Origin: Podarcis cretensis
Lineage: Eukaryota
Length of the DNA stretch: 64,000 nucleotides
NCBI GenBank assembly: GCA_951804945.1
Contig: OX638150.1
Span: 70,308,001-70,372,000 of the forward strand
Direction: 5' to 3'
The notes under the pieces were generated by a model. It was given only the letters and a program-made list of their open reading frames with translations. It was not told the DNA's origin and searched no databases. Positions 1 through 64,000 of this stretch are shown piece after piece. How positions within the stretch are numbered: the stretch's first letter is position 1; the number at the start of each line of letters is the position of its first letter. The position numbers and the translations under genes were made by a program.

Positions 1-118
1 CCTATTCTGCTGCCTGTTCTATCCAACCTGCAGAGGATGGATATGTACTTGACAGCTTCCCTCTGGGAATATATATCTTACCTTGAGCCTTGTTCTAATT
101 TGGCTTGCCCTTCCACAG

Positions 119-2557
119 GAATCCACTGTGAATGTGGATGTAGACTTTAAAAAGCCATTCCTGGAACTTAACAGCATATTGGAAGCTCTGCACAAACAGG
201 ATCTGGAGCCTGCTCTGAGGTAAGAATGATGAGCTATATTCTGTTTCCCCTCTTAGGAAGTACAGTGGGAGAGGAAACAGAGTCCTAGCAGAATGATTTT
301 GAAGTAGGGCCTATGGCAAGGGCTATTGGGGGAACCACACTCCTCATTATCAGTGAGCCTATCCACTCTATGGGTCTGCCATCTTTTCTCTTCCAACAAG
401 CACTGAGAAGTTCTGCTTGTTTTGTTTTCACTCATTATCTTCTACACAAGGCCAGGGTATTCCTGTAATAAGATACCTGAATTTGTAAGCTCACAGCATG
501 CTGCTGCAACCTGCCTCAGACCAGGTCGTCCACAAATATGTACCTTGGATTGGAGCAGCACCCACTCTAAGGGCAGCTTTATATGTAGATGATGGCATTG
601 AGCAGTGTTGTCTCTTGCTCAGTTGGGCAGTCTTCCACCGACAGCAGCTGGCAGAAATGAACAGCAATCTGGAGTTCCGGCTGCATCGACTCCACTTCAT
701 CAGGCTCCTTGCTGGCGGTCCAGGCAAGGAGCTAGAGGCCCTGAGCTACGCACGCCATTTCCAGCCCTTTGCTCACCTGCATCAGCAAGGTGAGGCTGTT
801 TCCAGAAGCCTACTCTGCTACTTGTTCCTTGGGAGGAGCTTTCTTGCCTTTAGGCTGTTTCTCTGGGCCTTGCCGCACCCAATAGAATGGGCTCCTATTT
901 TGTTGCTTCAAAGTGTTTGGAGTTTCCCTTTTTAGTAGGGGAAGTCTTGGGAGTTGTTGACTCAGCCTGGTCATTGTCATAGGTATCAACCATTTCCCAA
1001 TAACTGGTTCCATAACAGGCCAGCCCCGTTAGTAAAAGTATGTTTACCTGAGTGCTGCTTCCTGTATTTGTCATCTGCAGAGATCCAGGTGATGATGGGC
1101 AGCCTGGTGTACCTGCGTTTGGGCCTTAAGAATTCTCCATATAGGCATCTTCTGGATGAGAGTCAGTGGACTGAGATTTGTGAGATATTCACTCGTGATG
1201 CCTGTGCCCTGTTAGGTCTCTCGGTGGAGTCACCTCTGAGTGTCAGGTAAAGCTTGTTATGGGTGGGACTGGCGGTGGATTGAGCAGTGCTGAGCTATCT
1301 CCTCCCTCCTTCTCTCTCGGCAGCTTTGCTGCAGGATGTGTAGCACTGCCAGTGCTGATGAACATCAAGGCTGTGATTGAGCAGAGACAGTGCACGGGTG
1401 TCTGGAGCCACAAAGATGAGCTGCCTGTGAGTGCCTGGCCCATTCAGGGGCTGCAGGGTGGGGATATTTTTGTGAAAGAGAGTTAACTGTAACAACCAGG
1501 TCATGGGCCTAATTATTTTCTGCTTGTTTTATCAGATTGAAATTGAGCTTGGGATGAAATGCTGGTACCACTCGGTCTTTGCATGTCCCATTTTGCGACA
1601 GCAGACAACTGATTCTAACCCACCTATCAAGCTCATCTGTGGGCATGTTATTTCTCGAGATGCCCTTAACAAGCTCATCAATGGAGGGAAGTGAGTGGTT
1701 TTCACAAACTGTTGTTACTTTCCTCCATTCTGGGAGACTGTGGATGATGAACTCTTGCCTGAAAAATTGAAGTATCCAGGGTCTCCTACCTGTGAAATGC
1801 TGTTGTCACCCCTACAGGATTAGATTCCCCACACATCTCCTTTCCATGTACCGTATTTTTCACTCTATAAGATGCACTTTTTCCCTCCTAAAAAGTAAGG
1901 GGAAATGTGTGTGCATCTTATGGAATGAATGCAAGCTGTGCAGTTATCCCCGAAGCCAGAACAGTGAGGGATAGGCACGCAAACCCTCTTGGGCACAGCG
2001 GGAACGCTCCTGCCTCTTCGCTCAAGAGGGTTTGTGTTGCTTTCATGTTTATTGTTTCCCTCCTCTAAAAACTAGGTGCATCTTATGGTTGGGTGCATCT
2101 TATAGAGCGAAAAATATGGTAGGTCCAGGAAGTCCCTTTCATCTTGAAGCAGTTTCTCACTACCATTTTATTTTTTGGGACTACATGTTGGTTTCACTGT
2201 GTCTGCTGCCCTCTGCTGGGTAACTAGGTCATACTGCAGTTGCTACAGTAAGGGGGACCTTAGCACTGCTCCTTGTAGTTTCTTGGTAACTGGCAAGCCC
2301 AAGGCCAAATCAGACTTGTTAACAGGGCAGAGAAGAGAGTGAGGTAGTGGACCAAACACCAGGACTTGCTATTGGTCTACTGGAAGTATGGGTCTGGGTC
2401 ACCTTCCTGCTTATCTGATTTAGTGGTCTGGTAGGACTACTTGCCAATGAGAATTCTAAGGCCTTGTTTTGATTCTGATCTTTCTTTGTGCAGGCTGAAG
2501 TGTCCATATTGTCCCATGGAGCAGAGCCCAGCTGATGGAAAACGCCTAATCTTTTGA
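119..2557 (+). CDS. RMND5B: E3 ubiquitin ligase RMND5B (CTLH/GID complex RING subunit), 3' part; 5' exons lie upstream of the window
   Basis: Exons 119-219, 623-789, 1081-1246, 1324-1426, 1536-1690, 2494-2557, all GT-AG, 756 nt in frame. Translation runs [18 protein letters not shown]...[14 protein letters not shown]...[56 protein letters not shown] (CTLH/CRA plus degenerate RING). Tail-to-tail position with NHP2 supports paralogue B over A. Confidence 0.93.
1851..2119. mobile_element. Tc1/mariner-superfamily MITE
   Basis: TIRs CCGTATTTTTCACTCTATAAGATGCAC / GTGCATCTTATAGAGCGAAAAATATGG, with TA on both flanks (1849-50, 2120-21). Confidence 0.85.
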
Positions 2558-4050
2558 TAATGGCATGCCTTGGAGATGTTCTGGTGAAAATAGGCTATTG
2601 GGATAATGCTTGATGGAAGGTGGCATATGCTGGCAGGAATGGTCTTCTGCTGTGAACAGTATTAGCTGCTACACGCTGGGAACTGACTGTAGCTCACTGG
2701 GCCAGAGGAGAGCAATCTTATGTCTACTGTAAGCCAAGCCACATTATTCTGTACTCCTCGCAACATACAACTTCCTAGGATTCTTCCTGGGAGCGTTAAC
2801 TGGCAGTGATCCTTCCTAGCAAGATGGTTTACACTCTCCCCATGCATAGCTCTGCTTGTTGAGATACAGCGTGTATCACAAATAGTACACAGAGAGCTGT
2901 TGCTATTTTTAAAACACTTCAAGATAAATCTAGGTCTTTTTTTCTGTTTCAATCCATCAGTTTGCGGGGGGGGGGGAGTCTTAGAGCTGCCTTTCTCTTC
3001 CCACTGCCCAATATGTGCTTTTGACAATGGGAAGGATGGAATTTAAGTTGGGAGAAGTATGCTGGAAACTTGGCTTACTGCTATTTTGAAGAAAAGTTTA
3101 AAATAGGTTGGAAATGCAATGGTGAAAATATTTGAATCAACAAAGGTGGAGTTTGGGCCCTCTGTGTACTAATACACAGTGTAGCTCTTCAAAAAACAAG
3201 GGATAAGTAATAAGGTGTATTGTTCCCTAATGAAAATAACACAAGTGAAAAACTGGGACAGCACTGTATTGAAGAAATTCATACTTTATGACAGGTACAT
3301 GATAGCAGCTTGCTGCTTTTGAGTGTTAGAAAGCCTAGCTAAGCTGCTTTATCTATTGTGAAGGAGTAGAAAATGGAGAAAGTACCATGACTTTGTGCAG
3401 GTTGAGAAAGCTGGTAGAATAGTAACTATCATTGAGACATCTTTAAATGTAGGTATACAGTCTATTTTATTCAAGAAATTTGAAGTAATCCTTTCCCCTG
3501 TTGCTGACAATTCACAGCATTTGCAAGTACTCATTAAGGTTACAGATACACATCAGAACTTGACTAGGTGAACTATTTTAGGTAATGGTCCTAAAAATGC
3601 TCTGTAATATGGGAGAATGGGGGTATGGATAATTAACAGGGATCTTGAATCTGATTTAGAGATTTGAACTCCCTTGGAATGAGACCCGAAAGTAATATTA
3701 AAACAACTGGCAGAGTTTAAATCTGTGTTGCTTGAAGTCTGAACTTAGCTTTGAAAGCTGAGCCCATTTTTATTAGAACGGTGAGGGTAAATAGTTTAAA
3801 GCTGTAGGTGCAGGAGTTGGTGCCTACAAGTTGCACTTTAATTAGATTTTTGTTGTTGTTAAAAAAAATGCAGTAGTTTGGAGTATCAGTCTGGAATAAC
3901 AGTGGATGTGAAGATCTGCACTAGCCTGGAGAGAGATGTTTAAAGATACTTTTATGATGCCACACTGCATGTATTCTTAGTTTTTCTTCCTCCGAGGCAC
4001 CAGGAACTGTTAAACCCAGGATAGAGATGGATGGCATGGAAATACAGCTA

Positions 4051-4056
4051 AATAAA
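4051..4056 (+). terminator. Probable RMND5B polyadenylation signal
   Basis: AATAAA ~1.5 kb after the stop, followed by a GU/U-rich tract (ttgtgtatggtttttggtgttg) and then repeats. Confidence 0.55.
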
Positions 4057-4192
4057 TTTCTTTTCAGCAAACTTGTGTATGGTTTTTGGTGTTGATATAT
4101 TTAGAACAAAAAAGAAACATTTTCCTTAAAGTAGACACGTTCTTGACAATATTGCTTTTAAAGTCTCCCAGCAGAGCAAAACTCTTACACAA

Positions 4193-4505
4193 GTGTAGTA
4201 GTAGTAGTAGTAATAATAATAATAATTTATTATTATTTATATCCCACCCATCTGGCTGGGTTTCCCCATTCACTCTGGGTGGCTTCCAACAAAATATTAA
4301 AATACAACAGTCCGTCACATTAAAGGCTTCCCTAAACAGGGCTGCCTTCAGATGTCTTCTAAAAGTCTGGTAGATGTTTTTCTCTTTGATATCTGGTGGG
4401 TGGGCATTCCACAGGGCAGGTGCCACTACCGAGAAGGCCCTCTGCCTGGTTCCCTGTAACTTGGCTTCTTGCAGCGAGGGAACCACCAGAAGGCCCTTGC
4501 CGCTG
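4193..4505 (-). mobile_element. L2-clade LINE 3' end fragment with microsatellite tail
   Basis: Minus-strand translation VPSLQEAKLQGTRQRAFSVVAPALWN...FRRHLKAALF is a typical L2 ORF2 C-terminus. It ends in an (AAT)n/(AGT)n tract and has close copies at 8845-9087 and 46832-47226. Confidence 0.8.
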
Positions 4506-4569
4506 GACTTATCGGAACTGTCTATCTCCCTTCATGCATTCTGTGTTTACTTGTATTTTTATTTTATTA

Positions 4570-4963
4570 CCGTATTTTTCACACCATAGGACGCACCTTG
4601 TTTTAGAGGGGGAGAACAAGAAAAAAATCTCCCCCTCTCTGCTCAGCACCCCTTCAGCAAAGCGGCAGGAGAAACGGAGCCCCTTCCATTTCTCCTCCCG
4701 CTTGGCTGAAGGGGTGCTGCGCAGCTCTCCCTCTCTGCTGAAGCCAGGAGAGTCTTGATCTCTCAGCTTCAGCAAAAGGAACCCGAAGCCTTTGGAGCGC
4801 AGTACAAGTTCCCGCTGCACTCCAAAGGCTTCAGGCGGCTCCCTCTGCGCTTTGGAGGCTTTGCGTTGCTATCGCTGAAGCCAAGGAGCCTGCACTCACT
4901 CCACATATTTCCCCTTAATTTTTGGAGGGGGAAAAAGTGTGTCCTATAGAGCAGAAAATACGG
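4570..4963. mobile_element. Tc1/mariner-superfamily MITE (same TIR family as 1851-2119, opposite orientation)
   Basis: CCGTATTTTTCACACCATAGGACGCAC ... GTGTGTCCTATAGAGCAGAAAATACGG, with TA flanks at 4568-69 and 4964-65. Confidence 0.85.
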
Positions 4964-4967
4964 TAAA

Positions 4968-5165
4968 TATATATCCCACCTTTCCTCTAAGGCGCTTGAG
5001 GTGGCATACATGGCTTTCCCTCCCCATAAACACAACAACCTTATGAGGTAGATTAGCCTGATGGCAGTGACTACTAGTCCAAGGTCACTCAGTGAACTTC
5101 ATGGCAAGTGGGGATTTGAACTCTGAACTCCCAGGCCCTAGTCCAACACTACACCACAGTGGTCT
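4968..5165 (-). mobile_element. Old tRNA-derived CORE/MIR-like SINE
   Basis: cacaacaaccttatgaggtag...aaggtcactcagtga...gggatttgaactc resembles an antisense CORE-SINE body and B box. A weaker copy lies near 13310-13430. Confidence 0.55.
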
Positions 5166-5958
5166 AGATTACACAAGACTGGAGAAGGGAAATAGCTGGA
5201 GGCTAACTAAGGCTACACTTCTATGGTCCCTGGAAGGGCATCTCAGAGGTGCTATTTCTTTTGAGGTAGGGGGCATCTCTCAAGGGCAGAGAAGCTGACC
5301 TTGAGATCCTCCTCTCAGGAGACTGAAAAGTTCCACAGGTGGTGCTTCTTTTAAAAGTCCAAGGATGTTTAAAAGGGAGAAGAGCGAAGCCCCAAAGTTC
5401 TCCTGTTGCCCCAGCCCAGGGGAACAAACTATGCCAGTTCTCACACTGAAATAAATGGGACAGACACTGCTGAAGGGAGAAAACAACACCCACTGCCACC
5501 ACCTGCCCTGCCAAAACAGGGATATTGCAGTTTCTCTACCATATGTGGATTGATCAGCTTACACATTAAATTTAAAAAACATTTATGTATCTACTTCAAG
5601 TGGAAGAATGTAAAAGTTGGTGAACACTTCACCTTGTCAAGGATAAGTTGTGGTATGTAGGGGTAAATAGTGTTGTAATAGACACTACACAACATTACAA
5701 GTGTTTTAATGAGTTTAATTTCTCCGCCTCCCCCCCCCCAAGCTTCACAAACTTCCCTTGCTGCAAGACAAGTCAGTAACTTCTTTCTAAATCAGTTGCT
5801 TAATATCTGGCACTTGAAGCTGCTATGAGCCACAGGGCTGGTGACAGTGTCAACTGCAGTATTCTCTTCCTTGCACGGCTCCTCTAAAATCAGGGTCAAG
5901 CTACTGCCCAGGCAAGTGCCTGTTTGTCAGTCTTAGTAGCATCTCTTACTGATGTTCT

Positions 5959-7776
5959 TCACAGAGGGAGGGGAAGAGCCTCCACCTCTTCCATACACTC
6001 ATCATAGGCTTCCTGATATTCCTCATGGGGCTTGATCATGATAACACACGTTGGTCGCTTTGAACCTGCAGCTGCTCCCAAGTCCTGAAAGAAAAAAAAT
6101 AGGAAAGCAGCATTCAGTTTCCTAATTCACATACAAGTTTATCTTTTTTACTTTAAGCAGCAAACGGACCTTGTGCCAATTCACATGGAGAAATTATATA
6201 AATGCCAGCTGCATGAAACTGCTCTTCTAGAATAACCAAGATTTCTGTTCCTTATCAGGATGCAGGTCTATGGTGAAGAATAAAAATTCTACAAGAAATG
6301 GAAGCCTCCTTCTACTTCCCCACCCTACATTACCGTTTTGGAAGGGATGTAGACATATGGAAGGCTCCTGTCTTCACACATGATGGGAATGTGGCAATAG
6401 ACATCAATAGGAAGTGTGTCTCCTGCAAGAACTGTGATCCTAAGAGAGACAGACAATGCAGCATCAGCAACAAAAATAAGACCAGAGCAATGCAAGTAGA
6501 GAAGACAACAAACACATTAAAACAGATATATTATGAATCTTTCCAAATATTTGATATTGTAATACAGGTATAATCCTGTGTATACGTATCAAATTGTGCT
6601 TCATCTCTGCAGTCATCATTTGCGCAAATAAGAGATTTCAAGCATGCATGTACACACATAAGGGAGCAAGTGAAATAGCTCACTGAGGCAAGTAGGTCCA
6701 TGCAAGGCAAAAAACTTACTATGCAGAGCCAACTGAAAACGAGGTCTGATGAAAAGGGTTAAAATCTGTTTTTGCTGGGCAAAGTATACTCATTTGCATG
6801 CAAGACACCCTTACGCATTCTCACACACAACCAGATTGTTTCTCTGGTGATGATGCCTTCAAGGATGAAGGCCTTCAAACGTTACAAATCTGATAATCCC
6901 TGAAAATTAGCTATGCTAGCTGTGACTAAGAGGAGATGGAATATAAAGGTTCCCCACCCTTGTATTAGCACAGCCTTCGCCAATCAGGTGCCCTTCAGGT
7001 GTTGTGGACTACAACTCCCATCAGCTGTGCTGGCTGGGGTCCTGAGCTGTAGCCAAAATATCTGGAAGGCACCAGTTTGAAAAAGACTGCACTAAAAGCA
7101 GAGTCCCTTCAGTCCCTTTGTCTCTTGCACCAACAGAATCACAGGATTATAAACTAGTTGAGGATTATTTGAAAGCTTGCGACCCTGAACATTTCAGAAA
7201 ATGTCATCTACTGATTCCAAAGCTTTGTGTGTGTGTGTCTAAACAACACATAACTGCGTGTGTATATCTCTCTCCGATAGACAGACAGACAGACAGAGGA
7301 TTTCCTAACACGGCGAGAGTAGGGACCAGACCTGGCGAACCAGACTGGCTCCGAATTCAAGACCTGAACTGCTAGCGTCAGGCAGCGGCACGGAGAGCGA
7401 AAGAAGGCACATTGCGTCGCAACGGCGCGGAGTTCTTACCCCTTCTCGCCTTTGTTGATGAATTTCTGGACCTCTTTCACCCCACGCCGGATCTGCTTCT
7501 GCTTCGATGCTGCAAGTCAAACGGGAGAGTTTCCAGCAAGGGTTATTGGACTGAGCCCCCACCGCCCGCGAAAGCCGGACTGCCCTCCTTCCCTTCCCCT
7601 CCCCGTCCTGCACGCGCACCTTTCTTGATGCACTTGTACAGCTTGCGCGTCAACTTGCGGGAGGCCAGAGGCCGCGCGATGGCGTTCACGTTCTCCACCA
7701 GCTCGTGGTATGACTTCTCCGGGGTCGCCTCGGGCTCCGGCTCTTCCCTCGACTCCTGGTGCTTGGCTTTGCCCAT
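5959..7776 (-). CDS. NHP2: H/ACA ribonucleoprotein complex subunit 2 (NHP2), 152 aa
   Basis: Exons 7776-7620, 7509-7440, 6439-6334, 6084-5959 (157+70+106+126 nt, GT-AG). Translation MGKAK...NAIARPLASRKLTRKLYKCIKKASKQKQIRRGVKEVQKFINKGEKGITVLAGDTLPIDVYCHIPIMCEDRSLPYVYIPSKTDLGAAAGSKRPTCVIMIKPHEEYQEAYDECMEEVEALPLPL* (L7Ae family). ATTAAA on the minus strand at 5705-5710. Confidence 0.97.
6970..7090. mobile_element. Short hAT-like MITE (ggactacaactcccatc family)
   Basis: ccttcaggtgttgtggactacaactcccatcagc...ctgtagccaaaatatctggaaggcacc with internal dyad symmetry. Related degenerate copies near 28311-28430, 42413-42552, 43430-43555 and 49795-49910. Confidence 0.5.
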
Positions 7777-8027
7777 CTTTGCCGCCGAAAGAAAGCGGAC
7801 CCACGTGCGGCCACTTCCGTTCTTAACCCTCCCAGAGCAAGGAACTCTGGGAAGGCAACCATAGAGCTCATAGGGAGGAAAATACCTTGTTTCCGGTCAC
7901 CCCATTGGTCGGCCGGCTCTGCCATCATCCAATAGAAAAGCGACTTTGAGGAATAAGCGCCGCCCTCGCCTTACTCCTCGGAGCAGGTTTCCCAGCAAGC
8001 ATCGCGCTTGTTCGCGTCTTCGGGAAG
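7777..8027. promoter_or_regulatory. Bidirectional NHP2/BRD8 promoter in a CpG island
   Basis: 251 bp between divergent ATGs (7776 -, 8028 +), CpG-rich over ~7300-8090. Motifs: ETS (CACTTCCG 7812-7819, TTCCGG 7891), CCAAT boxes (ATTGG 7904, CCAAT 7929), ZNF143/Staf-like TTCCCAGCAAGCATCGCG 7989-8006, and YY1-type AAGATGGCGGC overlapping the BRD8 ATG. Confidence 0.85.
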
Positions 8028-11000
8028 ATGGCGGCGGGGACGGGTAGTGAGTGGGGGTCTTTCTTTGGGGAAGGAGGGACGTGGCGCGGAGAGGGGAGCT
8101 AAAACCTAGAGAAGGATGCCTGTTTCTTGGTTGAGCGAAACTTCGTTTGTTGTGTCAGGCAACTTTTAACATGACTTTAAGAAGGGTTGGTTGGGAGGTG
8201 GCTTGTCTAAAAGGCCTCCGATGACAGGTCAGTTTTCTCCTTAGCTGAGGTACCCGGGAATAACGGCATAGGAGGCAGTAAAGGGGCTTATGCTTAGCCA
8301 GACAAACGGCTTATTTATTGTTCATACTGACTGGCAGTGATTTTCCAGGGCTTCAGACAGGAATCTTCCCTACCACTAAGTGAAGGCACCTCTTCAGGAT
8401 TTCAGATGGAAATGTTTCCTGAGGTTAACAGGAAATTGACCCTGTGACTTTTTGCATGCAACATAGATTCTCTGCCACTGAGTTACCAGTAGACTTTTCA
8501 TTGAGTTGACTTTTAGTGTGGCTGTTTTGTGGTGGGGCATGGAGGGTGTAGGGGCTTGAAAACCAAACTTTTAAAAGCAGCATGAGATAGATTTAATTTT
8601 AGTTTGAGGGTTCTTTTTAACTGTGTGGGCAGGTTGCAACACCGTAATGTTTATCTTTTTCCACATCAGAGCACAAGTTGCTGAGTGCTGGGCCTACAGA
8701 GCCATGGTCTATCCGGGAAAAACTTTGCTTGGCTTCTTCAGTCATGCGGAGTGGAGACCAAAACTGGTAAGAAACGGATATAACTGTTGGCTACATAAAA
8801 ACTGTTGCTAAATACAGTTCCTGCTATGCCTTGGAACATAATTGAATAATAATAATAATTGGAAGCCACTCTGGGCAGCTTCCAACAAAGATTAAAAATA
8901 CATCAAAATGTCACACATTAAAAACTTCCCTGAACAGCCTTCAGTTGTCTTCTAAATGCCAGGTAGTTGTTTATCTCTTTGGCCTCTGATGGGAGGGCGT
9001 TCCACAGGGCAGGCGCCACTACCGAGAAGACCCTCTGCCTGGTTCCCTGTAGCTTTGCTTCTCGCAATGAGGGAACCGCCAGAAGGCTATACTTTACCAT
9101 ACAGCATGTGACATCCACCAAGATGATAAAAGCTCACACTCATGGAAATGCTGCTGAATCCAGCCTTGGCTTTATAACTACCACTGCACATACACACATT
9201 CCTAGAGAAAGGGGAGGTGCTATAGGCCTTTGACCTTTGACTGTTTCTAACCACCCACTTGTTGCTGGGTTTTTCTTTAGACAAAATCCAGATGTGGGAG
9301 ATGGGGTTCTCAAAACATGGCCCAAGCACTTAGTGCAATTTCACCCATTTTTTCTAAGTTATACTAACACAGAAGAGCATAGGAGATTTGGCAGGGTGTG
9401 TGTGTGGAATAGACCTCCTATTTTTTTCTGAAAAGAAGGGAGGGATGAAGGAAGTTTCCCCCAATTTTTGTGGACCTTCACATAGGCCTCCTGACTACCA
9501 CAATGTGGGGGAGGAGCGTTAATTAAAATGAGCTCTAGTTATGGGGCACAATGTAACATAGTCATTTTCAGAAAGCATTGTATTGTCTGTGGGTCAAAGT
9601 TTCCCCAGTCCAATCAACTGGTGACCAAACCTTCCCCACTATATTTGCCCAGCAAAGGAGGGAAGATCTTGAAACTTTCTTCTTTTTCCCTAGGGTTTCT
9701 GTCAGCAGAGCCATCAAACCCTTTGCAGAGCCAGGCCGCCCACCTGATTGGTTTTCCCAAAAGGTAAGGTGCTTAAATTTCACATCATAATGGGCTTTCA
9801 TTTCACCTATGGGGAATACCTGTTCAGGGGACTCCCTGTAAGGATCTATCACATGTTAAATGCGGAAAACACGTTTAAAATTGTTTGCCAGGAAAGTATA
9901 CTTCCTAGCCCACATATCTGGAAACAGCTTTAATATGTGGAATGTGTGTTATATAAATTACCCCAAGTTTTTGTCTCAACTCAGATTCGTACTGTTGTTT
10001 GTTGTGATTTATCTTCTGAAATCTGTATGCACTTTTATTATCTTTTTTTTAGCATTGTGCGTCACAATATTCTGAGCTTCTGGAGACCACAGAAACCCCA
10101 AAGTGAGTTCAAAGACCAAACCACCTCTTTGAGTGGGGTGGGACAGGGCAGGACAGGACAGGACTTCACATTGCACATACCGTGTAATGGTAAACTACTG
10201 CGTTATAGACTATTTGAGAACTGAAGAGGAATGACAGTTTGAACACAGCATACAAAAGTACCTGAAAGGCTGCTTCCTGACCATCTTTCTTTTTAAGTCT
10301 GGCTCCCAGAAATTATAGTAACTTTCATACTTTACCCTAAGCTAAATTATTTGGTTACAAAGAAAGATAATGCACTGGCAGAACAATCCAAACCCTGGCT
10401 GGGCAGTCACAAAACATGAAAGAAGGGCACAGCCACAGTCTCATCTAGCTCCATCCAGACCCATAGCTCATGCTGGCCAGGTGGGGGGCAGACAGAATGC
10501 TGCCGGAGCAATCAAGCCCATTGCCATCAAATGACAGCAATGAGGCCAGCTTGGAATCCAGTGGATTCTGGATTAGCTCAGGCTCTCCTGCCCACCTCCA
10601 GAATGCTGCATTCTGGTTTGGGGCGTAGATGTCTTTCTCATATTTTTGTAACCTGTGCTTTACTTGGAGGTCAGTTTGACATCATTCCCCGGGAAAGAGC
10701 AGTAGGATGTTTAAATCTGCAAAAGTCACTCAGCTTTAGAAGCCAAGCACTTTTTCATATGTTATTGTGTCTTGCGACTGAATCATTTGTTCTGTTTATT
10801 TGTGTTTCAGTCCCTATAAATCATATAATGTTCAATGTTTGGGAAGGTAGGCTTCTTGCAATTTCCCATACAAATTTCCAAAGTGGTTGGCTGATACTTA
10901 GGCTGTAGTGATCTTTTTAAGATTGCATTTCCACTGAGGTGCAGAATAGCAAAAGTGGGAAAGAGATAATTGGAACAAGGAAGAATAAGGTGGGATATGT

Positions 11001-14000
11001 GAGGGCAAAATGTGCTGTATATGGGAAGATTGAACGCCATTACTGGTTGCTAGATTGTTTTCTCCTTTTTTGTGTAGAAGAAAGCGTGGTGAGAAGGGAG
11101 AAGTGGTAGAAACTGTGGAAGATGTAATTGTGAGAAAACTGACAGCAGAACGGGTTGAGGAGTTAAAGAAAATGATTAAGGAGACACAGGAAAAGTACAG
11201 GTACCTATCAGATTTTTTGGAGTCTGGAGCTCTTGAAAACCCTGGTTGCTTCAGGGCATGTGAATAATGATAACGTGGATCAAACCTATTTGTGTTGTCT
11301 CTACAGGCAACTGAAGAGGGATGCAGAACTGATCCAGGCAGGGCACATGGACCATAGGCTGGAGGAACTGTGCAATGACATTGTGGTGTGGGTTATCTTA
11401 TTATTTCCCTGCTACAGCTTTTCTTTCTTTCTGGGACTTCATATCCGAGCTCTCAGATTTAGTTCTTAGCATTGCAACGAAATGATTGAACTTGACCCTT
11501 CTTGGCTTTATGGCATCATTACCCCATGTGGTGTAATTGCCCAAGCTTTGTAGCATTTGCTCACTTTCTCTCCCTCATCCCATGGCTTGCAAGGCCTTGT
11601 GGGTTTTGAAGTAGAGCTTTGAGGGCATTCTTGGGGAATGGTCCTGATATCTGGCTTGACATTTTTAAGGTCTTGGCAGAAAAGCCTGTCTCAGGGCTTA
11701 ATTGTGAGCAGTTACTTATTATATTAGGGACCGTGGGATATCTGTCTAACACATCCATGGGAAGCACCTCCATTTTGTACCCAATAGCCTAGTGTAACAT
11801 TGAACTTGGTTATTTTTTTCAGGAAGAAAAGAATGGAAGAGGAGGAGGCAGAAGTGAAGAGAAAGGCTACAGATGCTGCTTATCAAGGTTAGTTGGAAGC
11901 CAGTTTATGATCCCATAGAACCAAACTCCTGGAGGTGAACATGTTTAGTGGTGCAACTGAGCTGAGAGGAAGAAAGAGGTCTACAGGTAGATGGATTGGG
12001 TCAGCCTGATTTCCTCAGTCTTTCCTTTGTGAAGTGGAAGACAGTGTATGATTTTCAGAAGCCTCTCCCTTCTTCAAAGACTGTTCTCAGTATTAGATGC
12101 CAGGTTATGGTGCAAGAATCCTGAGGGAAGGCAAAATGCCAGAGAGATTCTTCTAAGAGAAAAAGAGATGAAGTAAGAAAGCTGCTGGATTAGTGATGGA
12201 TAAGCCACTGAGGAAGAATTTGCTACCAGTTACATATTCTGATTCTTTATGCTGGGAGAAACGGCAGGAATTCATTAGCACCAATAATGTTTGTGATGGT
12301 GTTTTGGGGATCATTACATCTTGTGCTGAGATTTCTTATTTATCAAGGTGATTCTTTGAACTTCTTGACTGAATTTTCGGCATTTTCCAGCTCGTCAGGC
12401 AGTTAAGAACACATCACGAAGACCTCCAGGAATTATGGTCCGTTCTCCTGCAGGCTCAACCTCACCAGGAGCAGACTACAGTCTGGGTGACTTATCTCAA
12501 CCCACGTTGGAAGAGGCTAGTCCAGGGGTAAGGATATGGCAAGAATGAGAAACCATTGAGACCCTATAGGTCTCTCTGCAGTTTTCCCAGACTTCTTGCC
12601 CCCCCTTTTTTTTCTTTTATAATGTTGATAGCTTGCATGCAACCTTTTCCAGAGAACAAAGCCTGCTTTGTGCTGTGTGACAAAAGGTTGAAATGCACTT
12701 TGGTGGTAACTGCTAGTGTAGGTCTGAAAAGGTGGAGGTACACAAAGGGCTGAGGGGAGCAAGAGTGATGGAGGAGGTGCTTGGGGTATGCTTGGTCATT
12801 GGCCCCGGTGGGAGGGGTGATTGGGACTTGTCAGGATGATGAGGATGTGGCATTGAACAGTGTGGTTTTTCTCTTTCTCAGGTAACTCCAGGGACATTGC
12901 CCAGCACCCCAGTTGCCTCCTTCATTGGGATCCCTGACACCCCTATGGGCTCCACCTCCCTGGATGCCCCCATGACCCCAGTCACAGATGATTCAGCCCA
13001 GAAAAAGATGCTAGGACAGAAAGCAACTCCGCCTCCTTCTCCTCTGCTTTCAGAGCTGCTGAAGAAGGGCAGCCTCCTGCCCACAAGCCCCAGGCTGGTA
13101 TGGAGTTCCCTGCTTACATATGCAATAGTCCTGGTGAATCTCTGTGACTGACTTTCACTGGAAAGGGCAAAAGGCCCAAACATTTTTGTTTGAGCAAAGG
13201 GGGAAGCTTAGATAGGACTTAAATGCCACATGTTAATTTTGGCTGCTATATAGCAAATTTTCCAAGCTCCACAAAGCACTATGCATGCAGCATCGTAGTC
13301 ATTTATATGATAACCCTATATGGCAGGCCAGTATTATTATCTGCATGTTACAGCTGTGGGGGAGAGTGACTGTCCTAATGCTACCAAGTGAGTTCATAAT
13401 GCTAAGATGGCATTTGAACTGGGAATTTTTAGTTCATGAGTATACAGGGTTGAAGACCATACACAGCCGTATTAAGGAAATGCAGTTGCAGATTGGTTGG
13501 GATTTTTATTGCTTTTTAAAAGATTAATTGTTCTTAATGGTGATTGGTTGTTTCTTTAAAAAAATATTTATTATACTTAATATCTTGTTCTAACACGGGG
13601 CTCCCAGTGATTTCTCATCCAAGGTATTTGATCAGAACCACAATGGTTAGCCTCCAGTGCTTCAACATTAACTGCTTCCTGATCACTCACTGGACTTATT
13701 TTTAGTGTGGTTTGTTTAATAATTTAGTCCTAAATATGTTGTAAATCACCTCGAAGTATGAGGGAGGTGGGATAAAAATATTTTAAGTAAACATTGAGCA
13801 TACAAAAGAGGAGAAGGAGGCAACCAAGCTGCATACAGTGAAATTAAAACTCTGTGTGTGTGTGTGTACGTGCGTACACATGCAGAGAAAGAGAAACTAT
13901 TTTATTTAACAGAAATTATGTATCATTTACCCGAACTAAAAACACTTTTAGATGGTTTACAACATTAATGTCAAATAGACATGATTTAGTGCAAGAACTT

Positions 14001-17000
14001 TAGGCAACCACACACAATTACACAATAATTTGGATGTTTTGCATTGCAATCCCATGCACCCAGGTAAGTGTGTATGAGATGGCAGCCATAATGTATTTTG
14101 TTTTGCTCTCTTAATATATTTAGAGCTTGTTCACTGCCTGCATGTGGCGGGATCCCCAAAGAGCAGGGGTGTGTGAAGAAACTGTAGCCCTCCACATGTT
14201 GGACTCCAACCCACATCAGTCCCAGGCACATGACCAGTTGGGTTTGGGCTGATGGGCATTCTAGTCCAATAATCTCCAGAGGGCCACAGCTTTCCCATCT
14301 GTCTCATAAAGTCTGTCTTCTCTCACCACTGGTGAGTGTGCATGGGCAGGTGGAATGGACACTATGTGGAATGGGTAGATTTGCAGCCATATGGGGATCC
14401 CTTCATATGAGTAAGGTCATCTGGGATGTGTGTGACCATCTATGCAATGTAGTCTTTGTTTGCTTCATATACACCTTGGTTATTTTTTTCCTTCTCTCCT
14501 GTGACTTTTTAATACATAGTGTTTCATTTTATGTTTTTAGCATTGATTATATTGGGGAGGTGGGCTTGGAAAAAAATCTGTCTTATGTTTCCAAGGAAAA
14601 CTCTACAATTTTCTCCTTTTTGAGCTGATCTTTCCTGTCTGGCATTTCTAACAAATTAAGCCAAGCTAACCTGAATTTCTAGTCATGGATGAGAAGCAGA
14701 GTGTTATTTCTTTGGATGAGAATGAGGGAGTTTTTTGTTTTGGATTTTCCTTGCCTCTGTACTTGATTGACTTTATTTACTTGATTGACTTTATCCATGT
14801 TGCTGGCTCCTTGCTTAAATGCTACACGGGAGCAGCTGGAGCATCTCAGCGGAGCCAGCTGCAAGAACCTGAGTTAGTTTTATTGGTAGTACAGGCAAGA
14901 CCTTGTTGTATGTGGATAGCAGCGGGACAGTCTGTGTATTGGTTTTTAGTATGTGAATATCCTTTGGCAGGTGGGTGAGAGCGACATGACAGTAGTTTCT
15001 GGTCACACAAGCAGCTCAGGTCTCCTCCTGGAAGTGGGAGGGGTTCTTCCGGGGCTGCACAGTGGAGAAATGCAGTCAGCTTCAACTACGGTTCCTGCAT
15101 CTCCTGCTGCTTCAGGTAGGCCTATTCTGCTATTGTTGTGTTTTTCTCTCTTCTGCATTAGTATCCTAGAGTTGGAAGGGGCTTCAGAAGAAATCCACTG
15201 CTACAGTGTGTAATTTCTGGTCTGCCATTTGTGTTGAGAACAGCAGGGGGTTTGAGAGTCCTGTTTCAAATAATGTGAATAAATCAAGAACATATTCTAT
15301 GAAAGCTGAGACCTTGGAAGACCAAATATGTAATTTGCATGGCAAAGCCTTTAGTCAAAGCTTTGCTTGTATGTGTCGGGGCTTTGTGTGATGTTTGATC
15401 ATGTTACTTCGTGTTATGAATGTTATTGCCTTGATTCTCTTCCTTAAATCACTTTGTTCGCTTACTTCCCCTTAATCTCATGTTTAGCTTAATGTTCCTT
15501 TCCACTTCCTCCATTCTTTTGGTATGTTTGTTCTTGGTATGAGCTTTCGTGTGCATGGTATCTGAAGAAGCGTGCATGTACACAAAAGCTCATACCAAGA
15601 ACAAACTTAGTTGGTCTTTAAGGTGCTACTGGAAGGAATTTTTTAATGCACTTTTGTATGTATTTAACTGATAGCTTGAAACTTTTATCTGAGCCATAGT
15701 ATGTCCTTTTCCCTTGCTCCCCCTTTCCTCCCTCCTTCCCTATCTTTCCCCTGCCCTCATTGTTAAGCACCTAGCAGTAGGCTGGTGGTGGGGAACCTAA
15801 TTACATCCACAACCTCAGCAGTTAGCCCACTAGGTTGAGATCTACAGGTATACAGATTTAATAAATAATATTTTTTCCCTTGTTTTGACATCTTATGGCA
15901 TCAGGTGCAGGAAAGTTCAAGCAGGAAAAGTTTAATAATAATAATAAGAGGAGAAAAAGTGTGAATATATTCCTGAATCTTCCGTTGGAGCCGGGGTTTG
16001 AAGTTTGTCACATAATGTCCTACGACATCACCTAATTAACCCAAGGAGGCTCAGCCACTTTTGGATCCAGCTCTCCAGTGTGATCCAATTTCTCACCCCT
16101 TGTAGATGCAAAAGGATAATACAAACATAAAGATTGGTGCCAAGTGCAGCACAAAGTACCCTGAGAATCTCAACTTTTTTTAAAAAAGTAGTTTTCTGGC
16201 CCATTTTAAAACAATGTTAAAAGTGTAATTCCCGAGGAAAATGCAGGTGTTGGGGAAGTGATGTATTCTATACTGGTTGCAGAATTCACCTTCTCTTGGT
16301 CCAAATATTTCCAGAGCACTGTTAACATGGTGCATATACAGGCTTGGCTTCAGAGTTCTGCATCAGACTTTGTCTGCTCCAGCTCTGCTACATGACATAA
16401 GATCTTGATTGATGCCGAATTGCCTTCCTAGCTTGGTCCTCCTCCTCCTTTTTTAAAAAAGATCATTCTCGCAATGATAAACCTTATGAGGAAAAAAATT
16501 TGGGCTCTAAGTCTGCTAAACACTCCGGATTCAGCAGAAGACTTGTGTTGAGCTTCCATGAAAGGCCTTTTATACTTTACTAGCTCCCATGGCTCCAGAA
16601 TCCTGCTATCCCTTGGGCATTGTTGCTCAGCCCAAACTTTGCGGACTCCCTTCCTTCCCCTATCCGATTTCATCTATACCAAAATATTGTGAATTATGCA
16701 CACCTTTAAATACTGAAAATTGAATTTAGGTTTTGCAAATAAAGGGAAAGCTATGAAAACCTCCTATGATTTGTTCAGTGTACGAAAATGTTGTTTTGCC
16801 CCAAATTTGGATTTTTTCTAGTGGTATAAAATGCTGCCCTTCCTCTTTTAAAAGCACACAGTGATCCTTGCTTGTATATGCTCCTGAGCCCTGCTAAGTG
16901 AGTCCCAGGACAGCTCTCTGTGGTCCGTTTTGTGACTTGTGTCGGCGTGTGCAACCCTGGTGGGCATGAGCAGGTCAAGAGCCCAAAGATTGCTTGCTCT

Positions 17001-20000
17001 GTAGTATTCTGTAGCTTCTTAGCTAATGTGCTTTCCCCCTTCTTCACACTTTTGTTAGGTGCTCCTACACTTTCCCGCCTTTTAGAAGCTGGTCCAGCGC
17101 AATTCACCACATCGCTTGCTTCCTTTTCTGCTGTTGCCAGTGAACCTCCAGGCAAACTCCTGCCTCCCCCTGTAGAGTCCGTGTCTCAGGCAACTCTAGT
17201 CATGGTGCCCACGCTACAAGCACCAGCTGCTGTGCCACCCGCTGCAACTCCCGAAAGTGTAGCGACAGGTGCGTCCTTGCACTCGTATGCCCGTCCATGC
17301 CTTGCAGAAGACTTTCCCTCTTGGGTTCGGTAGAAGGTCAATGTGGATGCGGGCTGTGGGTGTCTCTAAAATCTGTAGCCGGGTGGTTGATTTTGGGATT
17401 CATTGTGCCAGAGGCCCAGTGTTGTTGAGAAGAGTCCCCCTTGTGTTTCAGGCAGGGTGCAGGAACTGATAAGGAAAGATGATCTGGGGTGAAGTTAGTG
17501 AGAGGGATAGAGCTAGACTCCGATGCTAAGAGATGGCTCTTGCTCTGACTCTTATAATTTGGGAGGGTGGGGGAAATAGGGGCCATCAGCCTGCATGTGC
17601 CTTTATTTGGGGGCTGTAGAATGTGTTTTGATTTTCTTGATCTGACCCATGCTGCTGGTTGCTGCAGCTGCCAGGCTTTCACTTGACTTGTCACTCTTGT
17701 CCAGTGAGTCAGCCCAACACCTGTGTTTCCATGGAGGCAGTGCCTGATCCTCACACTGTGACAGTGTCAATGGACAGCAGTGAGATTTCCATGATCATTG
17801 ATTCCATCAAGAAAGATTGCCTGGGCTCTGGGGCATCTGGTGCTGTAGGGACTTCCAAAGACCACAGCATGGATGGGAAGGAAGACCTAGATCTGGCTGA
17901 GAAGATGGACATTGCAGTTTCCTACACAGGGGAAGAACTGGACTTCGAGACTGTTGGGGACATCATAGCTATCATTGAGGACAAGGTAAAATTATCTAGA
18001 GGCTTGGTCATGCCTCTCATATCACATGAAACCATAGTTAAAATAAACTTCATTTGTTTTAAACAAGGGTTAAACCTTGCCAGGTTCAGGTGACACTACA
18101 GGGTATACCCTGGCTCAGCACAACTGGAGAGTTATGAGGCACCCACAATTTTAGCAGTGTGTAGTAGCATGCTGCTCGTTCATATTGTTTAAATTACTGT
18201 TTTAATGCGACACGTGAACTAGACCTCTACTCCCTCCCTGTGTTTGGCACCCTAGCCTGTTTAATAGATGGGATAGTGCAAGGGCTTTCTTTACATCTCC
18301 ATTGTTCTCATGGCCTCTGATTGTTGCCTGTATCGCTGTTGGTAAAGGTGGACGACCATTCTGAAGTCCTGGATGTAGCAGCAGTAGAGGCTTTCTGCGA
18401 TGAGATTGAGGATCCTCAGTCACTGACCGACCCCTGGGAGCACCCACTCCAACGAGAGCACCCAATCCAACAGGAGCACGAGAAGCAGAGTCAGATCCCC
18501 CCAATGGCTGTGACTGTAAAGCAGGAGAGACCAGACTGTGAGGAATCGGAGGCTAAGGGGATCAGAGATCTGATGAGCATTGGGGATCTGGGAACAGAAA
18601 TAAAGACGGAACCTTCTGAGCAGGGACAGATTCATCTGAGCCCTGAGGAAGCTTCAGCACTAGCAACCAGAACAAGTGAAGCCCCTGAAGATGAAGAGAC
18701 ACGGGTTGCTGGTCTGGAGTGCTCTGAAATGGAGATGGAATCATCAAAGGTTGAAATGGATCATGGCACAATGAAGACAGAGGTAAATCGATGAAGAGGC
18801 TTCTTGGATATAACATGAATGGGGAATCAGTTGATAGATAAGGTATGGGAGGAGAGAGGGAGGCCCCTAGCTTGAAGCTGTTTTTCAGACCTATGCTTAG
18901 TGCACAACAACAAGCAAAGTTGTTTGTTAGCCAAACTGACTTGACAAACGAACTGTATTCACTCTCTGAAATCTGTGCTTGGGCATTCTTAGATTTACCC
19001 CAAATAAAAATCTGGCATGTATAGATTATGCAAATTGCTGAAATTGGGGCAGGGGTTATGGGTATTCTTGTTTTGGTAGCCAGAAGGGAGTGGCAGTGAG
19101 TACTGAATCCCCGTCCCCAGTCCCTCGGGAAGGTTCTTCAACTATCCCTGTCACTTGGAAGACATTACCCACCATGTATATTGTGCAGTCGCCCTTTCTT
19201 TATCATTGAAATCTGGATTCACAGTTAGCTGAACACTTCATTCTCCAATTCTTTGTACTCGTGGGGCTACAGCATATACACAGTTTTAGCCATATGTTAG
19301 ATCCTTGGGGAGCCACTTGCTCAGGTATGCAGAGCTTTGCTGTGGATGCAGCTGTTGCGTTGTTCAATTGCTGTCTGCCTTTAGAGTCCTGATGGTATAA
19401 AATATGACTTAATGCTGAGTGGTGTAGGACGCTGGTCCTGTTGCTCATGTTAGGCCATTCTTTTCTTTCTAGCTTCCCCCTGATGATGATACTTCCTCCC
19501 CACATGCTCCAAGTGCAAGCGAAGATTCCTCACAAGCAGATCTTCACCACAAATATGAGCTTTCAGGTAACCGGACTGGCTTGGTGGGGAAGGGGCAGTA
19601 GTTGTGACACTGCTAGGGAGGGAGGCTGGTATCTGTGACTGTCTGAAATTATGGAGTAATTTTTTTTCCCTTTCCCCGCTCCCAGAATCAATGAAGGAAG
19701 AAGCCCAAGCTCTTTTTGAGAACCAACTGAAGGTATTTTATTTACCCTCAGATTTCTTGACTTACATGCAGAATGAAAGTAGTTGTCAGCTGTTTGCATC
19801 TGAGGCCATAGGTGGAGAATGCCAGAATTAATTTAGAGTGTGATCCCAATATATACCAGGTTCTCAAAAATTACAGACAAAAAGGAAAAGTTGAATTAAT
19901 CTTTCTGCAGGCAGAGATCCAGGCCTCCCTTGTAGCTATGCTATTGTGTGTTAATATTTATTCCTATCCTTTTTTTTCTGGCCAAAGACCCTCAAAAGAA

Positions 20001-23000
20001 TGAACAAAGTATTGTGTAACAAAATGCAATATAATTAATATCTGGCAGCAGGCTGCACTGGGTGGGGGAAAGTAGTGGTGCAGGGATTCAGGGCCGCTAC
20101 CAGCTCTGCTGAGAAGCTAGGCTGCTTCCTTCAGCTCACTTAGCAGCAGCCGTTAACATCCAACAGTGGGGGAGGAGGGGTGCAGGGCCATATCATCTGA
20201 GCAGCTGAGAGACCAGCAATTCTGGCACCTGTTCATGAAGTTTTCCACCCCAGCTGCCCACTGGAAGAATTTGAAATGAAGAACTTATACTTGAGCTTGT
20301 TTTTTCTTCCTCCCACCTAGTCTGTTTCCCTTTTGTGCTGTGTACCTCTAAATTGTAAGCCTGTGGGCAGGGTGTCTTTAGGGAGGTTGGGGTAGGGAGA
20401 GTCCTGTTGTAAAAGTGGAAATAATTGTGCTAATAGGATGAGGTACTATCCTTTGTCTTAAACATGTCAAAACCTGGCAACAATACCATCCATAGGTTTT
20501 AAGATGCTGGCATAAAATTACAGAAATCAAGGGGAAAGTAGCAGAAACTGAAAACCTCAATCGTTGAAAAAGTCTTGATGGAGAAGAGTGGGCTTTGCCA
20601 TCTGTCAAAAGTAGGAGAGGGAGGAAAATACACCTGCCTTTTGATAGAGGTGTCACTTCTGTGAAGGCCCTGTGACTTGGGGTGGGGGAAATGGGACAGG
20701 GTCCCCTCTGTAAATCTCAGCAAGCAGATAGACTCGTTTGGGGAAGTTAGTTGAAAGGCATTCTCCCTAATCATGCTTCCCTAGTATGCTAGGAGCAGAT
20801 GTTTGTTCATATAGCTTTTCCTTTTCCTCTGCTGTCCTCTTTGGCAGCTGGTGCAGATGCTGTTACTGGCAGCTGCACCTTAGTTGTGCTACTTGATTTG
20901 CTGGAATCTTAATCTTGTATCTAAGGGTGAAGAGGATGAGGAGGATGGTGCCAGTGAGGCTGCCAGTCTGGAAGAGCCCAAAGAGGAAGATCAGGGTGAG
21001 GGATACCTCTCTGAAATGGACAATGAGCCCCCTGTGAGTGAGAGTGATGATGGCTTCAGTATCCATAATGCGCCTTTGCAGTCTCACACTTTGGCTGATT
21101 CCATTCCCAGCAGCCCCGCCTCCTCACAGTTGTGAGTATTGGTGAACCTACAACTACTCACTAGATAGCCCAGAACATGCAACTAGCCTGCTGAAAGTTG
21201 AGACTAACTTTGTCCCTTTGTACAGTGGTATGTAGTGTGAATTAGCTGAGACCCATGCAATGTTATAGTCATCTTCTTCTTTTATTACTTCTTGGCTGTA
21301 TGGAGAAGCCTCAAGGTTAGACTTTTGCTTGCTAGGAGACCAGCAAACATTTCTTTTTTTTTCTTTTTTGTTAACTTAGATAAATTTGAAGTAGGAGGGG
21401 ATGGATGTTGGAGATCGTGGTTAGTTGCTAGGCCATAATCTGTATGCTTTGCTTTAGGAGCCTTTGGGTATCCTTTTCTGATAGATGCCTTTTTCTCTTC
21501 AGCTCTGTTTGCAGTGAGGATCAAGAGGCTATTCAGGCCCAGAAGATCTGGAAAAAGGCTATTATGTTAGTTTGGAGAGCAGCAGCCAATCACAGGTAAA
21601 TCAACTTGCATCCAGTGTCCAAGTATGTAGAACAGGAATGGGGAACCTTTTTGGCTCCATGGGCCAGATCTTTTATCAGGATCTGCCTTATGGGGCAAAT
21701 TTGACAGGTTGGCAGGGCTATCCACCTCTCAAAATCCCTTGTGCTTTGTGAGTCTTCCTGTACTCCCCCTTTTTAAGCTACTGATTGCAAAGGCTTAAAA
21801 TGGGAGCAGGAGGAGACTCAGAAACCCTTTTCCAAGTCTCTCTGCAGTTCCTATTCAAGCCTCCAAGATCGGGGACTTAAAAAGGGTGGAGATAGACTTG
21901 CAGAAGACTTTAAAACAGCGTCCACGTTCCTGTTTGAGTCTCGAGCCACAAATGGGAGTTCAGGAGCTATCCTAAAGTCTTTGAAGTAATTCTTGGGATT
22001 AAACTGCTGCCTTGACTGCGTGGACTAGTTCCCTGCTGGTATTGCGTAGCTAATGCAATCAACTGATGTCACCAGTGATGTAAGCTGATGGGTGTGTGGG
22101 TGGCCATGGTTTGGGAGAAATGACCTGGCAGTTCCTTACCCCAGTTCCAGAGAGACTGCTGTATGTGTCTGTTGTACTAACATTCTTTCTAGAAGAGGCA
22201 TTTCCTTGTGTGAGAGAGAAAGGGGAATGCCTCTTTTTAATAGAGTGTTTGCCATCTGCGGGACGCGGGTGGCGCTGTGGGTAAAAGCCTCAGTGCCTAG
22301 GGCTTGCCGATCGAAAGGTCGGCGGTTCGAATCCCCGCGGTGGGGTGCGCTCCCGCTGCTCGGTCCCAGCGCCTGCCAACCTAGCAGTTTGAAAGCACCC
22401 CCGGGTGCAAGTAGATAAATAGGGACCGCTTACTAGCGGGAAGGTAAACGGCGTTTCCGTGTGCGGCTCTGGCTCGCCAGAGCAGCGATGTCACGCTGGC
22501 CACGTGACCCGGAAGTGTCTCCGGACAGCGCTGGCCCCCGGCCTCTTGAGTGAGATGGGCGCACAACCCCAGAGTCTGTCAAGACTGGCCCGTACGGGCA
22601 GGGGTACCTTTACCTTTACCTTGCCATCTGCAGTCCTTTGAAGTACTTGCACTTAATTTTTTTTAAATCTCCCTGATTAATAGGGCATCTTTTTAGTTGA
22701 TTAAATGCGTAGATTAATATATTTTAAAACTTTTAATCAATTAAATGTTGCAACTCTAGGCATTTCCATGCAAGCCTTTAGTACAAAACCTGGCAAACGC
22801 CATGAAATTTTGAAAAACTAAGCTGTCAAATTGAAACATAAACCCTCAAAACATGCCAGGTACTGATGGCTATGGGAGAAAACTGAAAAGGTATTGAGTG
22901 ATCTTACCACATTCTTCCAAAACCAATGGGCATCTGCAGCAGAATTCTGGTAGCCTATCTTCTATGTTCAGCGGGTGTCATATCTTTGTGTGGTGCAATT

Positions 23001-26000
23001 CACAGTACATCCATCTGACTGCATATCTGCTACTGTTCTATGTGCATATTTCTCAAGTCCCAACTGCGCTTTGCCAGTTTGATGGAACTGGTACAAAAAT
23101 ATGCATATATAACACTGGTATGTAGTTTCCTCTTTGTGTAGCTCCAGTCATAGAAGGTGGATTTTCAGGTGTATAATTCTCTTGGCTATAGCATATTGAG
23201 CAGATGAATGGAGAGCATGTTGAGAAACAGTTCTGTACTTCTGCATGTGGAAGTTGTTACTTCCACTGACCTTGTATGTACTCAAACTTTCAGTAGCTAG
23301 TCCTGTGTCACTCTCTTACACATTTTTTGTTGCACAGGTATGCCAATGTCTTCTTGCAGCCCGTGACTGATGATATAGCTCCAGGTTACCACAGTATTGT
23401 ACAGAGGTGAGTCACCAGTTTTTGCATTAGTGTTGATGCCATCTGTCACAGATCTGTCCTGGACGTCAGTCAGCCTGCAGATTTCAGACACTGCCAGCAT
23501 ATACTTGGGACAGTCTCTTCAATCTAGCATTAATAAAGTTGATCAGGTACAATGACCAGATTCTTGGCAAAAGTGGGGGAAACAGCTAGTTTAGTTATTT
23601 TTAAATAAATTTTTAGATTGTATTAATAAATTTGATTTCTTTGGTAACGTTTGTCTGGTGTTTTATTGACAGGCCAATGGATTTATCAACCATTAAGAAG
23701 AATATTGAGAATGGGCTAATCCGGACCACAGCAGAGTTCCAACGTGATATCATGCTGATGTTCCAAAATGCTGTCATGTACAACAGCTCTGACCATGATG
23801 TATACCACATGGCTGTGGAAATGCAGCGAGATGTCTTGGAGCAGATTCAGGTAAAGCCACAGTCGGAAGTTTTCAGTGAGGCACTGTTCCTATCCTGATG
23901 GGAAGCACTGAGTACACTAGGGAAGATGCCTGCTCATTGCGGCATCTTTATTGTCTCATTAGCTTTTAAGATCCTCTTGGAGGTTAAACCTGGTGTCTGA
24001 CCATCCCTGCATGATTTACCATTCCTACGATCAATCAAAAGGAATGCAGGCTTAGAAACTAACCAGTAAACTGAAGTTCCCTCCACTGTTTCTGTAGCAA
24101 GCCACTAAACTTGCATTCATGTTGAGAACCTTAATAGCTATTATGTGGTTTCTTGCAGCAATTTCTAGCCACACAGTTGATCATGCAGACGTCTGAGTCT
24201 GGGATCAGTGCAAAAAGTCTGCGTGGACGAGATTCCACTCGGAAACAAGATGCTTCAGAGAAGGTGGGGGCTAACAAGAACCTTTGATTTGTTTGGGGGA
24301 GGTTGTTTGAGCCATTTGATAGATGCATCCATTTGAGGGGGAGTAGAGGAGCTTTGGAATCCTTCATTTAGAAGTCTCATTCGGAATAGAAGTGGGCTTA
24401 CCCTTTCAGTTTAATTAGTAACAAAGATGGCTGTGGCAGTCCCTCTCCCTTGTCCCCATATCCTGTGTTTTCAGTATCTAGTACACTGAAAAATTAATTT
24501 GTCCTTGAAGTTGAGGATTGCTACCAAATGAGGAGAGCTGGCATTTCAGTGTGAAGAGCAGCTCTATTCTGTTATCTGAGTGGTGGGTTAGAGACAGAGA
24601 AGTCACTTTTCCAAAACTTGAAGTCAGGAGACTTTACTTGAAGTCAGGAGCCCAATTGAGACATGCTTTTTTGGTTTAGACCAGGGGTTCTCAAACTTTC
24701 TACCCCCAGCACCAACTTGAGATGATTGAACATTATTGAGGTGAACCAGTCAGAAAGAAGTGGCAGAGGGAGGAAGAGCTTGCCATAATTGGCTAGCAAA
24801 TTGCTGTCCTTGTTGTTGCAAGGAGTTCCATAGCTCACCTTTCCTCAAGCTAAGTACAAACATTACTCTGCAAGTATTGTGGCTGTTTCCCCATGTTAAG
24901 CCAGATTCACTGATTCAGATACTCTAAGTGGAGAAGTCTTTTTCTTTTATATTTTTCCCTTTCCACCTGCACCTGCATTTTAAAGCAGTATTACCCATCT
25001 CTTCTTATTCTCCTTTCACACTCAACTTGTACTTATTTCCCCACCCACCCACCAACTCAAGCTGCCTGTTTCATTCCTCTTCTCTGGTCCTTTTACATTA
25101 ACTTGTTCCTATAATAGCTTTCCTTTCTTAGACCCTTCATTTTTATTCCCAGTTTGTTTATTTTCTTATTAGTATCAATAATAATAACAACAATAAATAT
25201 TAATCTATTATCTTACTTTCTAACTTCCTTCAACACCTTTTCTGTCCCTTTTCCCTGAGAGGAAGGAGACCTTCTTTACCTCCTCCCCACCTGAACTTTT
25301 CTGCCTTCTGATTAGAATTTGCTGGTGCTGTCTTTGGTCCAGCCAAAAGGCTATAGCCCAGTTAGGAGGCAGGGAGGCAAGTGAGGAAGCACAGGGGAGG
25401 CTGTGACACTGAGGATACTGGAAAGTGGCCCAAGGCCCTCTGGTGGGTCCCAGACCATGGTTTGAGAAACAGTGGTTTAGACTGTCATGTTGTGTTGTCT
25501 TGTTATGTGTGGATGTGTATATTTCCATCAAGTTCATTTGCTACTTCTGTTTGTCTTTTAACAGGACAGTGTCCCCATGGGCTCCCCTGCCTTCCTCCTT
25601 TCTCTCTTTGTAAGTACTTAATGATTACGCTTTCAGCAGCACGATAACAATATGGGGACATTGTCTGCATGATATGGGGCTTTCTAAGATTACAATCAGA
25701 CTATGGTCATGTTTGGGTTGCTGAAACATAAGAAATGTCTCTACCCCCTTGTGCTTCAGTGTATTGTTTTGTGATTGGATGTCTGGGGGAAAGTGGGGGA
25801 CTTTTTGTTATTTTTGGCTGCAGGCTGCTCACTTCCTTTCATTTCTTCAGTCTGTCTCCTTCCGTTCTGGCTTTGGGTAGATCACAAGACTCTACATTTA
25901 AAAAGGCAACTCTTGCTTAGAGGGTAAAGTTACGCACTAAAGTCCACATTGCAGAGTAATATCCTTGGCTTGCGGCTCTTCCCTTGTTTTCTCTACATCC

Positions 26001-26970
26001 CTATGTTGGATTTAATTATTCACATCTAGAGCTTGGTTTCTGCCTTTGTAGCCCACAGGACTCTCAGAGCAGCTTTCTGTAAGACATAATGCAACAATAA
26101 AATTGTGAAATTATTCCAAGAATTGCAGAGGAAAAGATCCCCAGGAGGGGTTGTCTCCGTAACAGCTTCTCCTGCTGTAAAGAGAAATCTAGTTACATAT
26201 GAGCTACTGTTTCATACATACTTATTGCAACAGTTTGTGTTGAAGCCTCCTCCAAACTATGGGATAGTTCTAGACAGTGTACATTGCAAGAAGACTAAAA
26301 TACAGTGTTTTGTTTCCATGGATGCAGCCATGGTCCTATAGTAAGAAAGCTGCTGTTCTGCCCAAAGATGTGTCTTGGCAGGTTCATCCTCCACCCAAGG
26401 GAATGTGGGTAGGGATGGTTTTCTAATGCCTATTTATTAAAGACAGAGAAGCATGAGGAAAGGCAGCCAGATGGAGTGGGCAGCAGATGGAAGTGATCTC
26501 TCTAGCTTCCGTACATTCACAGAGAGCCGCTGTGAGGACATGCTAGGGAGATAGTGGCAGGGTCACCCACCTGGAAGAGAACTTCTGTAAAGAGCAGCGG
26601 TTGATCAGGTATGTTAGCCAGCATCCTTTCTGCCCACTGAAAGAAATGACTTGGAACTTTTCACATGGGGCAAACACATCATCACATATGCCAATGCCAA
26701 AAGTCCACTTTCCCCTTTCCCCTTTTGAGTTCACACGCAAACTCTGTAGCTGGTTTCATAAGGTAGTCCTCTGTGTTTTAGGAAGGCAAGTGGTACTGCC
26801 TGTCTGTGCAGTCAGTCTTTCCTGGCAACACAGATGGCAGCCAGCAGTCTTTCCTTTTGCCACAGTCTTGCTAATAACAGTGCCTTCCCTTCTCTTTGCA
26901 TTTTGATTAGGATGGGGGAACCAGAGGGCGGCGTTGTGCCATTGAAGCAGATATGAAGATGAAGAAATGA
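8028..26970 (+). CDS. BRD8: Bromodomain-containing protein 8 (NuA4/TIP60-p400 subunit), short single-bromodomain isoform, ~941 aa
   Basis: Exons 8028-8046, 8670-8766, 9694-9763, 10053-10102, 11078-11200, 11307-11387, 11823-11887, 12391-12527, 12882-13097, 14971-15115, 17059-17268, 17705-17985, 18348-18782, 19473-19566, 19686-19732, 20926-21131, 21503-21595, 23338-23406, 23673-23850, 24159-24263, 25565-25609, 26911-26970 (2826 nt, in frame). Starts MAAGTGKHKLLSAGPTEPWSIREKLCLASSV; LSELL motif; bromodomain ANHRYANVFLQPVTDDIAPGYHSIVQRPMDLSTIK...NAVMYN; ends DGGTRGRRCAIEADMKMKK*. Confidence 0.95.
8280..8485 (-). mobile_element. Degenerate tRNA-derived SINE (Squam3-like)
   Basis: catactgactggcagtga...cagggcttcagacaggaatcttccc...ttttgcatgcaa...ctctgccactgag resembles the copies at 29983-30168, 33963-34151 and 36778-36935. 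Confidence 0.5.
8845..9087 (-). mobile_element. L2-clade LINE 3' end fragment
   Basis: LLAVPSLREAKLQGTRQRVFSVVAPALWNALP on the minus strand, with an (AAT)n-type tail; same family as 4193-4505. Confidence 0.8.
15526..15632 (+). mobile_element. Penelope-like element remnant (inverted pLTR junction) with a minimal hammerhead ribozyme motif
   Basis: 32-bp inverted repeat 15526-15557 / 15575-15606. GGTAT-CTGAAGA-stem-(G>A)AAA-GCTC-ATACC at 15557-15596, followed by ttagttggtctttaaggtgctactgg, which resembles reptile Penelope termini. Confidence 0.65.
21633..22144. mobile_element. Degenerate hAT-like non-autonomous DNA transposon
   Basis: Begins CAGGAATGGGGAACC...GGGCCAGAT and ends GTTCCTTACCCCAG. 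TSD not clearly preserved. Confidence 0.4.
22260..22620 (+). mobile_element. Full-length Sauria SINE (Squam1-type)
   Basis: tRNA-like head GGGACGCGGGTGGCGCTGTGG...GGTTCGAATCC (A/B boxes), (ACCTTT)n tail, perfect 11-bp TSD TTGCCATCTGC at 22249-22259 and 22621-22631, CpGs retained. Confidence 0.93.
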
Positions 26971-27070
26971 TGCTGAAGATAAGAAACAGCCCAGTCTTTG
27001 GTGTCTGGACCCAGGAAGCAAAATGATCCTGAGGATGAAATGGCTATGGACAGCGAAGGGCTGACCTGTC

Positions 27071-27076
27071 AATAAA
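27071..27076 (+). terminator. Candidate poly(A) signal of the short BRD8 isoform
   Basis: AATAAA ~100 nt after the stop. Further AATAAA hexamers near 27269, 28140 and 28212. Confidence 0.45.
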
Positions 27077-27319
27077 AAAGAATATCTATCATCCTGGAAT
27101 GTGTAACCAGGGTAATCCCAGAAACAAGAGAGCAGCCCCACTGCCTGTTGTAGGGCAGCAGTATTGGGGTCCTATTAGTGTCCTCATATTAGCTAGCAAC
27201 TGGTGGCTAGTACGTACTGTAATGTGAAGTGTACAGATTTTTTGTATTTGTGGAGTGTAAATGTGTATAATAAATTGTCGTAGAGAATCCTGTAGAACAA
27301 GGTGTGCTGGCTGCATTGA

Positions 27320-28700
27320 TTTATTTACATTACCACCCTCTCTAAGAAAAGCTTGTTTGTAAAGACCTACACATACTGTGAATCAAGATTTTTGACTACA
27401 TAGTCCAAAATGGCAAATCCATCAGCTAGATCAGACCTGCCAAGCAATTTCAAACAGGTCTGCTAACTCCCATCTTCCAGCCCAGGTGCTGAAAAAATAG
27501 TTGCCTCTGCTCTTCAGAGATAGTTGCTGAAGAGCAAAAGGAAACAATTGTATTTTCCATGGCAGTTTTGGTCTTTCTGGAGGAGTTTAAGCTAGTCTAT
27601 CAAACCCAGTTCTGTGATAGATGAGTTTCTACCTGTCTCTGGGTGCAGGATAGTCACGTCAACATTGGCCATGGCCCTCTGCTGGCATGTGGTAGTCCAG
27701 TACTGTCTCTTTTCATTGGCAGAGGTGTGCATGCAGGGTGTGCTATGTGTGCCCAGACACACCCTAATGTTTCAAGACATGAGGTCATAGCAAGGAGGAG
27801 AGAGCATGGAGCAGCTATGGGGGGAGAGACTAAGACAGAAGTGGGGAGGAGGGAAGCAGACAGAGACAGAATAAAAAGCCTAGAATGGACCTGCAGTTTC
27901 CTCCTTACTGTTGCTGCTGGAGCTAAGTATCCCACCATTGCTTACAGATACAGATGCAGGCAGAAGCTGCAGCCTTTTTTCTTTTGCCTGTGTCTGTCTC
28001 ATGGCTCCACCATTTGCCTCCTTCCTAGGACAGGAAGATGATGAAACCATAATCTGTTTTGGTCAATTTGGTTTAACTCATCTGTTTAAAGGTCATGACA
28101 TTTCATTATCACGGCAGCAAAAATTTGGTATTTTTTGTTAATAAAAAAGTTACATTTTAGTTTCTTCAGTTTATTTATTTATCAAACAATGTCCTTTATG
28201 ATTATGTATTCAATAAATATTCATCCTTGGGGGGAAAAGCAAAAACCCTGCATACACACCCTTGTTAAATGTGCTGCACACAGCTAGGCTCATTGGTAGA
28301 GACTCTGCAAGGCAGGGATGGGGAGTCTGTGGCTTTCCAGATGATGTTGAACTCTTGTCAGCTCTGACTATTGGTCATACTGACTGCACTTGATAGAAGT
28401 TGGAGTCTAACAACAGGATCTCCATGCCTGATCCAATATCTTGGATAAGTTTCTCTTCCCAGCACTGCTACTTAAGTACTCTTTCTTCCTTGCCCATACT
28501 TCAAACTGGAGATGCCAAAGACTGAAACTATGATTGTTTAGGTCTTATGGGGGCAGCCAGCAGCTGGTTTATTTACATTACCACACGCTTTCTAAGAAAA
28601 ACTTGTTGACCTACACATACTGTGAATCAATGTTTTGACTACATAGTCCAGAATGGCAAATCCATCAGCTAGATCAAAACTGTCAAGCAATTTCAAACAG
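27320..28700. repeat. Dispersed ~135-bp direct duplication (27320-27457 and 28568-28700)
   Basis: tttatttacattacca...tctaagaaaa...gacctacacatactgtgaatcaa...tttgactacatagtcca.aatggcaaatccatcagctagatca...caagcaatttcaaacag occurs twice with few substitutions or indels. Confidence 0.9.
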
Positions 28701-29982
28701 TGGTTCATACCTTCTGGGCCCTACATGTCATTGCTGGCTGCGGCCAGAGACAAACATGCTCAGAGAAATGGATGTGATTCTTCACCTTTGTACAATAGGC
28801 TACATTACAACTGTGTGGAAGTTTATATACACCTACACCTGTCCTCCATACAAGCAAGCAAGACACATTTTAACCCAGCAAAAGCAGTCAAGGAGGGCAC
28901 AGGAAAATAATACAATATTTATATCACACCACTCTGGGCTGCTTCCAACACATAACATAATAAAACGTTAATAACAACAATCTGATCCGATATAAAAAAA
29001 TCACAACTTTAAAATAGACAACCTATCAAACAAAGCAACAATCAACAATCCATCAGAATCTAATAATACACAGTAAAATTAAACAACGGCAAATAATAAT
29101 TAAACAGTTCACACATACCACAATAAAGAATATACCAATCTATAATCAATAAAAACAACAGCAAATCACAATGCATGAAAACCATAAAACATACAAAACC
29201 ATGTAAAAGGGTCAAATTGAAAAACAGACACACAAATTATAAAACCACACGCACACAAACATCCCTGAAATCCTCTCTGCCGAGCTGCTGCTGTTCTCAA
29301 AGTCACAGTCTGGGAAAGGCTGGGTGGGGCAGATGGAAACACCAGTGCCTGAGTAGGAACAGAAAACCCATGAGGGATGTGGGCTGAGGAGGGGAAGTGG
29401 CTGAGGGAGAGTCCTGAGAGTTGGATAGAGCCCTGGGGAGACCCACCTAGGGCTCCTCAACCTCAGCTTCTCCACCACTTCTTTCGACCATGAGATCTCA
29501 GCAAACACTTCAATGTGTTGCTTCAAAACATATGTCTACTAAAATTTATATTGTCAGCAATGGGAGTAAAATAAGAAACCATCATAATGTTTTAAGACAT
29601 CCTCGGGTTTTGTCAGCAAAAATGACTTACTGATTTTCTCCATCCTGGAGACTCTTTCAGGGATAATCAAAAGAATAACTGGATAATCACCAGTTAAGTG
29701 ATCCCAGCATAAGCAATACAATTTCCCCAGGGTGGTGTTAACGGAAGGCTTCCATGACTTTCACCTGCATTCTCATGTAGCATCTTTATCTCCTCCTCCT
29801 TTAAACCTAGATAAAATTTTGAGATCTTGACTTCTAGACACATTGGATTGTAATAAGGCAGTGGCTTCCAACTCTTTTGCAAAATTGTGCTATCAATGGA
29901 TTGTAGTTCTTGTTAGAAAGGATCTGCCTTTTCTATTCGCCTTACATTGAGAAATCCACCTCTCCTCCTTTACCTATTATGC

Positions 29983-30168
29983 AGGAACATTGGAAGCTGC
30001 CTTGTACCATTCTAGCCAATTAGTCCACCTAGATCAGTACAGTCTGCGTTGATTGGCAGTGGCTCTTAAGGGTTTCAGGCAAAGGACATTCCTACCCGTA
30101 CTTGGAGATACCAGGGTTTGATCCTGGTCCCTTCTGCAGGCAAAGCAGGTGCTCTGCCATTGAGCCAC
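29983..30168 (-). mobile_element. tRNA-derived SINE (Squam3-like)
   Basis: Minus strand GTGGCTCAATGGCAGAGCACCTGCTTTGCCTGCAGAAGGGACCAGGATCAAACCCTGG (A/B-box head) plus the family body. Confidence 0.7.
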
Positions 30169-30481
30169 ATCTGGGTTGCCCTGTTCCCAATCCCCACTGC
30201 TAGCAAACCTGGTGATATAACCCAAGGCTTCAGTAACCTACTCCTGGCTCACCATTTGGATTGCTATGGGACTTGGCAGATGTGCAGTGCCACATAGACA
30301 ATTAGAAGCTAGGGATAATTTTTGGTTAAAGTTCTTTCAAGTCACAGCTGAGAGCATTACCACAATAGATTTCAGGGTTTGAACTTGGCTCCTTTACTAC
30401 CTGCTCAAACACCTGATCGGATCTGAAGCTAGCATGTGAGCAAGTGACAAACCCTCTTCCCATCTCGTGTACCTCTTGTAG

Positions 30482-33400
30482 ATGGGTCACGTGTGGACCT
30501 GGCTGGAGTCCAAAGAAGAATTCTTCAGGGAGTCTGAGAAGAGCAGCAGCTGCCAGTCTCCCCAGGGCTCCACAGGCTCTAGCTCAGATCTTGACCTGGA
30601 ACTAGGCTGCTGGAGAAAGGGGGAAGAAACTGCAGAGGAGGAGGTCGAGGAGAGCAGCAGCCAAGAGGAGGAGAGTCAGCTGGGAACGAGTGGTCCTTTG
30701 GCATGGGAAGATGCCAGTAGAGGGGACCAAGAAGAGGCTGGGAGGTACAAGCAGGATGCTATCTTGAGGTTCCTGTCAGAGGTATGGCAGCTGATGGGTG
30801 CAGTTGAGGAAAAGGCGGAGGTGGTGGTGGGTGACCTTGTCAGAGGGGACTGCTGAAAAAATAGTGCTCCCAGTCAACATGGCAGACTGGCCATTTCTGT
30901 ATGCAGTTGGGTAAATAGAGATAGAAGTTCAGGATAAATGTGTTGACAAGGGTTGGTGCCTGCCCTCTAATTCAAAAGTGGAAGGGTGTCTTTGCCCAGA
31001 TGCACTTCTATTCACACGCCCATGGAGTGTTATTCTGTGTTTTGGCTGTGTCTTTATCCTATACCTGTTAGGACAAAAGATGTGTTGAATGGGCAGATCT
31101 GCATATAGTTCTGTAATGTCACTAATTCTGTAAAGGTCTTAAGCTGCTAGCCTGTCACCCTCTCTTCCAGGTAACACATTTGATGGAGCCCCTTTGCATT
31201 GGCAGCACATACCTGGCCCAGGGTCCACAGGCACTTTGCAGTGCTGGGGAGCAGCCTGGAAGGGGATTGCTGGATCATGAAGGAGACATAAAGGGATCTG
31301 TGATCCACCAAGAGGAGGAAGTGGCTAAAGGAAGTCAGCTTCAGGTTCTGAAAAAGAGAGCTACTGCCCAGGGAAGGGGAAAGTTGGCATTTCAGGTCTC
31401 AGAAGAGTTGCCAGTTATGAACTGGGAAGCAGAAGGAATGGAAGAGCAACAGGATCTGTGTGAGGAGTCAGGAGACTCTCAGATTCAGGATGACAATCCT
31501 GATGGGGGTTTGGGAAAGAAGATGCTGCATAGCCTTGTGGAAAGTGCAGGAGAAACAGATGAAGATGACTACTCATTAGAGCTTACAAATGATACTTCCT
31601 TCAGTTGGAGAACACTGAAGGATGGGGTGCCACAAAACATAGAGGTAAGTAGTGAAACTCTCACAAGTCGAGTTTTAGGACTAGTCTCTGTCTCTGTGCC
31701 TCATCTCCCCATTTTTGGATAGAGGTCATATTCTTTGAAAAGGAACAGCACAGTGAAGTGAAAGTTGATAAGCACCAAGGGAAAGATGAAATCTGTGAGC
31801 TAGCCATGATTGTTGGTGGGAAGGGGGAAAGTGAGAACAAGTTGCTTGGGAGGGCTTAGCTGCGTTTTCAGGTGGGGTGGAGAAAAGATGGACCCACCCA
31901 GTTAGAATCCTAGTATCTTGGCATCATGGGCATCTGGCCCTGAGTTTGATATTCCAATTGTTACTTTGCCAATTCAGCTCATGCCTATTTTGTGTTCACC
32001 AGGAAGTGGCTGCGGAACACAATGAAGAACAAGCTGAAGACTGGAAAGATTGTGACTTCCACCTGAGTTACAGCAACGATGACTCCAGTCCCTATGGAAC
32101 ACCCTTGATGAGCTCTCCTACCACAAGTACAGCTTCTTTGCCTTTGTGAGTAATGGTGGCACAAAGCTCAGAAATGGCATCATACCTGCTCTTCAGGCTT
32201 AGTACTTTAAGTGTAGCCAGTCATCTTGCCATGCAATCATGCACAGGTCTACTCAGAAGTAAACCCCACTGAGTTATGTGGGCCTGGCTCCCAGCTTAAG
32301 TTTATATCTAGGGTTGCAGCTTAAAGCTCCCTCTAGAAGAGGCATGGGGAACTCTTTGTTAGGAAATAACTGGGGAATACTAGTTAATCCAGATATTCCA
32401 TGTGTGGAGGAAACTACAAAAGAAAACAAAAAACATGGGGCTGACTCACTCTGTAGTCAAAAGTGCCCCCAGCAGAGTTTAAAACTAAAATATACGCAGT
32501 GTTTGCAAAGCGTGGCAAATATAGGATGTTAGACCTTTAAATGTCCCAGTATTAAGCACTGGGTACTAATTGTGTTCCCCTGTCTCTACCACTCTCAGAG
32601 TTAATAGAGCACAAACTTTCGTAAGTTTAAATGCTTTACTTATATTAAGTAAAGGTCACACTCATGCATCAATCAATGCTACAGCAAAAACAACACAGGT
32701 AAAAACTTACTGAGTACAAAATATGAAAAGGGTACCTTCAAGCATGGAGTTTGGACAGGGAGCGCCAGCCTCATGTGTCTGGTCAGTTGCATGGTTCAAA
32801 AAGAAGAGGGAGAGAGGAGCAGGAAACAAACAATACTTCCCTCCTCCCTGAAGGTGAGGGGGTGAATCTTAGCTGTGCCTTCTCTAGAAATTTACAGTTC
32901 TGTGCTCCTTAACCCCTTCATTTACTAACTTTCATTGGTAAGTTGTACAAATTTCTTTTTCCATCAGGGGCTAACAAACCTTAGCTGCACCACTGGTCCA
33001 ATAACACATTTCATCCCACCAATTTCTTTTTCCTGATGGGAATAAATCTGTTCTGTTTCTTATCTGTATAGGATGCGGCTGAGCCAAGATGACCCTCTCC
33101 AGCAGCATTTGCTTTTCAAAAAAACTCTGTTGTCCATCTGGAAGATGGTGGCTGGCCACAGGTGTGTGTTATTAAGGTTTATGGAGGCGAAGAGGACAAA
33201 GGGTGCATCCACAGTAGCACATCTTCACGGCTGCTTGATACTAACCATTCAAGAGCTGGTGTAGGTCACACAGCATCTTGCGATTTGTCTGTGTCTGCAT
33301 GCCACTTCCTGTGAGGGTCCTCTTCTCCCCCCAATTTAAGAGATGTAACCTTTTGCACAGTCTGGTCTAGACTGACATCTCCTGTTGTCCCACTTCCTGA

Positions 33401-36400
33401 CACTGCAGTTTTCCTCTTTCAAATTGTTTCATTTCTTTGAGTGGTGTAACGTTGCATCTATAAATCCAGTAACCTAGGCACCTTGCTTATTGCATTTACT
33501 GCATCTGCTAATTTTTTTTAAATAGCAGAAATCGTATCAGACTTGCTTCATGATCCTAAAATCCAATACACTCCTGAGATTTTCACCCTGGGGTTTTTTT
33601 TTTGGCAAGCAGCATCAAATTTATCAAGGTGTATTTGGGTAAACAGGAGCGACTGCCCGTATCTGGTGGTTATTAAGAGGGTGAACTATGTGTGTAAGGT
33701 GAGGGGAGGGTTGAAATTTAAGAGGAGGAAATGTATACCGTAAATAGAGGAAATGTACCACAATTTAGTACCGATACAGTGAGAGTAAACCTAAGACTTT
33801 AAAACCTGTGTGGAAAGACCAGAGTTGGATACTGAGGGAGTCAAAGCTCGAACAGAAAAATGTTGTGGATCAAGCTCAGAGAGAACTGGTGAAAATATGG
33901 GGGAAGACACTGGGATCCCAGGACTGAAGCCTGGAGGAAATGGAGTGTCCTATATGTATTAGCATTAGGAATGTTGAAAGCAACCTTATACCAAATCAGA
34001 CCCTTTGTCCCTCTAGCTTAGCACTGTCTACTCTGACTGGCAGCTATCCTCCAGATTTCAGACTAGGGACATTTTCAGTCTTGTCTGGAGACTGAACTGC
34101 AATCATTGCAACCAAAGCAGATGCTCTTCCACTGAGCTACAGCCCTTCCCCATACAGTCGTACCTCTGGATGCGAACAGGATCAGTTCCGGAGCCCCGTT
34201 CGCATCCTGAGTAGAACGTAACACACGTCTGCAGGTCGCATTTCACCGCTTCTGTGCATATGCGTGATGTCATTTTGAGCGTCTGCGCATGCGCGAGCGG
34301 CGAAACCCAGAAGTAATGCGCTCCGTTACTTCCGGGTCGCCATGGAGCGTAACTTGAAAATGCTCGACCTGAAGCATATTTAACCCGAGGTATGACTAAT
34401 TATAATTGGAAGATGGAACAACAGCTGAATGTGTCCCTTTTTCTCAGCCCACCCTGGCCTGATATTCTTGGTCCGACATTATGCATACACAGCATTCAGA
34501 GCTGCCCCCTGTAAAGCACAAACCTGTGCATGGTTCTACCCTGAGCATTTCACCCTTCCTTTCTGATTGTTATACTGTGATTTCTTAGCTGATTGACTTC
34601 CATCTGCCAATCACTGTCATCCCCACCAGTCATTCTGAGATACAGAAAAGGGTGTGGCATGAAGTCCGGCGGTGAGTCAAGGGATTGTGTAATGCACATG
34701 GGGAAGCCTATTTAGCTCTCTTCATCTCTGTCTCCCTCTTAGATACAGCGGCCCCTTTCTGAAGCCCGTTTCCGAGAAGCAGGCTCCTGGTTACAAAGAT
34801 GTGGTGAAAAGGTCAGCTGAAAAAGTGGAGGGAGAGCTGGTATGGAGAATAAGGCTGTGGAGTGGTACAAGTCACAACAACTGCCATGGTTGCAGTTCCA
34901 GCCGAATTGTCCAATGCCAAAGTCTGTGATATGTTACGGGATCAGTTTAAGCTTATGCAGTCAAGTTGATATGGAGAAGATGCTGGTGGCAATACGTCTG
35001 CCCCCATGCCCTCTTCACCCCTGCCCCTCCTAGCTTCTTAAATTTACCAAAGGGGGTTTGATTCCTTGGGTCCAAGGCATGGAGAACATTTTATTGTGTG
35101 ATGGTGTGGTTCCAGCTGCCTTGAAAGAGACGGTGGTGTGAACACTCTTGAAGAAACTGGCCCTGGGCCCTTTGGACTGGAATAACTACCATCCAGTTGC
35201 AGCTACCAATTTCTTGGTTGTGGAGAGAGTAGTAGCAGGGCAGCTGCAAGCATTATTGGATGACACAGAGCATTTAAACCCATTCCAATCTGGGTTCAGG
35301 CTTGGCTATGGGACCGAGCCATCCTTGGCCACCTTTACAGTCAGCAGGGCAAGGGTAGTGCAGCTTTGTTCCTGCTTTTCTGCCTCTCTGCTGCTTTTGA
35401 TACCAGTGTCCATACAGCCTCTTGGACTGGCTCCATGGAATGAGAAATGGGGGGTTCTAGTCCTACCTACATTGAGAGAGTACTTTTTGGCCCCTTTTGG
35501 TGGTTAAATTATGGGATGCTGCCAGGCACTATTTTATCCCCTATGCCATTGAATACCTATATGAAGCTGTTGGGAAGCAGTCATTAGGCATTTTGGGGCC
35601 AGATGCCATCAGTACACTTATGACACTCAGCTCTATTTCTCCATAACATCTGGATCAGGAGAAGCTTGCCTGTATGCAATGGTGGGATTGATGAGATCCA
35701 TGAGTCAGTCTCCCAGTCCCTCCCCTTACCCACCCAATAATTATTATTGATTGAAAAGCAGTGAGGTAGAGGATGGGATTGGGACTTCAGTACTGGGGTA
35801 GATTCCCTTAACATGAATCACTCCCCCTGAGGCTATTGTTTAGATGAGAAAAGACAATCACCTGTATTGTACCCATCTTCCTATCTACCCACTCTGTGGA
35901 TAATAGCAGCTTTAGTGCGTGATTTATGTATTAAGAAGCAGTATGAGTATGTGAAGGGTTAAAGCCACCCCCAGAATCATCATAGACCTGATCCAAATTG
36001 AGGGAAGGGGCTGATTTCAACCAAAGAAAAGTATGTTGGAAGATTAAATCCACTGTATAACACAGCCAGTAATTGCCACCATCCACTGATGGAGGAACAG
36101 AAATTCTTACTCTAAGGATTGGATATTTCCTTTGAGAGCTGTCTGGGCTACCAAGTTAAAATTCTGCTAGTTTCCAATCTATAACCGCCCAAATCCTTCT
36201 CTGAGAGACAATGTAAATTTTTTTTTAACAACTTGGCCAAAATGACAGACAATTGCAACTCACTTCTCCCTCCTTTCTGAAGACCAGCCGATCTTTCCTC
36301 CATAAAGAGGAGCCTCTCCAAGGGCCGCATTCAGAATATGGTGCAGTTCCAGCGGGATCTCATGCTGATGTTCCAGAATGCCATCATGTACAATAACTCC

Positions 36401-36517
36401 AACCACCATATACATCGCATTGCTCTGGAGATGCAACGAGAAGTCCTGGAGCAGCTTCAGATGCTGGGCGAGGCACTCCTGTGCTCGGAGGAAATGCAAG
36501 GCTTTGTGAGAAGGTGA
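30482..36517 (+). CDS. BRD8: BRD8 long-isoform 3' extension encoding a second bromodomain (spliced from exon 25565-25609; full protein ~1358 aa)
   Basis: Exons 30482-30781, 31171-31644, 32003-32145, 33072-33161, 34743-34811, 36283-36517 in frame. MGHVWTWLES...LRFLSEVTHLMEPLCI...LSQDDPLQQHLLFKKTLLSIWKMVAGHRYSGPFLKPVSEKQAPGYKDVVKRPADLSSIKRSLSKGRI...FQRDLMLMFQNAIMYNN matches the human long-isoform C-terminus (MGHEWVWLDSE...) as remembered. Confidence 0.88.
32527..32976 (-). mobile_element. Possible solo LTR (Gypsy-like)
   Basis: 450 bp bounded by TGTTAG...CTAACA inverted termini, with minus-strand AGTAAA and a GTAAGT donor inside. TSD not matched. Confidence 0.4.
33963..34151 (-). mobile_element. 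tRNA-derived SINE (Squam3-like)
   Basis: Minus-strand head GGGGAAGGGCTGTAGCTCAGTGGAAGAGCATCTGCTTTG plus the family body. Confidence 0.7.
34155..34398. mobile_element. Tigger/pogo-like MITE
   Basis: TA-CAGTCGTACCTC ... GAGGTATGACT termini, resembling the copies at 50519 and 51097; CpG-rich interior. Confidence 0.7.
35100..35700 (+). mobile_element. Decayed L2/CR1-type LINE reverse transcriptase fragment
   Basis: LLKKLALGPLDWNNYHPV...VVERVVAGQLQALLDDTEHLNPFQSGFRLGYGTE; further on, TILSPMPLNTYMKLLG and HQYTYDTQLY (degenerate YADD); stops and frameshifts present. Confidence 0.8.
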
Positions 36518-36777
36518 GAGGATTGTGTTCAAAGGGGATCAACCACATCAGCCTCCCCTTTGCCATGTTCCCATACCTGTAGGGAACAAATGAGTGGAAA
36601 TCCAACTATTTATTCACAGGATGTTATTGGGTAATGCATCTCTGCTTGTGTCTCCCAAACATGAGTGCTATTCATCTCAAGGTGAAAGCCTCTTCCTTAG
36701 ATTTCCCAATAATGAGTAGAATTTTCTGCCAACCTGCAGGGCATATAGATGATTAAAAATTCACTCGGCTCCCTAAG

Positions 36778-36935
36778 CAGAAACATAGGAAACTGCCTTA
36801 TATCAAGTCAGGCCATTGGTCTGTCTAGCTTATTATTGTCTATGTTGACGGACAGTGGCCCTCCAAGATGTCAGACAGGGGTCTCTACCAGCCCTGCCTG
36901 GAGACAGATGCCAGGGATTGAACCTGGTACTTTCT
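36778..36935 (-). mobile_element. tRNA-derived SINE (Squam3-like), head-truncated
   Basis: aacataggaaactgccttatatcaagtcaggccattggtctgtctagct...gatgccagggattgaacctgg (antisense B box). Confidence 0.7.
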
Positions 36936-38238
36936 GTGGCCCTTCGTAATGAGGTTTATGTAGGCATAGATACAGGCTATTCTGGAACATGATAAATTCC
37001 TAGGGAACTGGGAGATTTACTGTCTTTCTTTCAATTTATAGATGTTGAGGAGCCAGAAGAATCCGGCTAGTCCAGAAGCCGGATTTCAACCTTGATACCT
37101 TCAGTCTGGCTCTACGGAAAAGTTGTTAAGATAACCACAGTTCAGCAGTCTGATGCCCCTCCACTTCCCTAAGAGCTTTTGTTATCTATTATACGTCTCA
37201 AAGTATTAGTCATAACAGGTTTATATGTATCAGAAAAGTCAGTTTTTAGACTACAGATACTATGTTTTTTCCTGTTGTTTATTCCTGGAACCGTGTTGTC
37301 TTGTCCTTACCCAGGAGTCTCAGTTGAAGTTTAATGGATGAAAAAGAAAGTTAAAGAACCAACAAGCCATAGCACAGGCAAGACTTCTTGTCCCACAAAG
37401 CTAAGCCCCGTTTTTGGTAGCAGGCACCAACAAGGGGCTGTAGAATGTACATTTCCAGAGAATAAATGTTATGTTGTGTATAACCATTCCAGAACAGTTC
37501 TGTTCTAGATTCTGAAAGATTTTTTAAAAATCTGTATTGGCTTCCTTTTTAGAAAATTCTAAAACTGAAAGAGCATGCAGTTATCTGCAAACATTATTTT
37601 GGAGGCAAAAAACCCCCAAAACCCTACATGATGCCACTGTTAGTACCCAAGCAAGGTAGCTTTGTTGGTTTCAACACTGGCACAAATTAACTCTATTCAT
37701 GCCTCCCTAGCAGAACACTACTCTCTGAAGTTGCATCCATTGTACTCACCTTTACCAGTTACCAAGTAGTTATCACTAGGCGTGGCCTAATTTGGGAAGG
37801 GCGTAAGAGATATTGGGAGGTCTCCACCAATAATGATAAATTATTTGTGAATGCCTGATATAAAAGGAGAGGAGCAGATAATGACCACGAGGAAAGAAAA
37901 GGGGAAAACAAATACCATAGCACGCTTCACTTCACTTATCCCTGTGAAAACAGGATCACCTTTATGACAAGACCAGATATAATGACAGCAGCTTTGCAAA
38001 GTGCCAGGAAACTGCTAGACTCTGCCTCTTCTCTGTCCCACAGAGTTTGAGCATAATGCAGCAGAAGCTAAAGTTGGACTGGGGAGAAACTGTGTGTGTG
38101 TGTGTGTGTGACTGACGGTGAATGTGGTTAAGAGGAAACATCCCTAGCAGCAGGTGGGGTGTGCAATGCTTGGTGTACACACTATTTTGCAGAGCCCCAT
38201 CACCTGGTGGGCTGCTACTAGGTAAAATCCATGTATGG

Positions 38239-38582
38239 CAGGGGTGGGAACCTGAGACCCAGGGCCAGATGTGGCCCTCCAAGCATATCTGTGGCCCTAA
38301 GGATACTTCCGATGCCACATCCCCTCCTAATCCACACTTCTCCATCCCTCCCCAAGTGCTTTGGTATGTCCTTAAGCTAGCTTGCCAGGATGGCATCGTA
38401 TGAGTGTAGAAATGTCTGTCTTTTGTGTGGCTGGAATGCGGCCTATCATATAAAGGTAAGAGTAGCACCTTTTGCCCACCGTCATCTCTAGCCCCATCCA
38501 CCACTGGCAAATGGCTCCTGGAAGTTTTCCCTTGATGTAATGTGGGGTTTTTTTTTAACTAAAAGAATGTTCCCCATTCCTG
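38239..38582. mobile_element. hAT-like non-autonomous DNA transposon
   Basis: CAGGGGTGGGAAC ... GTTCCCCATTCCTG termini; 8-bp flanks ATGTATGG / GTGTAAGG match 6/8, consistent with an aged hAT TSD. Confidence 0.6.
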
Positions 38583-39029
38583 GTGTAAGGGATCTGGGCA
38601 AGGCTATCCATGTTGCAGTTGGAGCAATTGCACCAGGGCCCATGTCTGCAGATTCTGAGCTTCCTTTCCCACCCCCACCCCCAAGAAAAAAGCAAGAGTC
38701 TTTTGGAAGCTGATTTAGGAATCAAAATGTGACTGGACAGGACCCTTTTTTTACTTGAAGTCAGGGATGCAGGTTTCACATAGCTCGCCCGAGCAATTCA
38801 CGATGTCTGAAGGGTTCCTTCACCTTCTACTGTGATTGGCTGTGAAGTAATCCTCTCCTTTTCCTTGGAGTTTGTGTTGTAAGGGGGGTTGCAGCCAAAG
38901 GTAGCCCCCCTCCCACTTTTTATGAGATATTTGGAGGTGGGTGGGGGCAAAAATTGGCACTGGAATGGTGGCAGGGGGCATATTTTGTGGCCCAGAGGGT
39001 TTTAATAGAGGGAGAAGAAGCAGACCGAA

Positions 39030-39470
39030 GTACACCGCCCGCTGCTTCTTCCATTCCTCTCAGACTGAGGCTGGACTACATGCGACAAGAGCCGGAATTA
39101 GAAACAGCCTCGCGTTAAGCTCCGCGCTGGCCACGCCCCGGATAGGTGATTAGCCGCTGAGTTTTGCGCGTCCTGATTGGCTGATCGGGCCGACCGCGAG
39201 GTTTGAAAGAGCAGGAGAAGCAGAAGAGGATTTCGAGGCTCGTACGGACACCGGCGATCGAGCGGACAAAGCTTGGCGGGCCGGGCAGAGGAGAGCACGG
39301 CGCGGGGGAAAGCCTGGTGAGAGGGGGGAGAATTGCTTTGGACTCAATCCTTGCTACTGGTGTCGGGGAGAAGAACGAGGCTCGGGCGTGAGTTGCTCCT
39401 TTACTTCTGCAACGGCCGCGGCGGGTGATTTAAGTCTCCCGCTGCCCCTCCTAATGTGAGCGCCGAGCGG
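39030..39470 (+). promoter_or_regulatory. KIF20A CpG-island promoter and probable non-coding exon 1
   Basis: CpG-rich. Inverted CCAAT (CTGATTGGCT 39173-39182), E2F-like TTTTGCGCG 39162-39170, CHR TTTGAA 39202-39207 preceded by CDE-like CGCGA. Donor GGC|GTGAGT at 39387 can join the acceptor at 42209/42210. Confidence 0.75.
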
Positions 39471-39927
39471 GTCTCATTTTGGCTACTCGTGAAAACCTCC
39501 CCCTTTCACTAGGTTGGCAGTCGCATTCGTAATTCTGGGCATTTATTTATTCCAATTCCTCTTTACCTTATGGGACCTGGAAGATACGTTACAGACGCTA
39601 GGCTTGAGGCGGGTCTCCTGAATTCTCCCTGAATTAGGAAAGGAAAGGAAGAGGAGGTGGATCCCAAAGGCAAATTAGGTAGAGTGGCATGTTCTTTTTA
39701 CATAATCCTTTGCAGAAGCTGGTTAAAGAAGCTACGCTTGCACGAGGGTCACATTCCTTGCTGCTATAATAGTGTCTGAGCCAAACAATGCACTTGCTAG
39801 CACTTCCATAATGAAACAACGTGCCCACATGATAGTGTTTTCGCTGCAGTCCTAACCCCACTTCCTTGGAACTAAGTCCCAGTGGATTTATTTCTGAGGA
39901 TACTGTATGTGGTTGGGAGTGTACTTA

Positions 39928-40091
39928 AGGGCTGTCCCTTGATTGGTAGAGACCACGTGTGTTGAATACAGAAGGTTCAGTCCCTGACATCCTCAGGTAG
40001 TGCGCAGACTGGGAAAGTTGCTCTCTGAAACCTCGAGAGCTGCTCTCAGCAGGTAGAACAGACAATACTGGGCCCAGATGGAGCAGTGGTC
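39928..40091 (+). mobile_element. Degenerate tRNA-derived SINE (Squam3-like)
   Basis: ttggtagagaccac...cagaaggttcagtccctgacatcctcaggtag...ctgaaacctcgagagctgct...gacaatactgggcccagatgga is the sense-orientation version of the family. Confidence 0.55.
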
Positions 40092-41133
40092 AGGTAAGGT
40101 ACCTCCAGATTTTTATCTAGTTAGTTTTTCCTAGAATGCAATGCATCTCTAGCCGAGGTATGTTGCTGGTATCCTATCTACTGTTTGGCTAGTGGAGGTT
40201 GTGAGGGTTGTTTGTGCTAATGGTAATTATCCTCTAATTTAATTCGCTTCTGTTGAGGTTTAATTGGCAGAAGCCCATAAGCCAAAACAAAAGTCAACAT
40301 GAAACAAAAAATTGTTGAGTGTTGACTTGCAGATGGTGATCTAATGCTGGGCTGTGCAGAAGGTAGTGTTGTGTGCCATCCCAATCTCCAAGAGGTGTGA
40401 GATTCCAGGGGTCCATATTTCCTTAAAAGACTTAGAAGGGGGACCAGGCATTCATCCAACTCCCTCCCCGCCCCTGGAAAAAACCACACCATCATAATAG
40501 TAGATTGGCATTTGCTGCTAGGCCTTTGGATGAGCTACTGTAGATTTCTGACCACCCCACCCCTCAGTTGTTTAACAATGGCAATAACAAAATGTTTCTC
40601 TTCCCTGCCCTGCCCCCCACACCTCCACAAAATTAAAAATACTGTACAGTACTGTTGAAATGAGAAGTAAACTGGAGTCGGTTTTTGTGTATGGAAGGAT
40701 TGGGAGCTCAGATCAGAACTCGTACTAATCCTTGGCTCTGAATTATTTTATTCTAATGGTATGCCCTTTGCACCTGGCTTCAGTTGTTAGATTTCAGGGC
40801 TCTGGTAAGAACAGGAAAAAACAACAGCTGCTCAAAACTGTCCACTCCTGATCTAAAGTACCTTTTTGCTAGTCCTCCCCTTTGATTGGTTAGGTCAGTA
40901 GTTAATCTGTATAGCTGACATGGATAATCTTGCTTTTATTTTTAAAAAAATCAAAGTGATCCATCAGAGAACGTTGCAAAAGTTATTTCAGATTACTTTT
41001 ATTGCATCAGCTATTTCAGATCGTTTTTTATTATAGCTTTGAAAAATGACTGAAACTTAGTTATGTGGCAGTTTAACAATCTTCTGACTGCAACCTTTTT
41101 ATTTTCCTTATCCCACAAAGTCATTTTCCCCCC

Positions 41134-42033
41134 TGAAACCAATAAGGGGGGGGATTAACTTTTCTACAAAAAGGTGAATACTTTCCTTCATACTTCATAC
41201 AAGTTGCATGCTACCCTCTGGTAGTATGCAGGTGTTACAGGTGTTACAGACAAAGGGGGGGATACCCAACTAACTCATCAGGAGCATTGGCCTCCTGAGC
41301 TTGCATGCTAGACTGTAAGGACTTGGCAACAGCACACACCACCACTGATTTCTATACACTTTGCTCTGTTATACTGGGCTCCTAGCACCACAATAAGGCA
41401 AGGAAACCCCAATTTCTGAAACATAGAAATTCACCAGAAATAGTCAAGTAGATGGTTTTATTCAGTTCCAAAAGGTAATAAAATTGTGTTCCAAGGATGG
41501 AGGGGAAGGGACCTGACTCATGGCATGAATGGGATAGGGACTCCATAATTCTCAAGATGTATCATCATGTATCATCACACAGTTAACAGCCCTGACAAAG
41601 GGGCCAGACTAGGTGTTATCAGAGGGAAATGAGACCCAGGAAGAACAAATAAAGGTGCAGAGGGATGTTTTCCTGACAAGGGGATACGTATGGGTAAATA
41701 CTCTCGTTGTGTGAAGTGGGTACTTGAACCATGTGTAATTGACAGGGGCATGTCTGGATCTCAGGTTTCTGTCTGGGACATACCTATGTTTTGATGCTGC
41801 TTTGTGAAATGTATTATGGGAAATTTTGGGAACTCTTAAGAAGCCATGTACCCTTTGTTCTGGGCTTCTTCCTTGTTTCAGTTTGGGAACTGAAACCTTA
41901 CTGCAACAATAAAGTGATCAAGGCTTCCTAGCCGCTGTTTTGCTTCAGTTTGCCTGGCTGTGGTTTCTTGCTTGAACCTGACCGATTCAGAACCTGCAGG
42001 GCTAGGCCCTAGCAAAGCTAGGAAACGGTTTCA
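41134..42033 (+). mobile_element. Possible ERV-like solo LTR in KIF20A intron 1 (left boundary uncertain)
   Basis: Ends ...GGTTTCA (42027-42033), with matching TGAAACC at 41134. AATAAA at 41908-41913 is followed by a U5-like tract. No TSD found. Confidence 0.35.
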
Positions 42034-42227
42034 GTATTGTACCCCAAGATTTTATCCTTATCATAGGCATCACACATTTTGCAGTTATAGGAAGTGTTGT
42101 TATAATTTATTTAGAAGTGGCAAGGAACCTGGAAACCAGTGGCAAAGTCTGGCAGTGGAACTTATGCTTCTTTTTCTATTCCTCATCCTATGATGGGCTT
42201 CTCTTGCAGCATCAGTGTGTAGCCGCT

Positions 42228-45200
42228 ATGGCCTCCCCAGTAGGGCTGTTATCTGATGAAGAAGCCGTCACTTCTCCTGTGCTGGAGTCCACTGTGGCAG
42301 AATGTGGGGCTGGCTTGTGCCGAGACCTCTTGCCAGAGTTCTCTGCCATCTCTTCAAGCAGTGAGCAGGTAAGAGCGGTGAGGTGAAGAACTAAAACCCT
42401 TGTTTGTGCTCCCTGGGGGGGTAGCCAATGTGATGCTCTTTAATATGGTTGGACTGCAGCTGCCCATCAGCCCTGTCCAGCAGGACCCATGGTTGGGAAA
42501 GATGGAGCTGTAGACCAACAGCGTCTGAAAAGCACCTGATTGGCTACCTCTGGTCTGGTTTCAAAACAAGTAAAAAACAGCAAAATGAATGGGCTAGTAT
42601 TGCCTACCTCTCCTAGGTATGAACCTAAAAGTCACATGTGACTTCTCCACAGGCCGCTTCTGATGACAATGGAAAAGTGAAGGTATATGCAAGAGTGCGA
42701 CCCCTGACACCAGCCGAGATGGAGAAACAGGAAGATAAAGTGAGTTTATAGGCAATGCATGGGCCAGCATCTACGGTGTGTGTGTGTGGGGGTGCTTTTG
42801 CCAATCTCCTGGGAGGGAATAGACACTGGTCTCTGCCCTTATCCAGAGGTATAATCACACTAGGAGGTTGCCCCCTTTCCCTGTCTGGCAAGGGGAAGAG
42901 CAGCCTGGCCCCAGCCTATCCCCCTCACCAAGCTACAATTCCCCGAGTTCCTTATAAAGAAGGATCGATTGTTAAGCCATCCTGGTAATTGTAGCTCTGT
43001 GAAGGGAATAGGGGCTCTTAACGACTCTCAGCACCTTTTAAAAAACAACAACACAGCTCCCATAATTCTTTGGGGGAAGCCACAAATGTTTAAACTAGTA
43101 TCAGGGGGTGCTCCTGCTGTGGCAAATAATGTTGAAGGCAGAATGTTAACTGTCCTCTCTAGGGCTGCGCCTGTATTGACGATTCCGACACCCTTCTTCT
43201 CAAAGCACCAAAGGATTCCTTCACCATGAGAAACACTGAACGGGGGCTTGGTCCGGCAGTGCACAAATTCACCTTCACTCAGGTATGTACTTGGATCTTG
43301 GGTTTATGTAGGATTCAACATGGACACCAGTTTTTTTTTTAAGGATTTTGCAGGGCTCCACTGAGGAAAAAGTGGAGAAGCAGGGGCAACCCTTCCCCTC
43401 TTCGTTTTACTGCCTAACTCTAACCCTCTGAGGGGGAATGTGTGGCCTGCCTCCTATTCTGACCTGCAACTCCCATCAGCCCTAGCCAGCACTGCCAATG
43501 GTCAGGGTTAATGGAAGTTGTAGTTCCACAATGTCTGGAAGGCCCCAGGTTCCCTTTCTCTGCTCTCTAAAGGAACTAACCTGTAACATTTGGGGTTGCA
43601 GATCTTTGGGCCAGAGGTGGGTCAGGCGGCTTTCTTTGATGCAACGATGAAGGATGTGGTGAAGGGTGTGCTCCATGGGCAGAACTGGCTTGTTTACACT
43701 TATGGCGTCACTAATTCAGGGAAGACTTACACCATCCAGGGTAAGAAGCACTCAGTCTGTGCTGGCTCAGGCAAACACCTTTGCCTAGTGGCGGGGGGCA
43801 CTTGTCTGCTCACTTCTTCTTTGACTTGCAGGTAGTGGTGCTGATGTGGGGATCCTGCCCCGCTCCCTGGCCATCATTTTCAATAGTATTGGGACGCGGT
43901 TGTACCGGGCCATGGATCTGAAGCCCTTCCTCTCAAGTGAGGTGACCTGGCTGGACAGCAAGCAGGTTCGACAGGAGGAAATGAAAAAGCAGGCCCTGCT
44001 TTGCAGCAAGATGAAGGAGGTGAGTGTTCTTCCTGCTCGTCGAGTCTCTTGTTATAAGAAGAAAAATGCCCTGATCAGCAACTCAGTGGTCTTCCTTCCT
44101 TCCTTTGGAATTACAGGAGGAGCTGTATACTTCTCTGAATAAAAGTCACAGCACAGCATCCCAGCTGCAAGCAGGCACAAGTGGAAGCACTGACAGTGGC
44201 TTAGGTGGCCTCTCTTATAGCTGCCAGTCTGCCCACCTGACAAGCACCAGCCAGCTAGAAGGTACCTACTGCCCTGAGCCACCTGTTTGGGGACAGGAGG
44301 TTTCCTAATTGTCATGATCAAAGCTGAGAAGTACCTCAAGAGGTGTGGAATCTCAAAATAGATAGGCCCACCCAACCCACAAGAGAGAAAAGGGGGGGGG
44401 GTATCTAGTGACAGCATCCACACATCAATTTTATAACAATGTTGAGGTGGTTTATGGGGACTCATTGATGGGCTTTACAGGTGTGGGCCTTTGGGCTTCC
44501 TCTGGAGGGGCTTGTAAAATACTCCCCCAAATCGCTTTTGGCTTGGCTATTGCTTGATGGCCAAAGCCAGTCTTCTGTCACTAACTACAAAGCAGAAACC
44601 ATACTTATCACTCAGTAGAAGCTTTGTATTTTACCTCTCTCTGAATTTCACACCAGTGAGGGCATGGAAAGGCCTCCAGAAGAGTGAGTGGGCTAGCAAT
44701 GAAGGGACTTACAGGAGACTTAAAATCAAGGCAGATTCAGAGGCATGTGAGAAATTTTGCAAGGGCAGATGCCTATGGCCTTCTTTAGCAGGGCAACTGC
44801 TGTCTGTTAAAACGGGAAGAAAAAATTAAAGTTAATGGGGAGCCAGGCGAGGGCATTGGGAAGGGACACCGTGTCTTTTGGATTTCAGCTGAGGCAAGCT
44901 GTGGGCTGTGGCAGTCACTGGCAAAATGCATGTTTGGCTTTCATTGACAGAAACGGGGCCTCGCTGGGCTGACCCAGATAATGTCTCAGTGCTGGCACAA
45001 GACGATGTGCAGTTTTCCATCTGGGTCTCCTTCTTTGAGATCTACAATGAACAGATTTATGACTTGCTGGAGACGACCACACTTGGCCCAAACTGCAAGA
45101 GGCCCACCTTGCGGCTGTGCGAAGATCAGACCGGCAACCCCTACGTCAAAGGTAGCCGTGGGTCAGCCAGCTGTTTTCCCTGGAGTCTGTGGGTGGCAGC

Positions 45201-48200
45201 ATTGGTAACGTGGGCTGTGTAACGGAATAGGGTCTTGTCTGCTTGCTGAGGGTGATCCCTCGTACAGATGTGAAGCCTGAAGCCACATATTCCTGTTCCC
45301 AGATCTGAACTGGATCAATGTTCAAGATGCTACTGAGGCCTGGAAACTGCTGAAACTGGGCAGGAGAAATCAGAGCGTTGCCAGCACCCACATGAACCAG
45401 CATTCTAGCCGCAGGTCTGTAACAGCGCCATAATTTTATTTATTAGCGGGTGGGGTGAAAGTGCATGTCTCAAAAATGGCAAAACATGTCTTTCGCACAA
45501 GAAAACAAAACCCATGGAGGCAGGAGGGCAAGTGTGTGTCTATGAGATAGGGAATGGGGGCGACAATCTGAGCCCAAGCTACTGGTTTTCATTACTTTTT
45601 GCTCTTTGCAGTCACAGCATTTTCTCCATTCGCATTCTGCACCTCCAGGAAAGCAGCAGTGGAATGGAGCCAAAAATCAGCGAGTAAGTCAAAGTTTTTG
45701 CATGCAGTGAAGGGCAGAATTATGAGTTTCCCTGTCAGTTGGCTGAAGGGCAATCTCATTTAAGGGTAGGGGAGTTCAGAAGGGCTAATGGGGTGTGTGG
45801 GAGAGAGTCCTCACCCCCCAGTCACAATGGGCACTTCTCAGACAGACGCCCACTGTATGTGTCAGTGTAAAGCTTTCAGGGGCTTTTCCAGTATCCCTGC
45901 AATGTGCCAGACCTGGAATGAAAATCTCCTATAATTAGTCCCCCGTTTTGCTTACCTGAAGCAGAGCAACCTAAATCTTCCATAGCACGGAATTAACAGG
46001 TTTTAGTTGGGTGTATTTGGCAGTGGTTGAAATATCTGGTGTGCAGGATTTCTAACCTGAAGAATGCAACACTTGGGTCTAGTAGGATTAGACTTCCTGT
46101 ATCCCGATACTGACACCACCCTCCCTCCTCCCCAGGATGTCCCTCTGTGACCTGGCCGGCTCAGAGCGCTGCAAAGAACAGAGAGTTGGGGACCGCCTGA
46201 AAGAGGCAAATAACATCAACACCTCCTTGCACACGCTGGGGCGTTGCCTCACTTTGCTGCGCCAGAACCAGCAGACCAGGTAAAGCTCTTCCTAGCTCTC
46301 AGTCCGACGGCTCCTCATAGCTCTGACTTGAACCCAGCAAGGAGCGCTTCCTGTAGGATGTCCGCTCCAACTTGAGATGTTGCTGGTTGTGTGTAGGGTT
46401 TGTCGAATTTGATTCCCAGCAGGTGGGGTGCCGGCTATGGTTGCTGCTTTGCTGCTCCATTTCTGGAGCTTAAATCCTCTTCCTGTATCCTTAACAGGCT
46501 GAAGCAGAGTGTGGTTCCCTTCCGGGACAGCAAGCTCACCCGTGTGTTCCAAGGCTTCTTCACAGGACGTGGGCAGTCCTGTATGATTGTTAATATCAAC
46601 CCGTGTGCTTCATCGTACTACGAGACTCTTCACGTGGCTAAGTTTTCAGCTATTGCTAGTCAGGTGAGACACAAAGTTGTTGAAAGTGAAACTAGGTGCC
46701 TGCAAGGTTCCATAAATGTTGGCTGAACTGTCTCTCTTCTCCCCTCCCCATGGTGCACCCCAAAGTGTGCTTGTTACACTTGTACTCTCTCTCCTACACC
46801 TCTTACGTATTTCCCCATTTTCTTTCCTTTAATGATGATGATAATAATTTATTATTTATACCCCACCCATCTGGCTGGGTTTTCCCCAACTCCCAACAGA
46901 ATATTAAAAACATGATAAAACTTCAAACATTAAAAGCTTCCCTAAAACAGAGCTGCCTTCAGATGTCTTCTAAAAGTTGTTGTTTATTTTCTTGACATCT
47001 GAAGGGAGGGCATTCCACAGGCGGGCACCACTACCAAGAAGGCCCTCTGCCTGGTTCCCTGTAACCTCACTTCTCGCAGGGAGGGAACTGCTAGAAGGCC
47101 CTCAGTGCTAGACGTCAGTATCCAGGCTGAACGATGGGGGTGGAGATGCTCCTTCAGGTATACTGAGCCGAGGCCGTTCAGGGCTTTAAAGGTCAATACC
47201 AGCACTCAGAATTGTGCTCAGAAATGTACCTATTTATTTGTATTTATTGCATTTGTTTACTGCCCTTCGCCTGTAGATCTCAAGGCTGTCCACAACATAA
47301 AAACGCAAAACACATAATAAAAACAAGAATGGAAACAAACTAATAAGCCCCCAGACCCCAGCCTCTCTTCTCCAGTATCCTCTCCACACCTTATCTTGGC
47401 AACTTTTGGCTAAGTTCAGCAGCACCTGCAATCCCCTCTCTGAAGGACCCTTGGGTGCTGGTGTGCTATGTAGCACAGCTGGTTGGCTGCAAGAGAGCGG
47501 AGAAACGGGCAAGATTGGGGAATATGGTGTATCTCAATCCTTGCCAGGGGAGAAACAGACTTTCTACAGTATGAGGAAGGACAGATAGCTGGTTGTCCTT
47601 TTAGGGAGGGCTAGATGTGGCTTATTAACCTCCAGGCATGGACGTCAACTGGGGCAGGAGAATTTCCAACAATGTGTTAAACTGCCTAGGTTAAACATAG
47701 GGCTGTGGGGCATAGGTGGGAAAGCAAGGCCTTAGCCTTGGCCCTGGGATTCTCCCTAGGCCACACACCCCTGTGCTATCCTCAGGTGCATTTGCCTGGC
47801 TGGGATGTGCCCATTGCTCTTTGGAATATGTCAACAGCAACACTTTGTATGCCTTCCAGATCCTACAAGCTCCTACAAAGCTCCTGTCGATTCAGTCTCT
47901 CATCAAGGAGCACAGCCTCCGGGGGAAGAAGATCCCTGCAGAAGTACTGTATCAAGAAGCTGAATCGGACGAAGAGAGCGAGGATGAAATGGATGTGACC
48001 ACATATGACAAAGAGGCAAGTGCTCGTTTGTCTGTCGCTCACTGAGAAAGTCTCCCATTGGCAGAGTCCCTTGGTAGACTGGAGCAGTCAGAAAACCTCT
48101 TATGGACCCAGCCAAGAATAAACCGTGAAGTGTCAACTGAGGTTCAAGAATTCTGTGTCCTCACGCAGGAAAGAATGAAAAGCTGTCTGATTCAATGATA

Positions 48201-51200
48201 GCCAGTTACCGCTAGGCCCCCAAACCTCCTTTGGATACTTATTTGCCCATTAAAAATTGAGTAGCTGTGGTAATGCTTGGATCTCTGGGGCAATTCCTCA
48301 TCTTGGCTGTTCTGGAAAACATGGGACTCAGCTACATTAGTAAAAAACCTGCGTTTTAAATGCGTTATAAACATGCAACACCAGATGGCACTGGACAGCA
48401 CAAAACTTTTCTATGAGATTTTACATACAGGGTTTTTAAAATTTTTGTTGAATGGTTGAATTTATGACTTACAGCGTTTTATTCCTGTGTGTAGATCCAC
48501 CCCAGTTGTCATGTTCCTTTCCTCTCTTCCTTCAGGACCTGTTGCGTGTGGTTGAAGCTGTGCGAGACCTTCTGCTGAAAGAGCGGCAGGAGAAGTTTCA
48601 GCTGGAAATGCGTCTCCGCGATGAGATCTGCAATGAGATGATGGATCTCCTACAGAAGAAGGAACAGTGGACCAGGTACTGTTGGTGGCAAAGGGCTGTG
48701 GAGGCATGTCTGCTCCTCTCCAGGATTGGGCCCTGGCATTCCATCCCACATCTTGTCTGTTCTTGATATGACTCTTTCCCTGCCCCCCTCCTTTCACCTT
48801 CCTCTCTGCAGTGAGCATGTGGACATCCAAAAGGAGATGCTGGAGGACGTTTATGAGGAGAAACTGAACAGTCTGAAGGAGTCACTTACGGACTACTATC
48901 AGGAGAAGATTGAGGTGCGTGGGGTGAAAAAGCTGTGGGAAGGAGGTGCTGGAGGGTTTCCTGAGGGCAGGACACTGCAGTTCCAAACCTTAGCACTGAC
49001 CTGAAGCAAGGCACCCAGTTTTATTGGCATCTGCAAAACTGCAGGGCCTCATGACATCTTTTAAAAGATTTAACAAATTTATAATGGCATACGTGTCATC
49101 AAACATGCGCTTTAAGTCCATGAAAGCTTATGCCAGGGACACCCCAACGTTTTTGGAACCGGGGCACATTTGAAAATCTCAGAAACTCATGGGCACTAAT
49201 CAAAAGTCATTTTGCATAAAGAAAAAAACACCTGCCAGTTCTCAGAACCCCCAAAACACCTACGCCATGCTCCCCAAAACAAATTGAAGACAGGCTAAAG
49301 CATGCCATACACCCCAAAATAAGGCAACCCCCACAAAAAGCCCTTTAAAAAGACAATTGAAGCAATTCAGGAAGAGCAAAGGGTGTTTGGGGTGCTCAGT
49401 GAGGGTGTCAGAGGGTTCCATGGTCGGAAACCATGTCTGTCTCTGGGCAAGCAGGAGTGACCTGTGCACAGTTCAGGAACATTTTCATATAACTGGAGAA
49501 TGCTGGGGGTGTGGGGAGAGAAAAAAGCCTTTCCATATGTGCGTGGAACAGATCTGATCTGTGAAGAGGCTATCTCCCAAACAGCCTACTGAAGGCTTAT
49601 AAATAAATAAGCAAGAGGTTTGTGTGTGTTGCCACCTAAAACCCTTGGAGGAGTGAACTACAAATGTGATTTGATAGGTTCTGTATGCAGGCACATTCAT
49701 GGAATCCTTTGCACACTTGGCACTGAAACTTTTGGCTCTGCCATGGATTTCTGGGTGCATGAGAGTCTGCCCAAATGAGAATCTCACAACCCTGCAGGAC
49801 AGGGATGGCAACCCATGGCCCTTCCAGATGTTGTTGGGCTCCAATTCTCCAGGGGTGATGGAAGCTGTGGTCCAGTAACAACAGGAGAGTAGTTGCCAGT
49901 TCCCCATTCCTACTACAGGAGATTCTGGGGAAGTTTGATCAGCTTATCTTCTGCCGCTGCTGTTCATTCTCATCTCAAGTTGGCAGGCTGCACCTTCCCA
50001 AACAGAGCCCTTCCTGTAATTTGTCTTGTTTTCCTCCCTCAGAGTCAGGATGAAAAGATAAAAGAGCTGCAGGATGCCTTGCAAGAAGCAAAACGGCAAC
50101 AGCAGCTCCAAGAGAGAAAGGAGGCAGATCCGGAGCAGACTCCTCGCAAATCCAAACGACTGGCAGCAGCAATGCCTGCCCAGAATCAGGAATTGCTGCA
50201 GACGAAAGCCAAGTTAGAGCAGTGTCAAGCAGAGCTGCAAAGAACTGCAGAAGGTGAGGCGTTCTCCCCCTTGTAGTCGCATGGGCTTCAAGCAGGTGGT
50301 TGTCAAGAGATCAGACTGCGCAGCATAAGTCTAGTGAACTGCAAGCTGACCTAGCATTTGGGAACCTTGGCTTCTGTGAGTGAGCGGCCATGAAGTGTTA
50401 AAGCACACCTAGGATATCTGCCTATTATTAGTCTGGGACCCCTGCTCCTCCATCTTTATCTCTGAAAAATGGTTGCACATTGCAAGAAGTACAAGGAATG
50501 GAGACTTAATATTAAATACAGTGGTACCTCGGGTTACATACGCTTCAGGTTACAGACTCTGCTAACCCAGAAATAGTACCTCGGGTTAAGAACTTTGCTT
50601 CAGGATGAGAACAGAAATTGTGCTCTGGTGGCACAGCGGCAGCGGGAGGCCCCATTAGCTAAAGTGGTGCTTCAGGTTAAGAACAGTTTCAGCTTAAGAA
50701 CGGACCTCCGGAATGAATTAAGTATGTAACCAGAGGTACCACTGTCCTTTTTTAATATGGCAGGTTCCCACCTGACAGAGGCCAAAATTAGAGGGGGGGG
50801 GGAGAGAATCCAAATAATTGATTTAAGGCCATTTTTGTTTAATTTAAATGCCCTACCAAAATTATGCACTTTGATCAAATTATAATTTTTTTTGAGCATG
50901 TTTCTTTGCAAGACAATTGAAATACTTGAGTTCGTAGCCCTGAAATAGCAAGGTCTGGGGTGGTGAAAGCCAAAGAAGGGGGATAAAGTCCCTTTGACTA
51001 TTAGGATCCCACCCAGTCGTGATCCTTCAAATGCTCCCCCTGCCCCACAAACATGAGGTGTAGAGACATAATGCAGAGACGAACCTGGAAAATATACAGT
51101 AGTACCTCAGGTTACATACGCTTCAGGTTACAGACTCCGCTAACCCAGAAATAGTGCTTCAGGTTAAGAACTTTGCTTCAGGATGAGAACAGAAATCGTG

Positions 51201-53256
51201 CTCTGGTGGCACAGTGGCAGCAGGAGGCCCCATTAGCTAAAGTGGTGCTTCAGGTTAAGAACAGTTTCAAGTTAAGTACGGACCTCCGGAACAAATTAAA
51301 TACTTAACCTGAGGTACCACTGTAGTTCATTTCAATGTTTAGTGCCCCTAGTCTAGCAGTATATTTTCTAAATCTTCAGCGTTTCCCATTGTAGGGTAAA
51401 CTATTTTGCTCTCCTCTGGCCTGGGCAGACTTCCAAACTGCATTATTGCTATAGGACATGGCTCTGTAGCAGAAGGAAGGGGATTAAAGCAATGCACAAC
51501 TTCTCTAAAAATAGCATTGTCAGGGTTCAAATCTGCTTTGAAACATTGCTCCTTAAACTGAGTGTGGAAAAAGACCTGGGTAGCCTGGCAGTTCTTGGGT
51601 AGTATATTCAGCATTGCACATTTAAGAATTCAGCTCTTGTATTGAGGACTGGCAAAAATTATTTTAACGGTTGGGCTAAATTGCAGTGATCTGTGGTTTG
51701 TCCTTAGAGTTGCGTAAACACCAGAAGATGCTGGAGCCGCCACTTTCCTCAAAGCCCATCACAACAAATGTGGACCGGAAGCTGGAAGAAGGCCAAAAGG
51801 TAACTGCCAGACCTTCCTTTCCTGGCATCTGCCAACCTCCTTCCTTTACCCTGGGCTTGAATGGCAATGTCTCTGAAACCTTCATCTGCTGCCAATGGGT
51901 GCATAACTTCTTTTTCTCCCCAACCACAACTTGCCACTGTATGTAGTCCAGTCTTCCTTAAGGGGCTGGATGCTGCCTTGTGCTTAACGGTCCTTCCCTC
52001 TCTCAGAATGTAAGGATGCTGAGATCTGAACTGCAGAAACTTGGGGAGTCCCTCCAGTCAGCCGAAAGAGCATGTTGCCACAGCACAGGAGCCGGGAAAC
52101 TGCGTGAAGCTCTCTCTAAGTGTGACAACATCCTGGCGAAGCAGGTAGGTGAAGGAGTCTCCTAAATTTCAGCAGCTTACAGGGGGCATGCATGCTCTGC
52201 TACACAAGATTGGTTTTGTCCATTTTAGTCAGTTTACATTGGTGTCTATAGACTGAACCATAAAAATTTCAGATCCAGCAGCACAACACACACACACACG
52301 TATATCCAAGGTGACCTTTGATTTAATGGTGGAAATCCTATGAAATAAATAGATAAATCCTTAGCGTCCTTAAGGTTCTGTGCCTTGATCCATTTTTATC
52401 TTGTAAACTGCTCTGAGAACTTCGGATGGAGTGTGGTGTATAAATTAAATACATTATTGTTGTTGTTGTTACTATTATTATTTATTTGTGCCAAGATTGT
52501 GCTTGAAAGTGCCAGATCTGATATTTATGTTTTGGTCCATGGAGACAGATGCTACTGGCTGGGGAGAGGTGGGGGAAATCCCATATAAAAACATTGTGCC
52601 AGTTTTAAAAAAAACATTAAACCATTTTCTGGAGTAGTTTGTTTGTGCTCACAACCACACTGCATTACAGAACACTAGTAGCCATAGAATCAACCCCTCC
52701 TGCCTCAGTTGTCATAGACCAGTCCACAGGATTTGGTGGCTGGGTGAAGCAGTCCCAGAGGGGCCTTGTTAAGATCCAGGCACCTGTCATCTTCATCTCT
52801 AATGTTTCTGAGTCCATAAGCATTTTCAGAAGTCTTCACATTCAGCGTAATTGGCTGAAATGATTGGCACCTGTCTTACAAGAGGGGAGGCTCCATCTTC
52901 ATAAAACTGAATTTCTCCGCTGGCTCTTCCAGGACCAGACTTTGGCTGAGCTGCAGAACAACATGATGCTGGTGAAGATGGATTTGCGGAAGAAAGCAAC
53001 CTGTATTGCAGAGCAATTTCACACTGTGCAGAAGCTCCAAGCAGCACCAACCTCTTGCAGCAAAAAACGGTTTTGTGCCAACAATGAAAATGTGCAGCCC
53101 AGAAGTCAACCTCCCTTCAAGAAGCCTTTCTTGCACAATTTCCTGACTTGCACAACAGCCATGCCTGCTGTAGCAATAGAGACCCCCTATAGTAGTATCC
53201 TACGTGCCCGTGGCTCTCCAACATCTAAATCCATGGCTTTTGGCAAAAAACACTGA
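42228..53256 (+). CDS. KIF20A: Kinesin-6 family protein KIF20A (MKLP2), ~892 aa
   Basis: Coding exons 42228-42368, 42653-42739, 43163-43282, 43602-43740, 43832-44019, 44117-44261, 44951-45151, 45303-45414, 45612-45683, 46136-46279, 46498-46663, 47860-48015 (GC donor), 48536-48675, 48812-48914, 50043-50253, 51708-51799, 52007-52144, 52933-53256 (2679 nt, in frame). P-loop GVTNSGKT, switch I NQHSSRSH, switch II DLAGSE, VPFRDSKLT, and tail AERACCHSTGAGKLR...FGKKH*. AATAAA at 53514-53519. Confidence 0.96.
46832..47226 (-). mobile_element. L2-clade LINE 3' end fragment
   Basis: VLTFKALNGLGSVYLKEHL...LLAVPSLREVRLQGTRQRAF on the minus strand, with the same 3' UTR as 4193-4505. Confidence 0.82.
50519..50744. 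mobile_element. Tigger/pogo-like MITE, copy 1
   Basis: TA-CAGTGGTACCTCGGGTTACATAC ... GTATGTAACCAGAGGTACCACTG TIRs, 226 bp. Confidence 0.88.
51097..51322. mobile_element. Tigger/pogo-like MITE, copy 2
   Basis: TA-CAGTAGTACCTCAGGTTA ... TAACCTGAGGTACCACTG-TA, 226 bp, collinear with copy 1. Confidence 0.88.
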
Positions 53257-53888
53257 CTTTTTGGGGGTTGCAGTGTACCTGGGCACAAGCAACCAGTTGA
53301 TAACTTTAATATTTTCCTTCATGTTAATGTGTTGAGGCCTGAGCTAACTAAATCTTTGGCTTCCCAAAGATGGTTACTTACTATGCATGCCCTCTGTTTC
53401 AGGCCAGCTGCTACTCCAGTGTATATGGAACCTGGATTCATATTCCTTATGTTTATCACCTCCAATAGCTTATGTTATGCATGTGAAATGTTTATTATCT
53501 ATGTTAACTGTATAATAAATGTACCTTGTGTCTTCTAAAACCTCATGTCTATGTGAACAAGCTCTAATAAGGGAAACCTTTCCTGCATTTGTTTTTAAGT
53601 TTCTTCTAGTTGCCTGGTGGAGTAGGCTCCACAACCACGAGGCCATAACTGTTAAGTTTTCCCTTTTCTTGCAAGGAATCCTATTCGGAACAAGGGAAAC
53701 GTTGACAGCTATGCACGAGGCTGATTTTTGTGTCCCTCTGGTAGCCCAGGCATGAGACTTCAATGGTTAATTTGCACATGATCCCTAATACAGAAAGTAT
53801 TCAAAATGGAACAGATTTTAATGGAATGGAAGATTTTAATGGAACAGGCAATGTATCCTACACAGTTGTGCATTTCTGGACAAAGGTA

Positions 53889-55449
53889 CTGTATTTTTCG
53901 CCCTATAGGACGCACTTTTTCCCTCCAAAATCTTTTTTTTTTTTAAATAATTTTTATTAACTGGCCAATCACATCAAATTAAATCACATCATATAAATTC
54001 CGAATTACAAAGCCAAATTTTTAAATTTTGTTGGGGGAACCCATACTTCAAGATCCAAAGGGGAATTCAGATCATCTTCTTATTACTGCGTTAATGTCCA
54101 AATCAGTCCAAACAAAGTTCATAATTCTATCCAGTCTTATCTTGGTGTTGCCACATCATATCTTGTTCGTATAATTTCTCTTTTTCCTTTACGATCTCTT
54201 CTGTTAGTCTCCTTAAGCCGATAGCAAGTGTAATAATCCTGTGTGGATTTCCCATTCCTCCACTAAGTCCAGATGGTTTCCATATATCTCCTTCGTAGAT
54301 AACATCACTTTTTCCATCGTAAATTTTGGCATTTGTCGCTCTTAAGTCCCACCGAGGAGTTGATTCACGATATGTAAACAACTCTATTTCTCTCTTTCTC
54401 CTCCCAGACCCAAGAGCTCCCAGAATGCCTCACAAAATGGCGAACGGCATTTTTTCCTGATTGCGTCACTCCAAAACTCTTAGCTTTCCAGCTTCATCTT
54501 GAAACATTGCTTTGGATCGAAAGTTTATCTCCACACAGCCTTAAATCCACAGCTTAAGTCCTTAATTTCTGACTCATTAGGGGAGGGGGATTCTTGTTAA
54601 GTCACATAAAAAAGTAGAGGCAGGTTTTTCCCCCCCCTCCCCCCTCAGTCATTACCGTATCTTGACGTTCTTCTCGTATTTTATTGTTGTCTTGTTATCA
54701 GAGATCTCTCCTGTCAGCAGTATTTACTCCCCTTTTTCCTTGATGTATGTGCAATTAATCATGTCCAAATTATTTCTTTTAAAGATCATTGCAACCAGCG
54801 GCGCAAATCGGGGACGGCGTCGAGGAGTGCCGAAAATCCCACAGGAGGGCTTTGTGCCTAGTGCCCCCACCCCCACAAATTCAGGGGTGGTATAGGGCAC
54901 AGCAGGCAAGGGCCGTCCCCCCCATAATCCTGGGGGGGGGTTAAGGAGGCTAATTACCCCCATCATAGCCTCCAAATTACCTCGTGTGGGTCGGAGAGAT
55001 GTTATTGTCAGCCATCTTCCGATGCGCCACCTAGTGGCCCCCTTTCCCCTCCAAAATTGAAGGCGAAATCTGTGTGCGTCCTATGGGGCAAATACAGGCT
55101 TTCGCTGAAGCTTGGAGAGCGAGAGGGGTTGGTGCGCACCGACCCCTCTCGCTCTCCAGGCTTCAGGAAGCTATCAGCAAGCCTGCGGAGCCCGTGGGAG
55201 TTCCCGCAGGGCTCCCCAGGCTGCGGATAGCAGCCTGCCGCCCGGCGTGAGAGGCGCCCTGAAGCAGAGCGCCCCTCGCGCTGGGCAGACATCAGCCAGC
55301 CCCACCAGCTCGGGGGACAGCATGGAGGCGGAGCGCCGCCATACCGCTGTTCCCCGACCTGGTTTTGGGGGGGGGGGAAATAAAGGGGGGAATTTTCTTT
55401 TATTTCCCCCCAAAAAACCTAGGTGCGTCCTATGGGACGAAAAATACGG
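53889..55449. mobile_element. Tc1/mariner-superfamily MITE interrupted by a nested 1.1 kb insertion
   Basis: TA-CTGTATTTTTCGCCCTATAGGACGCAC ... GTGCGTCCTATGGGACGAAAAATACGG-TA. Removing 53932-55057 restores collinearity with the copy at 1851-2119. Confidence 0.88.
53932..55046 (-). mobile_element. Non-autonomous polyadenylated non-LTR retro-insert with an L1-like 5' end
   Basis: TSD CCCTCCAAAAT (53921-53931 / 55047-55057). Minus-strand AATAAA (53953-53958) then A12 (53933-53944). 5' end reads GGGGCCACTAGGTGGCGCATCGGAAGATGGC. No long ORF. Confidence 0.8.
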
Positions 55450-57811
55450 TAATCTAGCTCCTTGGGAGTGGGTAGAAGAACAGACTATATTTTCCAATAG
55501 TACTACTCTTAGTATAAATAAAAGTACTTAACTGATGCTATATTGGATTCCCTTAAGACAATTATGAGCAGTGCAAACTATTCCAAACCAACAAGACAGA
55601 TAATAACTACATCTGTTACAATCTATGGGCATAAATCCTGACAAAGTTCCAAGTCTGGCCTGCTAATTCCGGTTCTTGACTGAGGGCACAAATAGAAAGG
55701 ACTCCTATGTTTTATTAAGGTTGTAGTTTTAAATCATGGCTATAATTCTACAGCAGTGGTGAGAAACCTGTTGCAGGCATCACATACTGACATCAGGGCA
55801 AGATGTCTACTCTAAAAATACCAGGTTTAAACTGATTCTTAGAGGTGGTAAAGTATTGTAATTTTCCTATATTTAGTCTTCTACAAAGCTGAAACCAAGG
55901 CATATACTATTAGATACTGAAAACATACAGAGTAGAGCAAATTATGTGTGCTACATTTTCTAAAAGCACTCACCAGGAAATTACCCTAGAGACTTAACTG
56001 TTACTTAGGCAGTGGCACAGCAGGTGTGGTTCTGGGGGGTCAATAATTAAAATTATATATGATTTACACCAAACCTCTATACAATTTTGACAACCTATAA
56101 TACCCTAAATAGGCAGAATCCTTATTTACATGGTGTCTGGGTTTTGTTTTGCATATATTGCAAGTATGGTGCAGATTGGGATGCAGTGGATTAATAACTG
56201 CATTAACGAGAAAAATGTTAGCCTCCATTATCATTGGTTTTCAGTGCTAAGCAAGGCTATCTAGGATATAAGCTAAGTTAGTACAGTGCTGGCAGAGCTG
56301 GACCAAGACATTTTGCTGCCTAAGGCCAAGGTACTTTGGCACACAAGACAGAAAATCCCACAACTGCTTTTCCCCAGGAGTAAAAATACATTAAAAATAA
56401 ATGTAGTATTTACAGCCCTTTCATGGCACCTAAAATCAGCCGTGACACTGCCCAATGGTAGGGGTGGCCTTGAATGTTTGAATTTGACAAGACAGATCTG
56501 GGCCCAAGTTTGTAGCTCACTGACCATGAATCAGTCTCTCGTAGTCTACCCACCACCACCACCAATTGTGATGATAAAATGAGGGCTCTGTATGAACCCC
56601 TGCCTGCAAGGATCTCCAGATAAGATAAAAATTAACAAAATGTGAGTGCTCTAGCCCCAACATCTGTGCTGTACAACAGAAGTCAAAGTTCTGTGTTTTA
56701 CTAACATAAATGACAAGAATGTGTAGTAAAAACAATTTAATAGTGGAAGCAGAATTCAAGCTTGCTTGATACCATTACCTGCTCAACTGTAGACAAGTCA
56801 AGTTTGCATACCTGAATTCTCATGTCAGCTGAAGAAATTCATACCATTGTTATTCTTTACCACCTAGTTTTTTCTGCTAAGTCACATTGAGGATAGATCA
56901 CAACCATTATTTTATGTCATAGGATCATATTCAACAAAACTGCATCCCTGCTAGGATACTAGTTTACAACACCCCAGCTTCTAGTTCAAAGAACTAAGCA
57001 ATAGGTTTTTTTTCTACTGAACAGTTATGTTGTGTTCCTGGGCAACAAAAATGTGTAGATGAGTTTTGCCACTCAAATAGTGGTGGATACTTCTAGAGCT
57101 CGTATATATGGAAAAGCTATGTCAACACTGCACTCTTATCTTAATGAACACATAGAAGTCCCACCACTTCATTGTTACCAGGCTACACAACAGCATCGGC
57201 TGCTGCATTAGTAAGAGAAAATATGGGATATGAATTACTACATTTTTCACCCATGGACTGCCGTTTGTCTAGCACAAATGTAGACACCTTTGCTCTCTCC
57301 ACTGGCTCCTTTTACCAGCTAGATAATCTAACACAGCGATTTTGCTTGAAAAGTAACTAAAACCAAAAGGACAAGGGACCAAGTGATGCAAGGACATTCT
57401 TTCCATCATGAAATAAGAACGAGGCAGCATCATTTCTCCTCCAAAAGATGACACACTGGTAGCCAGCAAGACATTACGAAGGAATGCCATGAGCATGACA
57501 GGCAAAGAAGCAACTCCAGTTGATGTCAATGGAGGAAAGTGACCTTGGAATCCCTTCTTACACCAAGATGTCATGCTAGAAAGCAGAGGCATAACAGGAG
57601 TAGAATGGATTCAGTCTCTCACTATGAAATATGTTGCCACCAGCTTTTGATGCCCGCAATGTAACTATCTTCAACAATGAGTTATCAGCCCTTCTAGGAA
57701 GGCATCACTGGATACAGAACTCTCCTTAGAGAGGCAGCATTAGAAGGAAAAACCCAGGCTCCAGCCGGATTACAGTTGCAGTTCACATCAGCCCAGAGAG
57801 GTAGGCACACT

Positions 57812-60800
57812 TTAAGGTGTAATATTGGACAAGTTCAGGGGTGACACACGGCGTGTTGGAGTGTTATTGGCAGATAGTGAAGACGGAAGCAAGAAAGGTG
57901 TGGCAATCTCTGTGGATGAGGTCTCCCCTTGATTTCGTAACTGTAAGATTTGCCGCAAGAGGGCCTTCCCTTCTTCTCTTGTCTGGAAGAGAAATGAAGT
58001 TGCATGAGCAAAGAGCAAACACAGTGCAGTAACTAGAAAGGGGGCACATGGGTGTTCCTGTGCAAAGATCAGCCATTCTGAATTGCAATCAGACTTGTGG
58101 TTCAATGTCAGATCTAGCGAGCCTTTAGATACTGCAAATCCCATGATATATTTCTCCCTGAAGTGGCTACTCCAGCAAAATATTCACCAACTCTGGGGTG
58201 AGGAACCTCTGGCTCATGTGCCAAATTTGGCCTGCAAAACTGTTTTCTCTAAACCATGCCCACCTGTCCCATACCCAGTGTCCTATGTGACATCAGGTGT
58301 GGAGAAGGTAGAGACATGGCTTTGTCAACTGCACAACCAAGATTCTCTTTAAGAAAGCTGGCTGTCAAGCATTTGGGAAGTGCTGAACAATGAAACTTTG
58401 ACAGGTGAGGCAGGGCAACTTACCTGTCGATCATCTGATATCACAATGCCACCCACCTGTCAAAGTTGGCCCAATGGGGTGGGTAACATCTGGCCTGCTG
58501 TGCCAAAAGGATTCCACATGCCAAACAAACTCATCAACAGGATTCTAAATACTTTACTTCCTGTTCATGCTTTCTCTTTATCTATTTCAAGGGCAAGCTG
58601 CAGGCCATATAAAGCCCACTAAGAGGTTTTTGGGTGGCTTGCAAGCACATATCTGGACATTTTCATGTTTTATCCATGTAACTAGCAACACATTTCTTAC
58701 CAAGCAAAAACTAGCTACCTCCATTTCCACAAGGAATGAAAACTTTTTAGCAGATTTCCTTAGTTGCTTTTCACAAAGCTCTTGTCATGATCTGGTGTAT
58801 TATTGATTGGTTCTATTAGTAGAGGTAGATGGGCGAACACTCTGACAATCCTGAAGGATTTAGATTGTTGTTCTAGAAAAGGGTTGGGCTTTCAGCCTCT
58901 CTTTTAGGTTCTTTTAGTATGACTTAACACATGTGTGGCCTCAAACCATTATAGCCATACCCAAGAGTGGTCTCAGTGGTGGCACTGTGGGTGGAAGCAG
59001 GCATGGGACCCAGTGAAGAAGTCCACAGATGATGTGTTGGCTACTCACGTCATTGAATGCACAGCATTTCTGGGCACAGGCTGAGGCTTCATCCCAGAGT
59101 TTACACTTGAAATAATATTGAGCCAGGTAGCGGAAGGCAGTGCTTACTTCCAGGTGCTCCACTATCTCCTAGAATAGAACAAAGGTATTCATGGTTTGGT
59201 TCAGGGTAAATTCATTTCTTATATGAAGATTTAGTATTAACCTGAGAGAAACTGAGTATTTACAACTTTTTATTTAAAAAGTCCAATTTAAATACAATGT
59301 TTTTCTTTTTTAAAAAAACAACAAACACCTGTTTTTATCCACTCTGTATATCCTTCACTCTTTCATTCCCAAAATCATTTGGAACTGACTCACCCCACAA
59401 GAATAGATATCTTGTATGTATTTGATATAGCACTGAGCAGCTTGCTCCGATTCATTCAACTGTTCATGAAGCCTGGGAAAGAAAAAGCAAAAGCAAAAGT
59501 GTGTTCTTGCTTAAAGGATAAGACCACCACTATAACAGAAGAAGCTACCTCTTGTCCACTATAAGTATTCAGTATGTAGTTGATGGGATTATCCTAATAA
59601 CAAATTACATGCTTTGGAGTAAGCCTAGGTAGCCTATCAAATGTGAGCTGCATTTATGGGGGGAAAGACATTAAGCAATGTCTTAATCTCAGCGCCTGTC
59701 ACTCACAGGTATTTCCCAGGGGTCATTTTCATCAAGGTAGGCAAACATCCCATTTCCATACTGTAGCAATTTTAGTTTTATATTTATCTTGATATACATA
59801 ATAAAATACTTTTTATACTTAGTTTATGTGTAGCCATTTAATTATTGCCAGAACCTGTATGAATGCACATTGTGTGACTCACCAAGAACACATGTGGATA
59901 CCAAGAACTATGGAAAAACCACTAATAGTTATCCAGAATATTGCTGCCATAAAGGTCAAAGATAATCTGGAGTACTTCCCCTAAATAATTTCCTGGGATC
60001 ACAAGGACTAAGAGCTATGCAGAAAGACAGGAAACATCCACATCATAACGTCTGCAGACTAAGATTTCAGTCCAAAAGGCAGTGGTCAGATAAGGAGGTT
60101 TGGCCAATCTATCCAAGAAAAGCAATATAAAACTACTACTTACTTTGCTAGTTTCACCAGTGCCATTTTTTCCACATCTCCAACAGCATAGGCTCTCCAA
60201 TAACACTGTCAAGAAAAAAACAACAAATGCAAAAGTGTCTAGTCCAGAGGCAAAGGTGATATTGCCTACTATCCTGCCTAGCAGAGATGAATGAATAGTA
60301 TGAAGCATATCAGAAGTAACATAATGCAAGACTATAGGAGTGATAACTCCAATAAACCTAGCTCCAAGTTTTAGACAACATTTCCCTCTTTTTTTTCGAA
60401 CAGAGGATGAAGAAAAAAAGCCATCAGAAGATCTGATTGCTATTATTACATGGAAGAAAAGTGCAAACAGAATAAAAGCTCAGTTCTGGAAACTGCTCAA
60501 TTTTTAGCACTTTCCCCCAGTACCTATGTTCCAGCTACATAATCTACATTCACCAGTCCATTCTCAAGAGGCAATGAATGGACAGAGGCAATTCAATTGT
60601 TATGACAAAACAGCACAGCAGAAATACACTAACATTTCCTTTATCTGGTTCAGGATAATGCCCACTGCTGCTGCTCAAATGCAAATCCATGTCCCGCCCT
60701 ACCTTTTTGGCTTCCACTAGCTGATTCAATTTCTCGTAACATTCTCCAAGAGCTACCAGCATACGGGAATCATTGGGCCTGTGAAAAACATGAAACTATC

Positions 60801-63800
60801 AGCTGGCTCACAAAAAAACCAAACAAGCTCAGACTTCTAAAGCTACCTAAAACCCAATGAGCACTAAGCCTCATTTTTAAATCTTACAGCACAACAGTCT
60901 TTTTTTTGTCTACGTCCCAAAAGAAGAGACTAAAATCAAACACTTAAAACCCAGCTGTTGGGACTTGTTATGATTTCAAAACTGAGTTTTAAAATTTGGA
61001 TTGTCCCATGCACCCTTCCTTTAACTGTAGAGTAGGGAAGAGTCTGGGAGCAATGGAGAGATACGGGGAGATTATCTTTTAAATGACAGTTAAGATCCCC
61101 TGCCTCTGGCCAATCTCAAGTCTGCACTGAAACGTTAGATTTTGTAATTTGCAGGACAGCCATGGCAATGCACATCCCTATCTCATTTATAGCAAGCTGG
61201 CTCCATACGCTGATAATGGCAGCTATTAAAAAAGAGTTAGACACAAGGACAGTATCTATACTGGGCAGTTTTACCTGAGCTGATGGGCCCGCCGATAGTA
61301 ATAGAGACAGTAAAAGGGCATCTTGAGGATCTCATATGTTTGCCCCAATCCGTACCATGCTCTGTAGTCTCTTTTATTCACTTCTATGGCATGTCTAGAA
61401 GAGAGAAAGCTACAGGAATTCTTTGAAAGAGTATACAGGTATACGGCACAAATGGAGGTAAGATCATAACAGTCTACATTTGTTAAAAAAGAAATGCACA
61501 AGCAGAATCAATTGGGAGAATAACAACAACAGAAAAAGATCTTGTTAAAAGTACTCCCCACCCTAGGTGGAAACCAGAAGTAAGCCTTCTTTTTTGGAAG
61601 GCATCTGCACACGCACCTATATGCCTGAATAGCTGCTGATGTGTTTTTCATTTCCATATATTCGTGTCCCATGAGGGTCCATGCTCCAAGGTATCGAGGA
61701 TTCAGCTTCAACGCTCTCTGGAAGTAGAGAGCTGCTTTTTCATGCTGTGAGCGCAAACTATAGTAGTTCCCTATGGCAAAAGCACAATGAAAAGTGAGCA
61801 GAGAGCAGCCAGGGGCTGGGAAACAACAACTCTACTAACACTCTTTCATGTGAAAGAGGATCATGTCCTGCAGCTTCCTCCCATCCCTCTTCAAGCAAGT
61901 AAGGTCTCTCACCAATCACACAGCAGGTCTCCACACGGTACTTGTCAATCTCACATAGGTTGTGGGCCAGATAGCTCAGTTCAGGCTTCATACTCTAGTG
62001 GGATAAAGGAAAGTGGTAAGCTTAAGGACAGGTGCCAGTGGGTGGGGGTGGAACTGCAGGGATGGAAACACACTCTTGTAACACCACTGCATGAAAAAAA
62101 AAAAGAAGGAACAGCTTTTCAAGCCACAAAATCAGTCAGTAGGTTGTCTGAACTAGGAGAGTACAATGAGAACAACAAATCTTGGGATGTTTGGACGTCA
62201 TCAGCAATGGACTACCAAAGACTTGGCAATTTCATACAATATCCAGAATAACTTCACAAACTGGTTCAAGGCAACTGGAACATCTCCCTGTAGCAAATGT
62301 TTCCTGATTCTGTTTGCCATTATATTCTCTCACTTGATAGTGCAATGCTGTTATTTCCTTACAGACCAAATTTCCCTACTAGGGTTTACCACTAAGAAAA
62401 CATGAGTAAGTTTAAGGGATATAGACAGAAAAGTTCTGTACACAAATTGAAGGATTGTGAGCAATTTAAGGTTGAGGTAGGGTCATATGCAGTAGCGGCC
62501 AGCATGGTAGTACAGGAAGTGACTGCCTACCTGGCTCCCCAATGCAATGCATCGCTGCCAGTTACCAAGGCGTCAGGCAGCAGGGAACTCAGCAGAATAC
62601 AGACAGACAGCTCAGCCAATCCAATGCTCCTCCCACTGTGCCAAGCTCCCTGCTCCCTCCCACTCTCCCTTTCAGTAACATGGCTTTGGGAAGACTGCTA
62701 AGCAATTGTATCCTGCCCACACCACCCACTGCTCAACCTATAATGTAATTCAGATTGAGAAAAAAAGTACTCACCCTGACATAGAGCAGATTAGAGAAGG
62801 TGTCCATATTTTCTATCCTGTAAGGGTCCTGTTTTCTTAGTTCATTGAAGATGGACAAAGCTTTATCAATATCTGAGGAAAGAGAAAGGCAGGCACTCAG
62901 GGGGAAAAAGCAGGAAACAAAACACCAGAAGGCCCAAATCTGGAAGGATTCACTGACCTCTGATATTGTGATAGGCCACTGCAATCTGAGAGATAATGTA
63001 GGTGCTCTTTGAAAATCCTGCATCAATAAGACTCTGGTACTTCTGCAAGGCCTCATCTATCAGCTGCAGCTCTGTGTAGATGTGTGCCAGGAAGAACTCC
63101 TTTATCCAGGTATCTGGCAAGGACAGGAACTTCAGCTGGCAACAACCAAAAACAAAGAGGGACACATTTAGAGAAGCAGTCTACAGCAGCCCCCAAGAAC
63201 TGCAGGAAAGGTTAGAATGGAAAGAATGCTAACACCTCCAACTGCTACTGAATTACTTAAGGTTTGCTGGTAAATTCAAGTATTCCAACTTAGAAAAACC
63301 ATCAAACACAGTATCGACCTCATGATAGTTCATGGATCAAATTGTACCAGAAAATAGTGGCCAGATCTGAATTTATATCCTGCCTTTCCTCCCAAAGAAA
63401 TCCAGGGCAGCAATCATCACACACCTGCACCTGAGAATCCCACAAATTACCATTTCTTTGTCCGTGATCAAGTTACAAAGCTCCAGCCAGGCCCCCCAGT
63501 GCAATGGCAAAACATGGGTAGCTTCAACAAACACATCAATGGCCTCTTTCACCAGGTCCAGCTTTCGTAACACAACTCCATACCTAGGGGGATACAGAGA
63601 AAGAGTAAGAGAGACACTACTAGGGCAAGAGCCTATGCCATCCCCGTGCCCTAGCCTGACATTTTGTGTGGCGAATTGCATGCACACAAACAGACAAGAA
63701 TCCCTATTCATTTCACAATCCCAACTTCATCATACCCGGATGTAAACATATGGCTATTCCCTACAATATGTCATTAGGGCATCACTTCAGTGCTTACAGA

Positions 63801-63903
63801 TAAAGGCCAAATCCATCCAGCTCTCTGGCTTTGCGTTTCTTGCTAAGCTCTACCCGTAGCTCTCTTAGAACTTCATTCTTCACCTGCCCCTTTTCCAACG
63901 GAC
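57812..63903 (-). CDS. CDC23: Cell division cycle protein 23 (APC8, APC/C TPR subunit), 3' part; 5' exons lie beyond the window end
   Basis: Exons 63903-63798, 63583-63451, 63135-62958, 62872-62775, 61994-61913, 61770-61617, 61394-61275, 60778-60703, 60205-60144, 59472-59394, 59168-59049, 57982-57812, all GT-AG and in frame. Translation [10 protein letters not shown]...[18 protein letters not shown]...[18 protein letters not shown]...[15 protein letters not shown]...[18 protein letters not shown]. Confidence 0.97.
58193..58522. mobile_element. Degenerate hAT-like element in the last CDC23 intron
   Basis: CTGGGGTGAGGAACCTCTGGCTCATGTGCCAAATTTGGCC ... CATCTGGCCTGCTGTGCCAAAAGGATTCCACATGCC imperfect inverted ends, similar to 21633 and 38239. 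Confidence 0.4.
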
Positions 63904-64000
63904 CTGTAAACAGAGTAATCTCTTATTTGGTACCATTAGCAGCACGTGTTTATAAAAACATTTTTAAATATTGCACTGCAAAGATTCTGCCAAAGTTTTG

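Follow-up and report, generated by a model that had tools for sequence, protein, structure and literature searches.

A non-coding, multi-copy family of retroposons in lacertid lizards, likely a non-autonomous L1 derivative

Non-autonomous LINEs that arose through internal deletion have been described in the Bov-A, L1 and Vingi cases, and SVA, Sadhu and SINEU are counted among the unclassified retroposons that are either of Pol II type or promoter-less (PMC4494074). With regard to L1 itself, YY1 is critical for initiation in mammals, and non-mammalian genomes keep very few full-length copies, long inserts being purged (PMC5381506). Lizard clade-1 L1 elements start with GACTTCCGGTG-N8-ATGGCG and possess 5'UTRs of 792-1,465 nt with 39.5-49.7% GC and 3'UTRs of 194-570 nt with 22.5-40.2% GC (PMC5381506, table 2).

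The insert described here was found in a stretch of 64,000 nucleotides from Podarcis cretensis, the whole of which is hereafter called the window. Sequence inspection together with the departure points of other copies places the retroposon proper at 53932-55042 on the minus strand (1,111 nt, 43% GC). It interrupts a MITE which extends from 53889 to 55449 between TA dinucleotides, has arms of 29 nt, TA included, with 90% complementarity, and carries a 62-nt near-perfect palindrome in its right part (55105-55166). Three TA-flanked copies of this MITE with common ends are present in the window (1849-2121, 4568-4965 and 53887-55451); their internal lengths differ (about 270, 400 and 435 nt), and the other two are 78-87% identical to the host MITE over the aligned ends. 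A TA duplication, terminal inverted repeats and the lack of an ORF identify the host as a Tc1/mariner-type MITE, the superfamily label being presumed from the TA rule. The available text of PMC10058329 did not identify it further. Both uninterrupted copies continue across the insertion point, which confirms the clean splitting of the MITE claimed in an earlier note on this DNA.

An exact 11-mer of the target-site duplication (TSD) is found at 53921-53931 and again at 55047-55057, as had been reported; recurrence of an 11-mer 800-1500 nt downstream was observed at 11 of 8,915 sampled window positions. Because other copies depart from the window sequence directly after 55042, the duplication is better drawn as 14 nt on one side and 15 nt on the other, with the extra C inside a C-run, in line with the previous estimate of about 14 nt with one indel. 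On the minus strand the 3' end reads AATAAA, AATTATTT, A12 and a single extra G, while the 5' end opens with G5 followed by AAGATGGC at +25. The observation of the earlier note is thus confirmed. No terminal direct repeat, i.e. no LTR, was found in the retroposon, no tandem repeat or VNTR within the insert, and no further copy of it within the 64-kb window. The poly(A) tail and TSD, together with the lack of an LTR, identify a non-LTR retroposon inserted via target-primed reverse transcription (TPRT). The coordinates of the features are collected in Table 1.

Table 1. Features of the retroposon and of its host MITE (window positions; + and - denote the strand)
Feature	Coordinates	Strand	Remarks
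Host MITE, left part with terminal inverted repeat	53889..53931	+	TA duplication 53887-53888; other MITE copies start at 53887
TSD copy at retroposon 3' end	53918..53931	+	14 nt; site present once in uninterrupted MITE copies
Poly(A) tail, A12	53933..53944	-	followed by one non-A base (53932), G in element sense
AATAAA polyadenylation signal	53953..53958	-	8 nt ahead of tail
AT-rich 3' part	53945..54142	-	31% GC; composition like that of lizard L1 3'UTRs; blocks common to sister subfamilies
100-codon stop-free frame	54127..54429	-	judged non-gene: homologue not found
GC-rich head	54783..55042	-	59% GC; likely internal Pol II promoter; multi-hairpin fold from +53 to +205
Splice-donor-like site (predicted)	54976..54983	-	+60; sole sense-strand match to donor pattern
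YY1-type motif AAGATGGC	55011..55018	-	+25
CTCF-like motif (predicted)	55024..55037	-	+6; overlaps GGTGGCG and A-box-like string
TSD copy at retroposon 5' end	55043..55057	+	15 nt, one extra C
Host MITE, right part with terminal inverted repeat	55058..55449	+	TA at 55450-55451

The copy number of the element was estimated from public sequencing runs, 20 of 24 listed ones of which contain 26-84% of the sampled 31-mers of the insert (10 organisms, 11 studies). Contigs were mapped from 4 of these 20 runs, and the three large ones, X1, X7 and X9, each from a different organism, were used for depth, with single-copy flank baselines of 78, 91-109 and 18-19 respectively. All 20 bins from 53984 to 55043 were covered by contigs in the three runs. 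Summed insert depth relative to the single-copy flank reached 4,473-17,509x in X1, 86-8,090x in X7 and 100-7,167x in X9, values that are not copy numbers as such and that overlapping short contigs may inflate up to about 31-fold, a bound given by the word length. After 31-fold deflation the floor in X1 is 144-565, which implies at least about 140 copies of the retroposon in one organism. Three single X9 contigs with 0-1 differences from the window copy lie at 63-85x baseline and provide a firmer lower bound. As a rough calibration, the MITE (three copies in 64 kb) gives depth ratios of 13,500-18,000, which for a genome size of 1.5 Gb (PMC10214862) do not suggest a 31-fold inflation; consequently, thousands of copies of the retroposon are likely in organism A.

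The copies share one 5' end. In X7, 34 contigs and, in X9, 35 contigs depart right behind 55042 into long unrelated flanks (among the 24 of 632 loose ends listed, where X1 has no entry for this place), and this shared departure point fixes the 5' end of the retroposon and the start of the TSD. The main prediction of the earlier note, numerous copies that share a 5' end but differ in their flanks, was thus borne out in both runs, and at this end the element is a dispersed multi-copy family. In the flank consensuses of both X7 and X9 a run of 5-6 T ends 18 nt out and gives way to AG or AA, a pattern in keeping with an L1 endonuclease nick and a TSD near 15 nt. When the plurality consensus was taken from 35 random window flanks, the T-run pattern appeared in 1.3% of 5,000 trials (P = 0.013). 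The agreement of the flanks with their consensus was 0.42 in X7 and 0.40 in X9, and 0.40 was never reached in the 5,000 random trials, a comparison in which two extra G-run bases partly raise the agreement and in which X7 and X9 are not fully independent, as they may share orthologous insertions. These data concern 5' flanks, as consensuses, and together with the depth data cover the insert outside the masked 53931-53958. The flank consensus of these two runs would fit an L1-type choice of target; at the window locus itself the nicked strand reads AAAAT/TG, a target that suits L1 poorly.

Truncated L1 copies are expected to produce a pile-up of depth at the 3' end. Dividing the depth of the four bins at the 5' end by that of the four at the 3' end gave 0.68, 1.62 and 1.70, and hence no strong 3' pile-up was observed. 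The depth profile of X1 is flat, with a 3.9-fold range across the insert, and those of X7 and X9 vary 72- to 94-fold, with peaks in the head, at 54514-54566, at 54090-54142 and in the tail. Head depth is mostly high in all three runs, and the AT-rich 3' part holds depth peaks in X7 and X9. Internal loose ends, among the 24 of 632 listed, lead mostly into diverged versions of the retroposon sequence. From these patterns we infer collinear sister subfamilies, the window variant having expanded mainly in organism A. When compared with the X1 majority, the window copy deviates at 8 or more of 1,098 positions (0.7%; among 40 of 54 variant positions listed), one of the 8 being a 57:43 split, and on this divergence it is young. 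None of the runs listed with the insert is given as RNA. In run X12, whose RNA nature is a guess, contigs lie in 21 of the 30 bins, among them those of the head, and one contig ends near the tail; start, strand and level are unreadable from them.

The family is non-coding. Stops number 25, 15 and 24 in its three sense frames, and a family majority variant alters just one of these 64. The longest stop-free stretches measure 100-105 codons and the longest ATG-started sense ORF 80 aa, which corrects the short ORFs of 83-84 aa given previously. The least-stopped frame does not stand out significantly: it has 15 stops (P = 0.14), and its longest open stretch covers 105 codons (P = 0.047). Pfam searches with six read-through frames gave nothing credible, including no L1-family match and no ORF2 homology in any frame, and the same outcome was obtained when three sense frames were compared with PDB sequences, in agreement with the earlier statement that RT/EN motifs are missing. 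No homologue of the least-stopped frame was present among 1,770 candidates. Against 1.84 billion representatives, a protein set for which the full-length search covered a single sense frame of the three, the 100-codon frame gave four matches, one being another copy of the retroposon and three repeat-rich chance matches. Two related copies contain frames of 57 and 85 aa that stop sooner, one of them with a different upstream frame. An Atlas search likewise gave nothing credible, recognition being low and phage-like matches being treated as noise. No trace of ORF1p was detected by Pfam (six frames) or by homologue search (least-stopped and 100-codon frames).

The first 260 nt of the element, its head, fold with a z-score of -3.86, none of 200 shuffles being equally stable (local z -3.1 and -3.7), and among the six variants listed there is no covariation in this fold (one pair kept, one pair broken, four positions unpaired). 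The motifs of the head follow the order G5, GGTGGCG at +12, AAGATGGC at +25 and CTCTCC at +45. The CTCF-like 14-mer, scored on the core consensus, has two matches in the window against 0.04 expected in shuffles, and the +60 site was called with a presumed splice-donor pattern. GGTGGCG followed by ATGGC 9 nt later occurs once in the window, and the starts of the Anolis elements L1_AC1 and L1_AC3b and of zebrafish L1-6 also have GGTGGCG shortly ahead of ATGGC when compared by eye (supplement of PMC5381506). The Anolis clade-1 start GACTTCC is absent from the retroposon, which contains 29 CpG against an average of 56 (PMC5381506). This L1-head likeness consists of two short motifs seen by eye and could reflect convergent promoter grammar. 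In length and GC the element, 1,098 nt at 43%, is within the values of lizard clade-1 5'UTRs, and with its last 200 nt at 31% GC it would fit an L1 5'UTR joined to a 3'UTR.

Pol III initiates on A and B boxes, for which consensus patterns were used here, and is stopped by runs of T4-T6. No B box was found by pattern scan in the retroposon, and T4-T6 runs occur internally at +207, +430, +567 and +606, which argues against Pol III. An A-box-like string is present at +14; the earlier statement that tRNA A and B boxes are absent consequently stands for the B box and not for the A box. ARAGORN found no tRNA in the insert, and Rfam gave no match to tRNA, 5S, 7SL, snRNA or ribozymes in the insert (E <= 5) or the head (E <= 10).

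These observations bear unequally on the possible origins of the insert. A single retrocopy of a host mRNA or lncRNA, with which a TSD and a poly(A) tail by themselves would be compatible, is hardly credible, as this alternative of the earlier note is ruled out by depths hundreds to thousands of times the single-copy level, by the many flanks and by the subfamily structure. If the insert were an autonomous LINE, truncated at its 5' end and endowed with a 3'UTR of unusual length, this would explain why the X1 depth climbs, non-monotonically, from 556k to 1,371k over the last five bins, and some truncated or tail-sharing copies do exist. The fixed 5' end in dozens of contigs and the 5'/3' depth ratio of 0.68-1.70 nevertheless make such an origin very improbable, as do the promoter motifs and G-run of the head, the absence of ORF2 homology in all frames and the length of Anolis L1 3'UTRs, just 96-570 nt (PMC5381506). 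The fixed end, the depth ratio and the failure to find ORF2 homology thus uphold the earlier view that the insert is not a plain 3' fragment of a LINE. The choice of target could point to a different partner, namely a Tx1-clade element preferring Mariner MITEs as in crocodilian SINEU/Tx1-Mar: the window copy sits inside a Tc1/mariner-type MITE at a non-canonical L1 site, and SINEU is poly(A)-tailed, with 13-90% of its copies in Mariner-N4_AMi (PMC4494074). The at least 34 and at least 35 copies with unrelated flanks, many of these being other than the MITE, have an L1-like consensus, however, the head shows no U1 or U2 match in Rfam, and the MITE is so abundant (three copies in 64 kb) that a chance insertion is unsurprising, leaving a Tx1 partner improbable.

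An independent origin of the Sadhu or SVA kind deserves more weight, unlikely as it is. Here a host Pol II transcript with downstream YY1 and CTCF promoter motifs, from a lncRNA or a promoter-proximal unit and possibly with a decayed tRNA-like head, would have been mobilised by L1 through its poly(A) only. Neither an L1 parent nor an ORF remnant was found, the A-box-like string lies at +14, an ATG followed by the donor-like +60 site resembles a first exon, and the size and non-coding nature match Sadhu, of about 900 bp with TSDs of 7-16 bp (PMC2848041). On the other hand, the order of the head motifs agrees by eye with published L1 5' termini (PMC5381506), an A-rich body that ends AT-rich is what L1 composition would lead one to expect, and the head has no tRNA or other Rfam match. 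That the element belongs to a non-coding retroposon family moved by L1, whichever of the two origins applies, is highly probable. Within this, the best explanation is a multi-copy, protein-free lacertid retroposon family that is likely a non-autonomous L1 derivative with an L1-type Pol II promoter, moved in trans. The earlier note had likewise proposed a trans-mobilised non-autonomous Pol II retroposon with an L1 5' UTR-like head, a proposal supported by the common 5' end and the flank consensus.

For such an L1 derivative, the following course of events can be proposed. An L1 with a long 5'UTR would have been deprived of both its ORFs, whether through an internal deletion, through splicing or through premature polyadenylation, the promoter and the polyadenylated end remaining. 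YY1 at +25 would position the start at the G-run, so that every full-length copy would keep its own promoter. The ORF2p of a resident L1 would then bind the 1.1-kb poly(A) RNA, nick T-rich DNA and prime on the tail, giving rise to TSDs of about 15 bp. Owing to its shortness the RNA would mostly be copied in full, and promoter-bearing copies could accumulate, unlike those of the 5'-truncated parent. Subfamilies would have expanded at different times, with the window variant dominant in organism A and diverged collinear ones in organisms D and F, and the window copy would have inserted at a non-canonical site in a MITE older than itself. No parent L1 was found, and among the 24 of 632 loose ends listed none leads on into sequence of ORF1 or ORF2. 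When contigs from metagenomes and viruses were scanned by pattern, the matches numbered 0, 0 and 2, the latter being 20-24 nt long and due to chance. Titles and abstract openings of the open-access literature contained no description of such a lacertid family. Since Podarcis genomes were annotated with a Repbase library and contain 12% unclassified repeats (PMC10214862), its consensus may already be on record, labelled as L1 or as unknown. Taken together, the family is real and probably undescribed, its general class being already known in other organisms.

Wall lizards might, tentatively, harbour still-active, thousands-strong, promoter-only L1 parasites that spread an intact CTCF-plus-YY1 Pol II module through the genome in species-specific bursts. 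Should this be true, it would break the rule of very few full-length L1 promoters in non-mammalian genomes. Rodent B2 SINEs spread CTCF sites, and the lizard family would be a reptile parallel if this reading holds. As an L1 derivative without ORFs and 1.1 kb long, the family would in any case evade the purging limit and scatter full-length L1-type promoters by the hundreds to thousands. Each such copy would bring a predicted CTCF-like and a predicted YY1-like site, and these copies could change transcription starts and chromatin boundaries between close species. Among vertebrates the family would be an unusual parasite of L1, being no Pol III SINE and, unlike HAL1, not coding for ORF1. The presence or absence of its young, lineage-skewed copies would serve as a useful marker in wall lizards. 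The surprise is moderate, given that the general class is known already.

With regard to the genomic setting, KIF20A, whose last exon shares 98% identity with the gene in P. muralis and 91% with that of Lacerta agilis, ends at 53256, and CDC23 on the minus strand ends at 57812; the two genes are convergent and the insert therefore lies between them. The sole AATAAA-type signal between 53256 and 53900 is at 53514, and the insert is probably outside the KIF20A 3'UTR. The retroposon is co-oriented with CDC23 about 2.8 kb past its stop codon (53953-57812, minus strand), and its AATAAA could terminate CDC23 read-through transcripts, closer signals being present at 56741 and 55716. Single-copy contigs of X7 and X9 run from unique flank into the left repeat of the MITE and stop at 53910 and 53908, and the MITE at this locus is common to organisms D and F. 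Contig joints that skip the insert were considered as an empty allele and rejected, being best explained by paralogous MITE copies. The unique flank at 53719-53877 is partly without contig cover in X1 and is covered by one continuous single-copy contig in X7 and X9, for which a filter effect is possible.

Other repeats were noted in the window. Upstream of the MITE by 170 nt lies a small repeat with 22-nt inverted arms (53644-53713), single in the window. Its depth in three runs is 8,600-16,300x that of single-copy sequence, two of these runs show it with 44-48 different flanks, and it represents a roughly 80-nt high-copy hairpin MITE. Within the KIF20A span, 50516-50745 and 51094-51323 form a 230-nt direct duplication of 92% identity, 578 nt apart. 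A tRNA-like Rfam match (30103-30174, minus strand, 39 bits) followed by a SINE-like body is probably a tRNA-derived SINE and not a tRNA gene, as ARAGORN finds none. Another interspersed repeat is present in three copies of 78-82% identity (4211-4497, 8867-9087 and 46830-47102), whose translations presumably resemble a LINE 3' end.

Among known reptile retroposons, Squam1 and Squam3 of squamates and SINEU of crocodilians are likewise non-autonomous, and SINEU is also found in a Mariner element. Squam3 comprises 218-239 nt with a tRNA head, CORE and L2 tail (PMC7983390), and SINEU carries U1/U2 heads and is under 500 bp; no such heads were found in the retroposon, and identity with SINEU was rejected on the lack of a U1/U2 snRNA head in Rfam. 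A classic SINE was rejected as well, because the A-box-like string has no B box beside it, because T4-T6 runs occur four times and because neither ARAGORN nor Rfam gave a match. HAL1 is also a non-autonomous, L1-related element with poly(A) and TSD but encodes ORF1p (PMC5753468), of which no trace was detected here in six frames by Pfam or in two by homologue search, and this identity was accordingly rejected. SVA/LAVA of apes are similarly non-coding, of Pol II type and moved by L1, as proposed for the retroposon (PMC5753468); identity with them was rejected, since the insert lacks a VNTR, tandem repeats and composite Alu/ERV parts. SpIREs, too, are shortened L1-derived RNAs re-inserted via TPRT; they are described as dead ends with reduced promoter activity (PMC5860796), whereas the present family has been amplified.

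Bov-A (from Bov-B), Vingi derivatives, R2 SIDEs and TbRIME are equally non-coding, with a LINE-like 5' end, a polyadenylated 3' end and a TSD, and are moved in trans without being of Pol III type (PMC4494074, PMC3414825). As in Bov-A and the SIDEs there is no functional ORF2 (64 sense stops, no Pfam or PDB match). In contrast to this type, the apparent partner of the retroposon is L1, and a sharing of ends with a parent L1 is presumed, the likeness observed being one of motifs to Anolis and zebrafish L1 starts; the ribozyme and rDNA site of R2 SIDEs (PMC3414825) were not seen. Sadhu of Arabidopsis shares a size of about 1 kb, the non-coding nature, a conserved 5' motif, poly(A), TSDs of 7-16 bp and the lack of a small-RNA head; likened by its description, it is a plant family of about 16-21 full-length copies (PMC2848041), whereas in the lacertid family copies are far more numerous and the head resembles that of L1. 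By analogy, then, the retroposon would work like Bov-A, a SIDE or Sadhu.
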